Made by a program: the position numbers and the translations under genes. The notes under the pieces are model-generated. The model saw only the letters and a list, made by a program, of their open reading frames with translations. It searched no databases and was not told where the DNA came from. From Candidatus Saccharimonadia bacterium (lineage in GTDB: Bacteria > Patescibacteriota > Saccharimonadia > UBA4664), in the NCBI GenBank assembly GCA_041743505.1, contig JBGTMQ010000021.1, positions 521 to 64,520 of the forward strand: a stretch of DNA of 64,000 nucleotides, given 5' to 3'. Below are positions 1 through 64,000 of the stretch, piece after piece (position 1 is the stretch's first letter; each line of letters starts with the position of its first letter).

Positions 1-821
1 TCAATTCTTTTGCCTGGCTGAGGGCCTTTGAGGTCATCCACGGGCAAGCCCTGGTCCCATAACAGCTCGAAGAATTTGCGCTGGGAGCCGGCAATTTGCT
101 GGTTATAGATTTCAATTCCGAAGACTTCACCGTCTTTCCAGTTTTGATAGGCTACGACATCGTCATAGACCAACACACCGTGCGTAATCGGAAAAACTTC
201 CTTGGACAAGTGACGAGCTTGCCAGAACTGTAGGCGTTCATTTTGGTGCTTAGAATACCAGGCTCGTTGGCTGGTTACGAATTCATCGCCAATGATACCG
301 CGAAAGTGCAGCTGACGCTCATTGCAGCGGCGGACCCAGCGCTCAAAGAAGGCGCCCAGTGTTCGTATCTGCATATTCTCGTAAAGAATGCTTACCACCT
401 CAGTAGTGGCCTTGGTCTCATTCCAATACATCTGCTTGACGCCCTCCGGGCCCTGGTAAAACTGGACCCGCGTGGCCGGTGAGCTAAGGCTGTTGCGGGC
501 TAGTGCCTCCTCAACTACTGCCAGCTCGACTTGGAGGCCCCTGACTTCTTGCTCTTTTTGACTCACTAGAACGCGCAGGTTGGCGATGGGTGCGGCCTTA
601 AAGATGCTGCGCTTGTAATGAATTTCTACTTCTACCAGGCTGGAGGCTTTTAGGTCGTCGACGAGGCGGTAGAGGCGCGTACGCTCAACGCCGGCATTGC
701 GGGATAGTTCCGAGATTGTCTGGGGCCCGTGGATGTAGAGAGCGAAGTAAAGATCGGCAATTTCGGCTTCAAGGCCGAGTTTGGCAAAGTAGGACCGGAT
801 GATTGGTTCGTCGTTTATCAT
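1..821 (-). CDS. TrmB-family winged-helix transcriptional regulator (3' end / C-terminus truncated by window edge)
   Basis: Minus-strand ORF open to position 1, ATG at 819-821. N-terminal HTH ...TISELSRNAGVERTRLYRLVDDLKASSLVE... is typical of TrmB-type sugar regulators. Not in the ORF track because no stop lies within the window. Confidence 0.55.
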   Translation of the reverse strand, partial: MINDEPIIRSYFAKLGLEAEIADLYFALYIHGPQTISELSRNAGVERTRLYRLVDDLKASSLVEVEIHYKRSIFKAAPIANLRVLVSQKEQEVRGLQVELAVVEEALARNSLSSPATRVQFYQGPEGVKQMYWNETKATTEVVSILYENMQIRTLGAFFERWVRRCNERQLHFRGIIGDEFVTSQRAWYSKHQNERLQFWQARHLSKEVFPITHGVLVYDDVVAYQNWKDGEVFGIEIYNQQIAGSQRKFFELLWDQGLPVDDLKGPQPGKRI

Positions 822-945
822 GGTTTTATTGTACTATCCGTGCACTATTTGCACAACAGTTATTAAAAGTACTATCTTAAGCATTACTATTCTGTGCAGA
901 AGTTCGAACACCTCGGATTTCTAGCACCTGACACTTAGGAGAGCA

Positions 946-1875
946 GTGATGACTGATCTTGGGTTGTGGACGCCGTACTTGAACGAGCCGGCAATGCCCA
1001 CCTGGTATCGCCTGCCCGAAGCGGTGCAGGCGGAGTGCGCCCAGTATACGCCGAGCGGGACGGAGCTGGACGCGATGTCGGCGGCGAGGTTTGACGCCGT
1101 GCGACAGGTGGTTATTGCCTATGCGGACGCGTCGGTGACTGACCTGCCCTACCATGGCCCCAAGCATTTTCGGGAGGTGGAGGCGTATGGCTTGGCAGCA
1201 GCCGGGGAGATTGATCGGTTGACTGGTAAAGCCTGGCCGACAGCCGTGAAGCAAGCTTTGGCCGTTGCCCTGAGAATGCACGACTGCCACCACAGCGGCA
1301 GCACCTTCCGGGCTGATGCACCGGGGGCGGAGCTAGTTTACCGGCCGGAGCTGGGCCCGGATGTGGCGACGGAGTGGGTCAGCTCACTAGCAGTCAATGA
1401 GCTGGGCCGGCAGCACGGCTTTTCGCTACCGTCGCGGCTGTTCCAGATGATGGTGGTTTGGTCGTCGACCTATGGCGGTCAAACTCCGCGCGGGCGGGAG
1501 CTCGGCATACCTGATGTGCACCCCGACGGAGTGTGGGGACGGCTGATGCGGGCGGCTGACGTTTGCCCGCCGGCTGATTTTCTGGAGTGGATTCGTGGCA
1601 GCATCGCCGTAAACTATGGCGAGATTCCGGCCACGACGCCCCCGGCGACCTGGGACGGGTTTCTCCAGGCCCAGATTGGCTTCACGGGCTACATCGGGCA
1701 CTGCTTCGATCAGTTGGATGAAGCGGCCGGCGTGCCGGTCACGCGGGAGCTGGGTTGGCGTGACAACCTGGCCCGGCTCCAGGTTCACCTGCGCGGCATG
1801 GCTGATGGCGGTGAGGCGGGGCTCACGCGGGCCGTCAAGGCTATGCTGATCGCTCGACACGTGGCATTGACCTGA
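946..1875 (+). CDS. hypothetical protein, possible HD-type metal-dependent phosphohydrolase (His/Asp-rich HGPKHF...RMHDCHH motifs); GC-rich
   Basis: 309-aa ORF, GGAG 6 nt upstream of ATG. The frame is clearly coding in a GC-rich block and the antisense ORFs look spurious. Confidence 0.4.
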   Translation: MMTDLGLWTPYLNEPAMPTWYRLPEAVQAECAQYTPSGTELDAMSAARFDAVRQVVIAYADASVTDLPYHGPKHFREVEAYGLAAAGEIDRLTGKAWPTAVKQALAVALRMHDCHHSGSTFRADAPGAELVYRPELGPDVATEWVSSLAVNELGRQHGFSLPSRLFQMMVVWSSTYGGQTPRGRELGIPDVHPDGVWGRLMRAADVCPPADFLEWIRGSIAVNYGEIPATTPPATWDGFLQAQIGFTGYIGHCFDQLDEAAGVPVTRELGWRDNLARLQVHLRGMADGGEAGLTRAVKAMLIARHVALT

Positions 1876-1903
1876 TTCTCGAGACTTTGAGATAAGGTTA
1901 AAG

Positions 1904-1930
1904 GCCGTCCGGAGAAACTCCGGACGGCCT
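1904..1930. terminator. bidirectional intrinsic terminator hairpin between convergent genes
   Basis: ggccgtccggag-aaa-ctccggacggcc is a perfect 12-bp stem, flanked by A/T runs on both sides (aaaggcc...ggcctttaaattt). Confidence 0.6.
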
Positions 1931-1955
1931 TTAAATTTGGAGGCGGGCATCAATT

Positions 1956-2990
1956 CTAGCTGAGCTGCTCCATCAGTTTCGCAGCCCGTTTCCTAGAGTG
2001 CTCGATCAGCTTGCCGGCCATGGGGTGGTCTGGGTCTATCATGAGATCACTAATGGTCAGGGCTCCGATGGTGAAACCAAGCATCATGTGTCTTAGCTGA
2101 GTCTCCTCTTCGCCGGACTTGGGCAAGGCATAGATCTCATGTTCCCAGAGCGCGAACTGCTGCGCTAATACATCTACATCGACTTCGGAGGCACGCTCGC
2201 ATAGCAGCCGTCCATAGTGATGCCAGGCAGCGGTGGCGTCGAAGAACGGCGCCTTCCAACCCCAAACAAAATTTGAGGTGTAGACATGGCGAGGGTCGTT
2301 GCCGGAGGGTTTAAACACATCATCGGAAGTTATGTGCAGATGCTGGAACTCACACGACACATCCCGGTAAAATTTCTCCAGTAGCTGGACGGCCCGCTCG
2401 ATGAGCTCGAAGTCTGCCTCTTGCCGATGAGGGTGGTTTGGGTAGATCTCCCTGGCTGACTCGAGGTTGCTGGCGACTGTCCTGCGGACGTCCTCTGCCA
2501 GAGAGCTGTCCGGCTGGGCGACCCATGGCCGGCTCCGGCAATTGGCCCGGTAATCCCGGAACAATTCGAAGAATTTACCAACTTCTGCGGCCGATGTCGG
2601 GTAGGAGATGAGCTTGCCAGTGTCAATGCTCTCTACCACCAGGGCCTCGAACTGGCGGGTATCGTCCCAAGGTAGGCGGGCAAAAAGCTCCGGCGGCCGG
2701 ACGAGCTGGCTGTGGTTGGAGTTCTTAAACCCCTCCAGAGCAGTTATTTCTGACACGTCGGGTTTGACGCCTTGGACTTTGAGAATGGCAGCCCGGCCTT
2801 CATAATGTCCGGCATACCTGAAAGCGCCGGCGCGCTGAGAGTTCCACCAGGTGCTATAACCTAGTAGCCCGTTACTTTTAGGCGTAAAACCGAGTTCGTC
2901 ACGGGCGACGCCAACGAGCTCGGTCTCCCGCTCCCTGATGTCAACACCTAACTTGTAAGTCTCGCTTAGCTCGTTCTGCCGATTAGACAT
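1956..2990 (-). CDS. hypothetical protein (344 aa), GC-rich
   Basis: Long ORF. No motif I can name with confidence. Confidence 0.4.
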   Translation of the reverse strand: MSNRQNELSETYKLGVDIRERETELVGVARDELGFTPKSNGLLGYSTWWNSQRAGAFRYAGHYEGRAAILKVQGVKPDVSEITALEGFKNSNHSQLVRPPELFARLPWDDTRQFEALVVESIDTGKLISYPTSAAEVGKFFELFRDYRANCRSRPWVAQPDSSLAEDVRRTVASNLESAREIYPNHPHRQEADFELIERAVQLLEKFYRDVSCEFQHLHITSDDVFKPSGNDPRHVYTSNFVWGWKAPFFDATAAWHHYGRLLCERASEVDVDVLAQQFALWEHEIYALPKSGEEETQLRHMMLGFTIGALTISDLMIDPDHPMAGKLIEHSRKRAAKLMEQLS

Positions 2991-3094
2991 GTTCCTAGTC
3001 CTTTCCTGGCGGGTGCTAGCTTAGCAGTTATCTAGATATAGTACACCTGATTACTCTAGAGTCAAATAAAAAATCATTAAGATATACTTGAACC

Positions 3095-3799
3095 ATGATA
3101 GATATGAATGCTGAAGATCAAGCCGTCGAGCGCGTATATTATGAGTCGAGGGATGGGCTTCTGATTACCGGAGACCTGTATTCTGCCGACAAGCCCAAAG
3201 GCTACTTGTTACTCTGCCACCGGTCGCACTATAACAGGGGCGAATACTGCGAAATTGCCCCTAAACTGGCTGCTTTGGGTTTCTTGTGCCTGGCCGTTGA
3301 CCAGCGTTCCGGCATGAACGTGCTTGGCTTTACGAACGAAACGTCGACATTGGCGAAGCAAAAGGGCTTGCCCACGGGCTATCTGGACGCCAAGCAAGAT
3401 ATAGAAGCGTCCATAGATTATCTTTATGAAAGAAATGGGCATAAGCCCATCATTCTGGTAGGGAGTTCTTATTCCGCGTCCCTGGCGCTACTCATCGCCA
3501 AGGATAACGCTAAGGTTAAGGCGGTAGCTGCGTTTAGCCCCGGAGAGTACCTGAAAAAGACAAAGGTCGCTGAATCCATTAAAGGTCTGGCAAAGCCAAC
3601 ATACGTGACATCGGCCAGAAAAGAGACTGCTGACGTTGGGCAAATAATAAGATATATGGACATGAAGTATGCGACATACTTTCGATCCCAAGACGCTGGC
3701 TTCCATGGAGCCCGGACGCTTTGGGATACGGTTGATGGGCATGAAAAGTACTGGGAATCGTTTAGTCAGTTTTTGCTCATAAACTCGGATACACAATAA
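3095..3799 (+). CDS. alpha/beta hydrolase (dienelactone-hydrolase-like)
   Basis: Nucleophile-elbow GSSYS in ...PIILVGSSYSASLA... Size 234 aa, lower GC. Confidence 0.55.
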   Translation: MIDMNAEDQAVERVYYESRDGLLITGDLYSADKPKGYLLLCHRSHYNRGEYCEIAPKLAALGFLCLAVDQRSGMNVLGFTNETSTLAKQKGLPTGYLDAKQDIEASIDYLYERNGHKPIILVGSSYSASLALLIAKDNAKVKAVAAFSPGEYLKKTKVAESIKGLAKPTYVTSARKETADVGQIIRYMDMKYATYFRSQDAGFHGARTLWDTVDGHEKYWESFSQFLLINSDTQ

Positions 3800-3826
3800 A
3801 GGGCGCCGGAAAATCCGGCGCCCCAA
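3800..3826. terminator. bidirectional terminator hairpin
   Basis: gggcgccgg-aaaat-ccggcgccc. On the minus strand it is followed by tttatt. It sits between convergent genes. Confidence 0.55.
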
Positions 3827-3832
3827 ATGGGA

Positions 3833-4923
3833 CTAGGCGGGAATACGTGCCGCCATGAGCGGTGCTGGGATCTCCGGGTCGTCTGCGTCTGAGACAAGCA
3901 AGAGATCGATGGAGCCAATGGCCGGATTGTACCGCGCATCAACTCCTTCTACCTTGATGGCGGAATTCTCCAGCGGGATGACCTGCTGAAGATTGCCGCC
4001 AGAACCAATGACGCCCACGACACTGCCGGCGATCTGACCATCGATAATGGGATCGCCGGTGGCCTCGGCGGCGGCGGTGAAGACGAGGCGATCATGTGGA
4101 TCGCCGGTAACCGAGTCTATATCGGTGAAATCCAGTTTTACATCGAAGCTCTGGCCATTTTTTTTGAGCTTGGCGTAGCCAATGTCATAGGAACGGACCT
4201 CTTCCAGTTCGCACTGGTTGATCTGAAGATCCGAGTAGAGACTGCCAAGGACCTCGGCGAGCGTCAGGCGAATGAGCATGTTTGGAGCGGGCTGCCCCTG
4301 GTCGTCCAGGCTATTACCGCGCTGCGCCAGGATGAGCTGATGACCATGAACGCAGACACCTTCGATGTTCAGCTTGCCGGCGATGACACGCTTTTCCAGG
4401 AATTCGTGTAGCCCCTCCAGTGAGATTTTGGAAGGCAGGCCGACAATATGGCCCTTCTCGTCAAGCAAGTAAGTCACGCCGATGGAGCGGCGGACGCCAC
4501 GACGGCTCACACCTCCAGAGCCAGCAATCAGGAGCAAGCCGTTTGGAAAGCGGCGGAAGGCTTCGGTGCGGGTCTTGCTCGCCGGCAAGGCTTCGATGTG
4601 CTCGCGCTTGATGATGGTGAGAGCTTCGAAATCGGCCTTGACCTCACTGCGCTTATGGGGGTCGAGCGGCAGAACCTCGGGGATGATGCGCACAGCCACA
4701 CCGGGCTTGAGCAGATCACAGTCTACTCTGGACCGAAGCGCCTCTAGAACCGCTGTGGGGTCTAGATCGTACTCGGCGACTGCTGCCTGATCATCGCCCA
4801 CCGAGTAGAGACGAGGGCCCGACCAGGCGGTGCCAGAGGCGGCCGACAGAAAGGCGGCCTCACCTTCATCGGGATTGACAATACGATGCGTTCCAATGGT
4901 AGTCACTTGCAGTGATTGCATGG
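3833..4923 (-). CDS. hypothetical protein (about 363 aa)
   Basis: ORF 3833-4984. The preferred start is ATG at 4923 (MQSLQV...), preceded by AAGGAGAT on the minus strand. Confidence 0.5.
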
Positions 4924-5033
4924 GATCTCCTTGTCTTGAGTGCACGGGCGGGATAATTATGATATGCGAGGGGCTTAAGTGCAAACATAAGCGTTATGAA
5001 GCTGGGGTATAGTTGTTTTATACAGCGCCGGGG

Positions 5034-6065
5034 TCAAGGGCCGATAGGCCGGGTGTGGATCTGCTGCTTGTAGACTTCACCAATTTTACCCGCATCCTTG
5101 AGGGGCGATACTAAGCTTCCGGCCGCCGTCTGGACGATTACTGAGTCGTAAGCCGACATGACCACCAGAGGAGCTGGGTGCTGGTTGATAACTAGGTTGC
5201 CATGGCAGTCGTTACCGAAAATGACGTCGCCAATAGTCACATTGCCATGGGAGTCCTTATCGTTAAGCTGGTAGATCTCTTCGAACCGGCCGACATCGAT
5301 AAACTGGTAGTCTATGACGCTCAGCCTGAGCTGGTTTGAATGTTGAAAAATGGTGCTGCTGATGTCTAAGAACGGCAGGTCGAGAAATAATTGTTGGCGT
5401 GAACTTGACGTGGATAGGAGTAGGCGCCGGCATTGATGCGCCCATGGCTCCTCAAGGCTACTTAGGACATCCAGGAAGGCTGTTGTGGAGGTGATATAAA
5501 TCATTGGCGAGCGATATATTTGATGGGCTTTGGCCGCTCCTTCAAGCGCTGCGCGGGCCGGCTTTTCGAGAAACTTTAGTACCCGGCCCGATGAATCGGC
5601 GATACAGTAGCCATCATTGCTGTTAAAGGCCGCGTAGTCCGGGCAGAGTAGCGTAAACAGGGCTTTTTTGGAGTCATACTGTTCAATGGTTTGCTTGAGC
5701 GAACGAGTAAAAGCGCTGTCGTTGAGGGTATACTGATCGACGGGCTTAAAAAGTACCGGCTCATTGGGGTCGTTGGTGATGGCTGTAAGCGCCCAAAGGG
5801 TGTGCGGTAGCGTATTACGGCGCTCAGGAACGCATATTATATGACTATCACTCAGGTTTGGCAGCTCGGCCCTAACCAACTCTTCCATGCCTGCGAGGAC
5901 TAGTACATACAGTTTCGATGAGGGGATAAACTTATTTAGCTGTTGGTAGGTATAAAGCAACAGCGACTGGCCGGCTATTAATGGCTGGAATTGCTTGGGT
6001 TTTTCGGAAGTGGAGAGCGGCCACAACCGGCTGCCAAAGCCGGCGGCAAGAATGACTGTTTTCAT
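5034..6065 (-). CDS. sugar-phosphate nucleotidyltransferase, mannose-1-phosphate guanylyltransferase-like
   Basis: N-terminus MKTVILAAGFGSRLWPLS matches the GxGTRLxPLS NTP-transferase signature. Start chosen at 6065 rather than the upstream 6095. Confidence 0.6.
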   Translation of the reverse strand: MKTVILAAGFGSRLWPLSTSEKPKQFQPLIAGQSLLLYTYQQLNKFIPSSKLYVLVLAGMEELVRAELPNLSDSHIICVPERRNTLPHTLWALTAITNDPNEPVLFKPVDQYTLNDSAFTRSLKQTIEQYDSKKALFTLLCPDYAAFNSNDGYCIADSSGRVLKFLEKPARAALEGAAKAHQIYRSPMIYITSTTAFLDVLSSLEEPWAHQCRRLLLSTSSSRQQLFLDLPFLDISSTIFQHSNQLRLSVIDYQFIDVGRFEEIYQLNDKDSHGNVTIGDVIFGNDCHGNLVINQHPAPLVVMSAYDSVIVQTAAGSLVSPLKDAGKIGEVYKQQIHTRPIGP

Positions 6066-6096
6066 GAATGCATCATAGCAAACCAGACGTCTCAAT

Positions 6097-6130
6097 ATAA
6101 AAACAAGGCCGGAGGGAGGTTACCCTCCGG
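6097..6130 (-). terminator. intrinsic terminator for the 6146-6421 gene
   Basis: Minus strand reads ggccggaggg-taacctc-cctccggcc followed by ttgtttt. Confidence 0.6.
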
Positions 6131-6145
6131 CCTAGAGGGCCGGAA

Positions 6146-6421
6146 CTAACTGTCTTTGTTACGCTTGATAGAGACAAGCATGAAGAACGTCCCGTCGCCA
6201 ACGGTCAGATTGGCAATGCCACAGTTTCTTAGGCCTCGCACGACGCGGCCGATGCGGTCGGTTAGTCCGAATACTTCGCTTGGCCTGGTCTTCCAACCTG
6301 GCCTGGTTACGAGAACCAACCCATTGTCGCCCGCGAATTCCCGACCGGCGGTGTGATCGGCATCGTGGTGAGCGGCCATTCGGCCGACCAACTCAGGTGT
6401 GATGTCGGCGTATCTAGCCAT
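6146..6421 (-). CDS. small hypothetical protein (91 aa), GC-rich
   Basis: AGGAGG 6 nt upstream of ATG on the minus strand. A terminator follows. Confidence 0.45.
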   Translation of the reverse strand: MARYADITPELVGRMAAHHDADHTAGREFAGDNGLVLVTRPGWKTRPSEVFGLTDRIGRVVRGLRNCGIANLTVGDGTFFMLVSIKRNKDS

Positions 6422-6498
6422 TTGGGACCTCCTAGAGGGGGTGCGAGTGGATGGCTATTTGTTATTATATCATGTTTTTAGTATATTGCAATTGTTAT

Positions 6499-6527
6499 TT
6501 GACAAATAGTGCGATTAGTGTTATTAT
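6499..6527 (+). promoter_or_regulatory. sigma70-like promoter (-35 TTGACA, 17-bp spacer, -10 TATTAT)
   Basis: ttgaca at 6499-6504 and tattat at 6522-6527, in an AT-rich divergent intergenic region. Confidence 0.5.
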
Positions 6528-6546
6528 GATGTAGTCCAATTCGTAT

Positions 6547-6783
6547 TTGGTTTGGAGGCCAACTGTGCGTGCAATCTTGAATTGGCTTGAGGAGATCATC
6601 ATCGCTCGCATTCTGACTAAGCGCAACATTGCGCTGGTTGATCCGAAATGTGGTTGCCTGCGCAGCCCCGACGTCCGTCTCTCGGAGCCCTGTCCTGACC
6701 CCACGCACTCCCGTTCCACTGAGCGCGCTTTCGCCGCATTGGATGAGCTGGGGGCACATCGTGCAGCCGGTCGCCTGTGGTAA
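6547..6783 (+). CDS. small hypothetical ORF (about 72-78 aa; GTG at 6565 possible) or alternatively a short GC-rich ncRNA
   Basis: GC-rich 220-nt unit between a strong promoter and a strong terminator. The ORF has no recognisable motif. Confidence 0.3.
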   Translation: MVWRPTVRAILNWLEEIIIARILTKRNIALVDPKCGCLRSPDVRLSEPCPDPTHSRSTERAFAALDELGAHRAAGRLW

Positions 6784-6803
6784 ATCCGCCTAACTGAACT
6801 ACC

Positions 6804-6835
6804 CGCCTAGCGCACCCCAGCGCTAGGCGGTTTCA
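6804..6835 (+). terminator. intrinsic terminator
   Basis: ccgcctagcgc-acccca-gcgctaggcgg followed by tttcatattt. Confidence 0.65.
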
Positions 6836-6850
6836 TATTTGCGATTGTGT

Positions 6851-7466
6851 TAGGCTCGCTTTGACCGCATAGCCTTGAGCTGACGCAGGTTTTTATCGGT
6901 TGTTAGTTTCGTGTAGGCTTTACCGCCAAGCGGGTAAATAGCTACTTTGCCTTCCCCATTGCTGTGCGCGCCCCAGCCGTAACGTTTTGTTAGTGGCGAG
7001 GAATGAAGACAGGGTTGCCCCTTGAAAAGAACTTTTCGCGCTCTGAGGGCAACTGACCTTCCTCTAGCTGACTGCGCTGGGCATAGACATTAAAAAGTAC
7101 ATCATCTGATGTGAGCTCATACGGATTGCCGATCAACATGTCGTACTCTAGGTTTGCAACTGTCTTCCTGCTGATCTTGACCGGAGGCACTTCAGTGGAC
7201 TGACGGGACAGTCCTCGGCGACGGAGATAAAGGTATCGTAGTAATTGGTTGTATGCATACGGTTAAGCTACATCCCAGGTATTGGTAGCATCTCTCCATT
7301 CCAGCCATTCGTCCATGCTGGCTTTCATTCGTTCAGGACTGACATTAGCCATTTGCTGGCTGGCTAGTGTGGTTGAGTTATATAGGATCATAAATTTTGC
7401 CATGATACACCTCCATTGGGTTTGACTACTTCCATAGTAGTTTTGGCGATGAATTAAACCAAGCAC
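6851..7466 (-). pseudogene. fragmented ORFs, probable decayed gene(s)
   Basis: Three short collinear minus-strand ORF pieces in different frames: 7263-7400 (MAKFMILYNS...), 6990-7190, and 6851-6986 (ending ...GWGAHSNGEGKVAIYPLGGKAYTKL...). No single intact frame. Confidence 0.3.
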
Positions 7467-7524
7467 GGACGTGGCGACTCACAATGACTGGACGAAGGTC
7501 GATGATAATGTTCGGAGAGCGAAA

Positions 7525-8046
7525 CTAAGTTAAACCATGCGACTTTAGTAGCTGATCTTGGCGGGAAAGCTGCAAGATTGCCACCACTAACCGGGGATCA
7601 TTAAACTCACAATTTAAGGCCATGTTATAAACCTTATCCCAGGTGTGTAATTGAATTTTGCCGATTTCTTCTTCGACCCAGTTGGTTTTCTGGCCGGAGC
7701 GCAAATCTGAACCTATATAAAAGTCTACATAGGTATCTGGAAAATCGGTCTGAACTGTGGCGAATTTTTCTAGCTTTCGGGGCGTGAGACCAACTTCTTC
7801 CTCGCACTCTCGCGCGGCTGCCTGCTCGGAACTTTCCGCTTCTTCTATCTTGCCGCCCGGGCAGTTCCAGACCCATCGTCCGGTGGAGTTTTTCTTTTCG
7901 TATATGACGATAATTTTATTGTCTTTGACTAACAGTGTAGTTACTGCGGGACGCGCCCAGAGATGCCAGCCATGTTCAGACCGGCTGATTTTGATAGTCC
8001 CATCATCATAAACCTGTTTGTAATCCATCTGACTAAAGTATACCAA
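7525..8046 (-). CDS. NUDIX hydrolase
   Basis: Nudix box GGKIEEAESSEQAAARECEEEVG (GX5EX7REUXEEXGU). Alternative start MDYKQ... at 8028. Confidence 0.7.
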   Translation of the reverse strand: MVYFSQMDYKQVYDDGTIKISRSEHGWHLWARPAVTTLLVKDNKIIVIYEKKNSTGRWVWNCPGGKIEEAESSEQAAARECEEEVGLTPRKLEKFATVQTDFPDTYVDFYIGSDLRSGQKTNWVEEEIGKIQLHTWDKVYNMALNCEFNDPRLVVAILQLSRQDQLLKSHGLT

Positions 8047-8054
8047 AACAAAAA

Positions 8055-8558
8055 CTAGCGGGGAGTTACGGGTAAATGCAAATAGCGACGCTTGGTTTGG
8101 GCTATTAATTTAGTCCCGACGATGGTAGCCAAAATGGCGCCTGCCGCGACAGACCAGGCAGGAGCACTCAAGTCAATTAAAGCGACGATAATAAAACCGT
8201 TAAAAAGTGATATCAACGTAAAGCCAACGTCATCGATGTACTTTTCTGATACACCGCTGGCCTGGAATAACTTCCTGGCGTGAATAGCCCGATAGAGCAT
8301 ATAGCAGGCCAGAACGACTAGGCCGGTGAAAATACCTTTTTCGAGGCCGGTTAGTTCATACCAGTGCGCTATCATTGCGCCCACCATAAATATGATGAGG
8401 CCCGATAATGAAACCAGAAACGTTGGCATTAACCATTTGTACTTCTGCACCATAACGGGCGAAATGATGAGCACGCCGGTAATAAAGCAGGCGACTGCCG
8501 ACGCTGCGTGAAGAATTATCATGAATAACCAAAGGCTCATACTGTAATTATAACTCAA
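8055..8558 (-). CDS. integral membrane protein, hypothetical
   Basis: 167 aa with about 5 hydrophobic segments. Confidence 0.5.
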   Translation of the reverse strand: MSYNYSMSLWLFMIILHAASAVACFITGVLIISPVMVQKYKWLMPTFLVSLSGLIIFMVGAMIAHWYELTGLEKGIFTGLVVLACYMLYRAIHARKLFQASGVSEKYIDDVGFTLISLFNGFIIVALIDLSAPAWSVAAGAILATIVGTKLIAQTKRRYLHLPVTPR

Positions 8559-8592
8559 ACGACACTAGAGGCGATTGGGTTATAGAGTATGC

Positions 8593-9513
8593 CTAACGGT
8601 TGACGACGTACTGATCTGTGCGGCCACCCAGTATGTTGATGACGGATTCTGTGACCATGTCACTCGCTAGCTTGTTGGCGCTCCGAGTGTTGAAAGCAGT
8701 GTTTTCATTAGAGCAGTAGAAAACTTCTAGCGATAGTTTGGCAAAAGCTTTACCGACAGGTGAGCGATCAAGGTAGGCGCGGATACGCCCTGATTCAAGT
8801 TCTGCAAGCAACGCAGAATCGTCGAGAACATTCTCATCAAGACAGGTAACTAAGGCGCCATCCTTGAGCAGACTTAGCTTGCTGGCATTCAAGAACCGAT
8901 CACCTGCTGCTTCCGAAACACAAACGCAGACAATATCTGCCGTCTGCATGAGGTCTTCAAGCTGCTGTTGTTCAAATGGCACATCTTTCTGAGTCCGGTT
9001 CCAGTATGTTACGCGTTTAGTCCCAACGGCGCTAAAAAGTTCAGCAACACGGCGGCCGATATGTCCAAGCCCGACTACACCTACGTGGAGCTCATCAAAG
9101 CCGTTCGTGGTTGCAAAAGTTGCTTTCCCGGTACGCCCTAGCGCAAAAAGGTTTCGCGTCATTGATAGACCCGTAACAAGCACCCATTCAGCAACTGCCC
9201 CCGCATTTGCGTTAGGAGCATTAGTAATGAAGATACCCTTGTCCGTTGCATCTTGCCAGCCTGGGATAAAATACTTCCATGCGGTACCGGTCAATGAAAT
9301 AACTTTTAGGTTATCGGCTGATTCGATAATTTGGGTGCTAACTTTTTCGGTCCCACCTAATATATAGCCATCTTTGCCTTTAAGCGTCCTGATAAGCTCA
9401 GCATCGCTAGCCTCTTGCTTTTTCAGTCGTTCGACTTCTATTCCAGCCTCATGCAGGCGTTTTTCGTGCTCAGGGAAGATGAACAATGTATCGGTTACCA
9501 AGAGTTTAAACAT
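8593..9513 (-). CDS. D-isomer-specific 2-hydroxyacid dehydrogenase family (NAD-binding)
   Basis: Rossmann motif GVVGLGHIGRRVA and typical length of 306 aa. Confidence 0.7.
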   Translation of the reverse strand: MFKLLVTDTLFIFPEHEKRLHEAGIEVERLKKQEASDAELIRTLKGKDGYILGGTEKVSTQIIESADNLKVISLTGTAWKYFIPGWQDATDKGIFITNAPNANAGAVAEWVLVTGLSMTRNLFALGRTGKATFATTNGFDELHVGVVGLGHIGRRVAELFSAVGTKRVTYWNRTQKDVPFEQQQLEDLMQTADIVCVCVSEAAGDRFLNASKLSLLKDGALVTCLDENVLDDSALLAELESGRIRAYLDRSPVGKAFAKLSLEVFYCSNENTAFNTRSANKLASDMVTESVINILGGRTDQYVVNR

Positions 9514-9614
9514 GGCGCAAGTATAACAAAAAGAGAAACGCCCCGCCGGCCACAGAGGCCGACAGGACGTCCGCTCCCCGCGGTCAGCGAGGCTGTTGTT
9601 TGTTGGTGCGTCTC

Positions 9615-10952
9615 CTACGGCGTGGCGAGGAGCTGCAACTGGATCTCGTAGTCACCTTCAATGTCCTGGCGCTGCCGGAGGCGGCGTGTGGTGTCCGCCT
9701 TGATCCGATAGAACGTTACCATCGCCTTGTGGTGGGTCGGGTCGCCGTTGTTCCAGACGATTTCCGGCTCGGCAATGACGAAGCCCTTGGCATTGGGCGG
9801 AGCAACCGCCTTGACGTCCTGGACGTCGTAACGGAAAAATCCGTGGTAGCCGCGGATTTCAGTCCGGAACTCAGCCGGCTCGCCGATCTGCTCCATCCCG
9901 GTAACCTGGAACTCAGGCTCGCCGGTGGTCATGGAATGACCCTTCGACGGATACTGTGTGAACCAAGTGTCACCGAGCTGCATCAGCGGCCGGATGCCGA
10001 TCCTCGCACGTCGCGGCAGCGGCACCACTAGCTTTTCCCAGTGCTGAGCCATGAGTTGCCACGTATTCCACCCCGGATGGACCGACGTCATCTCGACGCC
10101 TTCCGGGATGCCGACGAAGCGGCAGCCGTTCCCCCACTCGTGAGCACCGACGTCGCAGGTGAGGCTCTCGTGGTCCCCGTGGTGAACTTGGGCCAGCCGG
10201 CCGATAGACAGGAGGTGCGCCAGAGCGGTACCCTCCTCGACCGGGCGGTGGTATGGGCAGTTGGCCGCATCTCCAATCTGCAGCAGGAACGGATTTTTCC
10301 TGTCCCAATGGTGCGTGAGCAGGCGTAGCCACTGGACGGATTCGTAATTCTGGGGACCTATCGCGTCCCTGAGACCAAGATGGTCCTCAGGCACGATGAG
10401 AAGCTGCTCGTAGTGCCAGTTGCGGGCATGACGAGCGTGGTGGGCGATGTAACTGAGGGCCCTCCGCTTTCCCCCGCAACGAGCGTGGAAAAGCGGGTCT
10501 CTCCGGGCGTCAGCGTGACGAAGGTAACTCAGGAAAGGGTACTCGTAGCGCCGGACGTACGACTCGTAATCGACAATGAAGACTTCGCCGTAGTGGCCGT
10601 CTTCGAGCTTGTGGAACTCCTCGATGGAGATCCGCCCGCCCCGATTGTTGCGCTCCTTGTCGGCGAATTCGTGCCGGTAGGCCGCGACAATGCCGTCACG
10701 TGTTGCCATTGGACCCACACCGTGGGCCACGATGATGATCTTGCGGCCGGAACGGCCGATGCCGACGTACTCCGCCGAGAGCGTGGTGAACCACGTCTCC
10801 CACGGAACACTACCGGGTTCAGTCGCCAGCCGGGCACCGATGATGTCCGGCAAGATAGCGATACGCCCGGCCTGCCCGATGTACTGACGCGACATCTGCC
10901 AAGTCGGCACGAGGCCCTTGCTGTGATAAAACGCCATGGCCTGCTGGCCCAT
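9615..10952 (-). CDS. hypothetical protein (445 aa), GC-rich, His-rich motifs (possible metallo-hydrolase)
   Basis: AGGAGG 8 nt upstream of ATG. The embedded ORFs on other frames look spurious. Confidence 0.45.
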   Translation of the reverse strand: MGQQAMAFYHSKGLVPTWQMSRQYIGQAGRIAILPDIIGARLATEPGSVPWETWFTTLSAEYVGIGRSGRKIIIVAHGVGPMATRDGIVAAYRHEFADKERNNRGGRISIEEFHKLEDGHYGEVFIVDYESYVRRYEYPFLSYLRHADARRDPLFHARCGGKRRALSYIAHHARHARNWHYEQLLIVPEDHLGLRDAIGPQNYESVQWLRLLTHHWDRKNPFLLQIGDAANCPYHRPVEEGTALAHLLSIGRLAQVHHGDHESLTCDVGAHEWGNGCRFVGIPEGVEMTSVHPGWNTWQLMAQHWEKLVVPLPRRARIGIRPLMQLGDTWFTQYPSKGHSMTTGEPEFQVTGMEQIGEPAEFRTEIRGYHGFFRYDVQDVKAVAPPNAKGFVIAEPEIVWNNGDPTHHKAMVTFYRIKADTTRRLRQRQDIEGDYEIQLQLLATP

Positions 10953-11118
10953 GATGCATGCCTCCTTCCCCGTTTAGGGGTTTTAGAGGTGGATATGAAG
11001 GTGCCGCACCATTATACCGCTTATTTTCCTGATTGGTGGACCTACGCTAGGCAGTTATCGGGGGTGAACCAAGGGGATCTTTTCGTGACTGATTATCTCC
11101 GATGCCAAAGGCAAAAAG

Positions 11119-13071
11119 TTGCAGCCTTGGTATAATCTGCTTATGCTAATCAAGCTAGACGAACTAAGGATGCTGCTGGGTCAATGGCATCCGAACGTCT
11201 TTAATCTCGCGAATCGACGCACGGCGCTGGTTGCAGGAATAATTTGCTGCCTGTTTTATGCTGGCTTGTTTGCTTTACCCAAGCGGGTAAGTTTCTCATA
11301 TGCAACTCCGACTTGCACTGGGGAGTTGGCGTTGTTGCCAGGTATGCACCGGGCGGTTGACGATGGGAAATTCAAGCTTGAGCACCGAGGTGGACTATCG
11401 GTGGGCAAGCTGAAACTTGCCTCCACCAAGATTTGTTTTGTCCCGAACGCTGCGCCCAGGCAAGGCGTGGTGCGGATGGCCAGCGCGCCGTTTGGAGGCT
11501 GGATGTTTAGGGGGCGATATGACGTGGCGGTGGGTGATGCGCCGCGAGTATTGGGCGCCGTGCGGCCAGCTCAGGCGTTAAGCCAGCCAGTGGAACTGGC
11601 GCTCAGCCAGCGCGACACGGTGTTTCGTTATTCTTTGTATGCAGATGGTAAAGCCCAGCCGTGCATCGTGAAGTCGGCACGGCTGATGTGTGGCGTTGAC
11701 AGACTTGGGCTCAAGCAAGGGACTGAATACGCGCTCAAGCTGCAGCGCTGGTTTGGCGACACAAAGGCCGGGGAAGCCAGCGTGGTCCAGATTACTATAC
11801 TGCCGGCCATTAAGGTAATTGGGGCATCAGTTAGACCCGACGAGCTAGTTTATACCAAGCCAAGAAGCTTGGATGTAGCACTTGATAAGCCGCCAGTGAC
11901 AGCTGCGGCCAAGCTTGAGCTGCTAGACGGGGACAAGGTGGCGCCGGTGAACGCCCGGGTGAAGGTGGATGGTGTGCGGGTGCTTTTGGCGTGGGATGAG
12001 GACCTGCCGCGCGAGAAAACATTCCGGCTGACGCTGACGGGCGCTGTGGCCGCGGACGGCAGCTTGCTCGACGGCGCATACAGCCTTAATTTCCGGACCT
12101 CCGGCGGCCCCACGGTGCTGGGCGTGAATATTGGGGGGGCCGGGGTGGCGGGTGATGCGCGGGTGGTGGTGACATTTGACCAGACATTATCCAAGGACAT
12201 TGATATTGCCCGCCTGGCCGGGGTGAGCGGTGGAGGCGCCATTATCTCGAGACAAGGCAAACAGGTGGTGTTCGCGTTGCGTGGCATTCCACCTTGCGGG
12301 GCGTTTACCTTGAACATTGCTCCGGGATTAGTGAGCGAAGACAGTGTAGCTTCGGGTCAAGGCTGGTCGCATGCTTCACGCATAAACTGCCGTTCAACCC
12401 GCACTATCGGCTACTCGGTTAGGGGCCGGCCAATCCAGGCGTACTTTTATGGAAGCGGCCCGACAACGGTTCTGTTTACCGGGGGCATCCACGGCGACGA
12501 GGCGAGCGGCACATACATTATGCAAGACTGGGCGTCGCACCTTGACGTGAACGGCTACAAGATACCGGCCGGTAAGCAGGTGGTGATAGTACCAAACCTC
12601 AACCCAGACGGTATCGCCCTGGGCCGGCGCTATAACGTAAACAACGTCAACATTGACCGCAACTTCCCGTCGAGCGACTGGATATCTGACATATCGCTGG
12701 TGAACGGGCAGGTGTTGCCGCGCGGCGGTGGTGTTGTCCCGTTATCGGAGCCGGAGACGAAGGCTATCGCCGACCTAACCAGCAGCCTGCAGCTGAGAGC
12801 CGCGATTTCGTATCATGCCTCGGGTGCGGTGGTTGGGGCCAACAAAGTGGCTGATTCGGTGGCTATTGGCAGCCGGTACGCTGCGGGTGCGGGCTACGGG
12901 ACGGTGTTTTATGACCCGGAAGCGACGTTCGGATACACCTTAACCGGCGAGTACGAGACGTGGATTGGCGAGAAGCTTGGCGCTCCGGCCATACTGATCG
13001 AGCTGCCGACTAAGGGTGGGCGCTATTTCTCCCGTCACCTAAACATGCTTTGGAGTATGGTTAGCTTGTAG
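11119..13071 (+). CDS. secreted/membrane-anchored zinc carboxypeptidase (M14 family, gamma-D-glutamyl-diamino-acid peptidase-like) with N-terminal Ig-like repeat region
   Basis: C-terminal domain carries HGDE, NLNPDG and NIDRNFP motifs of M14 peptidases. N-terminal hydrophobic anchor. Alternative start ATG 11143. Confidence 0.6.
   Translation: MQPWYNLLMLIKLDELRMLLGQWHPNVFNLANRRTALVAGIICCLFYAGLFALPKRVSFSYATPTCTGELALLPGMHRAVDDGKFKLEHRGGLSVGKLKLASTKICFVPNAAPRQGVVRMASAPFGGWMFRGRYDVAVGDAPRVLGAVRPAQALSQPVELALSQRDTVFRYSLYADGKAQPCIVKSARLMCGVDRLGLKQGTEYALKLQRWFGDTKAGEASVVQITILPAIKVIGASVRPDELVYTKPRSLDVALDKPPVTAAAKLELLDGDKVAPVNARVKVDGVRVLLAWDEDLPREKTFRLTLTGAVAADGSLLDGAYSLNFRTSGGPTVLGVNIGGAGVAGDARVVVTFDQTLSKDIDIARLAGVSGGGAIISRQGKQVVFALRGIPPCGAFTLNIAPGLVSEDSVASGQGWSHASRINCRSTRTIGYSVRGRPIQAYFYGSGPTTVLFTGGIHGDEASGTYIMQDWASHLDVNGYKIPAGKQVVIVPNLNPDGIALGRRYNVNNVNIDRNFPSSDWISDISLVNGQVLPRGGGVVPLSEPETKAIADLTSSLQLRAAISYHASGAVVGANKVADSVAIGSRYAAGAGYGTVFYDPEATFGYTLTGEYETWIGEKLGAPAILIELPTKGGRYFSRHLNMLWSMVSL
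11128..11136 (+). promoter_or_regulatory. extended -10 element TGgTATAAT
   Basis: tggtataat lies 7 nt before ATG 11143. If used, the mRNA would be leaderless from ATG 11143. Confidence 0.35.
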
Positions 13072-13082
13072 AGGTTTTAACA

Positions 13083-13117
13083 AAAGCGGCCACCCCAGGG
13101 ATTCCGGGGCGGCCGTA
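13083..13117. terminator. imperfect GC-rich hairpin between convergent genes
   Basis: cggccacccc...ggggcggccg. Confidence 0.35.
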
Positions 13118-13136
13118 TGTAGATATGTGAAGCACT

Positions 13137-13760
13137 TCAGGGTTTGAGTTGAGGAGGGTCGGGCGATAGATCGGGGTCGCTATGAACGAAGTTCATTGGG
13201 CTGGCCATTTCCAGATCGGCTAGAGCCTGGATGCCGGCCGCGTCACCGTAGTTCTCACAATCCGCCACCAGCTCGCCTTCGTGATTGCGCACCTCGATAG
13301 CCAGGCCGGTGTCGCGCACCAGCCAACCGCCCGGGCTGCGCTTTAGCTGGGCCCGGATGAGCGCAAAGGCGATGGCTTGCCAGCGGCCTTCCGGCGCCCG
13401 CTGGCGCATCTCGCGGTCTTCCTGGTTCAGTGCATCGCACCGGTCGCGAACGTTCGAGATGTTGCCGTCCTCCCATACCTTGGCGCCGGTCAGGCAGTCA
13501 AAGATGTAGGGATTGGTTACCTGGGCGCGAGCCTCCCGGTTTAGCGCATCCGCATGGGAGTAGGCTTGGGTCCTGGAAGGGGAACTAAAATCGCTACCTT
13601 GTACTTGGTAAACGATATTGGTGGTCTCTGAATCAAACACGATCCAGTAGTAGTCGTAATCCAGCCACTTGTTTACGACCCGATACCGATCGGGCGGCGC
13701 CTCGGCGGCCCGCACAACATACCGTGGTTTGATGGTGGCTTTTTTCTTGAATAGGAACAT
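13137..13760 (-). CDS. hypothetical protein (207 aa)
   Basis: Clean ORF with no recognised motif. Confidence 0.45.
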   Translation of the reverse strand: MFLFKKKATIKPRYVVRAAEAPPDRYRVVNKWLDYDYYWIVFDSETTNIVYQVQGSDFSSPSRTQAYSHADALNREARAQVTNPYIFDCLTGAKVWEDGNISNVRDRCDALNQEDREMRQRAPEGRWQAIAFALIRAQLKRSPGGWLVRDTGLAIEVRNHEGELVADCENYGDAAGIQALADLEMASPMNFVHSDPDLSPDPPQLKP

Positions 13761-13838
13761 CCTTCACCTCGCGGGAGTAGGCCAAGCGTGGACTTCAATG
13801 TTATACCATTGAATGATGTGATTGTAAATTACGTTGAG

Positions 13839-15467
13839 CTATTTTGTTTTGTATTTGGCGGCTTTTTCTGCGGCTCTTCTCGCGTATTCTTCCTCGGCTC
13901 TTTCCATCAGGACCCGAAGTGAATCTTCATGAGTGCGATAATACTCTATGCCCTCTTCGACCGTGGTGATCTGGCCACCGAGTTGCGCGTCGTAGAGAGA
14001 TTCAAGCACAGGCTTAAATGACGGCCCAGGTGTTAGGCCCAGCCACATGATTAAATCGTGCCCCTGCACGACAGGTTTGGCGGGCTTTTCCGATACCTGC
14101 AGGACGAGTGAGCGCTCATAAATACTCCAGGAAGCCGTTCTGTCTCTATACGGACCGCCCGTCCCGTTGGCATCACTGCGAGAAACTAGATCCCACAGCC
14201 GAATATTGGCAGGCTGCAGGCGCTGAGAAAACTTTTGGAGCGCTTTGTCGGTCGGTTCGGGATTATGAACATGATACAAATGGTCCCTTACAATTGGCAC
14301 AACTTTAGCTAAAACATCATTTTTAATTTTCAAACCCGCGAGAAAGCTTTTGGTGGGTTCGACGCCGGCGCCCTCATGGCCGTGAGCCGTAATTCTGACG
14401 ACACCGTGCTTTTCCCGTTGTTCGGTAGTAGTGGCTTTTCCGAGGTCATGGCAAAGCGCGCCATATAGGACGACCAACTTTTCGTCACCGGTTAGTCCTT
14501 CGCGACGGACGACTTCGGCGGCAGCGTCGGCTACAAGCTTAGTGTGGTTCCAAACATTGCCTTCGGGGTGCCAATCCGGCTCTTGTTCGATTTGGCTGAG
14601 CACCTCTAATTCGGGGTGAAGCTGGGACAGTACCCCCAACTCTTTAGCTACCTCTAGCCCGATACTGGGCCGGGGAGATTTGGTCATAAGTTTATTCCAC
14701 TCGTCACCGATACGTTCAGCAGGCAACTCTGCTAAGTCCAACGACCGGCATATTTCAGCCGTCTGGGGGTCAACTTTAAAACCGAACCGGCCGGCAAATT
14801 GCATAACGCGCAATACACGCAGCGGGTCATCGCCAAACAGTTCCGGATCGGTAGCGCGTAGTACGCCGTCTTTGAGGTCCTGGAGACCACCATACTCATC
14901 AATGAGCTCTCCGGTGAGGGGATTTAATGCCAAGGCATTGATGGTGAGATCCCGGCGCCGGGCCGCATCTTTGACAGACATTTCCGGATTTCCTGTGACC
15001 TGAAATCCCTTATGACCCCGGTCAACTTTTGAATCTTCGCGGGGAATGGAGAAGTCCAGAATACTGCCCGTTTCCGGGTTGGTAACCTTGGCGATGCCAA
15101 AGCTTGCCCCTACCAGGTCGACGCGGCCCAGCGCTTCGAGCTGTTGCACCATGGCGTCAAACGGCAAGCCATAGACTTCCACATCGATATCCTTTGAGGT
15201 CTGAGGATTGCCGGTAATGCGCTCAAGGGCCGCATCCCGGGCGTACCCGCCGACCGCCAGCGCCAACCCCCCGCTTTCGCGTACCGCCGTAGTGATCTGA
15301 GTGCAAAACCCCAGATCACTAGCAAAGTCCGGCTCCACCTCCCGCTTAGCACGGTCGGCAAAGGTTTGATGATTTAGCTCTAGGGCTGCCTCGTGTAGGG
15401 CTGCGTAGTCTATGCTGCTGGGGCCATTGTCGCCTTGATTGGCCTCGCCGTGCTCTGGTTTATCCAT
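13839..15467 (-). CDS. cca: CCA-adding tRNA nucleotidyltransferase with HD domain
   Basis: PolyA-polymerase head motifs GGYARD...DIDV...RRDLTINALA and HD motif HDLGK. Start MDKPEH at 15467; ORF extends to 15512. Confidence 0.7.
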   Translation of the reverse strand: MDKPEHGEANQGDNGPSSIDYAALHEAALELNHQTFADRAKREVEPDFASDLGFCTQITTAVRESGGLALAVGGYARDAALERITGNPQTSKDIDVEVYGLPFDAMVQQLEALGRVDLVGASFGIAKVTNPETGSILDFSIPREDSKVDRGHKGFQVTGNPEMSVKDAARRRDLTINALALNPLTGELIDEYGGLQDLKDGVLRATDPELFGDDPLRVLRVMQFAGRFGFKVDPQTAEICRSLDLAELPAERIGDEWNKLMTKSPRPSIGLEVAKELGVLSQLHPELEVLSQIEQEPDWHPEGNVWNHTKLVADAAAEVVRREGLTGDEKLVVLYGALCHDLGKATTTEQREKHGVVRITAHGHEGAGVEPTKSFLAGLKIKNDVLAKVVPIVRDHLYHVHNPEPTDKALQKFSQRLQPANIRLWDLVSRSDANGTGGPYRDRTASWSIYERSLVLQVSEKPAKPVVQGHDLIMWLGLTPGPSFKPVLESLYDAQLGGQITTVEEGIEYYRTHEDSLRVLMERAEEEYARRAAEKAAKYKTK

Positions 15468-15574
15468 AATTGCAGTATACGATATTGTCAAATAGCGGCT
15501 TGGTGTAACCAAAGATAGAGGCGGCCATTGTGTTAGCGGGTGTAACTAAAATTGAAGCCGGTAGTATTTTTAGT

Positions 15575-16171
15575 ATGAGGAAATTAATCGTACTAACATT
15601 CTTATCACTTGACGGCGTCATGCAGGCCCCAGGCGGCAAAGGCGAAGACCCCTCGGATGGGTTTGATCTGGAAGGATGGTCGTTTCCCTTCTTCGACGAG
15701 GCTATGGGCGTTGAGATGAGCAAGCAAATGGGTCAGCCGTTCGACCTGCTGCTGGGCAGAAAGACGTACGAAATATTTGCTGCCTACTGGCCGAAGCATG
15801 GTGATGCCAACCCTTTTTTTATTACGCCTAAGAAATATGCCGTCTCGAACGGGTCCGTTAATACCGACCGGGAAGAGACCATTCAGATAAAGGGCGATGT
15901 GGTCGAGGAAATAAAGAAACTAAAGCAACAAGACGGCCCCATGCTGCAGGTGCACGGAAGCAGTAATCTCATCCAGACTCTATTGGCGCATGATTTAGCC
16001 GACGAGTTGTGGCTCAAAACGTTCCCCGTTACGCTTGGTAAGGGCAAGCGGTTGTTTGGCGAGGGCACCAGGCCCGCGGCATTCAAGCTTGCGGAATCAA
16101 AGGTATCGCCGAGTGGCGTGATAATTGCTTCCTATAAAAGAGATGGCGAAGTAAAGCTCGGCTCTTTTTAG
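15575..16171 (+). CDS. dihydrofolate-reductase-family protein (RibD C-terminal domain, YwjB-like)
   Basis: MRKLIVLTFLSLDGV...GRKTYE...ELWL pattern of the RibD_C/DHFR-like family. Confidence 0.55.
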   Translation: MRKLIVLTFLSLDGVMQAPGGKGEDPSDGFDLEGWSFPFFDEAMGVEMSKQMGQPFDLLLGRKTYEIFAAYWPKHGDANPFFITPKKYAVSNGSVNTDREETIQIKGDVVEEIKKLKQQDGPMLQVHGSSNLIQTLLAHDLADELWLKTFPVTLGKGKRLFGEGTRPAAFKLAESKVSPSGVIIASYKRDGEVKLGSF

Positions 16172-16177
16172 ATTGAA

Positions 16178-16201
16178 GAGAGGGGCAGTTACGCCCCTCT
16201 C
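16178..16201. terminator. GC-rich stem-loop between convergent genes
   Basis: gagaggggc-agttac-gcccctctc. No clear U-run. Confidence 0.4.
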
Positions 16202-16221
16202 AGCGTGAACCTGAGTAGCTG

Positions 16222-16470
16222 CTACCAGTGAAAAGCCCGCCACTCCGCTACTTGCATGGCTTTGTCCAGGCGGAGGTTGTAGACTTCCATGATTTTCTGC
16301 ATGTTCTTGCCATCATATTCCTGGGCGACTTCGCGAGCGTCCTTGCCTGCTTCTACAAACACTGGGTAGTACTCGTAGTCGAAGTTGTCGCGGACGACAA
16401 TCAGGTGGGTTGCTCCCTGGCCGACGCCTCTGTCGAACCACTCTGTGATTTCTGACTTGGTAGTGACCAT
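16222..16470 (-). CDS. small hypothetical protein (about 82 aa from MVTTK...)
   Basis: ORF 16222-16551 with internal start at 16470. Confidence 0.4.
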   Translation of the reverse strand: MVTTKSEITEWFDRGVGQGATHLIVVRDNFDYEYYPVFVEAGKDAREVAQEYDGKNMQKIMEVYNLRLDKAMQVAEWRAFHW

Positions 16471-16628
16471 TGCTTTCTCCCTAGGGCTGTGACGGAGGTA
16501 GAAAACAAAAACACGGCTATCAAGGTCCTGTCGACCTTGTAATAACCGCAATGGACGCTCTGGTGAGCCGCTGACCTATTACAGCTTTATTGTTGCACTT
16601 TTGTTATTAGTACACAAGCATTGGTGAG

Positions 16629-17282
16629 ATGGAGAAGCAGCAAGTCTGGCGATATATTGACTATTCTTGTGATATGTTCTATAATTATACGATGAGTACC
16701 TCACCGTTGCTGAAGGTTGATGATACCCACGTACAACAGAGATTGAAGGAGGTGCTGGGGCAAGTCGATGCCCTACAGCCCAACTTGGGCGACCACGAAT
16801 TCCTCTCCCGGACCAGCGCTAACGGATGCGAAGAGCGTATGCGCTTCGGCGACACGGTCTACCCCCAGCTGATCCTATCAGAGCTCCGGAGCGGCCAGAT
16901 CACTGACGGTCGAATGTCCGGCGTGAAGTTTGACTTCTTCGTGCATAACGAAGACGGCTCCAGTTGCAACGCGCACCAGTCGATTGCCAGCGCGGAGCTG
17001 GTGACTGTCACGGTGGCTCCCCACGAGGATGGCAGCTGGACCTCGGTCACCGATACCACTATCGTCCGGCTCAGCCGTATGTATAGTTCGGGTGATCAAA
17101 GCAACAACGCCTTGAGCGCAGTGCGGTCTCGCACCGTCAAGACCGAGGTGCATGGGCAGAACCATAGAGTCACCTCGACGACGACCGAGACGTCCAGCCA
17201 CGCTCTACTGGAGACGCTTGAGGAGCTCGATGAGGTCTTGGCCGCATTCATGGTCTTTGCCCGGGCCAACCTTACTATCTAG
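16629..17282 (+). CDS. hypothetical protein, GC-rich
   Basis: 217-aa ORF. Start may be internal (MSTSPLL at 16692). Confidence 0.4.
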   Translation: MEKQQVWRYIDYSCDMFYNYTMSTSPLLKVDDTHVQQRLKEVLGQVDALQPNLGDHEFLSRTSANGCEERMRFGDTVYPQLILSELRSGQITDGRMSGVKFDFFVHNEDGSSCNAHQSIASAELVTVTVAPHEDGSWTSVTDTTIVRLSRMYSSGDQSNNALSAVRSRTVKTEVHGQNHRVTSTTTETSSHALLETLEELDEVLAAFMVFARANLTI

Positions 17283-17292
17283 CCCGACCCCT

Positions 17293-17330
17293 TGGCCCTG
17301 TTGATGGATGCGCAGGCTTCATCAACAGGG
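17293..17330. terminator. 12-bp perfect stem-loop between convergent genes
   Basis: ggccctgttgat(g)...atcaacagggcc. Confidence 0.4.
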
Positions 17331-17543
17331 CCCCGAAAACTAGCCCTACCGACAGGAGACCTCGCGGTCTCTTTTTTAGAGTGCCAGCTGTTCCAATTTG
17401 GGAACATAGTTAAGACGGGCGGTGAACTACTGCGAATCGAGTTGGGACTGCGGATCATTAGGGAAGAGGTCGAGCATCTTAGCGCGAAAGAACAATGATG
17501 ACCTCCAGCTATTAGCTGAAGGTCATTTGATATGCAGAGCATT

Positions 17544-18128
17544 CTAGCGCACTACCCGCATCCAGTCGTGGCCGAATTGGCCTTCGTCCCAGGGGCAGAC
17601 TGATTTAACCCAGAGCTGTCCGGGATCAGGCGCTCCTGTATCTGGATGGACGTTCTTGACGTAGATGACAATCTGGCAATTGGTGAAATACTTGTACGGC
17701 TTCTCGTACATGAGAGGATAGCGTGAACCAGTGAGGCCTTCACGATAGGCTCGAACCATCCGCATGGTGCCGCCGTGAGACACAACTACCCGATCGCTAC
17801 CCGTATCATTGGTGTCCCAATCTTCACAGGCGGCTGCCACCCGATCGTACACTCCCTGCCAGGGTCCGAATTCTCGCGGCTCATGGTGCCCCCGCCAATC
17901 GACTTCAGTCATTCGCATATCCGTGGACCATTCGATGCCGGGAAGGGCAAGTGAGTGAGCGGTTTCCACGGCTCGGCGTAATTCTGAGTGGATGCCTACG
18001 CGGAAATCCTGCTGGAAGTGAGTTTGTAGGTACTTGGCGGCGGCCTTCGCTTGCCGCTTGCCTTCCGCCGTCAGGCCCCAGCCGGTTTCGGCTGACGCTT
18101 GGCCGTGGCGAACGTGGATTTCAACCAT
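17544..18128 (-). CDS. histidine phosphatase family protein (phosphoglycerate-mutase-like)
   Basis: N-terminal RHGQ catalytic motif (EIHVRHGQASAE). Confidence 0.6.
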   Translation of the reverse strand: MVEIHVRHGQASAETGWGLTAEGKRQAKAAAKYLQTHFQQDFRVGIHSELRRAVETAHSLALPGIEWSTDMRMTEVDWRGHHEPREFGPWQGVYDRVAAACEDWDTNDTGSDRVVVSHGGTMRMVRAYREGLTGSRYPLMYEKPYKYFTNCQIVIYVKNVHPDTGAPDPGQLWVKSVCPWDEGQFGHDWMRVVR

Positions 18129-18171
18129 GCCGACCAGATTAACAGAAAACAGCGGCTTCGCAAAGTAGGAT

Positions 18172-18576
18172 TCAGGTAAGATCTTTATTTATCTTTGTGT
18201 ACTCTTTCACGTTACCAGCAAAACGTGTTAAAAAATCAGCTATAGTTTCAAGTTCTTTGTCTGTATAACTAGCTATTAGTTCATCTTGTCGTTTCCGAAT
18301 ACCCGCAAGCATTGGCCTGAGTATTTCCGCTAAATTCTGATTAACCTCAATCAGCACACCGCGTCTGTCTTTCGGGTTTGGTTTCCGTTTGATGAGCTTA
18401 GCTTTCTCTAACCGGTCAAGCATTGCCGTCGTTGAGCCAGTAGTGAGGCCGGTATGGCGGGCAAGTTCTGTAGGGGTTGAGATACCCTTAAGAAATAGGA
18501 GGTCAAGGCACTCCATATCAGCAACGTTCAGGCCTAGCTTTCTACTTGTTGCATTACGAAGTAAAACAGAGCACAT
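18172..18576 (-). CDS. MarR-family transcriptional regulator
   Basis: wHTH ...STPTELARHTGLTTGSTTAMLDRLEKAKLIKRKPNPKDRRGVLIEV... Start ATG 18576 with GGAG 6 nt upstream; ORF extends to GTG 18633. Confidence 0.7.
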   Translation of the reverse strand: MCSVLLRNATSRKLGLNVADMECLDLLFLKGISTPTELARHTGLTTGSTTAMLDRLEKAKLIKRKPNPKDRRGVLIEVNQNLAEILRPMLAGIRKRQDELIASYTDKELETIADFLTRFAGNVKEYTKINKDLT

Positions 18577-18645
18577 ATTGTACTCCCCGAGGGCTATAAC
18601 TACTTGTATTTCTAAATCCTGCTTTGAATCCACGATAAAATCTCA

Positions 18646-18675
18646 TTGACAGATAGCTTTAATATCAAGTATTAT
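18646..18675 (+). promoter_or_regulatory. sigma70-like promoter (-35 TTGACA, 18-bp spacer, -10 TATTAT) for the VOC gene
   Basis: ttgaca at 18646-18651 and tattat at 18670-18675, in the MarR/VOC divergent intergenic region. Confidence 0.45.
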
Positions 18676-18720
18676 GATTATATAATAACACTATAATGAT
18701 TGCAATAGAAAGGGTACATT

Positions 18721-19116
18721 ATGAAAATCTCATATACTAAAATATTCGTTGACGACCAAGACAAAGCATTGAAGTTTTATACCGAAAGCTTAGGCTTTGT
18801 GAAGAAAACTGACATCACCAATGAAGGCTACAGGTGGCTCACCGTTGTTTCGCCTGAGAATCAAAATGGCACCGAGCTTGTACTTGAAAAGAATGACGAC
18901 CCAGCAGCAAAGACATACCAAAAAGCGATCTTTGAGCAGGGTAGCGACGCCGCAAATTTTGACGTGTCTGATGTTCACGCAGAGTATGAACGATTGAAGA
19001 AGCTCGGTGTGAAGTTCACGATGGAGCCAACGGAAGTAATGGAGGGTGTGACTATAGCCGTCCTCGATGACACCTGTGGTAACTTGATACAAATACAACG
19101 AACGGGGCAAAAGTAA
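18721..19116 (+). CDS. VOC-family protein (glyoxalase/bleomycin-resistance fold)
   Basis: 131 aa. MKISYTKIFVDDQDKALKFYTESLGF... is typical of glyoxalase-like VOC proteins. Divergent from MarR. Confidence 0.65.
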   Translation: MKISYTKIFVDDQDKALKFYTESLGFVKKTDITNEGYRWLTVVSPENQNGTELVLEKNDDPAAKTYQKAIFEQGSDAANFDVSDVHAEYERLKKLGVKFTMEPTEVMEGVTIAVLDDTCGNLIQIQRTGQK

Positions 19117-19224
19117 GCTGTTCAGCTGGAAAGTAACGCACGTGGGGCATGCTAACATATTCTCATTTGAGAACTCCTCGCAGAGCGAGGAGTTTGTTTT
19201 CGCCTAAACCGTGTGGCGCCGGGA

Positions 19225-19479
19225 TCAGTGCAGGTCTTTACGGGCTTTGTCTACTTCGGCCTGTAGTAGTACTATCTGTCGACGCATTGACTGAAACCGA
19301 GGGTTGTCGCGGCGATTCTCAATCACCCGCCACAGGCCTTCTACCAGTAGCTCTGTCATAGTGCCGCCTTCGACGGCTAAAATCGCTTCGAGTTCAGTCC
19401 TTTCTTCTTCGGTGGCCCTCAAACGAAGGGCATCTTCACTTCGTTTGACTTGCATGCGATGACAATAGTCAGAATGCAC
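19225..19479 (-). CDS. small hypothetical protein, possible ribbon-helix-helix-like
   Basis: 84-aa ORF. Weak call. Confidence 0.3.
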   Translation of the reverse strand: MHSDYCHRMQVKRSEDALRLRATEEERTELEAILAVEGGTMTELLVEGLWRVIENRRDNPRFQSMRRQIVLLQAEVDKARKDLH

Positions 19480-19616
19480 GAAATGACTATACCAAGCGGC
19501 GGGGTATTTTCAAGTGCTCTGGACGTACCTTAATACAGCAAAGCGCCTCGCCGACCCGAAGGCCGGCGAATGCGGCGCTTGCTGGGTTGGCGAGGCGATA
19601 GTTGGAACTGGGTTAC

Positions 19617-19955
19617 TTACTCGGTGCCGTCATAGGTACGTGACGCCTTACTGGGGCGTTGGTCGAGGAATTCCGAGACGGATTTTTCAACGAGTCCCTG
19701 GTCGTGAGCGCGCCGGTAGGCAACGGTGAGCGTCCTGTCGAACCCAACTAAAGTCAGACCCGAGATGTAATCACCTTCAATGCCGTAGCGGGCGATGATT
19801 GTTTCGCCGAAGCTATGGGCGTCGACAGGGTGGTAGTAGAGGTCGAACTTGTCGCTGGTGTCCGGGTTGGTGTAGGTTCCGAGGAACACACAGGTGTTAC
19901 AGTCATGCTCGTAATGCGGAGGGACTGCGGAGGGTACTGCCGGGTTATTGGCCAT
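19617..19955 (-). CDS. hypothetical protein (112 aa)
   Basis: Clean ORF. Confidence 0.4.
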   Translation of the reverse strand: MANNPAVPSAVPPHYEHDCNTCVFLGTYTNPDTSDKFDLYYHPVDAHSFGETIIARYGIEGDYISGLTLVGFDRTLTVAYRRAHDQGLVEKSVSEFLDQRPSKASRTYDGTE

Positions 19956-20350
19956 GATTATATTATATCATACTTTGCTTGTAATTGCAAATGTCGAGTC
20001 TGTTTTGCGGGCCTATGCTTTGGGTTCAATTGGTTTAAGGCGATCGCTGTGGTCATGCAGGCAGTGTAGAATTTCTATTTTTATATACAAGCAAAACGAC
20101 CCGAAGATCATTTTTGAATAATTACTTAACTCATTGCAGAACTACCCAACTATTATGTGCTCAGTGTCACATAGAGAAATATCGAAAACGTACTCGCGCG
20201 GCGGTTTCTACCATGTCTTTATGATAGAACTGCGGTATCCGAGACTTAAATGGCACCGGAAAATAATTAGCCAAGAATAAGATGGTATTTATGTTATCAG
20301 ATTTAAAAACAGGCCAGCAACGAACTCTCGTTCATCACTGACCCGGTCGA

Positions 20351-21595
20351 TCAACATTGTGGGGCGACGTGTATCAGATTCATCTTGTAACCCCAGCTAT
20401 CCTTTAGCTGGTTGTAGGCATGAAACTGGTTGTCTTTATCGGCCTGATCAGTGGCATCAGTCCAGAATGGAGCGGCAAAGAAGTCGCCTTCATGCCACAT
20501 ATCCTGTCCGGACGGGTCTTTGTACTGACCTTCGATGCGCCACTCACCGCCCACATTCTGGGTCCAGTGCATCCATTTAGGACTCGGGACCTGAAGCTGA
20601 TCGATTGAGTTGAATTGGCGGGTGTAGAACAACACGTTGTTATGGTCGTCCGGCCTGACGAATGTCCGGTAGTCCGAACCGGATAGCCAGCACGCATCAG
20701 GCACATGCACCGGTGGAGGTGGAGGTGCAGCTTGTGTAATCGGTGCGGAATAGACTGGCGCTGGCGGTGACGACGCCTGAGTTGGCTGAGCCGGTTGCAC
20801 TGTAACAGGGATGGGCTCCGCTTTGACGACAGGTTGGGTATCGGCGACGGGTGGAGGGGGTGTGGTGACTACATCTTTCTTCGGTCCCTCATTCAAACTA
20901 CATGGCTCGTACCATACCCGGAGGCCAACCATGCTATAACTCAGACCCACTCCTGCCAAATTGGCGCGCCATATATCGTTCAGGTCTGGGTCATCGGTAA
21001 GCTTGTAAATATCGCCAAGCCGCGCCAGCGCATCAACTCGCGTGAGAATCTGGTTGAGGTTATCACCCTTTGGGATCGTAACCCCAATACAGTCATCTTT
21101 AGCCAGAGCCTCATAGAGAGGGTCGAAAAAGCCAACAAAACTCGCGCCATTCAATGCCTTGAATGCGGCATCTCGAAGGCCTGCGGGTTTTATAGATGAA
21201 ATTACCACATCACTTAGTAGCTTGATGCTTCTAGCCTGTGCTTCAACGCGCGCTTCTGTGGCGGCGATACGAGTACCAATCGCAGCACTGGCTATGAGCA
21301 CGTTAACTTTTGTTGCGATTTCCGTGCCCTTGCGGTTAAAACGGACTTCTACTCCGCTAGGTCCAGTATAAAAATGGCCCCACTGAGTGTACGTTGGCTT
21401 ACCGTCTGCTTGGATTGGAATCTTGTCTGAGTTAGGTATCTGGTGATTAATGATCTGAGTGTAGGGATCATCGAATCCCAGACCAGTAGTGCCTCCGCCC
21501 GGATCTGCAATAACGTTGCTTCTGCTGATCAAAGCAGTGATCGCAATAACGACCACAAGGACTACCCCAAAAATGCTAAGCCTGCGCCAATACAT
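20351..21595 (-). CDS. membrane-anchored/secreted protein with proline-rich linker
   Basis: N-terminal TM anchor (LSIFGVVLVVVIAITALI). Central PPPPV...APPPPPVHVP low-complexity linker. C-terminal globular domain. Confidence 0.5.
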   Translation of the reverse strand: MYWRRLSIFGVVLVVVIAITALISRSNVIADPGGGTTGLGFDDPYTQIINHQIPNSDKIPIQADGKPTYTQWGHFYTGPSGVEVRFNRKGTEIATKVNVLIASAAIGTRIAATEARVEAQARSIKLLSDVVISSIKPAGLRDAAFKALNGASFVGFFDPLYEALAKDDCIGVTIPKGDNLNQILTRVDALARLGDIYKLTDDPDLNDIWRANLAGVGLSYSMVGLRVWYEPCSLNEGPKKDVVTTPPPPVADTQPVVKAEPIPVTVQPAQPTQASSPPAPVYSAPITQAAPPPPPVHVPDACWLSGSDYRTFVRPDDHNNVLFYTRQFNSIDQLQVPSPKWMHWTQNVGGEWRIEGQYKDPSGQDMWHEGDFFAAPFWTDATDQADKDNQFHAYNQLKDSWGYKMNLIHVAPQC

Positions 21596-21678
21596 TTCAG
21601 CTCCCCAGGTTGGTTGGATGTCAAAAAAACGCCGAACCTTATCGGCGATAATTACAATAGATGCTTATACTATGTTTG

Positions 21679-22086
21679 TCAAGACCGAGGGCGGAGATAG
21701 TAGGCCAAAGCAGTGGCTAATAGTGCAACTGAAAGCCACAGCCAGTCATTTTGAATGTGAGCAAACGTATTGCTAACGGTTAAGGCTACGGTAAATAATA
21801 CAGCGAAACCAAGATACCAGTATTTCGCCACAGCTGGTGCAGAAAACCCGAGATCATTCGGTCTAGGGTGTCTCGTCTCGGATATTATATGATATAGACT
21901 AAACCCAAAAGCCAATATCATAAGCTCTAATGGGCCCCAGAAAGTGCGGTCATCTGGGTGATTAAAGTACCAGAAAACAATAAGAAGCCACCAAAAAATA
22001 TCCCCACGCCAAATCGCCCGGTGGGCCGGAGCAATGCTTTGGTAGATAGTAGGCTGTGCTTTATCCATAATTATATGTTTATACAT
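21679..22086 (-). CDS. integral membrane protein, hypothetical
   Basis: 135 aa with 4 hydrophobic segments. Confidence 0.45.
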   Translation of the reverse strand: MYKHIIMDKAQPTIYQSIAPAHRAIWRGDIFWWLLIVFWYFNHPDDRTFWGPLELMILAFGFSLYHIISETRHPRPNDLGFSAPAVAKYWYLGFAVLFTVALTVSNTFAHIQNDWLWLSVALLATALAYYLRPRS

Positions 22087-22259
22087 GAATTGCCTTTAAA
22101 TAGCAAGTTTAACTACGTGATTTAAATTTTGGCGGGCACTACGGGTTCCTATATCTAAGGCTATAACCGATGAAAGTAGCTCTACAGAAACAAAAATAGC
22201 TGCAATGGCGGCTGAAAATAACCACTGGAAGGCCACAGTACTAGCCGTCGCAACTAGCT

Positions 22260-22664
22260 TTAGGATTCCTTCTGGCCCGAAAACCAGCTTGGATAAGCCT
22301 TTGGTAGAAGGTCTGTGATCTTCACTTTTTGAACGACACCGCCAAATTCAGTAATCACAAAAATGTTGGGGGCATAGTCAAGAAGTAGCTGACGACAAAC
22401 ACCGCAGGGCGGTATGACGCCGCGATCATTGTTGCCTACGGCCACAATGGCGGTAAAATTCTTCTTCCCTTCGCTAATTGCTTTGCCCAAAACAATTAGC
22501 TCCGCATCAGCTCCTCCCCCTTGAGCAAATATATTCACGCCAGTATAGATCGTTCCATCACTGGCCAGCGCCGCTCCGACGGTATGAAGCGAATCATCGC
22601 CATATTTATCAATAATAGTTTGAGCAGCTTTTATCAGGTCTTTATCATGAGTGGTTAATTCCAT
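22260..22664 (-). CDS. cytidine/deoxycytidylate-deaminase-family protein (blasticidin-S-deaminase-like)
   Basis: Zinc-binding PCGVCRQ motif and small size of 134 aa. Confidence 0.55.
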   Translation of the reverse strand: MELTTHDKDLIKAAQTIIDKYGDDSLHTVGAALASDGTIYTGVNIFAQGGGADAELIVLGKAISEGKKNFTAIVAVGNNDRGVIPPCGVCRQLLLDYAPNIFVITEFGGVVQKVKITDLLPKAYPSWFSGQKES

Positions 22665-22709
22665 GGCTAAACTATACCAAAATAAAAAGACCTCCTTAGA
22701 ACTGCGGCG

Positions 22710-23201
22710 CTAGATTATGTCAAATGTTTGGACGGGGCCGTGCCAAACTTCAGTATTTAATGCGACTTCCTTGAACTGTCCTTGGGTAATCTTGTTGATC
22801 ACTTTCCGCCAAAAGCGTGTTGCCAGATCGTTTGCTTCCATTTGCGCAACCTCCCATCTGCCGGGAAATTTTGCGAATGTTAATGCTGCCGCCCGCTCCC
22901 CCACTCCGTTTTGTCGAAACGTTGGAGCAACATAAAATTCGGCGATGGAGTGAGCCTGAATTTGAGTAATAGTAAGGGTGTTTACCAGAACGAAGCCACC
23001 TATTTCGTGGTTAACCATTATGAAGAATGCCGCCCGTTCGGAGTCGGTAAAATAATCTGGTAAATATTTATAGGTTTTGATTTCATTCGGGCTATTACCG
23101 CTATAAGGGAGAAGCTCGCGCTGGTACTCGTAGAGAAGTTGAGACAGAATGTCACTGTCCTTTTCGTCTATGGTCTTAAGGCTGACGGTTGCGGTTTGCA
23201 T
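22710..23201 (-). CDS. GNAT-family N-acetyltransferase
   Basis: ...FRQNGVGERAAALTFAKF... acetyl-CoA-binding motif (Q/RxxGxG/A). Confidence 0.6.
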   Translation of the reverse strand: MQTATVSLKTIDEKDSDILSQLLYEYQRELLPYSGNSPNEIKTYKYLPDYFTDSERAAFFIMVNHEIGGFVLVNTLTITQIQAHSIAEFYVAPTFRQNGVGERAAALTFAKFPGRWEVAQMEANDLATRFWRKVINKITQGQFKEVALNTEVWHGPVQTFDII

Positions 23202-23318
23202 AAGAGTCTCCTGCTCTGACCAACTGAGCTACGAGCGCAATCCCTAATCAGTTAGGTTGGCGATTTGATCCGCGAAATCGTCGAGTTTATGTTGGACGAC
23301 GTCCCATATTATCTCAAA

Positions 23319-23609
23319 CTATAGTACTGAAACCAGCTCTGGCGTTATATATGGCTCAAAATGTCGATTTAACTTTGTTGCGACGTCTACTCGTCTGCTC
23401 AGCCGTTCCTCAAGTTCATACTGTAAACCCCCAAGGTCGAGGTATGTCCTGCCTACGCCTAGCTCCACTAATAAGTCCAGGTCGCTGTCCGGCGTAGCCT
23501 CTCCACGCGCATAGCTACCAAAGACATGGGCCTTTGTGACCCCATATTTGTGAAGGATTTCTTTAAGCTCAGTTAAAGGTATTGGTAAGTCTAGATCTTG
23601 TACGGTCAT
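23319..23609 (-). CDS. minimal nucleotidyltransferase (MNT/MntA-like, Pol-beta superfamily)
   Basis: GSYARGEATPDSDLDLLV motif (GSx9-13DxD). Confidence 0.7.
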   Translation of the reverse strand: MTVQDLDLPIPLTELKEILHKYGVTKAHVFGSYARGEATPDSDLDLLVELGVGRTYLDLGGLQYELEERLSRRVDVATKLNRHFEPYITPELVSVL

Positions 23610-23986
23610 ATTCAGATTATAGCAGTATGTGCTGTACGGATCGTCCTTTATATCTAAAGGACTAGAAATTGATCATACGAATTAGACGCGGTACAGGTCC
23701 AGGGGTCGGCGCTGCGATAGATGATTTCTGGAGGGCCATCTGCGACACTATTGCAACTAAACTACGAGAAAAAGAGACTTATATTCTACAGACATTTGAA
23801 CCCTAAACATTTACAGTTTTAGTGTGGATGTCAAAAATGATAGGCCATTCGTTCAACTCAATGAAAAAGAACTGGCAAAATTCAAGAAGCTATGTAAAAA
23901 ATATGGAATTCATTATAAAACCGAGCACGAATATATTAAGTCAGCTCAAGCTCTGTGCCTATTTGTTCATTCTTGCATAGAAGGAT

Positions 23987-25261
23987 CTAAGAAGTCGGTA
24001 AATTGAAGGTCGGCATTTCACTCTGTCCAATCTGGACGTTGCCCTGATATCCAGGATGCTGAATAAGCTCACAATTGCACGTGGGGCTGAAATACGTGGT
24101 TTGACCGGGCGATATAATTCTTGCGGGTGCTTCCCAGCCGATAGAAGCCAGAAAGACACCTGCAACGTGTGACTTTCGTTTCTGACCGTGCTGCTTTTGT
24201 AACACATATGCAGCAGCAGTTTTGAGAATAGCGAAAGACTCTGGGGATAAGGAATAAGCACCGATTGTGACGATGCCAGTTGACGATGGGTCCAATTGAC
24301 CCTTCTTAGATGACGCAGCCTTGTCAAGCTGCAATTCAATCTCCTTTACCGCTTGACTGTATTCAATTGGCTGTTTCTTTGGTGCTCGGAACGCCTGAGG
24401 AGTTTTGAGCTCGATACCGACATATTCAGTCAAGGAAGGCCGCAAACGCAAATCAGGTATACGGCCATCTCCGTGCTCTCCATAGACAATTTCAACCCCA
24501 TTGCCTGAGTCGGTGAGATAACTTGCGACAAGTAAAAGCATAGTTGTGTGACGAACTTCATCAACATCTGTGATCGCTTGAATGAGTTCTGGAAAAGCCG
24601 GGTGATTTTTCCAACGTCGAAACAGTACAACATCCCAAAGCAACTCCGCAAGAACATCACCGTCAATAGTAATCATATTGCTTGATTCGTCGTTTGATTC
24701 CATATTGTTGGCCAATGTATCTGCCTCTTCAATCAACACGATGAGTGGGTGACGCTTGGATGGTGGCGTCTTCGATGCCTTGCCGGCAAGATCAGACTTT
24801 TGCAGCTTTTCGTAACGTACGCCCAGCAACTCACGGATTTCCTGTGCGAATTCCCGTAACGCAGTAGGATCAGTCTTCACTCCCTCGCCTGCAATTCCGA
24901 TCCCCACTTCTGTGGAGTAGTCTGCCAAGGTTTGCTCACTGATAAGCGAAGCGTGTGCGATGTTAATTGTGTCCGAGATGAGAAATCGGCCTGGTGGTAC
25001 AACAGCGGCAGCAGGAATTGCTTGACCAGGTGGTCGCTTCGGTGCAATACCGATGACTTCACATTTTGGACATCGAATACCAAGATCAAAGAGCTGACCG
25101 ACATATAGGTCGATAGCAAGAACGGTATCACATCCTGGGCAAAGCCAATCAATCCCAGCTTTGTTAGTACCGGCGAATAAAGGTGCCAATGTTGGATTAA
25201 AAATACCGACGTCATCTCCTGACCCGTCTAGAAGACTCAAATGCTGCTGTGTACTGCCCAT
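23987..25261 (-). CDS. hypothetical protein with N-terminal C4 zinc ribbon; possible PD-(D/E)xK nuclease motif
   Basis: CPGC...CPKC near the N-terminus. ...GRIPDLRL...YVGIELK... resembles a PD...ExK active site. Inference only. Confidence 0.4.
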   Translation of the reverse strand: MGSTQQHLSLLDGSGDDVGIFNPTLAPLFAGTNKAGIDWLCPGCDTVLAIDLYVGQLFDLGIRCPKCEVIGIAPKRPPGQAIPAAAVVPPGRFLISDTINIAHASLISEQTLADYSTEVGIGIAGEGVKTDPTALREFAQEIRELLGVRYEKLQKSDLAGKASKTPPSKRHPLIVLIEEADTLANNMESNDESSNMITIDGDVLAELLWDVVLFRRWKNHPAFPELIQAITDVDEVRHTTMLLLVASYLTDSGNGVEIVYGEHGDGRIPDLRLRPSLTEYVGIELKTPQAFRAPKKQPIEYSQAVKEIELQLDKAASSKKGQLDPSSTGIVTIGAYSLSPESFAILKTAAAYVLQKQHGQKRKSHVAGVFLASIGWEAPARIISPGQTTYFSPTCNCELIQHPGYQGNVQIGQSEMPTFNLPTS

Positions 25262-25562
25262 AATTCTTCATCCTGTCTAGTAAAAAGGATACGCTGAAGA
25301 TACGTTCAATAAAAATGCTGATGCTTTGGGACCAGAAGGGGCTCGAACTTTTGCAACAGATAACAAAAAAGCCTCTCGCATTTGAGAGGCTAAGGTACGA
25401 ACCAAATTGTATCTGGATAAATACTTTTGGAGGGCCGTAAGGACCACGCTTGGAACCTTTTTCTTGAAAGTCTGGTGATCCTGAGCAAGAAATTAGATTC
25501 GCTCGGATTCGTGTACATCGATGGCCGCGTATCTATCACCAAGCCAGACGCGGAGGTGAGCC

Positions 25563-26045
25563 GTGTTTAGCTTTTTGCATCGACATAAGCCGTCCCCTGC
25601 CGGTCTACTAACTTCGCAGCTATTTAATGACGCCACGTTCTATCCAGCCTTTGTCCACGACTTAAATCGATGCCGTATTGAGGCGATCATTGAGAGCCCG
25701 TTTATAACGACAAAACGCGCTGCTTTTCTTGCTCCTGTATTAATGAGTCTTAAGCGGCGCGGCGTTAGAGTAATTATTAACACCCGTGATCCCAATGAGC
25801 ACGAGACGCACATGCGTATTCAATCCCGAATGGCGGTCGAGGAGTTCCAGCAGGCAGGCGTTCAGGTTCTGTATACGGACAAACACCACAGGAAGCTGGC
25901 TATTCTGGATGGCGAAATTTTATGGGAGGGCAGCCTTAATATTCTCTCCCAAAATGACAGCTGCGAAGTTATGAGGAGGGTTGAGTCTGCAGGGCTAGCT
26001 ATGCAGATGCTACAGTTCGTGAAACTAGATAAATTCTTAAGATGA
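25563..26045 (+). CDS. phospholipase-D-like (HKD) nuclease, Nuc-like
   Basis: Single HKD motif: HRKLAILDGEILWEGSLNILSQND matches HxK(x)4D(x)6GSxN. GTG start. Confidence 0.65.
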   Translation: MFSFLHRHKPSPAGLLTSQLFNDATFYPAFVHDLNRCRIEAIIESPFITTKRAAFLAPVLMSLKRRGVRVIINTRDPNEHETHMRIQSRMAVEEFQQAGVQVLYTDKHHRKLAILDGEILWEGSLNILSQNDSCEVMRRVESAGLAMQMLQFVKLDKFLR

Positions 26046-26061
26046 TATACTGCGAGGCAAT

Positions 26062-26271
26062 ATGGCAAACGATTACGAACTTAACGAGCAAGATATCGAC
26101 AGCACGATCCGATATCTCAAGACCATCGACCCCGGGAACGCTACCCCGGAGATGGCGATAGCCTTTCTGGAAGAGCTGCAAGCTGGCGTCCATTCGCTAG
26201 CCCATACTAAGCCGGAACTCCTTGAGAAGATTTACAAGGACTTAATAGAGAAGAATCGGCTCGAAAAATAA
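26062..26271 (+). CDS. small hypothetical protein (69 aa)
   Basis: ORF immediately after the PLD gene. Confidence 0.3.
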   Translation: MANDYELNEQDIDSTIRYLKTIDPGNATPEMAIAFLEELQAGVHSLAHTKPELLEKIYKDLIEKNRLEK

Positions 26272-26273
26272 GC

Positions 26274-26489
26274 CTAGAAGGGCAAGATTTCGGATGACTT
26301 CACGCCTAATGCCCTTGTAAGCTTTTCAAGGGTTTCGATGGTTGGCTGCTGCTCACTGCGCTCAATCCTGGCGTAGAAATTTGTGCTCAGGCCGGCCTTC
26401 TCTGCAACATCCGCTTGAGTCAGACCCATTTTACGCCTGATAGCTTTTAAGCTGGATGCGATTTCTTGAGTAGTTTTATCTGTGTTCAT
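26274..26489 (-). CDS. XRE-family HTH transcriptional regulator
   Basis: GLTQADVAEKAGLSTNFYARIERSEQQPTIETLEKLTRAL is a classic HTH_3. Confidence 0.7.
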   Translation of the reverse strand: MNTDKTTQEIASSLKAIRRKMGLTQADVAEKAGLSTNFYARIERSEQQPTIETLEKLTRALGVKSSEILPF

Positions 26490-26545
26490 TGGTTATCATT
26501 TTTTTAGAATTATTGACAAATTATAGATATATTTTAACACATATC

Positions 26546-27013
26546 TCATGTCTCTGATTTGATAAGGTTTGTTACAGCTGTGTAGATATCCTTATACGGT
26601 GCATAGAAGGTGTTTGAAGAAAACTTGTGGGCACGCTGCTCACTTTTCTCTTCATCGTAAACATCCACATCTTCATTAAAGTATGTCTCATAGAAGTCTC
26701 GCTTATCCGTGAATATGACTTTGGGTATATCCTCATCAATGCGATCGCTAAACTGGTCGGCGGTCAAATCGATGACATGGCCTCTGTATTCTACCCATGC
26801 GTGTGAGCTATCCAGCCCTGGGTGGTCAGAACTACTCGATGCACATATATATCTCATGCCTGTGTATCCAGAATCCAGCATCAATCTGATTAGAATGTCA
26901 CAGGTTATACTACAGCAACCAGCAGGAAACCGCCCTTGATAAACAGGCATATCCGCAGGCAGGTCTTCGAGTGCTGCTCGTAGTTTAAGGGCCATGTCGT
27001 GAAGTTCTTTCAT
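26546..27013 (-). CDS. transglutaminase-like cysteine peptidase superfamily protein
   Basis: GCCSITCD...HAWVEY...IDLTADQ matches the Cys / HAWVEVY / D-T core of transglutaminase-like domains. Confidence 0.45.
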   Translation of the reverse strand: MKELHDMALKLRAALEDLPADMPVYQGRFPAGCCSITCDILIRLMLDSGYTGMRYICASSSSDHPGLDSSHAWVEYRGHVIDLTADQFSDRIDEDIPKVIFTDKRDFYETYFNEDVDVYDEEKSEQRAHKFSSNTFYAPYKDIYTAVTNLIKSET

Positions 27014-27025
27014 CGGCCAGGTCTA

Positions 27026-27442
27026 TCAAAGCCCACAATTGTCACTAGTCCACTTTTTGACGCTTGACTCTGCCGATATGCCGCTTAGACTTGCGGACAA
27101 GGCTTGCGAAGGGTCTTTTTCGATTTTCTCGAAAACGGATTTTAAGATTTTTACATCAGGCTCAATATCGCTAGGCGCTACTTTATCCAGGCGAGCAAAT
27201 GCCTCGGCAAAGTCCCTTGCACTGCTTGAGCGGCGAGAGAAGACAGCAACACTGTATGCGTCTCCTTTTGCATTGGCCAGTTTTGTGTTCTCGGTTTTGT
27301 AAACTTCGCAGTAAGCTGTTGCTGATCGTTGTGGCCGCATAAAAAGTATAGTGACAACCGCAAGCGTGATCATCAGGATAACAAGAATAATTCGATTCAT
27401 AGTACTCAGGCCGGAAAGCTTAGTCTTTATTTTTTGCTGCAT
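27026..27442 (-). CDS. membrane-anchored hypothetical protein
   Basis: N-terminal signal anchor RIILVILMITLAVVTILF. Confidence 0.45.
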   Translation of the reverse strand: MQQKIKTKLSGLSTMNRIILVILMITLAVVTILFMRPQRSATAYCEVYKTENTKLANAKGDAYSVAVFSRRSSSARDFAEAFARLDKVAPSDIEPDVKILKSVFEKIEKDPSQALSASLSGISAESSVKKWTSDNCGL

Positions 27443-27566
27443 GAGCTGATTATAGCATTCACGGCCAAAGTGCTTGTGCTAATTGTGTTAATATGTTCTG
27501 ATTTTGGTTTCAGATATGTTTGTGCTAATCTCTGAATATCAGCCGTTGCGCTGTGAGGAGGTCATT

Positions 27567-27908
27567 GTGAGAAAGTACGATGCAGCTAAATTTATGTCGG
27601 TATTCCTCATTATTGGGGTGCCATTTGTTTTAATACACCCGGCATTTGCCGCCGACGGCAGCGTTGGTCAAGTTGAGACCTTTATCCGTAGCATCATTAA
27701 GGTAGTAGCCGGTTTGGCTGGGCTTGTCGCAACCGGCTTTTTTGTTGTTGGCGGTTTCGGGTATATCACGAGTTCGGGCAACCCGGAACATCTCGACCGT
27801 TCAAAGCGCACTCTCTTATTCGCGGCCTTAGGTCTGGCAATTACAATTGGTGCTTTCGTTTTGAGTAACATCATCACGAGCTTAGCAACGAGCGCCTTCG
27901 GGAGTTAG
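27567..27908 (+). CDS. TrbC/VirB2-like conjugative pilin
   Basis: Signal peptide ending AFA-AD, two hydrophobic helices, and motif ...GGFGYITSSGNPEHLDRSKR. GTG start with GAGGAGG 5 nt upstream; ORF from 27504. Confidence 0.5.
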   Translation: MRKYDAAKFMSVFLIIGVPFVLIHPAFAADGSVGQVETFIRSIIKVVAGLAGLVATGFFVVGGFGYITSSGNPEHLDRSKRTLLFAALGLAITIGAFVLSNIITSLATSAFGS

Positions 27909-27909
27909 T

Positions 27910-29334
27910 ATGAGTTTTCTTGCGGCCGCTCCTTTTATGCTGCTGGCCGATGCGACTGCCGCATCCAATGTGATGCGGTCGTTTGTGACGCCGATGGTAA
28001 GTACTCTCATAGCGATTGCTTCAATTGCTGTGGTGTTCTTCTTGATAAACGGTGGCATACAATTTATGACAAGCTCGGGTAATCCTGAGCGGTTGGAGCA
28101 TGCCAAAAAGGTAATTCGAAACGCCCTTATCGGCCTAGTAATGGTTATTGCCGCGGGTACTTTAACGGCGATATTGAGTCATGCCTACACTAGCGCAGGG
28201 CCAGCTGCTACCGAGAAGCTTCCGCAGATGGTGACCATTCAGCCGGGACCTGCATCGAATGGGCTGGTGGAGGCCATGATTAATACGGTCATGGGCTTTC
28301 TCAAGGCTGTGATTGAGTCTGCGGCCAAGCCATTTCTGGATGCACTACATTTCTTTACTAGCTCAACACCCTCCATGGCCGAAAACTCTAGCGTCTTTAA
28401 TCTTTGGCTGACAGTGGTTGGCATTGCTGATGCGCTTTTTGTCTTGGCAGTAGCCTTGCTAGGCTTCCATGTGATGAGCTTTGCGACGTTTGGCCTTGAA
28501 GAGATCGAATTTAAGCATTTGCTGCCTAAGATTGCTCTAGTGTTCCTCCTTGTGAACACATCGATTTTTGCCATTGATGCGGTTATTGCAGTATCCAATG
28601 CAATGATTAGCGCCGTAAATGCCGGGGCTTCATCAAAGTCGGTTTGGGAGTCGCTGAGTGCAGTCGTCAGCCAACCGGAGACCATTGGACTGGCTGGACT
28701 GCTGGTCATGGTGGCCTTCGTGGTCTTGTCGGTCATACTCATTGTTTATTATGTGTTGCGCTTGGTGACGCTATACATCGGGGCGGCACTGTCCCCTATC
28801 GTTTTTCTGCTTTGGCTTCTGCCTGGGTTTAAGGATTTTGCCGAAACAACCGCTAGGACGTATTTCAGTACAATTTTTGTGCTTTTCATTCACGTTGTCA
28901 TCCTGCAGCTCGCGGCTTCCCTTGTTGGAGGCGTGGCGCTGGCGACTCCCGACCAGGCGCTTGATCCGCTTATGTCGATGATCGTAGGTATTGCCACGAT
29001 ACTTGCGCTCCTGAAGACACAAAGCGTTCTTATGCAGCTATCGTTTGTAAGTTTGGGGCCGAAGACAGCGGCCATGCTTGGCGGGCAGCTAAGCAACGCC
29101 ATTAGTTACTATTCCGGAAAATCGGGCAGGTCATCTGTCGATAGGGGTGCCGATGACGGACGGTACAGCGAGAAGTCCAAGCGCGGATCAACATCGACGG
29201 CGAACTACTCAAGTACGACTCGAACGGCGCCAGCTGCAGCGACACCACCACAGCGGGCCAAGCCAGATGGGGCGGCCTCGGGCTCACCGCATAAAACCAG
29301 AGTGGCACCTAGATCAAAGAAAGGAGGTACATAA
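27910..29334 (+). CDS. pilin-like N-terminal domain fused to VirB6/TrbL-like polytopic membrane protein
   Basis: Residues 1-95 are paralogous to the upstream pilin (FLINGGIQFMTSSGNPERLEHAKK), followed by 6 or more TM segments and an S/T/P-rich C-terminal tail. Confidence 0.5.
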   Translation: MSFLAAAPFMLLADATAASNVMRSFVTPMVSTLIAIASIAVVFFLINGGIQFMTSSGNPERLEHAKKVIRNALIGLVMVIAAGTLTAILSHAYTSAGPAATEKLPQMVTIQPGPASNGLVEAMINTVMGFLKAVIESAAKPFLDALHFFTSSTPSMAENSSVFNLWLTVVGIADALFVLAVALLGFHVMSFATFGLEEIEFKHLLPKIALVFLLVNTSIFAIDAVIAVSNAMISAVNAGASSKSVWESLSAVVSQPETIGLAGLLVMVAFVVLSVILIVYYVLRLVTLYIGAALSPIVFLLWLLPGFKDFAETTARTYFSTIFVLFIHVVILQLAASLVGGVALATPDQALDPLMSMIVGIATILALLKTQSVLMQLSFVSLGPKTAAMLGGQLSNAISYYSGKSGRSSVDRGADDGRYSEKSKRGSTSTANYSSTTRTAPAAATPPQRAKPDGAASGSPHKTRVAPRSKKGGT

Positions 29335-29846
29335 TGAAAACGGCAATTGTTCCGGCACAGATCACGACTGTTGAGGATAAAGTCGCGGGGAACCTAGGCC
29401 TTTCTCAGCTACTGCTGTTGGCTGCGCCGGTGTTCATCGGGGGTGCTGTCTATATTATCCTTCCGCCAAGCCTCGGCGCGGCACTCTATAAACTCGTCGT
29501 CGTGACGATCATTAGCTTAGTCTTTGGCTTATTGGCTATTAGGATTAAGGGCCGCATCCTGCTGTTTTGGGCGATTACGATTGCGCGATACAACTTACGG
29601 CCGCGGCATTATGTATTCGACAAGAATGACATGCATCTGCGGTACAAGAGCGAGAAAGGCGTCGAGGCGCATACCACGGCAGATCAAGCGCAGAATCCCA
29701 AGGCGGCGAACCATAAGGTAGCCCCAGGTTTGAGTACCACAGACACCGTGATGCTTGAGGGAATTATTGCCAATCCTGAGGCAAAATTGCATTTTATAAC
29801 CGACCGGAAAGGGGGCTTGAGTGTCCGCATTACAGAAGTCAAATAA
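29334..29846 (+). CDS. PrgI/VirB3-like small membrane protein
   Basis: 170 aa with two TM helices, immediately upstream of VirB4. Start overlaps the previous stop (TAATG). Confidence 0.45.
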   Translation: MKTAIVPAQITTVEDKVAGNLGLSQLLLLAAPVFIGGAVYIILPPSLGAALYKLVVVTIISLVFGLLAIRIKGRILLFWAITIARYNLRPRHYVFDKNDMHLRYKSEKGVEAHTTADQAQNPKAANHKVAPGLSTTDTVMLEGIIANPEAKLHFITDRKGGLSVRITEVK

Positions 29847-30435
29847 GAAACAGTCCTCACGTCAGCAGATCAATATCAAGGGCGTGCAAGACGGAGTCTT
29901 GATGCTGCCAGGCGATCAGTACCGGGTTATTCTCGAAGCTTCGGCCATAAACTTTGAACTTAAGAGTGACGATGAGCAGGATGCGATTATTGAGGCTTAC
30001 CAAAGCTTTCTCAACTCCCTGTCATGTCCGGTGCAGATTCTGGCACGGATTCGCGAGATGGATATGCAGCAATATCTCGATAATTTCCGGCAGGCTTCAG
30101 CTCAGGAGAAGGAGCCGATCTATCGTGATCAGATCAACAACTATGCTGAATTCGTTCAGAGCCTCGTTAACACGAATAAGATTCTTTCCCGCCGCTTCTA
30201 CGTGGTTATTCCGCACACCGACTATTACGGCGACGGTTTTGAGGCCGTTCACGAGCAGCTGCTACTGAACAGCGATATTGTTGGCAAAGGCCTGAGCCGG
30301 CTTGGCATTCAGACGCGCCAGCTTAGCAGCCTGGAGGTTCTCGATCTCTTTTACACCTTTTACAATCCTCAGCAGGCCAAGCGGCAGCCCATCACTGAGC
30401 AGACTCTGCGGCTACTTAAAGATTCTTACCTATAG
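29821..30435 (+). CDS. VirB4/TraE-family ATPase, N-terminal domain fragment (ends at in-frame TAG)
   Basis: Same frame as the downstream ATPase ORF. Sequence resembles the N-terminus of Gram-positive VirB4 homologues. Confidence 0.55.
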   Translation: MSALQKSNKKQSSRQQINIKGVQDGVLMLPGDQYRVILEASAINFELKSDDEQDAIIEAYQSFLNSLSCPVQILARIREMDMQQYLDNFRQASAQEKEPIYRDQINNYAEFVQSLVNTNKILSRRFYVVIPHTDYYGDGFEAVHEQLLLNSDIVGKGLSRLGIQTRQLSSLEVLDLFYTFYNPQQAKRQPITEQTLRLLKDSYL

Positions 30436-30441
30436 GAGCAT

Positions 30442-32178
30442 TTGATGGAATTCTGGGAACAAATTACTGCATGGAAGAAGCGCCGCGATGAGCGGCCAAA
30501 AGAATTGGCTCTTAGTTTTGGTGAGCAGGACCCGATGGATATTATTTCGTACGCCGGAATGGAGGAGCAGGTAGACCATCTGTGCATCGACGGCCAGTTT
30601 ATGCGGACGCTGTATATCTCCGGCTATCCGTTTGTGGCAGCCTCGGGCTGGCTCAATAGTCTGGTAAATTTTAATCACAATGCGGACATTTCGTACCACC
30701 TGACAGCGGTTAACGCGACGCAATCCCTGCCAAAACTAAACCGCAAAATCACCGAGCTAGAATCAACAAAAAGAGCGATGGTTCGCAACGGCAAGATTGT
30801 CGGCCCCGAGGTTACAGACCCGCTAGAGTCTGCAACTGAACTGCGCAATAAGATTTTGCGAGGGCAGGAAAAGCTATTCCAGGTTTCGATTTATGTAGCT
30901 CTGACCTCCGAAACGCTGGCTGAGCTGAACAGCGTTACGAAGATGCTAGAAACCGAGTTGTCGTCGCGGTTGTTTTACACCAAAGTTGCACGATATCAGC
31001 AAGTCGAGGCATTACAGTCGGTGCTGCCGCGAAGCGAGAATATCCTGGACCAAAAGCGGAACCTAGACAGCTCGTCGGCGGCTCTGACATTTCCACTGAT
31101 GTCGTCCGAGCTGGTGCAGGAATCTGGTATCCTCTACGGGGTCAACAAGTCCAACAACTCTCTGGTGATCCTCGATCGCTTTAGCCTAAATAACGCCAAT
31201 AGCATCGTGTTTGCTCAGTCGGGCAGCGGTAAGAGCTACGCGACGAAAGTCGAGATTCTGAGGCAGTTAATGCAAGGCACAAGGGTCATCGTGATCGATC
31301 CGGAGCGAGAATATAAACTGCTGGCCGAATCCGTGAATGGTTCGTACATCAAGCTTTCAGCTAACTCCAGAGAAAAGATTAACCCGTTCGACTTGGCAAC
31401 AACGGCCCGCTCGAAAGAGCATCTGTCCGAGCATGTGCAGGATTTGACGGAAGTCATTTCGCTCATGGCAGATGGGCTTGATTCCAGCGAGGCGGCGGCG
31501 GTCGATAAGGCGATTCTTAAAATTTATCACGAGGCTGGCGACGAGATGCCGCTGCTTCGTGACCTCTACGCAGAGCTGCGAAAGCTCGGTCACTTAACAC
31601 TGTGCGAGCGGCTTGAGAAGTATATCAGCGGCTCATTGGCCGGCGTCTTTAACGAGCAGACTAATATTAAGCTCGACAACCGGCTGGTGGTGTTCGATAT
31701 CAAGGACATGCCCGAATCGCTGCGCCAGATTATGATGATGATTATTTCCAGCTTCGTGCAGAATGAGGTAAAGGTACACCCGCAGAAGCGCATGCTAATT
31801 ATTGATGAGGGCTGGCTGCTTCTGGAACACGAGCAAAGCGCCCGATTTGTAACGGGCCTGGTGCGACGTGCTCGAAAATATTACCTGGGCGTTTCGATCA
31901 TCTCGCAGCAGGCTAACGACTTTTTGCGAAGTGACTACGGCCGGGCAATAGCCTCGCAAAGCAGTTTGCGAATTCTAATGCGCCAGGATACGACGACCAT
32001 CAAAAACGTGGCAATGGAGTTCAATTTGAGCGAGTGGGAGGAGAGCTTCTTGCTCACTTGCGAGAGGGGCGACGCACTGATTATCGCAGACCAGAACCAT
32101 GTTGCTGTTAAAGTTGTGGCCTCTAGTAAAGAGCACCCTCTCATTACTACAAACCCGACAGAGCTATACCAGCCATGA
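30442..32178 (+). CDS. VirB4/TrbE/TraE-family conjugation ATPase, C-terminal ATPase domain
   Basis: Walker A AQSGSGKS, Walker B MLIIDEGW. ATG 30445 preceded by AGGAG. Confidence 0.8.
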   Translation: MMEFWEQITAWKKRRDERPKELALSFGEQDPMDIISYAGMEEQVDHLCIDGQFMRTLYISGYPFVAASGWLNSLVNFNHNADISYHLTAVNATQSLPKLNRKITELESTKRAMVRNGKIVGPEVTDPLESATELRNKILRGQEKLFQVSIYVALTSETLAELNSVTKMLETELSSRLFYTKVARYQQVEALQSVLPRSENILDQKRNLDSSSAALTFPLMSSELVQESGILYGVNKSNNSLVILDRFSLNNANSIVFAQSGSGKSYATKVEILRQLMQGTRVIVIDPEREYKLLAESVNGSYIKLSANSREKINPFDLATTARSKEHLSEHVQDLTEVISLMADGLDSSEAAAVDKAILKIYHEAGDEMPLLRDLYAELRKLGHLTLCERLEKYISGSLAGVFNEQTNIKLDNRLVVFDIKDMPESLRQIMMMIISSFVQNEVKVHPQKRMLIIDEGWLLLEHEQSARFVTGLVRRARKYYLGVSIISQQANDFLRSDYGRAIASQSSLRILMRQDTTTIKNVAMEFNLSEWEESFLLTCERGDALIIADQNHVAVKVVASSKEHPLITTNPTELYQP

Positions 32179-32672
32179 AGCCGCTACTGATGCTGGGCGC
32201 AGTGTCATTCAAAAAAGAGATTGCGATCGTGCTTGTTTCATTGGGTGTGATCGTGTCTCTGCCGGTTGTCGCGCTCGCGTCCGTTGTGGATGTGGGGCAA
32301 ATGAAGGACCCGGAGGTCAAGCTCTATACCGGGCCAGTCTCGACAACGAACACCTACGTTTTCGGTCATTGCACATACTGGGTTGCAATACGGCGCGAAC
32401 AAACAGGCACTCCCATTCCGAACAATTGGGGCCACGCGAAAACATGGGCTAGTAACGCGATTAGCCAAGGCTATAAGGTCGACCATGTCCCGGTTGTGGG
32501 GTCAATCATGCAAACGACGGCAGGGCTATTCGGTCATGTGGCATATGTTGAGAGCGTAAACACAGCCGATCGCAGCTGGACTATTTCTGAAATGAACTTT
32601 GTAGGGTGGGATGTGATGAGCAACCGCACCTTGCCCGCGAAAGCAGCGCTTGATTATAACTTTATTCACTAG
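32175..32672 (+). CDS. CHAP-domain peptidoglycan hydrolase (VirB1-like function)
   Basis: Signal/TM N-terminus. Cys...His CHAP motifs (GHCTYWV...GHVAYVE). ATGA overlap with VirB4 stop. Confidence 0.6.
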   Translation: MKPLLMLGAVSFKKEIAIVLVSLGVIVSLPVVALASVVDVGQMKDPEVKLYTGPVSTTNTYVFGHCTYWVAIRREQTGTPIPNNWGHAKTWASNAISQGYKVDHVPVVGSIMQTTAGLFGHVAYVESVNTADRSWTISEMNFVGWDVMSNRTLPAKAALDYNFIH

Positions 32673-32680
32673 GGGCTGAG

Positions 32681-35287
32681 ATGGAGACTATCACCGAGTA
32701 TTCGCTAGACATCCTATCCTCACTGCTGCCTGTGGTAGTAGTCTTCCTCGTGGTGATTCTGCTCATAGGGCTCGCCGTAGCGGTATTATTCCGCATCTTG
32801 ACCCTCCGTCGTCTATTCCGGCAAAAGTGGGTATTTTTAGAGCTTACGCCCCCAGCACAGACTGATAAATCACCGGAGGCTACTCAGCAATTATTCTCGG
32901 TTTTGCATGGATTGGACTCGGTACGCTCGCATAAAGATACCCTCCTACGGCGAAAGGAAGTATTCTCGCTTGAGGTTGTCTCGACCCGAGAGCAAGGCAT
33001 CCGCTACATAATCCGAGTTTCGGAGCATGAGGCGCCAATATTCGAGCAGACAATTGCCTCATATCTGCCGGAAGTCCGCCACAGGCGTATTAAGGATTTT
33101 CTGCCGGAGTCGTTTAGAAGCGGCGCCGTTCGTGTGCTCGATTTTAAACAGATGGGTCACTTCGCCTATCCATTACAAAAACAATGGTCGCTCAATGAGC
33201 ACGACCCTATCGCCTACCTAACCGGTACTATGACCAAGCTCGCAGCTAACGAAATGGTCGTGTTCCAGATTGTCGCTTCACCTACCAGAGTCCGCGAGGC
33301 AGAAGCAATTGCGGGGCGCATTCTCAACAATGCCGAATTGCTGCACAGGCTTGGTAAGCGGGGGCTGCCCGGCATTGGCGGCCTGTTTGCGGCTATCAAC
33401 TTAGTACTGTTTGGCACCCTGGAATCCATTAGTGAGCTTTCCCGTAGTTCACCGACACATGCGGGTCAGACCGGTGGCCGCGATGTCCAGCGTGAGCGTG
33501 ATGTGGCGATGAGAATCAAGCCGGCACGTACGCTGAGCGCTTTTGAGCAGCAGTTGGCCGAATCGGTGCATGACAAGGTGAGTCAGCCTCTTTTTCGGAC
33601 CAATATACGCGCATTGGTAGTAACGGCGAGCCCCCAAAACCGGGCGCAGAGACTTAAGGGCATACAGGCCTCGCTCATGTCCTTGAGCCTGCCCAAGTAC
33701 CAGTCGCTTAAGGCGCGTTATGACTTTCCATATTTCATCAGGGGTAGATTGAACACCTTTGCATTCCTCAGCCGCCTGCCGTCCCCGCTGCCGCTCAAAT
33801 CGGTTTTGCTTTCTGCGTCTGAAGTTGCCAATATATATCACTTCCCTTTTAGCCTAACGGCTAAGACCGAGAACGTAGTGCGGTCACTTAGCCGGACGCT
33901 TCCGGCACCTATTTCACTCAAGGGCAAGGCTGAGTTCGACGTCGTCTTGGGTCGGAATCATCATCACGGCACTACTACCGATATCGGCCTGACTGCCGCC
34001 GAACGCGAGCGCCATGTTTACGTGCTCGGAGGCACCGGCAACGGTAAGACTACGATGCTCGAGTATTCAATTGTTCAGGACATTCAGAGCGGCAAAGGCG
34101 TTGCCGTTGTCGATCCACACGGTGATCTAGCGGAGAAACTTTTGCGCTTTATCCCCGAGAACCGCATCAAGGACGTCATTTACTTTAATCCGGCGGATTT
34201 AAAGTATCCGGTTGGGCTGAACTTGCTTGAGCTACCGGAAGGTTTGTCCGGCGACGAGCTTATCGACGCCAAAGACTTTATAACTGAGGCAATTATTTCA
34301 ATAATGCGAAAGATTTTCTCGGATGACGATACGGGCGGACACCGCATTGAGTATGTTTTGCGAAATACGGTGCAAACGGCACTAACAGTGAAAGATGCGA
34401 CCCTGTTCACCGTTTTCGACTTGCTGACCGATTCGAAGTACCGAAAGAAGATTGTTAAAACACTCGAAGATGAGAAATTAAAGAACTTCTGGAAGGAGGA
34501 AGTCGGCAAAGCCGGCGATTTCCAGCGTGTTAAGATGTCGGCTGGCGTGACGGCCAAGATTGGGCGGTTCCAGTTCTCGGCCTCCGCAGAGCGCATCTTG
34601 AGCCAGCCAAAGTCTACAATTAATTTCGAAGAAATACTCGACGGCAAAATTCTGATCTGCAATTTCGCCAAGGGGTTGATCGGCGAAGACACCTCCGAGC
34701 TGTTTGGTATTAGCACGCTAGCAAAGCTGCAGCTGGCGGCATACCGTAGAGTGAAGCAGAAGCGAGCAGACCGGAAACCGTTCTATCTCTACGTGGACGA
34801 GTTTCAAAACTTTGCCACGATGTCTTTTGTGCAGATGCTGTCTGAGGCACGAAAATATAGAGTCTTCTTGACGATGGCCGAGCAGTCCACATCCCAGCAG
34901 GACGACCAGCGCATGGTTAATACGATCTTAGCTAATGTTGGGACAGTTGTTTGTTTTCGGTCGGGGAGCCCGGCCGACGAGCAGCTTATCCTTCCCCTCT
35001 TTTCGCCCTATATCCAAGAGGGCGAGATCGCCAACCTTGCTACCTATAATTTCTACGCGCGGATATCGGCCGTGTTGTCTCAAGAGCCTGTTTCGGGCGA
35101 GACGCTATTGCTGGAGAACTCCGGCAGCGAAATGATCGCACAATCGGCCATTAGCGCGTCGCGCGCAAATTATGCCCGGCAGCACAAACCAACTGTTAAT
35201 GTGACGGACGCTAGGCCCGCCACGACAAAGCGAAAACCAAAAAAGCCCATTGCCGCGAGCCAGACCACGGCTCTACCAGGAGACTAG
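32681..35287 (+). CDS. type IV coupling protein (VirD4/TraG/TcpA-like ATPase)
   Basis: N-terminal TM segments. Walker A VLGGTGNGKTT, Walker B YLYVDEFQNF. 868 aa. Confidence 0.7.
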   Translation: METITEYSLDILSSLLPVVVVFLVVILLIGLAVAVLFRILTLRRLFRQKWVFLELTPPAQTDKSPEATQQLFSVLHGLDSVRSHKDTLLRRKEVFSLEVVSTREQGIRYIIRVSEHEAPIFEQTIASYLPEVRHRRIKDFLPESFRSGAVRVLDFKQMGHFAYPLQKQWSLNEHDPIAYLTGTMTKLAANEMVVFQIVASPTRVREAEAIAGRILNNAELLHRLGKRGLPGIGGLFAAINLVLFGTLESISELSRSSPTHAGQTGGRDVQRERDVAMRIKPARTLSAFEQQLAESVHDKVSQPLFRTNIRALVVTASPQNRAQRLKGIQASLMSLSLPKYQSLKARYDFPYFIRGRLNTFAFLSRLPSPLPLKSVLLSASEVANIYHFPFSLTAKTENVVRSLSRTLPAPISLKGKAEFDVVLGRNHHHGTTTDIGLTAAERERHVYVLGGTGNGKTTMLEYSIVQDIQSGKGVAVVDPHGDLAEKLLRFIPENRIKDVIYFNPADLKYPVGLNLLELPEGLSGDELIDAKDFITEAIISIMRKIFSDDDTGGHRIEYVLRNTVQTALTVKDATLFTVFDLLTDSKYRKKIVKTLEDEKLKNFWKEEVGKAGDFQRVKMSAGVTAKIGRFQFSASAERILSQPKSTINFEEILDGKILICNFAKGLIGEDTSELFGISTLAKLQLAAYRRVKQKRADRKPFYLYVDEFQNFATMSFVQMLSEARKYRVFLTMAEQSTSQQDDQRMVNTILANVGTVVCFRSGSPADEQLILPLFSPYIQEGEIANLATYNFYARISAVLSQEPVSGETLLLENSGSEMIAQSAISASRANYARQHKPTVNVTDARPATTKRKPKKPIAASQTTALPGD

Positions 35288-35372
35288 CTCGTATCAATGC
35301 CCCCTGCCGGCTTTACTCTCGCCTGTAAGGCGAAAGTTCTACAAGGGGCAGGCACGCGTTTTATACGTTACT

Positions 35373-36731
35373 TTACTGACCCGCCTGTATCGATCCACGA
35401 GCAAATGCCTCAAGGATCCTTTTGCTCGGGAAATCGGAGAGCGATATGAGGCGGTTAGCTAAAGCAACAGGGATCAATGCGTTATCGTACATTGAACATC
35501 GCAGCTCACCAAGAACGGAAAGAACGCTCGTAAGATTGTGGAAGTCTGCATACGATGGGTTCGGTGAGTATTTACTCATCGGAACAGTCGCCACATAAAC
35601 ATTACCGTCTTTAGCTTTGTATATAAACTTTCCTCCCCAGTAAGTGTTGCTACCGTAAGCATCGGGGCCCTTAGGATCACCCGGCACAATGTATTTATAG
35701 ATATATTCGTTAGACAGAAGCAAGACCGAGCCTGGTCGCATTTGACCCTCGATTAGCATAGCGTGTTCAACGAATGGCCCACTCTTTTCTAGGCCCGCCG
35801 CGTTGAGAAGAGGAGGCTCACTCGGCTGGTTCTCTTGGACTCCTAAGAATTCAGCCAACTCCCGCATGGGCTTCGACAATGGCGCCGTCTGACCAAAGAA
35901 GGCCAATGGGCCGTCTTTGATAAATAATACCTCCCGCAGAAGGCTAGGCTTAAGCTCCCACAATGTCTTGATGAGGTGCACTAGCACAATCTGCTCTAGC
36001 ATTGTCATTACATAGCTGGTGATACCACCCGCTCCCTGCTCTTCATCTATTCGTTCATGCAACCGCAGGGCGTCCACAAGATAGATCGGCGCTCCGCAAG
36101 TTGTACAGGCTTGTTCGTCGGGCGAGTCATTTGAGAGCACAATATATGTCCGCGTACAGCCGACATTCGGACAGGACGGTATATCCCAGGTTTTGGCGCC
36201 GTCTGGTTTCCAGCCTCTAAATAAAATCCATCTTAATGCTTCAGATAAGGGCTTCTCTTCATCTTGGGCCTTTGTGAAGAAATCATGCAGGCTTGAGCGT
36301 ACGGAGTCGATGAGTGATTGACTAGCACGGGAAATGTTTTTAGTCGGGAGTACAAGCGTATAGCGCTGGATATTTTTAAGCTTTGCTAAATCCTCAGGGG
36401 CAATGAACGGCTGATTATCGAGTTCACGTAATTCCTCAAGCTTAAAAAGCAAGGGACCGAAAGCAAAAAAGGTTATTACGGATGATGGAAATTCGTTCCG
36501 GACAGCGGCCTCCCTATAGCTTCCATCAACAGCAACAACTGCTTTGATTTTCTGATCCTCGACCTCTGGTACATCCTGTATAAGAGCTTCTAGGACGGAT
36601 TTTTCTGCTGCTTTTGGCACCGTGCAGCCGTCCAGAAATGCTTGAACGGTTGGGTTATTAATAATATTGCTATGGGATATTTTGCTCGCCCTCTCCATGG
36701 GCTTGCGCCCTTTGGCGCTACCATATGCCAT
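35373..36731 (-). CDS. NurA-like nuclease with inserted C4 zinc ribbon
   Basis: NurA motif KAVVAVDGSYRE. CPNVGC...CTTCG ribbon. ATG overlaps the HerA stop (TAATG). Confidence 0.55.
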   Translation of the reverse strand: MAYGSAKGRKPMERASKISHSNIINNPTVQAFLDGCTVPKAAEKSVLEALIQDVPEVEDQKIKAVVAVDGSYREAAVRNEFPSSVITFFAFGPLLFKLEELRELDNQPFIAPEDLAKLKNIQRYTLVLPTKNISRASQSLIDSVRSSLHDFFTKAQDEEKPLSEALRWILFRGWKPDGAKTWDIPSCPNVGCTRTYIVLSNDSPDEQACTTCGAPIYLVDALRLHERIDEEQGAGGITSYVMTMLEQIVLVHLIKTLWELKPSLLREVLFIKDGPLAFFGQTAPLSKPMRELAEFLGVQENQPSEPPLLNAAGLEKSGPFVEHAMLIEGQMRPGSVLLLSNEYIYKYIVPGDPKGPDAYGSNTYWGGKFIYKAKDGNVYVATVPMSKYSPNPSYADFHNLTSVLSVLGELRCSMYDNALIPVALANRLISLSDFPSKRILEAFARGSIQAGQ

Positions 36732-38698
36732 TAAACGGCCTCGGCTTGTGCTTCACTTTTTGGAGCTTCGGCCACAATAACCTTAAATTGATCCACTTGT
36801 ATCGGGACGATGAAGGTATTCGAGTCAGTTTTAAGCCGGATAAAGCCTCGATCGGTTGTTCGGCGGAGGCTGTCGGTGAAGTCTTCAAAGTCGTAATACT
36901 TATTGAGCTCACGAAGTTCATCTTGGTTGTTGAGATGAGAAACGAACCAGTTCTGAGTGTTTTTGAGAATACTTCCGGAAATAGAGCTGACTTCCTGGGT
37001 CGCATAGCACAGGCCAAGTCGTAGCTTCTGGCCTTCTTTCGCTAGGCGGTTATAGATATTGGTGAGATCTTTTTCTTCTTTACGCGGGAAAAGGTTGTGC
37101 GCTTCTTCAAAATACATTTGTATGAAGTTTGCGGGTTCGTTATCGATGAACCTCTTCATGGCTTCGCCGAAGATCTTTTTACATACACGGTCGGAGTATA
37201 CCCGTTGTATGTGCGGATCACCCTGTGAAAGATCTATAAGAACGATTTTGCCGGATCGCAAAAGTTCCACTATCTCGTCCTCAAAGGATTCTCCAATGGT
37301 GGCCGTGTGGAGGTCACGCCCTTTAATAAATTTTCTATACCCGCTTTCGCTTGAGTTTGCACCCGGCCTGGATTTTCGAGTAAGAAACCGCATCAAGGTT
37401 TGAAGATCTTCTTCGGCCCATTCGCGTCCGCCCTTCGACTTCTTCAGTGCCTGGAATGGACCGCCCGAGTCAGCGTAATTGTCCCATGCGGCGCTAAACC
37501 AAGCGGCTGCATCGTCTAGGCTTAAGCCCGACTTGGGCTCGACTCCTTTCAGGCCGGGAATCTCTGACTCTCTGATCTCTTTGGCGGAATCGAAATACAC
37601 TTTTTCATCGGTCTGAGCAAAGCCCGCCTTGAATAGACACGCCTTGTATGCCGCAATTTTCCGTTTATATTTAATCGTCGCCCCAACGTCTTCGTTGTCC
37701 GGCTCTTCCCAGTCTATGTTCAAGAAAGCCTTAACGTAATCGGCGGTGTCGTCAGCAAGTAGAGTGGAGAGCAAACCGAACCCATCTGTTACCGACTTAT
37801 AAAAGTTCAGTTTCATTACCTTGAAGCCTGTTTTTTCCATAACACTGTAGCGGGTTACTTCGTTTGGGTACTGCTGGAAAATCGCCGTGCCGTCGTCCTG
37901 CTGGTTGGTATTTGCGTACTCGCCATTTATGTCGAAAACAATTTGGCCTACGGGCTTCACGGGGGCGCCATTCATCGGAGCGCCCGAATTTGATATGCCC
38001 ACAGTCGCCTGGATAATCTTTTTTACGGAGTTGGATTTTCCAGTTCGGGTCATTCCAAATAGTGCAGTTCTTTTACCGAGGAAATCGATTGGAGTGACAA
38101 ATACTGGCACATCTTCGCCGGAAAGGTGTCGCTGGCTTGAACTATAGCGAATTTTGCCAATCCGCTCGTCGCCTTTACCGCCTGGTATTCCCTGCTCTCT
38201 GAAGTTGACGATGTATTCGAGCAACTTACCCGTTGGCTTGATCACCTCATAGCTATTAGGGGCGTAAAAGTTATCCAAATCTCCAGCGAATTTTACATCA
38301 CCAGCGTCATTGCGGTAAAAAGAGCCGATAACCCGACATTCCAACCCCGAATACTGAAACTCTGCGCGGGTGTAGGAATCGAGCTGAGAGCCGGCGGATT
38401 GTTCCTTGTAATGGTCAACCATTGCGGCAACAACGTCATCGTCCGTAGGGAGACGCGTAGGACGAAGGACACGAACTAAGATCGCTTCATCTATCCCGTC
38501 TTCAGCGGTGTACCGGCAGAGTAGAAAAGCTCCCGCAGGGACACCGCTAACTTTTCGTTTCCAGCTATCGTTTGACAGGAGTTTCAGTGTGTTGAAGTCG
38601 AGATAGAATGGGCGCCCGACAAATGCATCTTGTTTTTTGGCCTCAGCGAATAAGTCCACCGTGGCTAGTTGTTTGAGTTCTTCGATTACAGAAGCCAC
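36731..38698 (-). CDS. HerA/FtsK-like ATPase (DUF87-type)
   Basis: Walker A LFGMTRTGKSN, Walker B KIVLIDLSQGD, C-terminal QEVSSISGSILKNTQNWFVSHL typical of HerA. 655 aa. Confidence 0.65.
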   Translation of the reverse strand: MASVIEELKQLATVDLFAEAKKQDAFVGRPFYLDFNTLKLLSNDSWKRKVSGVPAGAFLLCRYTAEDGIDEAILVRVLRPTRLPTDDDVVAAMVDHYKEQSAGSQLDSYTRAEFQYSGLECRVIGSFYRNDAGDVKFAGDLDNFYAPNSYEVIKPTGKLLEYIVNFREQGIPGGKGDERIGKIRYSSSQRHLSGEDVPVFVTPIDFLGKRTALFGMTRTGKSNSVKKIIQATVGISNSGAPMNGAPVKPVGQIVFDINGEYANTNQQDDGTAIFQQYPNEVTRYSVMEKTGFKVMKLNFYKSVTDGFGLLSTLLADDTADYVKAFLNIDWEEPDNEDVGATIKYKRKIAAYKACLFKAGFAQTDEKVYFDSAKEIRESEIPGLKGVEPKSGLSLDDAAAWFSAAWDNYADSGGPFQALKKSKGGREWAEEDLQTLMRFLTRKSRPGANSSESGYRKFIKGRDLHTATIGESFEDEIVELLRSGKIVLIDLSQGDPHIQRVYSDRVCKKIFGEAMKRFIDNEPANFIQMYFEEAHNLFPRKEEKDLTNIYNRLAKEGQKLRLGLCYATQEVSSISGSILKNTQNWFVSHLNNQDELRELNKYYDFEDFTDSLRRTTDRGFIRLKTDSNTFIVPIQVDQFKVIVAEAPKSEAQAEAV

Positions 38699-38713
38699 AC
38701 TGCGGCCCTTTGT

Positions 38714-39934
38714 TTAGTTTCTGAGGCTGGGCTTGTCCCAATCGAGGGTAATCGCTTCCGGAATGCTCACTTTGTGTGGGCTCATTAACAGAAGCCGATC
38801 AGTCTTTGTGGCTCGTCCAATATTATTCTTCCAAATGCGGCTAACTTTGACGCCAAGCGGCAACTCATCGGCAATAATACTATGAAGATACCACCCTTGA
38901 GGCTCGGCCGCTAGTTCCCAAACGGCTTTGGCAAGGTTAATATGTTCATCGTTGCGTCGAACATCTCCAATAACCAAGCAGACATAGCCATCATCAGCCA
39001 CAACTTCGCGCATTTGTAGCAAGAATGCGCTCATGAATTCGATGTAACGAGCCATGGAGCTACTTGCCATAAGGGTATCATCAACGGCCTTTGCCTCTTG
39101 GCCCAGAAGCCACAGCCGTACCCAGTTATATTTTCCATATTTTATAACCTCTAGGTACGGGGGGGAGGTTAATACCAATTTAACTTTCTCTTTGCGCAGC
39201 CAGGCGGGCGCAATGGCCGTGGCGTCTTGCTGCCAGCTCTTACCTCCGTGAATGGGCCGCTCAGGTAAATCAAATCTCTGGATTTTCAATCGCAGCATTT
39301 CAAAAACATTGACTTCAGGTTGAGTTAATCCGTGCTCCGATATATAGCGCCTAACATACGCTGGCGACATCGCGAACGTATTCGGCATACTTATGGAAAA
39401 GCCTCGCGCCTCACCGCTTTTAGTGTGGTTAGCATGCATCGTACCAAGTGCAGAGGCGAGTATGAAATTATCTACAAAGCTATTTACATTGAGCTCCGAT
39501 TTCATGAAGACGAGTTGGCGTAGGGTGTCGGCGCTATAAAGCATTGCGATATCCGGTGGCGTGTTAGAAATATCGACAGTAGCGTCTTTAAGTATGCTGA
39601 TTAAATTATCTAGCCGTTGGTTTAGTTGTTTTTGTGATGGAATATCAAGCTTTGCTTTCGTCAGTACTGTCGCCATCGGGTTTAGGTCACTCGCATAAGC
39701 TTTTCGGTCTAACATTATTGCTTCTAGCGCCGATGTCCCACGTCCCGAAAACGGGTCGTAAATTGTTTCGCCCTGGGATGTTAGCCAAGCAATAAGGTAA
39801 TGCGCTAACTGCGGTGGGAACATGGCGAAATAACTGCACATACTGTGTAATGGGTGGCCCCAGCGCCTTGGTACCACCCGCCAATTCATCGGAATGGCGT
39901 CTAGCGATACTTTTGACTCCAAAATTGTGCTCAT
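38714..39934 (-). CDS. DNA methyltransferase (N6-adenine/N4-cytosine type, SPPY motif)
   Basis: AdoMet motif I DPFSGRGTS and catalytic motif IV TSPPY (LVLTSPPYLEV) with an intervening target-recognition region. Confidence 0.7.
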   Translation of the reverse strand: MSTILESKVSLDAIPMNWRVVPRRWGHPLHSMCSYFAMFPPQLAHYLIAWLTSQGETIYDPFSGRGTSALEAIMLDRKAYASDLNPMATVLTKAKLDIPSQKQLNQRLDNLISILKDATVDISNTPPDIAMLYSADTLRQLVFMKSELNVNSFVDNFILASALGTMHANHTKSGEARGFSISMPNTFAMSPAYVRRYISEHGLTQPEVNVFEMLRLKIQRFDLPERPIHGGKSWQQDATAIAPAWLRKEKVKLVLTSPPYLEVIKYGKYNWVRLWLLGQEAKAVDDTLMASSSMARYIEFMSAFLLQMREVVADDGYVCLVIGDVRRNDEHINLAKAVWELAAEPQGWYLHSIIADELPLGVKVSRIWKNNIGRATKTDRLLLMSPHKVSIPEAITLDWDKPSLRN

Positions 39935-39970
39935 GCTTGTATCTTCTTATACTGAGCTCGGGATAGCAAA

Positions 39971-40465
39971 TTACTCAATTATTGAGATCTCATACTTTAT
40001 GAGTGACCGAGGGTATGGCATTTGAGAGGTAATTCTATGTGTCATTTTCTCGTCTACGACAGCGATAATGTACATAGTGCTGCAAGCTGGCGGGAAAGCG
40101 GCGGCGGCATCAGGCGTTACCATAACTACTCTAGCCTCAGGTTCGTCAAGGGGATTCTCCGTGAATTGAAGCGTCTGCATATAAGCGATTTGTCGCGAGA
40201 ATTCGATAAGCTTCTCAGTGTCGCTATCGTTAGTTGCAGCGCGTTTTACAAGAATTTGATGCATCATTCGCCGCCATCGCTTCTCGACTAGCGCCAATAG
40301 CTCACCAGGCTTTCCGGCTACGACATATTCGGCCCCACCAAGCCGGTGGCGCATATATAGACGCTGGGCTATATCGCGAGCAATATTTTGTATGCCGAAT
40401 ATTTTGGGCCGTTCAAAGTAATTGCCAGGTTCATACTCCCCCTCCAGCGACTGGATTACTGTCAT
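39971..40465 (-). CDS. hypothetical protein, first gene of the MTase-HerA-NurA operon
   Basis: 164 aa, co-directional, 37-nt gap to the MTase. Confidence 0.45.
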   Translation of the reverse strand: MTVIQSLEGEYEPGNYFERPKIFGIQNIARDIAQRLYMRHRLGGAEYVVAGKPGELLALVEKRWRRMMHQILVKRAATNDSDTEKLIEFSRQIAYMQTLQFTENPLDEPEARVVMVTPDAAAAFPPACSTMYIIAVVDEKMTHRITSQMPYPRSLIKYEISIIE

Positions 40466-40480
40466 TATCTACTATTACTC

Positions 40481-40559
40481 TTACTAATAGTTCTCATCAA
40501 GAAAAGCGTAACATAATTATCCAACTATTAGTATCACTAAGTGTTACTAAGACTAATAA
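40481..40559. promoter_or_regulatory. operator-like direct repeats (T/C)TACTAA in divergent promoter region
   Basis: ttactaa at 40481-40487, cactaa at 40535-40540, ttactaa at 40544-40550, actaataa at 40552-40559, between the defence operon start and the XRE gene. Confidence 0.35.
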
Positions 40560-40577
40560 TTCTTTACGCTTGAGTTC

Positions 40578-40808
40578 ATGACGAGAGAAGCATCAGAATC
40601 TAGGTATTTGGCCGCTTTTGGTAAGCGAGTTGCAGAAGTTCGCCGCGACAAAGGCTTCACTCAAGAGTCGTTGGCCGAGAAAGCCGGCGTTACGGCGTTA
40701 ACGATCAGCTACATTGAGCAGGGCCGACAATGGCCGCGCATTGCAACGTTATACAAAATAGCAAATTCACTTGGCGTGGCCGTACAGGAGTTATTTCGCG
40801 GGATTTAA
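40578..40808 (+). CDS. XRE-family HTH regulator (controller-protein-like)
   Basis: GFTQESLAEKAGVTALTISYIEQGRQWPRIATLYKIANSLGV. Divergent from the MTase operon. Confidence 0.7.
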   Translation: MTREASESRYLAAFGKRVAEVRRDKGFTQESLAEKAGVTALTISYIEQGRQWPRIATLYKIANSLGVAVQELFRGI

Positions 40809-41026
40809 TCGGTGGCAAAACTAGGGTACTAAAAAACGGGCTTATGCCCGTTTTCGTTGATAGTTTTTCGCACCTAAAATTATACCTGCAAGTACTCAAG
40901 TTAGGTTCCCCGCTCACAACTATCTATCATTGTTATACCGCTTGTGCATCTAGCATACAACCCGGTAGATTTAGATGTTGGTATTTCAGGCGACGACAGG
41001 CACTAGCGCCATAGTCGGCCCGCAGG

Positions 41027-42265
41027 TTAGAGGTTCGCGCTAGCCTTGGTTTCAACGCCCGAAATTGATAGTAAATATTGGCGATCCTTCGTAAGACTCG
41101 ACTGCAAAAGTGCGAAACCTACCTTCCCGAATTCTGAGATAAGTTCGAGGGCCGTCATATGCCAAACACGGAGCAACAAAATTGTTGCACCTTTCTCAAG
41201 ATCAACCGTGCGTTCAGCCTTGCCAAAATCAAACTTGATAGTTATGGCGGATCTAAGCCTCACGCGGATGTAACGCATCCCTTGAACCGAGTCAAAGCCC
41301 ATCTCGACATCGTATAGCGACTCATCAATATTCATGAGTCCTAGAATATATTGGTGGCTCGGCGATAGCTTGTTCAGACCTGAGGTCGAATTGAAGTCGA
41401 AATATCTGCGTGCCGCTTCAGTGTCAGGCTTATCGGTGTACATAAGCAAATCGTTATCGCTCATGCTTCCATATACTGGCTTGAGCACATCGTTAAACGA
41501 TCTGAAATTAACAGGCGTGCCGCCGAGCAAGAGGATGAGATTGGTCGTCTCCCTCGCATCATCGTCTAACATGTCGTCTACTAAGAGATCGTCGAAGCGC
41601 TCGTAAGAAATGTCGCGCACATATCCCTCAAAATTGACCTTATCGCCGTACCATTCTATAAGGTTGCGCTTCGCCACTGAGATCATGGAGGGACTTATAT
41701 CGATTGCGATATACCTATGAAGAATCTGTTTATCAATGAGATGCCCCAGTAACTCCTTGATGGGGTACGCGTTGCCCACGCCAAGATCGATAACATTGAC
41801 CCTTTTACTCCCCTCAAGTAGCTTATCAATTGCCGCCATATTTGAGCGGATAAGTTCAACTGTACCTTTAAGGATATTGGACGACTCTTCTTGCGCTAGT
41901 CTTTTGAGCCAATTATCCCAATTGATCGCACCGTCTTTCAGATAATTGTACTGACGCGGAATCTCCCCGTGGACATTGAGGCTTGTGATAATATCTAAAA
42001 TTTGGCGGCGGCTGTATATGTCGTAGAACTCAGGCTTCGGTCGAATTATCTTATGATAAAGCGTATTTCGGTACTTCTTGCCCTTTTCAGACAGCTGTTT
42101 GAGAACCAGTATATTCTCGGGCGTATTTGCTATATAGGTACGGTTGTCCGTCTTGTGTAGCTTCAACGCTACCTTGCCCTGTTTCGCTGCATCTATCCAG
42201 TTATGAACTGTTTTTAAGGAAACATGGTAAATGTCAGTCAATTCGGAATGTTTAAAGTGTTGCAT
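41027..42265 (-). CDS. HTH domain fused to EgtD-like (histidine N-alpha-methyltransferase family) SAM-dependent methyltransferase
   Basis: N-terminal HTH (ELTDIYHVSLKTVHNWI), then VIDLGVGNAYPIKELL...YIAIDISPSMISVAKRNL resembling the ELGSGxxxKTxxLL...Y.P.DIS... pattern of EgtD-family enzymes. Confidence 0.5.
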   Translation of the reverse strand: MQHFKHSELTDIYHVSLKTVHNWIDAAKQGKVALKLHKTDNRTYIANTPENILVLKQLSEKGKKYRNTLYHKIIRPKPEFYDIYSRRQILDIITSLNVHGEIPRQYNYLKDGAINWDNWLKRLAQEESSNILKGTVELIRSNMAAIDKLLEGSKRVNVIDLGVGNAYPIKELLGHLIDKQILHRYIAIDISPSMISVAKRNLIEWYGDKVNFEGYVRDISYERFDDLLVDDMLDDDARETTNLILLLGGTPVNFRSFNDVLKPVYGSMSDNDLLMYTDKPDTEAARRYFDFNSTSGLNKLSPSHQYILGLMNIDESLYDVEMGFDSVQGMRYIRVRLRSAITIKFDFGKAERTVDLEKGATILLLRVWHMTALELISEFGKVGFALLQSSLTKDRQYLLSISGVETKASANL

Positions 42266-42312
42266 TTGTAATATGTAACATCAAAACAGCATAGTGCTGC
42301 TTATCCTGATCC

Positions 42313-42864
42313 TTATTTTATATAACCGAGGTCCCGAGCCGAATGCCACGCGATTAAGAGGGATGGGTCAATTATCTCTTGCTTGCGGATCATTTCGTCG
42401 AGCTTTTGGACGGGCACAAGCACCTTCTCAACAACCTCAGATGGGTCATCTAGTTTCAGCTCCGAGACCTCAAAGTCGTCGCAATAAAAAAGGTGAGCAG
42501 CCCAGTCCGCACGGCCCGGGTTTGGGTAGAAGCTAGCAAGCTTGACTAGTGACTTTGGTCGAATTCCAACCTCCTCCCGGCATTCGCGGATTGCAGCCTC
42601 CTGGATATCTTCGTTCGCAGGAGAACCGCCCCCAGGAAGGTCATAAATCCATCGGTTTAAGGGGAACCGGAACTGATGTGTCAGTACGATCTGATTGTCC
42701 GGCGTCTTAATGAGCACTGCGACTGCTTTCCCGTCTGAATGTTCAACTTCATACTTAGTGTGTTCGCCATTTGCTAGAACAGCCTCATGCTCGACGACAT
42801 GAAGTCGACCTTTGTAGGCAGTCTTTTCACTCAATCGTTGCCATACGGGGTATCTGTCAGCCAT
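42313..42864 (-). CDS. NUDIX hydrolase (ADP-ribose pyrophosphatase-like)
   Basis: Nudix box GGGSPANEDIQEAAIRECREEVG. Confidence 0.7.
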   Translation of the reverse strand: MADRYPVWQRLSEKTAYKGRLHVVEHEAVLANGEHTKYEVEHSDGKAVAVLIKTPDNQIVLTHQFRFPLNRWIYDLPGGGSPANEDIQEAAIRECREEVGIRPKSLVKLASFYPNPGRADWAAHLFYCDDFEVSELKLDDPSEVVEKVLVPVQKLDEMIRKQEIIDPSLLIAWHSARDLGYIK

Positions 42865-43023
42865 TGTATTCTTCCATCGCGTATTATGTGATAGGTAGAT
42901 TATAGCAAAAACAAGATGTTACACAAATAAAGTGTATGTTACTTTGAGGATGACATTGCTCAATGCTATAGTGGCACCGGGCAAATTTCTCAATCCCCGT
43001 TCGCACCTTGAAGGAGCACAGTC

Positions 43024-43839
43024 ATGCTCAATGTGTTCAAGCCCGCTGACGTCACCGTCTTCTTGCCAGTAGGCGGACGTGCTACGCGTGCGCTGGAAGT
43101 AACGGCTGACACTATACCTAAGCACCTCATCATGCTCGGCAATGGCCTCCCGATTCTCGAAGTTGCGTGCAGGCAGCTCCAGCTCGTCGGCTTCCGCCGG
43201 TTCGTCTTCTGCACCGGGCACCACCAGGAGCAGATCGCGAACTTCGTACGAGAGGGACTGTGGGTGAGCCATGAAAACGTGGACTATGAAATATCAGTCG
43301 AGTTCGAACCACTCGGCCCGGAAGGTGCCATTTTGGCCGCCATCCGTGACTTCGGCATCACTGGTCAGGCGATGTTTATTGCTGGTGACGTCATGGTCCC
43401 GTGGGATGCGCTCGTCACCATGAACGAGCGACACGCCAGCAGACAGGCCGACATCACTGTTGGTCTCACTAGCTACATCACGGAGCGCACAACAGACGTC
43501 GGCAAGATCATTGTTGATCCCGAGGACGGTCGAGTTGTGCGCGTCCATGGACGCACCGAGAAGTCGGTTTGTGGCGACGATGAGCAGGCACTTACTAGCG
43601 CCGGCCTATCTGTTGTTTCAATTCCTCGCTACAGCGAGCTCTGCAGTGAGTACGAAACGTCCCGTGGGCTGGGCGACAAAAAGCCCTTTGGCCTACGCGA
43701 CGATGTTTTGCCGTGGGCGCTCAGGAAAGGCAAGCTCGGCATCTACGGCCACGATCTTCACGGTGAGGTGCTCGATCTGGGCACTCCCGAGAACATTCGC
43801 TATGGACAGGAGAACTGGAGTGAGTATGTACTCGACTAG
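43024..43839 (+). CDS. sugar-phosphate nucleotidyltransferase
   Basis: VFLPVGGRATR (GxGTR-like) N-terminus. AAGGAG 7 nt upstream. GC-rich. Confidence 0.55.
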   Translation: MLNVFKPADVTVFLPVGGRATRALEVTADTIPKHLIMLGNGLPILEVACRQLQLVGFRRFVFCTGHHQEQIANFVREGLWVSHENVDYEISVEFEPLGPEGAILAAIRDFGITGQAMFIAGDVMVPWDALVTMNERHASRQADITVGLTSYITERTTDVGKIIVDPEDGRVVRVHGRTEKSVCGDDEQALTSAGLSVVSIPRYSELCSEYETSRGLGDKKPFGLRDDVLPWALRKGKLGIYGHDLHGEVLDLGTPENIRYGQENWSEYVLD

Positions 43840-43852
43840 GAGAAGGCCCCGA

Positions 43853-45127
43853 ATGCTTTTTAGTTTCTGGGACGGAGGGCGAGGACACTTCACACGCGAA
43901 ATGACGCTCGCAGCCGAAGCCCACCGGCGAGGTTCGGTGGTAGGCTTCATAACCTCAACTCGCTACGCCGATGAGATCAGGAAGCGTATACCGGAAGCTA
44001 CGGTGTATGTCATCCCGACGCGGCCTCCGCACGTCGGTCCGCCTCCGTACCCGTTCCCGCTGTACTCGCACGCTTTCGGGCATGCGCAGAGGCTTAGGGG
44101 CCTGGGATTCGATAATGTGTCCTGGATCCAGGACACTACCGAACAGGAAATCGAGGCTATCCGACAGTTCCGTCCTGATGTCATGGTCAACGACTACCGC
44201 GACACCGTCAGGACGGCCGCCGAGGTCTGCAGGATTCCGCTGGTCGGCGTCGCTGAAACTACCGGCAACGCTAATGGCCGGAAACTCGGTTGGTGGGTAG
44301 CGCCGCCAGAGGGCACGATCCTGCCGGACTGCCGTTCCAGCTTCAATCAGGTGCGGGAGCGTTTTGGCCTGAATCCCATCAGGGACGAGCGTGAGATGTT
44401 CAATGGGGATATCAACATCATCCCCAGCTCTCCGACGCTAGACCCACTGGTTGCACCTTCGCCCAACTCTTACTACGTTGGGCGAATCTGCCAGTGGGTA
44501 CCCGAGGGTGAGAACGTGCCGTATATCGCGCCAGACAAGAGTCGGCGACGCATATATAGCTATGTGGGCGATCCGACACGCCAGGCGTACGGATACGAGC
44601 AAATGCTGGCTGAAGTCATCCGACGCGAGCCCCGCCAAGGGTTCTACATTGCCGGCAACACCGGCCGCTATAACGGAAAGCTCGCGTCACGAGTCAAGGA
44701 CGGAACGGTCGTACTGGAGGACTTTCTTCCTGCCGACCCCCTTATCCGCGACTCGGATGCCGTCCTCTGTCATGGAGGACAAGGAACGGTCATGCAGGCA
44801 CTTGTCCTGGGTAAGCCGCTCATCTGCATCGGGCCGTACCACAGCCAGATGACCTCCATCTTCCGCCCTCTCGAAGAAGCGGGGGCAGGTGTGATGCTGA
44901 ACTATTCGGAAGAGCCTCTTGAGCGCCGACCGGCACCTGACCTCGGCGATGGGGTGGAAATCTTCGGCTACTGGCGTACCGATCTCAGCGCCGATCGTCT
45001 CCATGAAGCCCTGCTGGATGTCTGCAACAATCCGCAGTACGCCGAACGTGCTACCGCTCTCGGTTTAGAGCTTGCGGCACTAGGCGGGGTCGCACAGGCC
45101 GTGGATCTGTGCGAAAGCTTGGCCTAA
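43853..45127 (+). CDS. GT1-family glycosyltransferase (MGT/UDP-glycosyltransferase-like)
   Basis: N-terminal MLFSFWDGGRGHF and C-terminal CHGGQGTVMQAL donor-binding motif. ORF-track start 43460 is an out-of-context extension overlapping the upstream gene. Confidence 0.6.
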   Translation: MLFSFWDGGRGHFTREMTLAAEAHRRGSVVGFITSTRYADEIRKRIPEATVYVIPTRPPHVGPPPYPFPLYSHAFGHAQRLRGLGFDNVSWIQDTTEQEIEAIRQFRPDVMVNDYRDTVRTAAEVCRIPLVGVAETTGNANGRKLGWWVAPPEGTILPDCRSSFNQVRERFGLNPIRDEREMFNGDINIIPSSPTLDPLVAPSPNSYYVGRICQWVPEGENVPYIAPDKSRRRIYSYVGDPTRQAYGYEQMLAEVIRREPRQGFYIAGNTGRYNGKLASRVKDGTVVLEDFLPADPLIRDSDAVLCHGGQGTVMQALVLGKPLICIGPYHSQMTSIFRPLEEAGAGVMLNYSEEPLERRPAPDLGDGVEIFGYWRTDLSADRLHEALLDVCNNPQYAERATALGLELAALGGVAQAVDLCESLA

Positions 45128-45145
45128 GCATAAAACGGGCCGCAC

Positions 45146-45177
45146 GGCTCCGCTCCTGTACACCCGGGAGCGGAGCC
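45146..45177 (+). terminator. stem-loop after glycosyltransferase
   Basis: ggctccgctcc...gggagcggagcc. Confidence 0.45.
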
Positions 45178-45271
45178 AGCTTCATTCGTATAAGTAATTA
45201 TTTTGTAATTCATTGTAGAAGTAGGTGGGGTTGCGTGTACACACAACCCCACCCTGGCCCCATCGACGTAA

Positions 45272-46492
<1,221 letters not shown>

Positions 46493-46519
46493 TTATATCC
46501 AGCACAGGCAGCTTTTATT

Positions 46520-47521
46520 ATGACAGATCTTACCTCCGAAATTGATTTACTTCATAAAACCATCAAAGATCATACTTTTTATTTGGGCCCTATAGAGATT
46601 GAGCATATCGGCAACCAGGGCTATGCCGTCCACTTAACTCGACACCCTGTTATTCATGCGGCCGAGTGGATATTTTATGATCTTGACGATACATTAGTCG
46701 CTTCCTGGGAGGCAAAAGAGCGTCGTATTGGAAACTTTATTACATATTGCCGCTCACAAGGTCTGGAATTGAAGGAGAAGGATCTCCTACTGATATTTCA
46801 GGCGACCGATGAGTATGCTCGGTGGCCAGAGCGCGAAGAAACAATCTACCATTTTCAGGCGCACGTTAACGGGCTAGGCGCAGCCATTGAACTCGTTGTG
46901 TCCAACCAGTCCAGAGAGTTCTCGGATTTGTTCGCCCTCATTCAAGAATATCTAAATAATAATCCTCACGGGAAGCTGCCTCATACGCCACATGCACATG
47001 CATATTCTAACGACCTGATGAGTAAAGTCTTCCATGTCGTTGTTCGCCCTAATATTTTCACGGAAGTTGCTGAATCAATCTCAACACTTCGTGCAAGGGG
47101 AAGGAACATAGGAATCTTTACATATGGAGAGCCACATTTTCAATTACTTAAAACACTTACGCTGCTCCGGGCATATAAACATGAGTCTAAATCAATCGAC
47201 GTCTCCCAAATTTGGCTAACTAAAACAACTAAGGGGGCTTTCATGCAGACAATGGCACAAAAGATGGATGATGTTCGGGCTCGTAAAATACTACTTATTG
47301 ATGACAATCCAGCTGAACTCAATAGTGTCATGGCCGGCATGCGCGATAAAAAAATTGATATAGCCGTAATGAGATCCTTGCGGCATGGCACTAAGACTAC
47401 CGATCATTCATGGAATCATGAGCTTGAAGGTCATCACATTTTTGACGCGAGAACAACGTCCGTATCTACCGATGAGTTCGTCATGCATATTGAACAAGCT
47501 TCAGAACCTACGCGCTCATAA
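46520..47521 (+). CDS. HAD-superfamily hydrolase-like protein
   Basis: Motif I FYDLDDTL (DxDxT) and C-terminal LLIDDNP. Confidence 0.45.
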   Translation: MTDLTSEIDLLHKTIKDHTFYLGPIEIEHIGNQGYAVHLTRHPVIHAAEWIFYDLDDTLVASWEAKERRIGNFITYCRSQGLELKEKDLLLIFQATDEYARWPEREETIYHFQAHVNGLGAAIELVVSNQSREFSDLFALIQEYLNNNPHGKLPHTPHAHAYSNDLMSKVFHVVVRPNIFTEVAESISTLRARGRNIGIFTYGEPHFQLLKTLTLLRAYKHESKSIDVSQIWLTKTTKGAFMQTMAQKMDDVRARKILLIDDNPAELNSVMAGMRDKKIDIAVMRSLRHGTKTTDHSWNHELEGHHIFDARTTSVSTDEFVMHIEQASEPTRS

Positions 47522-48602
47522 CTACCTCCTGGCGCAAGGGATAATCAACCAAAGCCATCAGCTCGTCGAAAAGTTCGACACTGCGTAAAAACAAAGCAAT
47601 CGTCTCCTCCGTTGCGCCGGCATGATGTGGCAGCATTGTGACAAAATGCAGCGCTTCAGCGTAAAGCCCTCGGATATACTCATCTTCCGTAATCTGCTCA
47701 CGCACTCCGTTCAGGGCAGTCTCGTACGCCTTTGGGCCGTGTACTGAGAACGAGAAAGTGTATGGGAGCGACGCATCCTCAATCAAGGTGTATGCGCCTC
47801 GCATAATCGATCCGTAATGACCGTGTATGCTGTGAAGAATCTTGCCGATGTCATATTCCATCGGCATTACCAAATTTCCATTTGGGTCTATAAGAATCAC
47901 CTCGTCACCTTTTGTCAGGATGTTTCCGCAATGTAAATCACCATGGACCAGACCAAGCCTAGTAGGAGTGAGGCGGTCTAGCAGATACGGTGTTGTTTTT
48001 ATACTCTCGACTACGACGTCTGGAGTAGAAAGCTTTCTCCCGTTTATGGTAACGAAAGTCTGTGTGAATAGATTTTTTAGGTATGGTATTGCATCGGCTT
48101 CCTGTCGACGTTTTTCATATTTTTCCATATAGAAAGCGTTCACCCGATCAGGTGTCGCATCAATATTTGTCTCGTCAAATAGCCCCCGATCCAAGTCGAT
48201 CGCTCGACGCACCAATCTTGCTACGAGCCCCGGATCAACTTCATCGATTAAGGCGAGCTCGTCGACCGTTGAAGAGCCATCCACATATTTTATTAGCAGA
48301 GCGGCATACGAATTAGCGATATAGCTGCCGACGTACTCGCCGCCGGATTGAAAGCCTCGCTGCTTAATATGCTCGTACCAAGCGATTTCTTTATGTGTAG
48401 CCGTACCAAAACCAAACTCCGCTTTTAGAAGTAATCTGGTCCCTGGCTCCTCCTTGTAGATAAAAATAAGTGACGCGGTATTGTGTGTGTCAATGATACG
48501 TTCAAGCTTATCGCTCAATATGCTACTTATAATTTCAGTAAGACTCTTGCGTGAGGACGGCTGGATGTTTGCAAGGCGAGTAAGAATATGAGAAGTAGAC
48601 AT
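47508..48602 (-). CDS. phosphotransferase-family kinase (APH/choline-kinase-like)
   Basis: Brenner motif LVHGDLHCGNIL and DPNG. 14-nt convergent overlap with the HAD gene. Confidence 0.6.
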   Translation of the reverse strand: MSTSHILTRLANIQPSSRKSLTEIISSILSDKLERIIDTHNTASLIFIYKEEPGTRLLLKAEFGFGTATHKEIAWYEHIKQRGFQSGGEYVGSYIANSYAALLIKYVDGSSTVDELALIDEVDPGLVARLVRRAIDLDRGLFDETNIDATPDRVNAFYMEKYEKRRQEADAIPYLKNLFTQTFVTINGRKLSTPDVVVESIKTTPYLLDRLTPTRLGLVHGDLHCGNILTKGDEVILIDPNGNLVMPMEYDIGKILHSIHGHYGSIMRGAYTLIEDASLPYTFSFSVHGPKAYETALNGVREQITEDEYIRGLYAEALHFVTMLPHHAGATEETIALFLRSVELFDELMALVDYPLRQEVVMSA

Positions 48603-48730
48603 ACTTAGGTCTGTGATTATCGACCTAATGTTACCATATTAATCATGTAACGTATGATAATATGCTTGAGTGGCACGCTCGTAAAATCATCAAATAAAGC
48701 GTATTCAAAAACATACGCTGAGGGATATTT

Positions 48731-49438
48731 ATGCTTCTTTTCCTAGACACCGCAAATTTAGACGAAATCAGAAATTACGCTTTTCTGCTCCACGGCGTTA
48801 CGACAACGCCAACTATCATCAAGCGCGATAGCGACATGACAAGCGACGAATTCATGGCGGCGGTCAGGAAAGAATTCCCTCATCTTGAAGTTCACGTTGA
48901 AGCCCTAGCTGAGACCGCAGAAGCCACTGAGAAGCTTATAGTTGATGAATTTTGCAAGAAACCCTGGTATGACAAAGATAAGGTGGTCTTTAAAGTGCCT
49001 GTCTCCGTAGAGGGGTTAAAGGCTACTGCTAACTTAGCTAAAAGTGCACCTAGCGTAAGAATTAATTTGCATATGGTATTTGCTGCCGGGCAAGCGATAC
49101 TTGCAATGAAAGCGAAACCGGCTTACATTGCGCCCCTCATAGGCCGATATGCTGACAGGATCGCCGAGCTACGAAGTAACGGTCGACGCTCAGCGGCAAA
49201 CGATGCTGGTCTTGATATGCTTGGGGAAGTTGTGGCATGCAAGGAATCTCTTGGTAGCGATACACATATTCTCACGTCCTCCATTCGGTCAGTTCATGAC
49301 TTTGCGGAGGCGATCAAGCTAGGGGCCGATGCGGCTACACTTCCTCCCGCAATCATGAGTGAGGCACTTGGGCATCCAATGACGGCTGAGGGCGTAGAGG
49401 TATTCTGGAAAGATCTTCAGAAATTAGGCGAAGCTTAA
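48731..49438 (+). CDS. transaldolase / fructose-6-phosphate-aldolase family
   Basis: N-terminal LFLDTANLDEI and catalytic-lysine region VVFKVPVSVEGLKA typical of short Tal/FSA enzymes. Confidence 0.7.
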   Translation: MLLFLDTANLDEIRNYAFLLHGVTTTPTIIKRDSDMTSDEFMAAVRKEFPHLEVHVEALAETAEATEKLIVDEFCKKPWYDKDKVVFKVPVSVEGLKATANLAKSAPSVRINLHMVFAAGQAILAMKAKPAYIAPLIGRYADRIAELRSNGRRSAANDAGLDMLGEVVACKESLGSDTHILTSSIRSVHDFAEAIKLGADAATLPPAIMSEALGHPMTAEGVEVFWKDLQKLGEA

Positions 49439-49521
49439 GACCCTGCGAGCCCGGTGGCAACGGTGAGCTTGCCGGCTGCTGGAAGTCTATAGATAAATAC
49501 GAGTGTCATGTTTTTGTTTAC

Positions 49522-49923
49522 TTACTTGCCTTCATATGCGACTTCGATTTTAATCCTATCGGGGTCTTCAAAATAAACGGCGTAGTAACCTTCGGCGTAT
49601 TCCGGATAAGACTTCGCGCCGCCATAGAGCGCCGGGATGCCACGGGGCTGCAGATATTCTTCTACAAACGTATCAACTGCTTCGGGAGATGAGACACCAA
49701 ACGAGATGTGGTTTAAGCCGGTGTGCTTACGATGAAATGGCGGCTCCTGATAGTCCGGCTTTGTAACCGAGAAGCAAAGAAAGGTGTGGCCGTCGCTGGC
49801 ATCGAAATGATTGCCATCGAGCTTGAGCGTAAAGTTCAGATAGGTCATGAGATCCTTCCAAAAGGGGAAGGATCTTTCTTCGCTGGAGAGGTTGATGCCG
49901 ATATGGCCAAGAGTAGCTTTCAT
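49522..49923 (-). CDS. VOC-family protein (glyoxalase-like)
   Basis: 133 aa from MKATLGHIGINL. ORF extends to 50031. Confidence 0.5.
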   Translation of the reverse strand: MKATLGHIGINLSSEERSFPFWKDLMTYLNFTLKLDGNHFDASDGHTFLCFSVTKPDYQEPPFHRKHTGLNHISFGVSSPEAVDTFVEEYLQPRGIPALYGGAKSYPEYAEGYYAVYFEDPDRIKIEVAYEGK

Positions 49924-50007
49924 GTCCTGTATCTTATCAATCAAAAGCACTCCCTGGAAGGAGCGCTTTTCGATGCATTCATTCGTTAAGGTGTCGAGTG
50001 GTAAGCT

Positions 50008-50388
50008 ATGCGCATGGATACACACCTCCAAGAGCTAGAAAACTTCATGAAAGACTACGAGCAGGCTAACAACAGTCACATCTTTACGAATGTTGCGCCA
50101 TTTATTGCTCCAAATGGAAATTATTGGTTTACGGATGGGTCGTATGCTGGCATTGATGAAATAAGAGATGCAATACAGGCTACCTTCGATAAGATCCAAG
50201 ATGAGCTATATCAGATATCGAATGTGAATTGGCCGGTTATATCGGATACTGCAGCGGCCTGCACGTATAGGTTCTCCTGGGAAGGAACTGTTGATGGCGT
50301 ACATGCTTCTGGCAGCGGCCGCGGCACCAACGTGCTAGAAAAGCGCGATGGATCGTGGAAGATTGTGCACGAGCATCTTAGCCGGTAG
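50008..50388 (+). CDS. SnoaL-like / DUF4440 (NTF2-fold) protein
   Basis: C-terminal GSWKIVHEHLS is typical of the NTF2-like family. Confidence 0.5.
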   Translation: MRMDTHLQELENFMKDYEQANNSHIFTNVAPFIAPNGNYWFTDGSYAGIDEIRDAIQATFDKIQDELYQISNVNWPVISDTAAACTYRFSWEGTVDGVHASGSGRGTNVLEKRDGSWKIVHEHLSR

Positions 50389-50403
50389 CCGCAGAGCTCG
50401 CTC

Positions 50404-51027
50404 CTATTGAAGCAGCGCCTTCCTTAACTCCTGAAGTGAACTAAGTGGAGACCTCCTGATGAAGCTAAGGGCGAAGAACAAGGATGTTATATGCATGCTT
50501 TGATACATAACGCCGGGTTCCGGGTTTTCCATGCTCTCTATGAGCTTATTGAGCGCAATTTTCTCGATAACTAGGCTTTCGCCCGCCTCAAGCTGTTGCT
50601 CTTGGCTGCAATTGCCGCCAATGGCCAGGAACGAATAGACTTTGTTGGTTTGGCTGCCGGGGTTGGGATAACTCACGCCCGTCTGATAGATTTCTCCGCC
50701 TACGTAGCCGATTTCTTCTTCTAGCTCACGCTTAATTCCTACTGTGGGCGAGGGGTCATGTTTTTCGATGCCGCCGCTGACGAATTCGAGGAGGAAATCA
50801 TTTATGGGGTAGCGGTAGTGCCGAACCATAATGAGGTTATTCTCGGAGTCGATAACGACACAATTGGCCCAGTCGTTGTATTCCGACACATAATAAGTGT
50901 CCACGACTCCTCCGGCGGGAGTAACGCATGAGTCTGCCCGAAGCCTGAGCCATTTGTCGTCTACGATGGTCTTTGTGCTGGTTGTTTTCCATTTTTCCAT
51001 ATACATCTCTTTCAGATTAAATCGCAT
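50404..51027 (-). CDS. NUDIX hydrolase
   Basis: Nudix box GGIEKHDPSPTVGIKRELEEEIG. Confidence 0.65.
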   Translation of the reverse strand: MRFNLKEMYMEKWKTTSTKTIVDDKWLRLRADSCVTPAGGVVDTYYVSEYNDWANCVVIDSENNLIMVRHYRYPINDFLLEFVSGGIEKHDPSPTVGIKRELEEEIGYVGGEIYQTGVSYPNPGSQTNKVYSFLAIGGNCSQEQQLEAGESLVIEKIALNKLIESMENPEPGVMYQSMHITSLFFALSFIRRSPLSSLQELRKALLQ

Positions 51028-51221
51028 ACGAGCAAGAGGTTCGATTGTGTTAGTGGTCTACCTCTCCCCTGTCTTCTCATCCTAAGGCCATCCCAAAAAC
51101 CGTCAAGGTCGTTCCAGCTTTTAAGAGCGGGGCTCCACCTTGACGGCTTTCGTGCTGACCTTGGCCCTGGAGCCAGGGGCAGGAGGTCGACCTGCTCGAA
51201 AGAGTAAATGAGGAGGTTGGT

Positions 51222-51536
51222 ATGGAAATTGAACACGCGAGCAAGATTAGTGAGCTGAATGATGCGTTTCGGACGACTGGCCAGGGAGTGACTATTACGT
51301 CTGGTGTCCAGGCGCTGGATGACTTGTATGGCCTGCTGGAGCAGGTGCGGAACTTTGACGAATGGTGGGACGATAGTGATCCCTACGGCGAACATGACTT
51401 TGGTAAATTCATGTGGGGCACGGAGAGGATCTTCTGGAAGATCGATTACTACAATAAGGGTTTGTGTTACTGGGAGGACCCGTTGTCGCCGCGTTGCCAG
51501 CGAATTATGACCGTCATGCTGGCAAGTGAGTATTAG
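51222..51536 (+). CDS. DUF3768-family protein (plasmid/ICE-associated small protein)
   Basis: 104 aa with ...DPYGEHDFGKF... motif. GAGGAGG upstream. Confidence 0.5.
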   Translation: MEIEHASKISELNDAFRTTGQGVTITSGVQALDDLYGLLEQVRNFDEWWDDSDPYGEHDFGKFMWGTERIFWKIDYYNKGLCYWEDPLSPRCQRIMTVMLASEY

Positions 51537-51540
51537 AAAG

Positions 51541-51585
51541 GAGGCTCGGAGTCTTTACGACTGCCGGGCCTCCTTTTTTGCGTCG
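51541..51585 (+). terminator. intrinsic terminator between convergent genes
   Basis: ggaggctcgg...ccgggcctcc followed by tttttt. Confidence 0.5.
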
Positions 51586-52340
51586 AGGATTTGGCTAATT
51601 TGCTTCTGCATAATCACTTCAATCACGAGTTCGTCTTCATACGAGTCCTCGATTTCAGTTTCCGTGAACTTGGACAGCTTGTATTGCATGTTCTGCGTGC
51701 TGCAAATAAACAGAATTACCGGCAGCTCTGAGCCGGTGGCGTCCTCCCAGTCCCCTTCTTCGGCATACTTGATGTATTGCTTGATGCGCTTCATCGCCAC
51801 AAAGAATGGCTGTGCGTCGTCCATCATATCTAGTATGAAATGCCTTTCATTGCCGGCAGCGTCCAAACGCAGATATGCATCAGGCATCGGTTTGGGGAAA
51901 TACTCAAAATTTGAAAGCTCGCTCTTGGTGAAATACCGCAGGCGATCCCCGTATTGTGCCTTAAGCTGGCAATAGAGGCGGAATACGACTAGCCGATGGC
52001 GGATGAAGCGATCTGAAGCAGTTTTGTCCTTATAGGCGCTGTGAAGCACGGTGGGGTCGTATTTTTTCTCCGGCAGGCTCTTAAGCGCTCGTATGCCCTT
52101 TGGCAGCAAGTGAAAAGACGCGTGCTGTCCTAGCAAATGATAGTCCGGCCGATATTTGCGGCCAATGTACTCTTGGACCAGCAGTGTCTTTAGGCGGCGG
52201 TTCATTTCACTTTTATCTTTTTTGCCTAGGCTCTTAGCGAGTAGGTCCGTGGTTGCGAAGCGAAAGCGATAGATTAAATGAAGTATGGAGATTTGTTTGT
52301 CATTGAGTGACTTATGGGATGTGGGCTGATGTGTACTCAT
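51555..52340 (-). CDS. replication-relaxation-family-like wHTH protein
   Basis: N-terminal wHTH (QISILHLIYRFRFATTDLLAKSLG). The architecture resembles Replic_Relax proteins of actinobacterial plasmids. Tentative. Confidence 0.35.
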   Translation of the reverse strand: MSTHQPTSHKSLNDKQISILHLIYRFRFATTDLLAKSLGKKDKSEMNRRLKTLLVQEYIGRKYRPDYHLLGQHASFHLLPKGIRALKSLPEKKYDPTVLHSAYKDKTASDRFIRHRLVVFRLYCQLKAQYGDRLRYFTKSELSNFEYFPKPMPDAYLRLDAAGNERHFILDMMDDAQPFFVAMKRIKQYIKYAEEGDWEDATGSELPVILFICSTQNMQYKLSKFTETEIEDSYEDELVIEVIMQKQISQILDAKKEARQS

Positions 52341-52440
52341 AGCGTCTCCAGTATATAGGTATAAATATTAAGGAGACTAATACATCTCGATTGTAGGCTG
52401 AATCATAAATCTTATAGATCTTTGCGAAAAGGCCTATAAG

Positions 52441-53658
52441 CTATTTTGTCGCGCGCCGTAAAAGTACTACGCCTAATCCGGCCGCGATCACCGAGGTCAA
52501 TAAGATGCTCAGCTTTGCAGCGGCGTGCAGCCCAAACTCCGCATCGAACGAGAGGTCCGCTACGAATAAAGCTACGGTGAAGCCAATGCCCGCAACGCTG
52601 GAGACGCCAAGCATTTGACTCCAATTAGCACCCTTTGGCAGCCGGGCAATCCCCAGGCGAATCAATAGCCAGGAAGTGCCCGTAATTCCGACGATTTTGC
52701 CGACTAGCAATCCCCCGAATATTCCTAGTCCAACTGTGACCGCCGCAGGCTCATTAAATGGAACTCCGGCTAGTGTAACGCCAGCGTTCGCTAGCGCAAA
52801 CAAGGGGATTATGACGAAGGTGGCGACCGGGAAGAGTAATCTTTCTAGCCGCTCCCCAACCGATAGGCCGCCGAGACCACCGGCCGCAACGGGTGCGAAC
52901 AAGCCGATAATAGCCCCGGCGATGCTAGCCTGCACGCCAGCCATATGAAGGCAATACCAGAGCGCCGCCGTGAGGATGAGAAAGATTGGTACGCCCACCC
53001 GAGTGAATCGTTTTAGCCATAGGGCCAGACCGATCACTCCAAACGCACCTAGCAGGGGCAGCATTGTTAGACTGCCTGAATAAAACACTCCTATGACGAA
53101 GATCGCGCCAATATCATCGACAATAGCTAGGACGAGCAAGAACAGCTTCAGCGAATACGGAACCCGGCTGCCGAGGGCTGCCAATACGGCGGAGGCAAAT
53201 ACGATGTCGGTTGCCATGGGGATGGCCCAGCCATGACTGCCGGCGCCGGTTAGATTGAATTTGAGATAGATAAGCGCAGGGACGATCATGCCGCCGATTG
53301 CGGCCAGGGTTGGCAAAAGAGCTGTGCGTGCGCCGCGTAATTCGCCCCTCACAAATTCACGCTTAATCTCTAAACCGACCACTAGAAAGAAAATGGTCAT
53401 GAAGCCTTCGTTGATGAGATGGCGCCAACCCGACCAGGCAGCCTCATAGCCGCCAAGCAACGATGTATTGGCCCATAGCAGTGCTAGGACGGTAGCCACA
53501 AGGAGAGCTACCCCACCGGCGGCTTCGGCTACTATGAAGTCCCGAAATGGCCACGGGAGGAACCGGCGAATATGAAAGAGAACCGCTACTCGGTGGTCAT
53601 TTGGCTTATGCAAGACTGGCTCCGCTTTTAGAAAGGTCGACCAGACTTCCCGACGCAC
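52441..53658 (-). CDS. nhaA: Na+/H+ antiporter NhaA
   Basis: Signature FFLVVGLEIKREF and polytopic topology. GC-rich. Confidence 0.8.
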   Translation of the reverse strand: MRREVWSTFLKAEPVLHKPNDHRVAVLFHIRRFLPWPFRDFIVAEAAGGVALLVATVLALLWANTSLLGGYEAAWSGWRHLINEGFMTIFFLVVGLEIKREFVRGELRGARTALLPTLAAIGGMIVPALIYLKFNLTGAGSHGWAIPMATDIVFASAVLAALGSRVPYSLKLFLLVLAIVDDIGAIFVIGVFYSGSLTMLPLLGAFGVIGLALWLKRFTRVGVPIFLILTAALWYCLHMAGVQASIAGAIIGLFAPVAAGGLGGLSVGERLERLLFPVATFVIIPLFALANAGVTLAGVPFNEPAAVTVGLGIFGGLLVGKIVGITGTSWLLIRLGIARLPKGANWSQMLGVSSVAGIGFTVALFVADLSFDAEFGLHAAAKLSILLTSVIAAGLGVVLLRRATK

Positions 53659-53968
53659 CTAGAAGCTATTGATTGAGGCGTTATCGCCCCGATATATGCT
53701 TTATTTTAGCACAATTGCCTTGCCTGAAATCGAAGGTAAATCCCTTGCCTCTATACCTATAGATATAGTAAACTATATTCATAGGTATAATAATGCTACG
53801 CGGGGGGCGATATGGGGCGCACAAAGGGCTCAAAGAATAAGAGCGAACTGGTGAGGCCTACGACCTCCGCTCTGACCTCGGAGGGCAGAATTCAATTTCT
53901 AGCAAACCTCATGATTGATCGGGTACTTGGCGACCCAGGCGATCCAAGTAAGAAGGCGGAGGCCTACG

Positions 53969-55711
53969 ATGAATGATTTCCCGCCAAAGGAAAATGGTGT
54001 TGCAGCAATCCGCGTGTCTTCCGTCAAGCAAGGTACTGAGGGCGACTCGCCGGAGGCTCAAAAAGAGCAAATGGCGCAGTTTTTTATGTCTCAAAATCTC
54101 AATCTGAAGAAAGTGTTTATCTTTTTGGAGTCGGCTTCGAAGGACGAGCAGCCGATGCAGGAGGCCATCGACTACTGCAAGGACCCCAAGAACGATATTC
54201 AAGTTTTTGTCATAAAATCGATCGACCGTTTCACTAGGGGTGGCTCCTACTCTTATGATTTCCTTAAGATGCAGCTTGAACGATACAACGTAAAGCTCGT
54301 CGATATATACGGCATAATTAGTTCGCAAAAGATCAACACTTTGGCCCATTTAGGTGTCGAGTATAAGTGGAGTGTGTTTTCCCCCTCTAAGAAGTCCGAA
54401 ATACTTGAGGCTGAGCGTGCTAAAGACGAGATGCGCGATATTATGAGCCGCATGATCGGTGCAGAGATCCGCTACGCCCGTATGGGGTACTGGATACGCA
54501 GAGCGCCCTACGGCTTTGACACGGATAAGCTAGAGACATCGAATGGTAAACGCTGCATTCTGAGGCCAAATGCCTCAGAGGCGCCGTTTGTTATTAAAAT
54601 GTTTGAGCTGAGAGCCCGGGGCACCTTAACGGATGAGCAAATAGTCGAGGAAATCAACCGGCTCGGATATAAATCCAGACTCAAGAAAAAGCGAGATAAG
54701 CACGACAAGACTACGATTGTCGGGCAAACGGGCGGAAATGAGCTTAACCTGAAGCACTTCCTTAAGTTTGTTCAGTACCCCATATACGCCGGCATAAATA
54801 CGGAGAAATGGACACAAGGAAAGGCGACAAAATGTAAGTTTGAGGGTCTCGTCTCGATTGATCTCTTCAACGCCGCAAATAAAGGCAAGCTGACAATCGT
54901 GGAGGAGAACGGTGAAGTGGCGCTCTATAGAATAAGGCCGCCAGAGTACCGCATAACCAAGGGTGTAAAAAATCCCGAGTTCCCTTATAAGAAATATGTC
55001 ATGTGCCCGACCTGCGAAAAGCCCCTTTATGGGAGCGCATCCAAGGGTAGATTAGGCAAGTACTATCCTGCCTATCATTGTAATAGCCGCGGTCACTACT
55101 TTAGGGTGCCATCCAGAGACTTCGAAGAAACGATTACTAAGTTCGTGAAAAATCTTCAAGTCTCGCCGGAATATATTGATGCACTCGTGGAGGCCGTCGT
55201 AACGGAATGGGAGAAGCGTGAAAAGGAACTTCATAAGGACGACGTAAATATTGATGCCCGCATTGCTGAGCTGAAGGCTCAGGCGCGAATGACGGCCGAT
55301 AAAATTCGCTTTCTGAATTCAGAAGTAGCGATTAAGTATATTGAAGAAGACTTGCTAAAAATAGAGGGGCAAATTGCTATGCTGATTGCAGAAAAAGCTA
55401 ACGCGACGGTTCAAGAACCCATAAATATAAGGGTCATTATGGAGAAGGTAAAATATTTTCTGGAACACCTAGATGAACTGCTACTCTACCAGATCAATCC
55501 ACTCGCAAAAGCAGCTTATTTTGGGGTTATTTGGGACAAGGCTCCAACGTACCAGGAAATACTTTCTGGAACCCAAGATTTATCCCTCTGCGAAGGGCTA
55601 AATGAAGTGTTTAAACTTAAGAATATGGAAAATGATTCAATGGTGGGCCATCAGGGACTCGAACCCTGGACACGGAGATTAAGAGTCTCCTGCTCTAACC
55701 AACTGAGCTAA
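53969..55711 (+). CDS. large serine recombinase (integrase)
   Basis: Resolvase N-terminal catalytic domain AAIRVSSVKQ...DSPEAQ, recombinase domain, Cys-rich zinc ribbon (CPTCEK...CNSRGH), coiled-coil. GGAGG upstream of ATG 53969. 3' end overlaps the antisense tRNA-Lys. Confidence 0.75.
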   Translation: MNDFPPKENGVAAIRVSSVKQGTEGDSPEAQKEQMAQFFMSQNLNLKKVFIFLESASKDEQPMQEAIDYCKDPKNDIQVFVIKSIDRFTRGGSYSYDFLKMQLERYNVKLVDIYGIISSQKINTLAHLGVEYKWSVFSPSKKSEILEAERAKDEMRDIMSRMIGAEIRYARMGYWIRRAPYGFDTDKLETSNGKRCILRPNASEAPFVIKMFELRARGTLTDEQIVEEINRLGYKSRLKKKRDKHDKTTIVGQTGGNELNLKHFLKFVQYPIYAGINTEKWTQGKATKCKFEGLVSIDLFNAANKGKLTIVEENGEVALYRIRPPEYRITKGVKNPEFPYKKYVMCPTCEKPLYGSASKGRLGKYYPAYHCNSRGHYFRVPSRDFEETITKFVKNLQVSPEYIDALVEAVVTEWEKREKELHKDDVNIDARIAELKAQARMTADKIRFLNSEVAIKYIEEDLLKIEGQIAMLIAEKANATVQEPINIRVIMEKVKYFLEHLDELLLYQINPLAKAAYFGVIWDKAPTYQEILSGTQDLSLCEGLNEVFKLKNMENDSMVGHQGLEPWTRRLRVSCSNQLS

Positions 55712-55717
55712 TGGCCC
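55641..55717 (-). tRNA. tRNA-Lys (anticodon CTT), CCA encoded
   Basis: Hand-folded cloverleaf. Acceptor GGGCCAT/ATGGCCC, D-arm GCTC..GAGC, anticodon stem GGAGA/TCTCC with loop CTCTTAA, T-arm CAGGG-TTCGAGT-CCCTG, discriminator A plus CCA. Confidence 0.85.
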
Positions 55718-55734
55718 GCATGATTGTAAACGCC

Positions 55735-55810
55735 TGGTGCGCCCGGAGGGACTCGAACCCCCGACACCGTGGTCCGAAGCCACGTGCTCTATCCACTGAG
55801 CTACGAGCGC
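55735..55810 (-). tRNA. tRNA-Arg (anticodon TCG), CCA encoded
   Basis: Acceptor GCGCTCG/CGGGCGC (one G-T wobble), D-arm GCTC..GAGC, anticodon stem CGTGG/CCACG with loop CTTCGGA, T-arm GGGGG-TTCGAGT-CCCTC, ACCA 3' end. Confidence 0.8.
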
Positions 55811-55839
55811 ACGTAGCGGATTTCCGGCGCAACTTAGCT

Positions 55840-55848
55840 TTTATAGCA
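55840..55848 (-). promoter_or_regulatory. candidate extended -10 (TGcTATAAA) for the tRNA pair
   Basis: Minus strand reads tgctataaa about 30 nt upstream of the tRNA-Arg 5' end. Confidence 0.3.
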
Positions 55849-55865
55849 CAAACTAAGCGGGTTGA

Positions 55866-56855
55866 CTAGACAGGTGCGCCGCTTGTTGGTGGCGGACCGG
55901 TTTTTTTGTGCCAGCCCGGGAAATGCTCGTCGAGATAGTGGCGCATAATGAGGGCGGCGCTGACGCCTTCGCCAACGGCGCTGCCGATTTGCCAGGTTGA
56001 GCCACTGCGAACGTCGCCGGCGACGAACACACCGGGCAGGTTGGTTTGAAACGAGTTGTCGGACAGGACGAAGCCCCGGTCGTCGGCGGCTACGCCGTTT
56101 AGGCCGTGAGTGTTGGGCAACAGGCCGATGAACACAAACACCCCATCGGTTTCAAGCCGGTTAGTCGTGTCGCCGGTTTGTTGTTCGATGAGGATGGGTG
56201 ATGCGGGACTCGTTCGTGCTAGACGATTGACCTTGGTATTGTAGTGCACGCGGATATGTTTTTCCGCGGCGACTGCCCGCTCTAGAATGTCGCTGCCGTT
56301 AAATGCTTCGCCCCTGACTAGGATATCGACGGAGGAAGCGAAGTGAGCCAGGAACAAGCTCTCCTGCAGAGCGGAATTACCGCCGCCGATGACTGCTAGG
56401 CGTTTGTTTCTGTAGAGGGGGCCGTCGCAGGTGGCACAGTAATGGACGCCCCGGCCAATCAGCTCGGCTTCGCCGGGCACACCAAGCCGGCGGTACGTGG
56501 AGCCAGTGGTTATGAGAGCGGCTCTAGCCTGAATGACGGTATCACCAACTTCAATAGAGACCGCTTTATCTTTTGTGGAAATGCCCGTAACTTCATGAAA
56601 GGGTGCTAAGGCTGCGCCGAAACGCTCGGCTTGAGCAGTCATTTCGTCAGTTAGCGCCAGGCCGCCAACGCCTTTACTGAAGCCTGGGTAGTTATCGATG
56701 GTCTCGGTGATAGCGGCCATACCGCCGAAGGCGGTTTTATCCAGTACCAACGTTTTCATACCCTCGCGAGCCGTGTAAACGGCTGCGGATAGCCCGGCCG
56801 GACCGCCGCCGATGATTACGGTGTCGTATTTTTGTTGTAGTACATCCTCTGCCAT
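55866..56855 (-). CDS. trxB: thioredoxin-disulfide reductase
   Basis: FAD motif VIIGGGPAGLSAA, redox centre CATCDG, NADPH motif VIGGGNSA. Confidence 0.85.
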   Translation of the reverse strand: MAEDVLQQKYDTVIIGGGPAGLSAAVYTAREGMKTLVLDKTAFGGMAAITETIDNYPGFSKGVGGLALTDEMTAQAERFGAALAPFHEVTGISTKDKAVSIEVGDTVIQARAALITTGSTYRRLGVPGEAELIGRGVHYCATCDGPLYRNKRLAVIGGGNSALQESLFLAHFASSVDILVRGEAFNGSDILERAVAAEKHIRVHYNTKVNRLARTSPASPILIEQQTGDTTNRLETDGVFVFIGLLPNTHGLNGVAADDRGFVLSDNSFQTNLPGVFVAGDVRSGSTWQIGSAVGEGVSAALIMRHYLDEHFPGWHKKTGPPPTSGAPV

Positions 56856-56860
56856 GACCG

Positions 56861-57109
56861 CTAGAGCCCAAGCACTTGCTTGAATTTGGCCTGGTCAAAG
56901 CCGAGGATTTTGGTTTGGGCGCCGGCTTTATCTTTTAGGACGGTAAATGGTACCCCAATGGCGCCGTCGTTAACGCTCATGAACTCTGCCATGGCAGCCG
57001 GGTCTTCATCAGTTACCTTATTGGTGTAGGCAATGCCTTGGCTGTCGAGCCAGGTCTTAAGCGCATGACAAAAGTTGCAGGTGGTGGTGGAGTAAATCGT
57101 AATATCCAT
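56861..57109 (-). CDS. glutaredoxin-like protein (NrdH/Grx fold)
   Basis: 82 aa with CNFC active site near the N-terminus. Confidence 0.6.
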   Translation of the reverse strand: MDITIYSTTTCNFCHALKTWLDSQGIAYTNKVTDEDPAAMAEFMSVNDGAIGVPFTVLKDKAGAQTKILGFDQAKFKQVLGL

Positions 57110-57146
57110 AGAAATTCCTTATAAAGTTATATTAACTACCATTGGA

Positions 57147-57896
57147 CTATTTTAGGCTTGATTCTTTGGGTAGTAATTGTTCCTCCAGCTTGGTGACATC
57201 AAATGGCAAGTGCTCAATGGCCCAGGCCTGAAACTGTTTGTCGTAGCCTAGTGCGACGGCCAGGCCAACGATGATCAGGACTATGGCTAGACTCCGACGA
57301 AACCAACCGTTGGGATTAGCTGTCCAGCCCAGTCGTTTGGTGAGCTTTTGGCCGGCCAAGGCGATGGCCAGCAGCGCTAGGCTGAGTCCGAGGGCGTAGG
57401 CCACAATGTACACCAAGCCGAGGGCTAGGTTGACGGGTAAGACGGTGGCCAGAACCAACGCATACACGGGGCTGCAGCTGGAAAAAACTGGTCCCAGGGC
57501 GGCTCCGGTGAGGATTTGACCGCCGAGGCCCGAGCGTTTGGACGCCGCGGCTAGAAACTCGTTGGAGCCTTGCTCGAACCCAATTTTGGTGCTGATGCTG
57601 ACCCATAGATTCGGGAAGAGCATGGTGATGCCTAGGAGTACGACGATGCCACCGGATAGATACAGCCAGACGTCAGGATCTACTCCGATCAAGACGGTCG
57701 AGGCTTTTAAGAGCAAGGTAAAGGCTACGACCGAGAGGCCGAGGCTTAAGGCAATGACGTAGGGCTTTTTACGGTCGAGTTTCGCATCGCCATCCGATAA
57801 TGCTGAACTGCCAACGATGACCGGCAGGAGCGGTAGTATGCACGGTGCTAGTGAGGTGAGTACTCCGGCAAGAAATGATGCGATCAGTAGGAACAT
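57147..57896 (-). CDS. ccdA: cytochrome-c-biogenesis/thiol-disulfide transporter CcdA (DsbD family)
   Basis: N-terminus MFLLIASFLAGVLTSLAPCILPLLP with conserved Cys, and a second conserved Cys in ...GPVFSSCSPVYALV... Confidence 0.7.
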   Translation of the reverse strand: MFLLIASFLAGVLTSLAPCILPLLPVIVGSSALSDGDAKLDRKKPYVIALSLGLSVVAFTLLLKASTVLIGVDPDVWLYLSGGIVVLLGITMLFPNLWVSISTKIGFEQGSNEFLAAASKRSGLGGQILTGAALGPVFSSCSPVYALVLATVLPVNLALGLVYIVAYALGLSLALLAIALAGQKLTKRLGWTANPNGWFRRSLAIVLIIVGLAVALGYDKQFQAWAIEHLPFDVTKLEEQLLPKESSLK

Positions 57897-57935
57897 GATT
57901 TTACCCTTATCAAATTGTAGTTAGTTTTTGGTAGC

Positions 57936-58421
57936 TTAAATAGCCTGGGCTTTAAGTTCATCGTAGGTGTCGCTGCCATGCCACTTCTTTAGGAGTTTGC
58001 CATCTTTGTCGACCTGCACAAAGGTGTGCTGCATGGTAACGCCATATTTTTGCTTAATTTCCGTCGATTTGTCGTAATCAAGCTTTAGAACCGTCAAGCC
58101 GTCGGGTGCACTGGCGGCATTGAAGTTCTTATTGGCCTGCCGGCAAGTTGGACACCAGACTGCACTAAAGAACAACACGACATCGCCATTTTCGGCGTTA
58201 GCCAGCTTGGCCTGGTCATAGTCGCCAAAACTGCCTTTGGCGGCCACAGCGCCACTGTCTTTGGCCGTCTGATCTTTTTGTGTGGGCTGGTTCTGGCCGG
58301 CCGACGGGGTGTTAGAAGTTGTTTTGGGATCTGGGGATTGGTTTGAGAGAGCTAGTGCTCCGCCTCCTAGCACCACCAGTGCCAGGGCGGCAATCACGAT
58401 ATATTTCTTTGCCATGAACAT
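57936..58421 (-). CDS. membrane-anchored thioredoxin-like protein (TlpA/ResA-like)
   Basis: Signal anchor plus WCPTC CxxC motif. Confidence 0.65.
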   Translation of the reverse strand: MFMAKKYIVIAALALVVLGGGALALSNQSPDPKTTSNTPSAGQNQPTQKDQTAKDSGAVAAKGSFGDYDQAKLANAENGDVVLFFSAVWCPTCRQANKNFNAASAPDGLTVLKLDYDKSTEIKQKYGVTMQHTFVQVDKDGKLLKKWHGSDTYDELKAQAI

Positions 58422-58485
58422 AATTCCTTGTATTAATGGTACGCCTTAAAGTGTAACCTGACGACCACAATATGTCAAGTTAACT

Positions 58486-58863
58486 TTACTTTTGAATATA
58501 TTTGCCAAGCAATTTGGCGATGATCATTACTACCAGAGCCACCACCAGGAGGGTGGCATCTTCGTGACGCAGTGTCTGTATAACTACCCCAGCAGACAAC
58601 ACTATTGACCCGGCTAGAAACCCGAGGCGATCGGATGCCATTATTAACTGCGCTTCGCGTTCATCGCGGGGCTGCTCGCGCCAGATAAGCATGGCGAAGA
58701 GGGCGAAGAGGGCGACAAAAATGCCGGCTGCCAGCATTACCACCGCACCGGGCATGAACGATGCGACTAGCTTCGAGCAGAGCACAAGACAGAATACTGC
58801 CAGGCCACCGACTAATATGTCGCTCTTGCTATCATCTCGTGAGAAAAAATCTTTCATAGCCAA
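58486..58863 (-). CDS. small membrane protein (DUF2178-like) co-transcribed with XRE regulator
   Basis: Four hydrophobic segments. 10-nt overlap with the upstream HTH gene. Confidence 0.45.
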   Translation of the reverse strand: MAMKDFFSRDDSKSDILVGGLAVFCLVLCSKLVASFMPGAVVMLAAGIFVALFALFAMLIWREQPRDEREAQLIMASDRLGFLAGSIVLSAGVVIQTLRHEDATLLVVALVVMIIAKLLGKYIQK

Positions 58864-59066
58864 AATAGCTCTCCGATTGGTTTTTTTAATGCCTGAGCTA
58901 GCTTTAATGCAAGTAGCACGCTAGGGGTATAATTGCCTTTTTCAATTGCAATAATGGTCTGGCGTGTTACGCCAACCATATCTGCAAGTTGCGCCTGGGT
59001 CAGCCGGGCGCTTTTTCTGGTCTGCTCCACGCAGTTATTGGGTGTGTCGGTGATTTTTATAAACAT
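58854..59066 (-). CDS. XRE-family HTH transcriptional regulator
   Basis: ARLTQAQLADMVGVTRQTIIAIEKGNYTPSVLLALKLAQAL. Confidence 0.7.
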   Translation of the reverse strand: MFIKITDTPNNCVEQTRKSARLTQAQLADMVGVTRQTIIAIEKGNYTPSVLLALKLAQALKKPIGELFWL

Positions 59067-59158
59067 AATGAGTTAAGTCAACTTGACATAAAGTATTATG
59101 TATCGATCGATTAGATTTGTCAATTGAGCGGTAATTAATGAAGCGTCAGTTTTTATCA

Positions 59159-59186
59159 TTTACAAATAAACATAAGCTGTTATAAT
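59159..59186 (+). promoter_or_regulatory. sigma70-like promoter (-35 TTTACA, 16-bp spacer from -35 to the TATAAT hexamer, extended -10 TGtTATAAT)
   Basis: tttaca at 59159-59164 and tgttataat at 59178-59186. Confidence 0.55.
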
Positions 59187-59194
59187 GGTGAACT

Positions 59195-59311
59195 ATGAAA
59201 CGATATTGTCCTAACCAGTATTCAACTCCGTCCGGCCAGATGTCTGGCGGGATTATTGTGTTTGCTGGGCTAGTCATTAGCACTCAGGGCGTATCGGACC
59301 GACTTATTTAA
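59195..59311 (+). CDS. 38-codon upstream ORF (leader-peptide candidate): MKRYCPNQYSTPSGQMSGGIIVFAGLVISTQGVSDRLI
   Basis: ATG lies 9 nt after the -10 box (near-leaderless). The stop lies 22 nt before a terminator hairpin. Confidence 0.3.
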   Translation: MKRYCPNQYSTPSGQMSGGIIVFAGLVISTQGVSDRLI

Positions 59312-59333
59312 ACCATAATTTTAGGTCACGATA

Positions 59334-59363
59334 CGCCTCCGAACCGGAGGCGTTTTTCGTTTT
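59334..59363 (+). terminator. intrinsic terminator inside the 5' leader of the MFS transporter (attenuator candidate)
   Basis: cgcctccg-aacc-cggaggcg followed by tttttcgtttt. A second copy of the 3' arm, cggaggcg, occurs at 59386-59393. Confidence 0.55.
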
Positions 59364-59458
59364 AGACATTAACACCAACTGGCGTTCGGAGGCGGATCGG
59401 GGCTTAGCAGCTGCTTAAGTCCCCTGTTGTCACATCATTAAAGTTTCGAAAGGACACC

Positions 59459-60631
59459 ATGGACCGATATAAGGCCAATGCCAAATGGCTGACGTACTTG
59501 GCGCCATTTCGGGTGCTGTCTATTAGTGCCGCCTACCTGATGCCGTTCTTTTTGGAGAAAGGATTCAGCCTCACAGAAGTGTTTTTGCTGCAGTCGGTGT
59601 TCTCCTTGGCGGTGTTGCTCTGGGAGATACCGAGCGGATATGTGGCGGACCGGTTTGGCCGGGCTTTCTGCATAAAGCTAGGCGTACCACTGGCCGCTGT
59701 AGCAATGCTAGCCTATGGTTTTAGTGACCATTACTGGCAGTTTGTGGTCTGCGAGCTGGCACTGGCGATAGCCAGCGGGTTGATGAGCGGCGTTGACACC
59801 GCGCTACTGATCGATTCGCTGAAGGCCGACGGCCGGGAAAACGAGTACGTGAAGAGCAGCCAGCGCATAAATGCGTTTGGTTTTGCGGCTACGGCCTTGG
59901 GTGTACCGCTGGCGTTTGTGCTGGTGAAGTACATCGGCGTGAGCGCGACGCTCATAGCTGACGGCGTTTTGACGGCGATTGGCTGCGTGTTTGCCTTTAG
60001 GTTGACGGAGGCTCCCCGCTTTAACGGGAGCCAAGAAGCGATCCGGTTGTCGGCTTGGCACGCTACGAGAGAGCTGGCGCGGAACGTAGAGGCGCGATGG
60101 CTGGTGGTGCTTGGCTCGGTACTGACTGTGTCAACCTACCTGGCGTTCTGGCTATCGGCACCGTACTACGAGAGTCTGGGCATACCAGTGATGTTCTTTG
60201 GTGTCATTCTGGCAGTTCGCAGCCTATGGAAGGCCGGGTTGTCGCATTGGTTTCACCAAGAAAGGCACCTGGAGCGAAACATGCTGGGCTATGCGGGACT
60301 GGCCGGGTTGGTTTATTTGGCTATGGCCACCAAGCAACTTTGGCTCCTGGTGGCCGTGCTGGGGCACGATGTGGTGCAGGCGCTCCATAGTCAGCCGATT
60401 ACCGGCAAGCTTAACTCCCACATAGCCCAAGACTTTCGGGCCACGCTCAATAGCACGGTGAACCTCGTCCAGCGAATGGTTTACATGGTGGCGGGGCCGC
60501 TCGTCGGGCTACTGGTGGACAAAGCCGGCATACAAGTTGGGTTCGTGGTGACGGGTCTGACGTGCAGTGCGATTGCATTGGCGGCGCTGGCTAGGCTACA
60601 CCGGCTGGGAACGTTTCGGGAACACAAGTGA
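59459..60631 (+). CDS. MFS transporter
   Basis: 390 aa, about 12 hydrophobic segments. Motif GYVADRFGR (MFS loop 2-3). GC-rich. Confidence 0.7.
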   Translation: MDRYKANAKWLTYLAPFRVLSISAAYLMPFFLEKGFSLTEVFLLQSVFSLAVLLWEIPSGYVADRFGRAFCIKLGVPLAAVAMLAYGFSDHYWQFVVCELALAIASGLMSGVDTALLIDSLKADGRENEYVKSSQRINAFGFAATALGVPLAFVLVKYIGVSATLIADGVLTAIGCVFAFRLTEAPRFNGSQEAIRLSAWHATRELARNVEARWLVVLGSVLTVSTYLAFWLSAPYYESLGIPVMFFGVILAVRSLWKAGLSHWFHQERHLERNMLGYAGLAGLVYLAMATKQLWLLVAVLGHDVVQALHSQPITGKLNSHIAQDFRATLNSTVNLVQRMVYMVAGPLVGLLVDKAGIQVGFVVTGLTCSAIALAALARLHRLGTFREHK

Positions 60632-60911
60632 CAACAGTCCTAGGGGCATTTCGCCGGCCCCTAGGACTTTCTTGTGGACGAGCGTGTATGATTTAGAAAT
60701 GAAAACGCTCCCGCTAATAGCAAGCGCCCGCCAGCTGGTGGCTGATAATTACAAGTGTCTAGCCGTAAAAAAAGCCTAGGCCTGGTACTTCAGGGGTAAT
60801 TGCTTGGCGGCAATTATTGGGTGGCAAGTTTGGATAATCTAGAGGACGCGGTGGCGGTTATGATTGCAATTAATGAGGCCGCCGGGTTAAAAGCCCGGCG
60901 GCCGATGGTTA

Positions 60912-61700
60912 TTACGCCTTTGAACGTGGTGCTAGTACTGGCAAGACCCGGTCGCCTTGGTTCCAGCTCCTCATGCGATCTGCTACTGCCTGTCGGTTAT
61001 ATTGTGCTAGTGCCGACAGTTTCTGGCGCGACCTGACCTGCGACCGGTCAAGCCAGGGCGGAAGATCCGGGAACATGAGCGGGAACTCCCCGGGATTGAG
61101 CTGCTCGGTTGCGACTACGAACTCATGCAGGTTGAGCGTGGCGGGCCAGATCGGCTCATGAGTGATGGGACCGCCTTCTTCGCTGGGATACAGGAAGGCG
61201 TTGCCGATGTCCCAAGGTAGCCAATTGAAGGCCCGGAACATGACCGCACGGACCGTCAGCAGATAGTCGTGGCAGCCGGCGGCTACCGACCGGTTAACCA
61301 ACAGGCCAATGAGAGCCAAGAGGGCCCTTCGGCCGACCGGTGTGCGCTGGTGCGCGGCGAGCACTCCCACGCGGGAGGGTTCGGAGTACCGCTTACTGTT
61401 GTCCAAGGCCGGCGCGTGATGGAGCCGGTCCCAAATCCGGCCGGTAGGCAGGTCTGTGATAAGCTGACCCATTGGTAGCGGCCGGGCCAGGACAAGCCGG
61501 GCTGTCGCTATGACTACGCCGTCTTGCGAAACGCCGAACAGCAAGGCGTGCTGGTCGTACTCGTCGTGAGAGCTGCAAGGCGAGGAGGCCTGACAGTATT
61601 CCAGGACTTGGCCGCCACCGCCCTCGCAGAAAATCGCGTGCCTGGCAGCCAGACTACGGTAGCGGTCCCGATGACTTTGCGCTTCCCAGATTGTTAGCAT
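60912..61700 (-). CDS. GNAT-like N-acyltransferase of the FeeM / N-acyl-amino-acid-synthase (Acetyltransf_5) type
   Basis: ...SSHDEYDQHALLFGV...GVVIATARLVL... matches the DE(F/Y)D...H-L...GT-R-L core of FeeM/autoinducer-synthase-like GNATs. Inference from motif memory. Confidence 0.45.
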   Translation of the reverse strand: MLTIWEAQSHRDRYRSLAARHAIFCEGGGGQVLEYCQASSPCSSHDEYDQHALLFGVSQDGVVIATARLVLARPLPMGQLITDLPTGRIWDRLHHAPALDNSKRYSEPSRVGVLAAHQRTPVGRRALLALIGLLVNRSVAAGCHDYLLTVRAVMFRAFNWLPWDIGNAFLYPSEEGGPITHEPIWPATLNLHEFVVATEQLNPGEFPLMFPDLPPWLDRSQVRSRQKLSALAQYNRQAVADRMRSWNQGDRVLPVLAPRSKA

Positions 61701-61715
61701 GGGGTCTATCGCTCC

Positions 61716-62426
61716 TCACCTCCTTTCGGCAATGACCAGCCAGTTCTGGCCGGCGTAGGTGCGACGAATTTCGGCTATCTGCCAGCCGGAACTTTCAAAC
61801 CAGTGGCGCAGCTGAGGCTCGTCGGGGGCGTGGAAGGCACGCGTACCCAGCTCGGCGCAGATTTTCTCGTTGTAGCCGGCCACCGGAGCAAGCAATTTTT
61901 GTAACCGGTGGCGTTCGTGCGGCAGCTCTTCCCCGTTCAGGCCTTGGAGATGCTCAGCCAGCAATGCCTGTGGATCGGCATCCGGGCCTGGAGTAGATAC
62001 CACCAGAACGGCCTTACTGGTAGCGTGTGAGTGTAGCCGGCGCAAGACGGAGGCCGGGCTCCGCAGAGCATAGAGGCCGTTGTTGCAGATAAACCGGTCA
62101 TAGCGCCCGAACAGTCCCCAGTTTGAGATCGGTTGATCGAGATCGGCTGCAATAAACTCAACCGGGCCGGCGTAGGGCTCGGTGCGAGCCTGTCCCAGCA
62201 TGGCCTCGGATTTATCGAGCGCGGTCACCTCGCAGTGGTACCCGGACGCATTGAGCGCCCACAACAGGCCGCCATCCCCGCAGCAAAGATCGAGCAGGCG
62301 AGTGTCATGACCTGGCCTAGCGCAGGCAATAATCTCAAAGAGTAAATTGCGGTAGGGTGATAAGGCGCGAAGCCGGCTGTACACCCGAGCATATTCTTTC
62401 CACAGCTGAGCCTGGTCGATTGCCAT
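61716..62426 (-). CDS. class I SAM-dependent methyltransferase
   Basis: Motif I LLDLCCGDGGL. Paralogous to the next gene. Confidence 0.65.
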   Translation of the reverse strand: MAIDQAQLWKEYARVYSRLRALSPYRNLLFEIIACARPGHDTRLLDLCCGDGGLLWALNASGYHCEVTALDKSEAMLGQARTEPYAGPVEFIAADLDQPISNWGLFGRYDRFICNNGLYALRSPASVLRRLHSHATSKAVLVVSTPGPDADPQALLAEHLQGLNGEELPHERHRLQKLLAPVAGYNEKICAELGTRAFHAPDEPQLRHWFESSGWQIAEIRRTYAGQNWLVIAERR

Positions 62427-62505
62427 GACGATTACTCCCGATGATTGGATACGTTAAAGGACGGGAATATAGTTACCCTTGGTTATTCTATAAGAGAATG
62501 GCTTT

Positions 62506-63231
62506 TTATGCTTGCGGTTCCTGTACTGCCGTCACGAGCCAGTTCTGGCCGGCATAGGCGAGGTCGATGTCAAGGATCCGCCAACCAGAGTTTTTGAACC
62601 AATGGCGTAGCTGGGATTCGCTAGGCAGATGGTAGTTGTCGCCATAACGCGCAAAAAGCATTTCGTTGTACTTGAGCAAGGGTTGTAAGCGGGGCATTAA
62701 TTGCTGCATAGCCTCTTCGCGGGTCAAGCCATTGCCTTCGGAGAGCTGAAGGTGCTCATCGAGCAGCTCCTGGATGTTGGGGTTGGGGCGCGGAGTAGAC
62801 ATCACTAAGCGGGCATTATCGGCGGCGAGTGCGGCGGCTTTTTGCAGGGCCTGGGCCGGATCGTTGAGTAGACACAAGCTATTATTGAATATGATCCGGT
62901 CGAATGGTCCGGTGACACCCCAACTACCTACTGGCTCGTCGAGATTGGCTTTCACAAGCTCCGCCTGGCCATCATATTTGGGTAGCTTGCGGGTGGCCTT
63001 CTCAAGCATGGCATCGGAATAGTCAAGGCCCGTAACGTGACACCGGAGACGCTGCTCCTGGAGTGCCCAGAGCAGGTTAAAGGTGCCGCAACAGGCGTCG
63101 AGCACTCGTAGGCCATCCTTGGCCTGGGCGTGTTCGACTACGTCCAAAAGCAAGTTTCGGTAGGGGATTACCTTGAGCACTTCGTCGTAGACCCGGGAGT
63201 AGCCACGCCAGAGCGCTTCGTCGTTTAACAT
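62506..63231 (-). CDS. class I SAM-dependent methyltransferase (paralogue)
   Basis: Motif I VLDACCGTFNL. Shared C-terminal ...LRHWF..SGW.I.....YAGQNWLV.A with the 61716-62426 gene. ORF extends to 63276. Confidence 0.65.
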   Translation of the reverse strand: MLNDEALWRGYSRVYDEVLKVIPYRNLLLDVVEHAQAKDGLRVLDACCGTFNLLWALQEQRLRCHVTGLDYSDAMLEKATRKLPKYDGQAELVKANLDEPVGSWGVTGPFDRIIFNNSLCLLNDPAQALQKAAALAADNARLVMSTPRPNPNIQELLDEHLQLSEGNGLTREEAMQQLMPRLQPLLKYNEMLFARYGDNYHLPSESQLRHWFKNSGWRILDIDLAYAGQNWLVTAVQEPQA

Positions 63232-63381
63232 GTGTTTCTCCCCCGTTGATTGGCCCTCGATATGCCTATTATTCACAATATGGTGACTTTTTACAAGCTA
63301 TTCATCTTGTGGGGCCCGGATTCACGGCAAAATGACCATTGCAACTGGAGGTTTGCAGATAGGCTACCGCTTGCATAATGG

Positions 63382-63882
63382 CTAACTTGTTACCTCATAA
63401 TCATTCAGCTTGGTGATCTCTCGCCTGGTCAGCTCGATTGAAGCCCGGTGGTATCGTGTCAGGAATTCAAGTTCAGGAGTGGAGTAGGCCTCGAGCATTT
63501 TTTCAAACGCTTGCCCTATTGAGCTGTATACGTTGTCCATTGTTGCAATCCTTGGTCGATTTACTGCAACTATCACCTTCCGGCGATCTTTGGTGTCAGG
63601 CTCACGTTTCACGATGTCCCGTCGCCCGAGCCTGTCGATAACGTTTGTAACTGCACCGGTTGTTAGGCTTAATCTTTTTGCGATTTGCCCGGCAGTCATC
63701 GGTCCCTCTTGCATTAGCACCGAGATCGTCTTCATATCGGTAATGCCTAACCCATACTTGGCGGCTGCAGCTTGCTGAAACAGTGCCGTTTCAGTGCTAG
63801 CCATCTCACCCAAAAAAATCATTTGGTTCATGAGCGATCTTCGGAGATCTTCTTTCTGCATGCTGACTTTCTCCATAATCAA
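63382..63882 (-). CDS. MarR-family transcriptional regulator
   Basis: wHTH ...MTAGQIAKRLSLTTGAVTNVIDRLGRRDIVKREPDTKDRRKVIVAV... Confidence 0.65.
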   Translation of the reverse strand: MIMEKVSMQKEDLRRSLMNQMIFLGEMASTETALFQQAAAAKYGLGITDMKTISVLMQEGPMTAGQIAKRLSLTTGAVTNVIDRLGRRDIVKREPDTKDRRKVIVAVNRPRIATMDNVYSSIGQAFEKMLEAYSTPELEFLTRYHRASIELTRREITKLNDYEVTS

Positions 63883-64000
63883 TTGACGCTATATATCTTG
63901 ATGATTAAGATAATATTGTAACTTAAGCTTTTAATGTGATGCAAGGAAACAAATGAACAGAAAAACCAACCCATCCACACTGTCTGGTGCTACCCGTTGG

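What the first reader, a model, noticed from the sequence alone, without database searches (positions are those of the whole stretch)
55641..55717. Serine recombinase 3' end overlaps antisense tRNA-Lys: likely integration site of a mobile element
The recombinase ORF is open until TAA at 55709-55711, that is 71 nt inside the minus-strand tRNA-Lys(CTT) gene (55641-55717). The 3' part of the tRNA (inside the recombinase gene) would be element-derived and the 5' part host-derived. This is the classic signature of integration into a tRNA gene that the element reconstitutes. tRNA-Arg(TCG) and the housekeeping thiol-redox cluster follow on the host side.
Basis: partly seen in the sequence, partly recalled or inferred. 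Interest (0 to 1): 0.65.

Follow-up and report, generated by a model that had tools for sequence, protein, structure and literature searches.

The report
Conjugative element inserted at tRNA-Lys CCA end
A 30-kb conjugative element of a candidate-phyla (Patescibacteria) bacterium sits at the very 3' end of an intact host tRNA-Lys gene; insertion cut the last 46 codons off the element's own serine recombinase gene, so the gene now reads on through the tRNA, and hundreds of related genomes show the same layout.

Summary
A 580-codon large serine recombinase ORF (53969-55711) ends 71 nt inside the antisense tRNA-Lys(CTT) gene (55641-55717).

- Near-identical elements in other genomes abut different tRNAs, and their identity stops 0-8 nt into the tRNA. 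The tRNA body is therefore host DNA.
- In the window the crossover lies in TGG, the antisense of CCA.
- The left junction is at 25428-25430, next to the tRNA's displaced terminator. The 31-bp tRNA-like repeat at 23201 is not the junction.
- The recombinase frame continues across the rebuilt attP into a conserved 46-codon tail (25430-25567). Integration therefore splits the gene, and the 22 tRNA-encoded codons are chance read-through.
- The tRNA T-arm motif TCGAAC lies 18 nt from the crossover. The element's mimic TGGAAC lies 23 nt from it. This 5-bp shift is typical of serine-integrase attB and attP sites.

The 30.2-kb element carries a type IV secretion cluster, a coupling protein and a Replic_Relax protein. 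In 58 of 80 related loci the ORF runs into an antisense tRNA. I rate this a new variant of a known kind.

The parts
55641..55643 (.). attR crossover core TGG (antisense of the CCA end of tRNA-Lys)
   Evidence: This is the only stretch shared by attL and attR. The bases on both sides differ: A versus T at -1, and T versus A at the discriminator. Identity between sister elements ends here or within 8 nt of here.
55641..55717 (-). Host tRNA-Lys(CTT), intact. Its acceptor 3' strand and T-arm form the B' half-site, with TCGAACC starting 18 nt from the T of TGG.
   Evidence: ARAGORN. TCGAAC lies at +18 in 38 CCA-encoding target tRNAs. B' consensus.
53969..55642 (+). Body of the large serine recombinase gene: 558 codons up to the junction codon ATG. 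It holds the catalytic domain, recombinase domain, zinc ribbon with coiled coil, and a helical C-terminal region.
   Evidence: Pfam PF00239. Invariant R15, S17, D86, R87, R90 and the Cys/His cluster C346, C349, H370, C371. AF2 model and Foldseek hits to SPbeta, Bxb1, phiC31 and LI integrases.
55643..55711 (+). Read-through tail: 22 codons plus a stop, encoded by the antisense strand of the host tRNA (VGHQGLEPWTRRLRVSCSNQLS*)
   Evidence: pLDDT is about 31, i.e. predicted disordered. In relatives the read-through runs from 13 to 569 nt, with no conserved length.
53812..53976 (+). Conserved 54-aa ORF that overlaps the recombinase start. It is a candidate directionality factor or regulator.
   Evidence: Homologues occupy the same position in L175, L171 (WWE3) and L179 (alignment A4). 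Its function was not tested.
25428..25456 (.). attL: core TGG (25428-25430) plus the P' half-site TGGAGGGCCGTAAGGACCACGCTTGGAAC. The half-site mimics the tRNA-Lys 3' end (13 of 16 bases) and has TGGAAC 23 nt from the core.
   Evidence: The layout is the same as attL of the closest complete relative, L175, where the 8-bp core TGGCTGGG equals the end of tRNA-Gln at attR.
25430..25570 (+). Detached natural 3' end of the recombinase gene: 46 codons (EGRKDHAWNLFLESLVILSKKLDSLGFVYIDGRVSITKPDAEVSRV*). Its stop overlaps the start of the PLD gene.
   Evidence: It is in frame with the recombinase across the rebuilt attP. It is conserved as protein in at least 12 other loci, with Ser codons TCG and AGT both used. 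Unsplit versions occur in L128, L108, L179, P0025, P0032 and P0051. It is predicted as a helix plus beta-hairpin, pLDDT 72.
25370..25391 (-). Intrinsic terminator of the tRNA operon, separated from the tRNA by the insertion (B arm of the former attB)
   Evidence: Terminator scan. The same arrangement, hairpin plus T-run directly next to the core, occurs at attL of L175, L118, L093, L153, L090 and L101.
25563..26045 (+). PLD-like nuclease gene at the left end of the element
   Evidence: Pfam PLDc_2. It is in the same position next to attL in L175 and next to the tail module in L091, L108 and L118.
27504..35287 (+). Type IV secretion cluster: VirB2-like pilin, VirB6/TrbL-like, PrgI, TraC-like, VirB4 ATPase, CHAP hydrolase, and an 868-aa coupling protein
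   Evidence: Pfam and NCBIfam. Same gene order in L175/L002 and L024.
35373..51395 (.). Cargo: NurA/HerA/DNA methylase module, NUDIX, glycosyltransferase, UDP-galactopyranose mutase, kinase, transaldolase and others
   Evidence: Pfam and PADLOC. These genes are absent from related loci.
51555..52340 (-). Replic_Relax (PF13814) protein, a candidate atypical relaxase or replication protein
   Evidence: Pfam. A homologue lies about 1.5 kb upstream of the recombinase in 59 of 80 loci.
52441..53658 (-). NhaA Na+/H+ antiporter, cargo inserted between Replic_Relax and the recombinase
   Evidence: Pfam E 2e-113. No counterpart in related loci.
55735..55810 (-). Host tRNA-Arg(TCG), upstream in the same tRNA operon

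Best explanation
Window 25431-55640 (30.2 kb) is an integrative conjugative element of a family found across Patescibacteria. Its large serine recombinase integrated it at the extreme 3' end of the host tRNA-Lys(CTT) gene.

Shown by the sequence comparisons:
- The crossover lies within TGG, the antisense of CCA. The whole tRNA body is host DNA, and the tRNA remains intact.
- The attP site lies inside the recombinase gene, 46 codons before its natural stop. Integration therefore splits the gene.
- The 558-codon body stays at attR and reads on through the antisense strand of the tRNA to a chance TAA.
- The natural 46-codon tail, followed by a PLD-nuclease gene, ends up at attL.
- The tRNA's own terminator is displaced by 30 kb.

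Inferred:
- The enzyme recognises the tRNA side of attB through the acceptor strand and the universal T-arm. TCGAAC lies 18 nt from the crossover. The element's P' arm mimics this with TGGAAC at 23 nt. This is the 5-bp offset by which serine integrases tell attB from attP.
- Using the conserved T-arm would explain how the family uses at least ten tRNA species.
- Excision would rebuild the full-length gene.
For: 1. The ORF/tRNA overlap and the large-serine-recombinase identity are established.
2. The pattern holds across the family. There are 340 relatives in species-level genomes. In 58 of 80 loci the ORF runs into an antisense tRNA: Glu 25, Gln 17, Arg 5, Gly 3, Lys 3, Ser 2, Asp, Trp and Leu 1 each.
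3. Sister elements whose recombinase 3' ends are 93-99% identical sit next to different tRNAs, and their identity ends 0-8 nt into the tRNA. Compensatory acceptor-stem changes show that this part is host sequence.
4. Several contigs end exactly at TTGGCTGGG or TTGGTGC.
5. L175 is the complete closest relative. Its order is guanylate kinase, terminator, TGGCTGGG, tail, PLD, T4SS, coupling protein, Replic_Relax, recombinase, TGGCTGGG, rest of tRNA-Gln.
6. The window's attL at 25428 has the same anatomy.
7. The recombinase frame is continuous across the rebuilt attP into a conserved peptide. In 13 of the 15 tail-module copies aligned, NTGG lies exactly 24 nt before TGGAAC or TGGCAC.
8. Unsplit ORFs or their remnants occur in L128, L108, L179, P0025, P0032 and P0051.
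9. P0361, a close relative's attL ORF, starts MVGH, which corresponds to TGGTGGGCCA, the 3' end of tRNA-Lys.
10. The 5-bp shift of the zinc-ribbon motif between attP and attB is established for serine integrases (PMC3783163).
11. The T4SS, coupling protein and Replic_Relax genes all lie between attL and attR.
Against: - No empty site and no circular junction was recovered for this host. The closest thioredoxin-reductase relatives (64-68% identical) have no tRNAs at that locus.
- The window's attL and attR share only 3 exact bases. The P'-type pattern alone is not significant in 64 kb: 2 matches against 0.76 expected. The case for this attL therefore rests on homology of the tail and PLD module and on anatomy shared with L175.
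- Only one half of each att site shows a recognisable motif. The P and B arms show no clear dyad partner.
- The exhaustive search found only small attL-type ORFs for this tail subtype. No full-length unsplit gene of this subtype was found.
- No canonical relaxase is present.
- A 30/31 tRNA-Lys 5'-half repeat at 23201-23231 remains unexplained.
Confidence: 0.82

Rival explanations
1. The crossover is inside the tRNA, for example in the anticodon loop. The tRNA 3' half within the recombinase ORF is a copy carried by the element that rebuilds the gene. The left junction is the 31-bp repeat at 23201-23231.
For: A 30/31 direct repeat of tRNA-Lys positions 8-38 lies 32.4 kb upstream. It starts exactly in the anticodon loop and lies left of the T4SS genes.
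Against: The repeat covers the 5' half of the tRNA, not the 3' half. It carries a different acceptor strand (GCGCTCG), and what lies to its left is not tRNA-like. The displaced host 3' half that this model requires is absent from the whole window. Near-identical sister elements carry different T-arms, anticodon arms and D-arms, so these are host sequence. The conserved attL anatomy lies at 25428, 2.2 kb to the right. No such 5'-half fragment occurs in any other locus.
Confidence: 0.05
2. The mobile unit is only a small mobilisable element (coupling protein, Replic_Relax, recombinase). The T4SS cluster is resident chromosomal DNA, as proposed for Patescibacteria in general, and the attL at 25428 belongs to an older, unrelated insertion.
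For: A published survey found Patescibacteria T4SS to be chromosomal, widespread and mostly without relaxases (PMC12102498). None of the 80 VirB4-anchored metagenome loci has a recombinase of this family within 10 kb; the only recombinase hit, in L148, is 24% identical. Some T4SS clusters (L178, L180, L182) show no recombinase nearby. The WWE3 element (L171-L174) has a coupling protein and Replic_Relax but no T4SS within 10 kb.
Against: In both complete cases (the window and L175) the T4SS lies between an attL and an attR whose cores match the same tRNA. The window's P' arm mimics the tRNA-Lys acceptor end specifically (13 of 16; the relative P0361 matches 10 of 10). At least 9 T4SS loci carry the tail/attL module beside the cluster.
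Confidence: 0.1
3. The recombinase is a domesticated, immobile chromosomal gene that happens to neighbour tRNA genes. The overlap is read-through with no link to integration.
For: The read-through tail itself looks meaningless: it varies in length and is predicted to be disordered. No excised form was observed.
Against: The neighbouring tRNA and the host flanks differ among close relatives. The loci show tandem arrays (L179, L056), an insertion into a protein-coding gene (L068) and fossil attP sites (L108, L128). The catalytic residues are invariant.
Confidence: 0.03

Closest known systems
Large serine recombinases / serine integrases (phiC31, Bxb1, A118/LI, SPbeta SprA, TP901-1; TnpX/TndX of clostridial conjugative transposons)
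   Same: The domain order is catalytic domain, recombinase domain, zinc ribbon with coiled coil. The catalytic Ser and Arg residues are invariant. The core is short. A distal motif lies 5 bp further from the crossover on the element side (P') than on the host side (B'), as described for LI integrase (PMC3783163). The enzyme serves as the integrase of a large mobile element.
   Different: Sequence similarity to characterised enzymes is barely detectable: PDB profile search gives E 0.056 to TP901-1 only. The target is the CCA end of tRNA genes, and the gene is not disrupted. Known serine-recombinase elements mostly insert into and disrupt protein-coding genes (PMC5704250). attP lies inside the enzyme's own coding sequence.
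SSV-type ('suicidal') tyrosine integrases of archaeal viruses and plasmids
   Same: attP lies within the integrase ORF. The target is a tRNA gene. Integration splits the integrase gene and excision restores it (PMC7253208).
   Different: Those are tyrosine recombinases of archaea. Their split gives two inactive pseudogenes. Here the enzyme is a serine recombinase in bacteria, only the last 46 of about 604 codons are detached, and all the domains that match solved serine integrases stay in one ORF.
Classic tRNA-targeting genomic islands and ICEs with tyrosine integrases (P4-like, ICEBs1, NBU1)
   Same: The element inserts at the 3' side of a tRNA gene, which stays functional. The integrase gene lies next to the tRNA.
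   Different: Those elements carry a copy of the tRNA 3' segment and are flanked by 15-50 bp or longer direct repeats of it. Here the repeat is 3-10 bp (TGG, plus a few more bases in relatives), and the enzyme belongs to the other recombinase superfamily.
Integration-dependent immunity of mycobacteriophages (attP inside the repressor gene)
   Same: Integration changes the C-terminus of a phage protein because attP lies within its gene. This is from my own knowledge (Broussard et al. 2013) and I did not read the paper here.
   Different: There the affected gene is the repressor, and a functional effect has been shown. Here it is the recombinase itself, and any functional effect is untested.
Patescibacteria MPF-FATA-like type IV secretion clusters (PMC12102498)
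   Same: The gene set is the same: VirB2-like pilins, TrbL/VirB6, PrgI, VirB4, CHAP hydrolase and coupling protein. No canonical relaxase is present.
   Different: That paper treats the clusters as chromosomal and probably not conjugative. It does not mention recombinases, integrases or tRNAs. Here, two clusters are bounded by attL and attR sites of a serine recombinase.

Membership tests
Large serine recombinase (serine integrase) | N-terminal resolvase-type catalytic domain with a nucleophilic Ser and conserved Arg/Asp residues | tested here: met
   Pfam PF00239 at 29.3 bits against a cut-off of 23.3. R15, S17, Q21, D86, R87 and R90 are invariant in 30 homologues. Foldseek hits to resolvase-family catalytic domains.
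Large serine recombinase (serine integrase) | C-terminal recombinase domain followed by a zinc-ribbon domain with an embedded coiled coil | tested here: met
   AF2 model: recombinase domain 183-330 (pLDDT about 90), beta-rich 354-394 with invariant C346, C349, H370, C371, then helices 400-481. Full-length Foldseek alignments to SPbeta integrase (E 4e-16) and Bxb1 (2e-12). PF07508 is recorded for some homologues.
Large serine recombinase (serine integrase) | attP and attB half-sites carry the same distal motif, 5 bp closer to the crossover in attB | tested here: inconclusive
   Met for the tRNA-side arms: T(C/G)GAAC lies at +18 in B' (38 tRNAs) and at +23 in P' (10 attL sites). No matching motif was found in the P and B arms. 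Binding was not tested.
Large serine recombinase (serine integrase) | Strand exchange at a 2-bp central dinucleotide, with 2-nt 3' overhangs | not testable with these tools
   Sequence comparison only limits the crossover to TGG in the window.
Integrative conjugative element | Integrase plus a mating-pair-formation T4SS and a coupling protein within one att-bounded unit | tested here: met
   attL at 25428 and attR at 55641 enclose pilin, VirB6, PrgI, TraC-like, VirB4, CHAP and the coupling protein. The same holds in L175.
Integrative conjugative element | Relaxase and oriT | tested here: inconclusive
   The only candidate is a Replic_Relax PF13814 protein, with no NCBIfam hit. It is linked to the recombinase in 59 of 80 loci. 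No canonical MOB family was found, and oriT was not sought.
Integrative conjugative element | Demonstrated excision and transfer | not testable with these tools
   No circular junction or empty site was recovered.
Classic tRNA-integrating island (tyrosine integrase type) | Tyrosine recombinase, plus a direct repeat of the tRNA 3' segment at the far end | tested here: not met
   The integrase is a serine recombinase. No second copy of the tRNA-Lys 3' half or T-arm exists in the window.
SSV-type self-splitting integrase | attP inside the integrase ORF, so that integration partitions the gene | tested here: met
   The ORF is continuous across the rebuilt attP in the window and in L175. Unsplit forms occur in L128, L108, L179, P0025, P0032 and P0051.
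SSV-type self-splitting integrase | Tyrosine recombinase fold (archaeal SSV family) | tested here: not met
   The fold is that of a serine recombinase.

The most novel reading that the evidence does not exclude
The split is a built-in sensor of integration state. The excised element makes a 604-aa recombinase carrying a structured 46-aa C-terminal module, while the integrated element makes a 580-aa protein with a disordered tail encoded by the tRNA. This swap may set the direction of recombination, possibly together with antisense read-through from the tRNA operon, which has lost its terminator, and with the conserved 54-aa upstream ORF. If the elements also transfer, with Replic_Relax acting as the missing relaxase, then some or many of the 'chromosomal, non-conjugative' T4SS of Patescibacteria would in fact be parts of conjugative elements.
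Probability: 0.25. Interest if true: 0.85.

Novelty: new variant of a known kind. Interest (0 to 1): 0.7.

Why it matters
- Integration at tRNA 3' ends is regarded as typical of tyrosine recombinases. Elements with serine recombinases usually disrupt protein-coding genes (PMC5704250). Here a large, highly conserved family of serine recombinases appears to use the universal T-arm and CCA end of tRNA genes as its host site. There are more than 1600 database proteins and 340 hits among species-level genomes.
- This gives a ready-made set of natural attP/attB pairs on different tRNAs.
- It also gives a bacterial, serine-recombinase counterpart of the archaeal self-splitting integrases.
- It provides concrete element boundaries around type IV secretion clusters of Patescibacteria. 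The function of these clusters is an open question: conjugation, or something else in the epibiotic lifestyle. A 2025 survey found no relaxases and did not mention recombinases, integrases or tRNAs (PMC12102498).
- With defined att sites, excision and transfer become directly testable by PCR, read mapping or in vitro recombination.

Tried and rejected
1. The 31-bp repeat at 23201 as attL. I followed this first and rejected it. It has the wrong tRNA half and the wrong acceptor strand, there is no displaced 3' half, and sister-element comparisons contradict it.
2. An empty site through host synteny. Exact copies of thioredoxin reductase and the GNAT protein exist only on contigs of the same strain. 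The nearest relatives (64-68% identical) have no tRNAs next to the redox cluster.
3. Direct repeats within 10 kb upstream of the recombinase in 80 loci. None were found, because the elements are longer than the flanks.
4. A metagenome scan anchored on VirB4. It gave 80 T4SS loci but no family recombinase within reach. These loci later proved useful as a source of attL sites.
5. A candidate 12-bp repeat in the WWE3 element (L173 2746 and 11655). It is weak (p about 0.05), it would cut a gene, and no P'-type site lies nearby. I treat it as chance.
6. K-mer searches (8-11 nt) for a short core in the window. All hits were at chance level. The real attL shares only 3-5-nt blocks with attR.
7. A PDB sequence search with the single protein found nothing. 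The profile search gave only E 0.056 to TP901-1. Fold comparison was needed.
8. An exhaustive search with the 46-aa tail found only four small attL-type ORFs.
9. Two further VirB6 look-ups in search of a third complete compact element. Both elements were too long.
10. Dyad symmetry between the P and P' arms. None was found.
Full report
OBSERVATION. ARAGORN finds two tRNA genes in the window, both on the minus strand: tRNA-Lys(CTT) at 55641-55717 and tRNA-Arg(TCG) at 55735-55810. A plus-strand ORF runs from 53915 to TAA at 55709-55711. The likely start is ATG 53969, which gives 580 aa and matches database protein P0001 exactly. The ORF overlaps the tRNA by 71 nt. It matches the Pfam Resolvase catalytic domain above the curated cut-off. 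Thioredoxin reductase, glutaredoxin, DsbD and thioredoxin genes follow on the right.

THE PROTEIN. Sequence similarity to solved structures is marginal. The single sequence finds nothing, and a family profile reaches only E 0.056 to the TP901-1 catalytic domain. The AlphaFold model built on a 30-member alignment (mean pLDDT 74.6) shows these parts: a resolvase-type domain (8-112), a long helix (139-171), a well-predicted recombinase domain (183-330), a beta-rich zinc-ribbon region (354-394), two long coiled-coil helices (400-481) and a helical C-terminal part. Foldseek aligns the model over its full length to SPbeta integrase (E 4e-16) and Bxb1 (2e-12), and in part to phiC31 and LI integrases. 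R15, S17, D86, R87, R90 and the cluster C346/C349/H370/C371 are invariant in the alignment. The protein is a large serine recombinase. The last 30 residues, which the tRNA antisense strand encodes, have pLDDT of about 31.

THE OVERLAP IS A FAMILY TRAIT. The protein has more than 1600 database homologues at roughly 60% identity. Almost all of them end in '...L/M-A/V-x-x-x-G-F/L-E-P...', which is the antisense translation of a tRNA 3' end.
- A scan of one genome per species found 340 relatives, all in Patescibacteria-type assemblies: Saccharibacteria, Microgenomates, WWE3, Levy-, Shapiro- and Roizmanbacteria.
- In 58 of the 80 fetched loci the ORF runs into an antisense tRNA. The counts are Glu 25, Gln 17, Arg 5, Gly 3, Lys 3, Ser 2, and Asp, Trp and Leu 1 each.
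- 46 of the 58 tRNAs encode CCA.
- The read-through varies from 13 to 569 nt.
- Twelve further contigs break at or inside the tRNA.
- A Replic_Relax protein lies upstream in 59 loci. A homologue of the 868-aa coupling protein lies upstream in 41. A full T4SS cluster lies within 10 kb in about 7.

WHERE THE CROSSOVER IS. A 30/31 repeat of tRNA-Lys positions 8-38 lies at 23201-23231. It is the wrong half of the tRNA. It continues into a different acceptor strand (GCGCTCG). The sequence to its left is a GNAT gene start, not tRNA. The displaced host 3' half that the model needs is nowhere in the window.

The decisive test came from sister elements.
- L010 and L012 are 99% identical through the end of the recombinase gene up to '...AACTTAGTGACCCC'. 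They then continue into tRNA-Glu(TTC) and tRNA-Glu(CTC), which have different T-, anticodon- and D-arms.
- L022 and L024 (Gln-CTG and Gln-TTG) diverge after TGGCTGGG. Their acceptor stems differ by compensatory changes.
- L055 and L060 (Arg-TCG and Arg-GCG) diverge right after TTGG.
The boundary between element and host is thus 0-8 nt inside the tRNA 3' end, and the tRNA body is host DNA. Contigs L004 and L006 end exactly at TTGGCTGGG. This is what an assembly graph would do at a branch between alternative junctions.

THE LEFT JUNCTION. I retrieved the whole element of the closest relative with the same gene order (L175, the same contig as L002) by looking up its VirB6 protein. Its order from left to right is:
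- guanylate kinase (host);
- a minus-strand terminator;
- TGGCTGGG;
- a short conserved ORF;
- a PLD nuclease and an HTH protein;
- the T4SS genes and the coupling protein;
- Replic_Relax and the recombinase;
- TGGCTGGG and the rest of tRNA-Gln.
The 8-bp core is the last 8 nt of the tRNA.

The window has the same anatomy just left of its PLD gene. There is a minus-strand terminator at 25370-25391, followed 36 nt to its right by TTGGAGGGCCGTAAGGACCACGCTTGGAACC. The TGG of this sequence lies at 25428-25430. This stretch matches the tRNA-Lys 3' end TGGTGGGCCATCAGGG at 13 of 16 positions. Only TGG is identical between attL and attR. The base before it differs, and so does the discriminator after it. 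In this element the exchange must therefore lie within TGG, the antisense of CCA. The element spans about 25431-55640, or 30.2 kb.

THE RECOMBINASE GENE IS SPLIT. I joined the P side (ending in the codon ATG at 55640-55642) to the P' side (starting at 25430). The frame stays open for 46 more codons: EGRKDHAWNLFLESLVILSKKLDSLGFVYIDGRVSITKPDAEVSRV. The stop overlaps the PLD start (GTGTTTAG). The same reconstruction in L175 gives AGLVSRRWNHLYPTLLSIYQKLDSLGFEYIEGKVSYPELEEHDV. The two peptides line up without gaps, and Ser is encoded by TCG in one and AGT in the other, which points to selection on the protein.

tblastn finds this module in L101, L118, L093, L090 (two copies), L108, L144, L153, L128, L091, L055 and L070. 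In 13 of the 15 copies aligned, NTGG lies exactly 24 nt before the Trp-Asn or Trp-His codons (TGGAAC or TGGCAC). The exceptions are two decayed copies, L055 and L070.
- Most copies are preceded by a terminator hairpin and a T-run. This is the attL form.
- In L108 and L128 the module is preceded by the 3' coding end of a recombinase gene ('...VNELFKLVLSGTSSL|VRLIDSQWH...'). This is the unsplit attP form.
- The full-length proteins P0025, P0032 and P0051 also carry Trp-Asn nine and ten residues after the junction codon.
- The contig of P0051 (L179) is a tandem array. Its left element has a P arm identical to that of L010 and L012 up to TTAGTGA, and then a P' arm. It is followed by a second element whose recombinase is 33% identical and also runs into a tRNA.
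- An exhaustive search with the 46-aa tail found four small ORFs. One is P0361, which begins MVGHEDHCWN. That start corresponds to TGGTGGGCCA, the exact 3' end of this tRNA-Lys type.
- The tail is predicted as a helix plus a beta-hairpin (pLDDT 72, from five sequences). The tRNA-encoded tail is predicted to be disordered.

ATT-SITE LOGIC (INFERENCE). The consensus of 47 B' arms is TGGTGacC.Ca..GGGA.TCGAACCCC. The consensus of 10 P' arms is TGGTG.ACCA.gT.GAC.TtAC.TGGAAC. Both begin like a tRNA acceptor end. Both carry T(C/G)GAAC, at +18 in the tRNA (the T-loop and T-stem) and at +23 in P'. A distal motif shifted by 5 bp between attB and attP is how serine integrases place their zinc-ribbon domains differently on the two sites (PMC3783163). 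I therefore propose that the zinc-ribbon domain reads the universally conserved T-arm. This would explain the family's range of target tRNAs. The P and B arms show only a shared T-rich stretch and no clear partner motif. This part is not established.

CONSEQUENCES (INFERENCE).
- The tRNA is not altered, but its terminator is moved 30 kb away. No minus-strand terminator follows it inside the recombinase gene. Read-through from the tRNA operon would therefore be antisense to the recombinase.
- In the integrated state the enzyme keeps every domain that matches solved serine integrases but has a junk tail.
- At attL the tail ORF starts at the junction NTG codon and is coupled to the PLD gene.
- Whether the exchange of tails controls direction is untested.
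- A conserved 54-aa ORF overlapping the recombinase start (53812-53976) is a candidate partner.

ELEMENT CONTENT.
- A PLD nuclease, an HTH protein and small ORFs lie at 25563-27442.
- The T4SS cluster lies at 27504-35287.
- Cargo lies at 35373-51395. It includes a NurA/HerA/methylase module, NUDIX, glycosyltransferase, UDP-galactopyranose mutase, a kinase and transaldolase.
- Replic_Relax lies at 51555-52340.
- NhaA lies at 52441-53658, and the recombinase follows.
- No canonical relaxase is present.

COMPARISON WITH WHAT IS KNOWN. The enzyme is a member of the large serine recombinases by fold and by catalytic residues. In the library I could search, I found no description of a serine-recombinase family that targets tRNA 3' ends, and none of this family in Patescibacteria. 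Reviews assign tRNA 3' ends to tyrosine integrases and gene disruption to serine-recombinase elements (PMC5704250). Self-splitting integrase genes are known for archaeal SSV-type tyrosine integrases (PMC7253208). The 2025 survey of Patescibacteria T4SS reports chromosomal clusters without relaxases and does not mention recombinases, integrases or tRNAs (PMC12102498). I therefore rate this a new variant of a known kind.

LIMITS.
- No empty site and no circular form was recovered.
- The window's attL rests on homology and shared anatomy, because only TGG is shared with attR.
- Only two complete elements were inspected.
- Most T4SS loci could not be followed as far as a recombinase.
- The tRNA-Lys 5'-half fragment at 23201-23239 remains unexplained.

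Noticed in passing
window 23201-23239 (-): An orphan 5' half of a tRNA-Lys(CTT). It is 30/31 identical to positions 8-38 of the intact gene but has the acceptor strand GCGCTCG, and its first 17 nt equal the 5' end of the neighbouring tRNA-Arg. It stops in the anticodon loop exactly at the ATG of a GNAT acetyltransferase gene (22710-23201), and its anticodon-stem GGAGA serves as that gene's Shine-Dalgarno sequence. It lies 2.2 kb outside the element. No such fragment occurs in any other locus. One possibility is a relic of a chimeric Arg/Lys tRNA copy. It remains unexplained.
   Followed up: partly
window 53812-53976 (+): A conserved 54-64-aa ORF (M.R.K..NK....P.T..L...ERIQFLA.LIIDRI..DQ) overlaps the start codon of the recombinase gene. 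It is found in the window, in L175, in WWE3 (L171) and in L179. It is a candidate directionality factor or regulator.
   Followed up: partly
L179 1-12860; L056 2300-5450: Tandem arrays at one tRNA. In L179 an element with an unsplit recombinase is followed by a second element whose recombinase is 33% identical and also reads into a tRNA at the contig end. In L056 an attP-type junction is followed 3 kb later by a degenerate tRNA-Gln 3' remnant.
   Followed up: partly
L108 16131-16322; L128 15409-15873: Fossil attP sites. Only the last 15-95 codons of a recombinase gene survive, still fused in frame to the tail module and the PLD gene, next to the coupling-protein end of a T4SS cluster.
   Followed up: partly
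L068 11560-12100: In one Patescibacteria genome the recombinase ORF is fused, after TGGTGAG, to the C-terminal part of an unrelated protein-coding gene, with TGGAACC at +19. This looks like an insertion at a secondary (pseudo-attB) site.
   Followed up: no
L001, L004, L006, L009 and eight other loci (contig ends): Twelve of 80 contigs end at or within the tRNA next to the recombinase. Several stop exactly at the inferred core (TTGGCTGGG, TTGGTGC). This suggests mixed populations of alternative junctions in the samples.
   Followed up: partly
L087 1644-1690 (-): An orphan tRNA 3' portion (CCA end through the T-arm to the anticodon stem) lies between a Fur-like gene and the left side of a T4SS cluster whose VirB4 is 87% identical to the window's. 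The CCA-crossover model does not predict it. It may be a scar of another kind of element.
   Followed up: no
window 35373-39934 (-): The cargo includes a NurA-like nuclease, a HerA-like ATPase (PADLOC HerA, E 4e-19) and a type II DNA methyltransferase in a row. This is a defence-like module.
   Followed up: partly
window 23319-23609 (-) and 23987-25261 (-): Just outside attL lie a MNT-type nucleotidyltransferase (PADLOC PDC-S09, E 4e-24) and a 424-aa ORF with no family match. Together with the low-GC stretch 18-23 kb, this suggests that the host side of attL is itself an older accessory region.
   Followed up: no
L165, L168, L170: In the nearest relatives of the host (thioredoxin reductase 64-68% identical) the thiol-redox cluster is conserved, but no tRNA genes lie next to it. 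The tRNA-Arg/tRNA-Lys position in the window's genome is therefore specific to its lineage.
   Followed up: partly
L010, L023, L026 and other loci (record titles): Many assemblies that carry this Patescibacteria-type recombinase and T4SS are labelled 'uncultured Gammaproteobacteria' or 'Pseudomonadales', and one is labelled Methanobacterium. These are probably mislabelled or contaminated bins.
   Followed up: no

Follow-up and report, generated by a model that had tools for sequence, protein, structure and literature searches.

Four co-directional open reading frames lie on the minus strand between positions 60912 and 63882 of the window, which is the whole 64,000-nt stretch of DNA analysed here. 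They encode a MarR-family regulator, two class I SAM-dependent methyltransferases (MT1 and MT2), and a presumed N-acyltransferase, here called X, in the order and orientation that the initial annotation had described (Table 1). Delimited mechanically, the MarR frame (63382-63882) extends upstream to a TTG at 63882 and the MT1 frame (62506-63276) to a GTG at 63276. On identical public contigs, gene callers place the starts further inside the frames, at 63861 for MarR (159 aa) and at 63231 for MT1 (241 aa), and both of these are preceded by ribosome-binding sites of the GGAG type. The genes are separated by 150 nt (MarR-MT1), 79 nt (MT1-MT2), and 15 nt (MT2-X), and the core MT1-MT2-X consists of three genes in about 2.3 kb. 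The operon had been called GC-rich, which applies modestly to X (0.617), MT2 (0.599), and MT1 (0.559) when compared with the window (0.513), but not to MarR (0.485); the TrxB and MFS genes nearby have a GC content of about 0.58.

Table 1. Coordinates of the genes and sequence features of the locus
Feature	Position	Strand	Remarks
MarR-family winged-helix regulator	63382..63861	-	First gene of the unit; 159 aa from ATG 63861
MT1, class I SAM-dependent methyltransferase	62506..63231	-	241 aa from ATG 63231; "position 1" orthologue group
MT2, class I SAM-dependent methyltransferase	61716..62426	-	236 aa; paralogue of MT1; "position 2" orthologue group
X, GNAT-fold protein, presumed N-acyltransferase	60912..61700	-	262 aa; rare unnamed branch
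Sigma-70-like promoter match, TTGTAA-17 nt-AATAAT	63268..63296	-	Consensus scan, 9/12 positions; in the MarR-MT1 spacer
GC-rich hairpin, 12 pairs, 10 of them G-C	60877..60903		9 nt beyond the X stop codon, where the X and MFS genes converge
MFS transporter	59459..60631	+	390 aa; convergent with X; Pfam MFS_1, 70.6 bits

The hairpin downstream of X probably marks the end of the transcription unit. The promoter match may represent a separate promoter for MT1-MT2-X, although the consensus scan found five sites in the region where 2.1 were expected and is thus weak evidence. A 13-nt motif is common to the upstream regions of MarR and MT1 (63297-63309 and 63888-63900, 85% identical); it was rejected as an operator, being too short to serve as evidence.

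The regulator matches the Pfam family MarR at 50.3 bits, above the gathering score of 24.6. Besides MarR, the neighbours of the cassette in the window are the MFS transporter and an XRE-type HTH protein. The MarR proteins encoded near other members of the X family are at most about 28% identical to that of the window and not orthologous to it, and the MFS transporter has no homology to the MFS genes found near those members. MarR and MFS were therefore rejected as conserved partners of the cassette. The transporter may export the product; its membership of the unit is doubtful because it is not a conserved neighbour.

Family relationships, signature residues, and predicted fold of X

X passes the curated threshold of no named family in Pfam or NCBIfam. 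X itself matches a single Pfam family, FeeM (21.2 bits, E 2.6e-4, residues 43-152), and this match is significant though below the gathering score of 27. No match of X was obtained with Autoind_synth (PF00765) in Pfam even at E up to 1, with Acetyltransf_5 in Pfam, with the OlsB or acyl-homoserine-lactone (AHL) synthase models in NCBIfam, or, using X alone in phmmer, with PDB sequences. The family to which X belongs is very rare, comprising 26 clusters among 1.84 billion representatives. Among these 26 members, ten match FeeM (at E up to 0.1, best 2.1e-6), six match Acetyltransf_5, two match Autoind_synth (best E 0.0074), and no other acyltransferase family of Pfam is matched, so the two families that the initial annotation had proposed to search for, Acetyltransf_5 and Autoind_synth, were found in relatives and not in X itself. 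The family consensus gave weaker Pfam and NCBIfam matches than the individual members did. A likeness to PEP-CTERM-associated acyltransferases, which had also been proposed, proved negligible: X does not match the PEP-CTERM/exosortase model TIGR03694, and the family consensus reaches only 14.8 bits (E 0.014) against a cut-off of 111.95.

When the profile of the X family was compared with the PDB, it retrieved RpaI (E 2.4e-5), BjaI (E 8.8e-4), and EsaI (E 0.26) over residues ~14-150; unlike these LuxI-type chains, the FeeM chain was not retrieved in this sequence search. The core sequence that had been quoted in support of a FeeM-like enzyme is present in its HDEYD part, but the part given as GT.RL reads AT.RL in the window (HDEYD...ATARL) and GTARL in the relatives.

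The nine signature residues of LuxI enzymes are, in LasI, Arg23, Phe27, Trp33, Asp44, Asp47, Arg70, Glu101, Ser103, and Arg104. Eight of these nine positions are kept in the X family (R20, F24, D46, D49, R68, E107, S109, and R110), and in the profile alignment the R..F, D..D, R, and E.SR motifs of X coincide with the LuxI motifs. Conservation among the 26 members is complete for E107 and nearly so for R68 and R/K110 (25 each), F/Y24 and S109 (24 each), and R20, D46, and D49 (23 each). In LasI and EsaI, the conserved LuxI residues make up the site for SAM and the acyl thioester (PMC4655403, PMC4246208, PMC4609879), and the roles of Arg23, Phe27, Trp33, Arg104, and Phe105 (LasI numbering) have been described (PMC4655403, PMC4246208). 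The equivalent of LasI Trp33, the SAM-pocket tryptophan, is absent in X. Its position falls in an insert column, and the insert that replaces this region carries two conserved cysteines; the alpha1-beta2 segment is longer, with conserved Cys and His residues. The acceptor of X cannot be inferred, because the tryptophan is replaced by this cysteine-bearing insert. The C-terminal half is specific to the family and strongly conserved (W.PW...PF.YP..EGGP...EP.WPATLNLHE...MFP...W.D...N...W).

The AlphaFold model of X (pLDDT 96.3, pTM 0.92) was compared with the PDB using Foldseek. TofI ranked first, MesI third, LasI tenth, and EsaI eleventh (E 8e-7 to 6e-6), and chains of FeeM (2g0b) occupied rank 2 and ranks 4-9 (E 8e-7 to 3.5e-6, target TM 0.57-0.66). 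The scores were modest (E about 1e-6, query TM 0.44-0.50), with generic GNATs close behind by a small margin, and many of the lower-ranked matches were resistance GNATs, for example AAC(2'), phosphinothricin acetyltransferase, and the tabtoxin resistance protein. The predicted fold is GNAT-like and closest to the solved AHL synthases. The best reading of the profile and model comparisons is that X represents an uncharacterised branch of the LuxI/FeeM-type N-acyltransferases, distantly related to those synthases. The initial placement of X among FeeM/LuxI-like GNATs is thus upheld by the sub-threshold FeeM match, the matches of its family members, the profile matches to RpaI and BjaI, and the Foldseek results.

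The methyltransferase pair and the recurrence of the cassette

MT1 and MT2 are paralogues, as had been proposed, with 45% identity over 237 aa (E 7e-63) and the C-terminal motif QLRHWF.xSGWxI..I...YAGQNWLV.A in both. Both exceed the Pfam cut-offs of Methyltransf_23, _31, _25, _12, and _11 (for MT1, 61.2 bits with Methyltransf_23, 50.9 with Methyltransf_31, and 51.0 with Methyltransf_12; for MT2, 46 bits with Methyltransf_23), and the conserved LD.CCG motif (motif I) and D71 (the acidic beta2 residue) place them in class I. The AlphaFold model of MT2 (pLDDT 82) has a class I fold and matches generic class I methyltransferases. The best NCBIfam matches of the two enzymes (BioC, UbiE, Tam, CpaM, and others) did not exceed 38 bits against cut-offs above 100. 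No RNA methyltransferase model in NCBIfam was matched at its cut-off, and RsmB, CmoA, CmoM, and Hen1 were weaker than the BioC/UbiE-type matches. The PDB profile and fold matches were heterogeneous and mostly to small-molecule class I enzymes. A grouping with rRNA or tRNA methyltransferases, which the initial annotation had held would speak against its proposal, was thus seen neither in NCBIfam nor in the PDB profile and fold matches. These heterogeneous class I matches of the profile and fold searches pointed to no particular substrate. Membership of a known defence system was considered and rejected: PADLOC gave no match for X, and its match to mad2 reflected no more than a generic methyltransferase domain.

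MT1 forms a clade with the first methyltransferases of other cassettes (55-61% identity; 74% neighbour-joining bootstrap), and MT2 forms one with P0006, the methyltransferase domain fused to X in P0026, and the other methyltransferases of position 2 (60% bootstrap). On these sequence comparisons, MT1 and MT2 are old, separate orthologue groups that were anciently duplicated, which would imply two distinct methylations.

In 9 of 13 independent public contexts, an X homologue is directly preceded by, or fused to, a methyltransferase of the MT1/MT2 family. The X proteins of these contexts are only 25-50% identical, and the loci have only the cassette in common, their neighbourhoods being otherwise unrelated. 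Because the pairing is kept despite this divergence, we judge that the arrangement is not due to chance. P0026 is a natural fusion of an MT2-type methyltransferase and X. A second pairing is seen in two contexts, L007 and L008, where a methyltransferase gene comes immediately after that of a distant homologue of X (hhalign 94%, E 1e-7). The X branch is the only LuxI/FeeM-type branch hard-wired to methyltransferases, up to gene fusion, that we could find so far. The JGI relatives whose context was examined are presumably of soil origin.

In a scan of species-representative genomes, the first patterns, made from the three closest homologues, yielded nothing, and the alignment of all 26 members proved too diverse to derive a pattern from; an 8-member subset was used instead. 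This pattern matched a single species-representative genome, a Candidatus Saccharibacteria MAG that also carries the methyltransferase-methyltransferase-X cassette, and only two metagenome loci. The single genome match reflects one narrow pattern, which may miss divergent members.

In 7 of the 13 contexts (L005, L007, L008, L010, L011, L012, and L013), X is followed by a gene encoding a multi-pass membrane histidine kinase of ~710 aa. These kinases are orthologous, with 42-63% identity over their full length, and in several cases a conserved stand-alone receiver is encoded upstream. A kinase, a receiver, and a PlsC-type gene were sought in the window, but neither the ORFs that were scanned nor a BLAST comparison with the related loci revealed any; the unit of the window has a MarR regulator instead, at its head. 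The argument for signalling is therefore borrowed from the relatives.

Proposed function and competing explanations

We propose that the locus is a small biosynthetic unit with MT1-MT2-X as its conserved core, and that X, as a LuxI/FeeM-type enzyme, acts together with MT1 and MT2 to make a methylated N-acyl metabolite, likely a signal, a reading to which we assign a probability of about 0.5. X would use a phosphopantetheine thioester, either acyl-ACP or acyl-CoA, as its donor and pass the acyl group to the amino group of a small acceptor, an amino acid or an amine; SAM itself, in the manner of LuxI, would be a less likely acceptor. MT2, which is closest to X and fused to it in one relative, and MT1 would each add one methyl group, at different positions of the acceptor or the product, and the outcome would be a small methylated N-acyl compound. 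Most plausibly, this compound would be a lipophilic signal that is read by the kinase of the relatives, or would at least be made under the control of that kinase, since in the relatives the cassette lies directly upstream of the orthologous membrane histidine kinase, in several cases with a receiver. We infer, as did the initial annotation, that the product could be a methylated N-acyl amino acid signal or lipid.

The main rival explanation, which we regard as doubtful, is a methylated aminolipid for the membrane, in which X would be an OlsB/GlsB-like enzyme that makes a lyso-aminolipid, the methyltransferases would N-methylate the head group as OlsG does in ornithine lipids, and the kinase of the relatives would sense the state of the membrane and not a signal. 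The Acetyltransf_5 matches in six of the 26 family members fit this explanation, as we take that family to be of the OlsB type, and so does the gene for a PlsC-type acyltransferase (PF01553) directly after X in L007 and L008, which mirrors the logic of OlsB/OlsA and is followed by a gene for a CMAS-like methyltransferase and, in L008, also a fatty-acid desaturase. No PlsC-type gene, however, adjoins the cassette in the window, L001, L004, L005, L011, or L013, X has no OlsB match in NCBIfam, and it is AHL synthases that the family profile matches. Phosphatidylethanolamine and phosphoethanolamine N-methyltransferases are among the matches of the methyltransferase profile and model, but these matches are no better than those to many unrelated methyltransferases. 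The chemistry of OlsB, OlsA, and OlsG is itself established (PMC12971839). It is improbable that X is a true AHL-type synthase that acylates SAM and releases methylthioadenosine, with the methyltransferases tailoring the acyl donor or the product. The CoA-dependent AHL synthases RpaI and BjaI are its best sequence matches, eight of the nine signature positions are kept, and Foldseek placed TofI, MesI, LasI, and EsaI near the top of the structural matches, but X lacks the SAM-pocket tryptophan and has conserved Cys and His residues in a longer alpha1-beta2 segment, Autoind_synth is matched by only two members at E 0.007 or worse, and no LuxR-type receptor gene is adjacent to X in the window. 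The pairing with methyltransferases, moreover, is without precedent among LuxI systems in the literature searched, and we know of no LuxI system in which such a pairing is obligate.

The modification of a xenobiotic or antibiotic, with the GNAT and the methyltransferases inactivating the compound under the control of MarR and with efflux by the nearby MFS transporter, would account for the MarR gene at the head of the unit, the adjoining MFS gene, the MarR and MFS pairs that L004 and the P0016 contig carry at a distance of 1-3 kb from the cassette, and the resistance GNATs among the lower-ranked structural matches. We consider it unlikely, as the MarR and MFS genes of different loci are not orthologues, the X family retains the specific set of LuxI-type motifs, the cassette is tied to a sensor kinase in 7 of 13 contexts, and the best matches are synthases and not resistance enzymes. 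That the genes have no joint function, being housekeeping methyltransferases placed by chance beside an orphan GNAT, would agree with the merely generic class I matches of the methyltransferases, but the synteny kept across X proteins of 25-50% identity in unrelated neighbourhoods, the natural fusion protein, and the MT2-X gap of 15 nt make this explanation very unlikely.

Extending the reading of a methylated N-acyl signal further, we tentatively suggest that the cassette might be the synthase arm of an unrecognised cell-cell signalling system in Saccharibacteria-like bacteria of the candidate phyla radiation, in which the LuxI-related enzyme and its two dedicated methyltransferases would make a new class of methylated N-acyl signal, a cognate multi-pass membrane histidine kinase and a stand-alone receiver would detect it, and of which the window would hold a MarR-rewired variant; this extension is rather speculative. 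Saccharibacteria are ultrasmall, host-dependent epibionts, and no chemical communication system for them was found in the literature searched. If the host is a Saccharibacterium, the source of the activated acyl group is puzzling, because these bacteria reportedly do not synthesize membrane lipids (PMC10939385). Enzymes of the LuxI/FeeM type are responsible for some of the signals and bioactive lipids that are best known from bacteria, and the X branch is extremely rare in public data, with no Pfam or NCBIfam model covering it at threshold. A signal product sensed by the adjacent membrane kinase would mean that both the signal-receptor pair and the signal chemistry are new; a lipid product would mean that head-group-methylated aminolipids are synthesized in a lineage considered incapable of making lipids of its own. 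Since the cassette comprises only three genes in about 2.3 kb, it is directly testable by heterologous expression.

Comparison with known systems

The OlsB/OlsA pathway with OlsG, and GlsB/GlsA, resemble the cassette in combining an N-acyltransferase of the same broad clan with the SAM-dependent methylation of its product (PMC12971839), and in L007 and L008 alone the likeness extends to a PlsC-type O-acyltransferase adjoining X. They differ in that X does not match the OlsB model, the window has no O-acyltransferase partner (PF01553) among the ORFs scanned, and OlsG is a single phospholipid-N-methyltransferase-like enzyme whereas the cassette has a conserved pair. An alphaproteobacterial class of natural products requires both N-acylation and methylation, and its synthase genes are still unknown (PMC11580390); it stems from a different organism and has no sequence link to the cassette, the analogy being one of chemistry only.

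With the LuxI-type synthases (PF00765; EsaI, LasI, TofI, BjaI, RpaI, and MesI), which are among its best structural matches, X shares the GNAT-like fold, the R..F, D..D, R, and E.SR residues at equivalent positions, and a profile alignment to RpaI, BjaI, and EsaI, and X is often encoded beside a candidate receptor gene, as are many signal synthases. X differs from them in failing the Pfam model, in lacking the SAM-pocket tryptophan, in its Cys/His insert and family-specific C-terminal half, and in its methyltransferase partners, and the candidate receptor beside it is a membrane histidine kinase (MarR in the window) and not LuxR. FeeM (PF21926, PDB 2G0B), which derives from uncultured soil bacteria, is the only Pfam family matched by X itself, the one matched by the most family members (10 of 26), and the second-best structural match, but X remains below its gathering threshold (21.2 versus 27 bits), the FeeM chain in the PDB is not retrieved by the family profile, and we know of no paired methyltransferases in the fee cluster. 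CqsA/CqsS, LqsA/LqsS, and LuxM/LuxN are quorum-sensing pairs of a synthase and a membrane kinase. Their synthases belong to enzyme families unrelated to X, and such a pair is absent in the window; the likeness is one of architecture only, in that the X gene of the relatives lies directly beside that of a multi-pass membrane histidine kinase, in several cases with a receiver upstream.

Gene structure and genomic surroundings of the operon

The four minus-strand ORFs described in the initial annotation, encoding a MarR protein, the class I SAM methyltransferases MT1 and MT2, and X, a 262-aa GNAT-fold protein and presumed N-acyltransferase, were confirmed together with their coordinates, whereas the start codons were not, and the quoted X motif reads ATARL instead of GT.RL. 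In the identical public contigs L002, L003, and L015, gene callers place the start of MarR at 63861 (159 aa) and that of MT1 at 63231 (241 aa), and GGAG-type ribosome-binding sites precede both of these shorter starts. The intergenic gaps are 150 (MarR-MT1), 79 (MT1-MT2), and 15 nt (MT2-X). The MarR-MT1 spacer contains a weak sigma-70-like match, and 3' of the X stop codon lies a 12-bp GC-rich hairpin (60877-60903). The unit had also been called GC-rich, which holds only modestly: GC is 0.62 in X, 0.60 in MT2, 0.56 in MT1, and 0.49 in MarR, whereas the window averages 0.51 and the neighbouring genes are at about 0.58. A 13-nt motif (GCTATTCATCTTG / GCTATATATCTTG, 85% identical) is found upstream of MT1 (63297-63309) and of MarR (63888-63900); it could be an operator half-site common to both genes, but is short enough to occur by chance.

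Elsewhere in the window, the regions 27910-39934 and 51555-55811 probably constitute an integrative conjugative element, and the operon is located on the opposite side of the tRNAs from the conjugative-element genes. With its type IV secretion genes, a HerA/NurA pair, and a serine recombinase beside two tRNAs, the window is compatible in gene content with a Saccharibacteria-like genome. Parts of 18-50 kb have a lower GC content (0.44-0.48). The segment 41027-46459 contains a set of genes related to sugars and small molecules. Minus-strand genes for thiol-redox proteins form a compact cluster at 55866-58421, with a thioredoxin reductase, a glutaredoxin, a membrane protein of the DsbD type, and a thioredoxin-like lipoprotein. 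The genes that come next (58486-59066) encode a small membrane protein and an HTH protein of the XRE type.

Coordinates of features in the window and of X-linked histidine kinases in related public contigs (L numbers)
Feature	Sequence	Position	Strand	Remark
T4SS pilin	window	27910-29334		
VirB4/TraG-like ATPase	window	30442-32178		
Coupling protein	window	32681-35287		
NurA/HerA pair	window	35373-38698		
DNA methylase	window	38714-39934		
EgtD-like Methyltransf_33 protein	window	41027-42265		
NUDIX protein	window	42313-42864		
Nucleotidyl transferase	window	43024-43839		
GT28/EryCIII-like glycosyltransferase	window	43460-45127		overlaps nucleotidyl transferase ORF in another frame
UDP-galactopyranose mutase	window	45272-46459		
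Replic_Relax protein	window	51555-52340		
Serine recombinase, 598 aa	window	53915-55711		
tRNA-Lys	window	55641-55717	-	overlapped by 3' end of serine recombinase gene
tRNA-Arg	window	55735-55810		after tRNA-Lys
MFS transporter	window	59459-60631	+	convergent with X
X, 262 aa	window	60912-61700	-	mechanical ORF
MT2	window	61716-62426	-	mechanical ORF
MT1	window	62506-63276	-	mechanical ORF
MarR	window	63382-63882	-	mechanical ORF
Histidine kinase	L005	9446-11614		
Histidine kinase	L007	9046-11211		
Histidine kinase	L008	8969-11122		
Histidine kinase	L010	1959-2183		N-terminus only
Histidine kinase	L011	6848-8209		
Histidine kinase	L012	1294-1518		N-terminus only
Histidine kinase	L013	6872-9004		

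Family, fold, and conserved residues of X

The only Pfam match of X is to FeeM, below threshold (21.2 bits versus 27; E 2.6e-4); NCBIfam gave nothing useful and a single-sequence search of the PDB no match. Homologues are rare, with 3 proteins in a collection of 5.8 billion sequences and 26 clusters at E <=1e-3 among 1.84 billion 50%-identity representatives. Among 26 family members, FeeM is matched by 10, Acetyltransf_5 by six, and Autoind_synth by two. A profile built from the alignment of these 26 sequences (A2) retrieved the AHL synthases RpaI (6wn0, E 2.4e-5), BjaI (5w8c, E 8.8e-4), and EsaI (E 0.26) from the PDB, with matches spanning the N-terminal ~140 residues. The C-terminal half has a strong family-specific pattern. 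An AlphaFold2 model of X made from A2 (pLDDT 96.3, pTM 0.92) consists of a GNAT core with a helical C-terminal extension. In a Foldseek comparison with the PDB, TofI, FeeM, MesI, LasI, and EsaI ranked on top (E ~1e-6, target TM 0.57-0.66), with generic GNATs close behind.

The LuxI signature residues R20, F/Y24, D46, D49, R68, E107, S109, and R/K110 are kept in 22-26 of the 26 sequences and align with the corresponding residues of RpaI and BjaI; in LasI and EsaI, the equivalent residues make up the site for SAM and the acyl thioester (PMC4655403, PMC4246208, PMC4609879). The signature residues, together with the profile and fold matches, therefore place X among the LuxI/FeeM-like members of the GNAT superfamily, but in none of the named families there. 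Thus, the FeeM/LuxI-like affinity claimed in the initial annotation was borne out, whereas curated thresholds were not reached. The LuxI SAM-pocket tryptophan is absent from X and replaced by an insert that carries a PHD motif as well as two conserved cysteines (C25, C36). At the site of this tryptophan loop, H21, C25, C36, and H45 (window X numbering) are conserved in 20-23 of the 26 sequences of A2, a pattern that may indicate a metal site or a disulfide.

The methyltransferases and the cassette in relatives

With 50.3 bits, the MarR protein exceeds the threshold of the corresponding Pfam model, and MT1 and MT2 both pass several Pfam class I SAM-methyltransferase models. Their proposed paralogy and shared C-terminal motif are well supported (45% identity, E 7e-63, motif in both). 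No specific NCBIfam family was found for either, BioC, UbiE, and Tam being best at <=38 bits against cut-offs >100. A profile of 12 cassette methyltransferases retrieved only heterogeneous small-molecule methyltransferases from the PDB, UbiG being best (2.4e-9), and the AlphaFold model of MT2 (pLDDT 82) is matched about equally by ChlM, CmoA, BelI, CypM, PmtA, BioC, and others. Because these family, profile, and fold matches are generic or to small-molecule enzymes, MT1 and MT2 are not rRNA or tRNA methyltransferases; a grouping with such RNA-modifying enzymes, which would have spoken against the initial proposal, was seen in none of the three comparisons. Neither the sequence nor the fold of MT1 and MT2 points to a particular substrate.

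We compared 13 independent X-family contexts (the window, L001, L004, L005, L007-L014, and two JGI contigs), and the cassette alone is common to the window and the other X loci. In 9 of the 13, X is either directly preceded by a methyltransferase of this family or fused to one, and the 455-aa protein P0026 is a natural methyltransferase-X fusion. Among the remaining contexts, L011 carries another kind of methyltransferase, two are truncated at the ends of their contigs, and L014 has none. In a neighbour-joining tree, the cassette methyltransferases form one clade (97% support), in which the orthologues of MT1 (74% bootstrap) stand apart from those of MT2 plus the fused domain (60%). The carriers therefore diverged only after the duplication, and MT2, grouping with the fused domain, is the closer partner of X.

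A scan of one genome per species, made with one narrow peptide pattern that divergent members could escape, yielded a single match, the Candidatus Saccharibacteria bacterium G2_22 MAG (JACAFG010000001.1; L004), whose X is 46% identical. There, X and MT1 are intact and the MT2 orthologue (9025-9974) consists of two ORFs that overlap in different frames, owing either to a frameshift (pseudogene) or to an error of assembly. L007 (7562-8284) and L008 (7485-8225) encode a second, distant X homologue of 240-246 aa (hhalign 94%, E 1e-7) with no Pfam match and a weak, below-cut-off match to an exosortase-associated acyltransferase model (E 1e-7 to 7e-10). A third, CMAS-like methyltransferase follows directly, so that both contigs contain two GNAT-plus-methyltransferase modules; a PlsC-type acyltransferase lies between these, before the second homologue.

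Among the recurrent neighbours, the one that stands out most is a histidine kinase of ~710-720 aa with a multi-pass membrane N-terminus (HisKA_7TM in L008). Orthologues, 42-63% identical over their full length, are found 3' of X-family genes in 7 of the 13 contexts, directly after X in L005, L010, L011, L012, and L013 and three genes later in L007 and L008. A stand-alone receiver is encoded just upstream in L005, L011, and L013 (69-80% mutually identical), and also in L007 and L008. Together, these genes may form a synthase-sensor module. Among the ORFs scanned in the window, neither a kinase nor a receiver of this type was found, and MarR is present instead; the MarR and MFS genes of the window have no orthologues among those near other X-family members.

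Proposed function of the cassette

We propose, with a probability of about 0.5, that the cassette combines acyl transfer with double methylation. X would take the acyl group of an acyl-phosphopantetheine thioester and attach it to an amino group of a small acceptor, and MT2 and MT1 would each add a different methyl group to acceptor or product, giving a small, lipophilic, methylated N-acyl compound. In the relatives, this compound may be the cue for the adjoining membrane kinase; in the window, MarR would control its production and the MFS transporter perhaps its export. Such a signalling role, less probable than the chemistry itself, is put forward tentatively.

The PlsC-type neighbour and the third methyltransferase of L007 and L008, and a desaturase in L008, would also fit synthesis of a methylated aminolipid by an OlsB/OlsA/OlsG-type pathway (PMC12971839), but there is no O-acyltransferase among the window ORFs scanned and we consider this pathway unlikely. 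True AHL synthesis by X, which keeps most of the LuxI signature and lacks its SAM-pocket tryptophan, appears improbable, as does a xenobiotic modification under MarR/MFS, and a chance adjacency of the cassette genes is hardly credible. For all acyl-transfer models, the acyl donor is a problem if the host is a Saccharibacterium, because membrane-lipid synthesis is reportedly missing from Saccharibacteria (PMC10939385).

The interest of the cassette lies in its rarity, in the fusion and pairing with methyltransferases, and in the linkage to a kinase, in a lineage that is poorly understood. While X falls outside LuxI (PF00765), FeeM (PF21926), OlsB, and the exosortase-associated family, it is predicted to work like a LuxI/FeeM-type N-acyltransferase.
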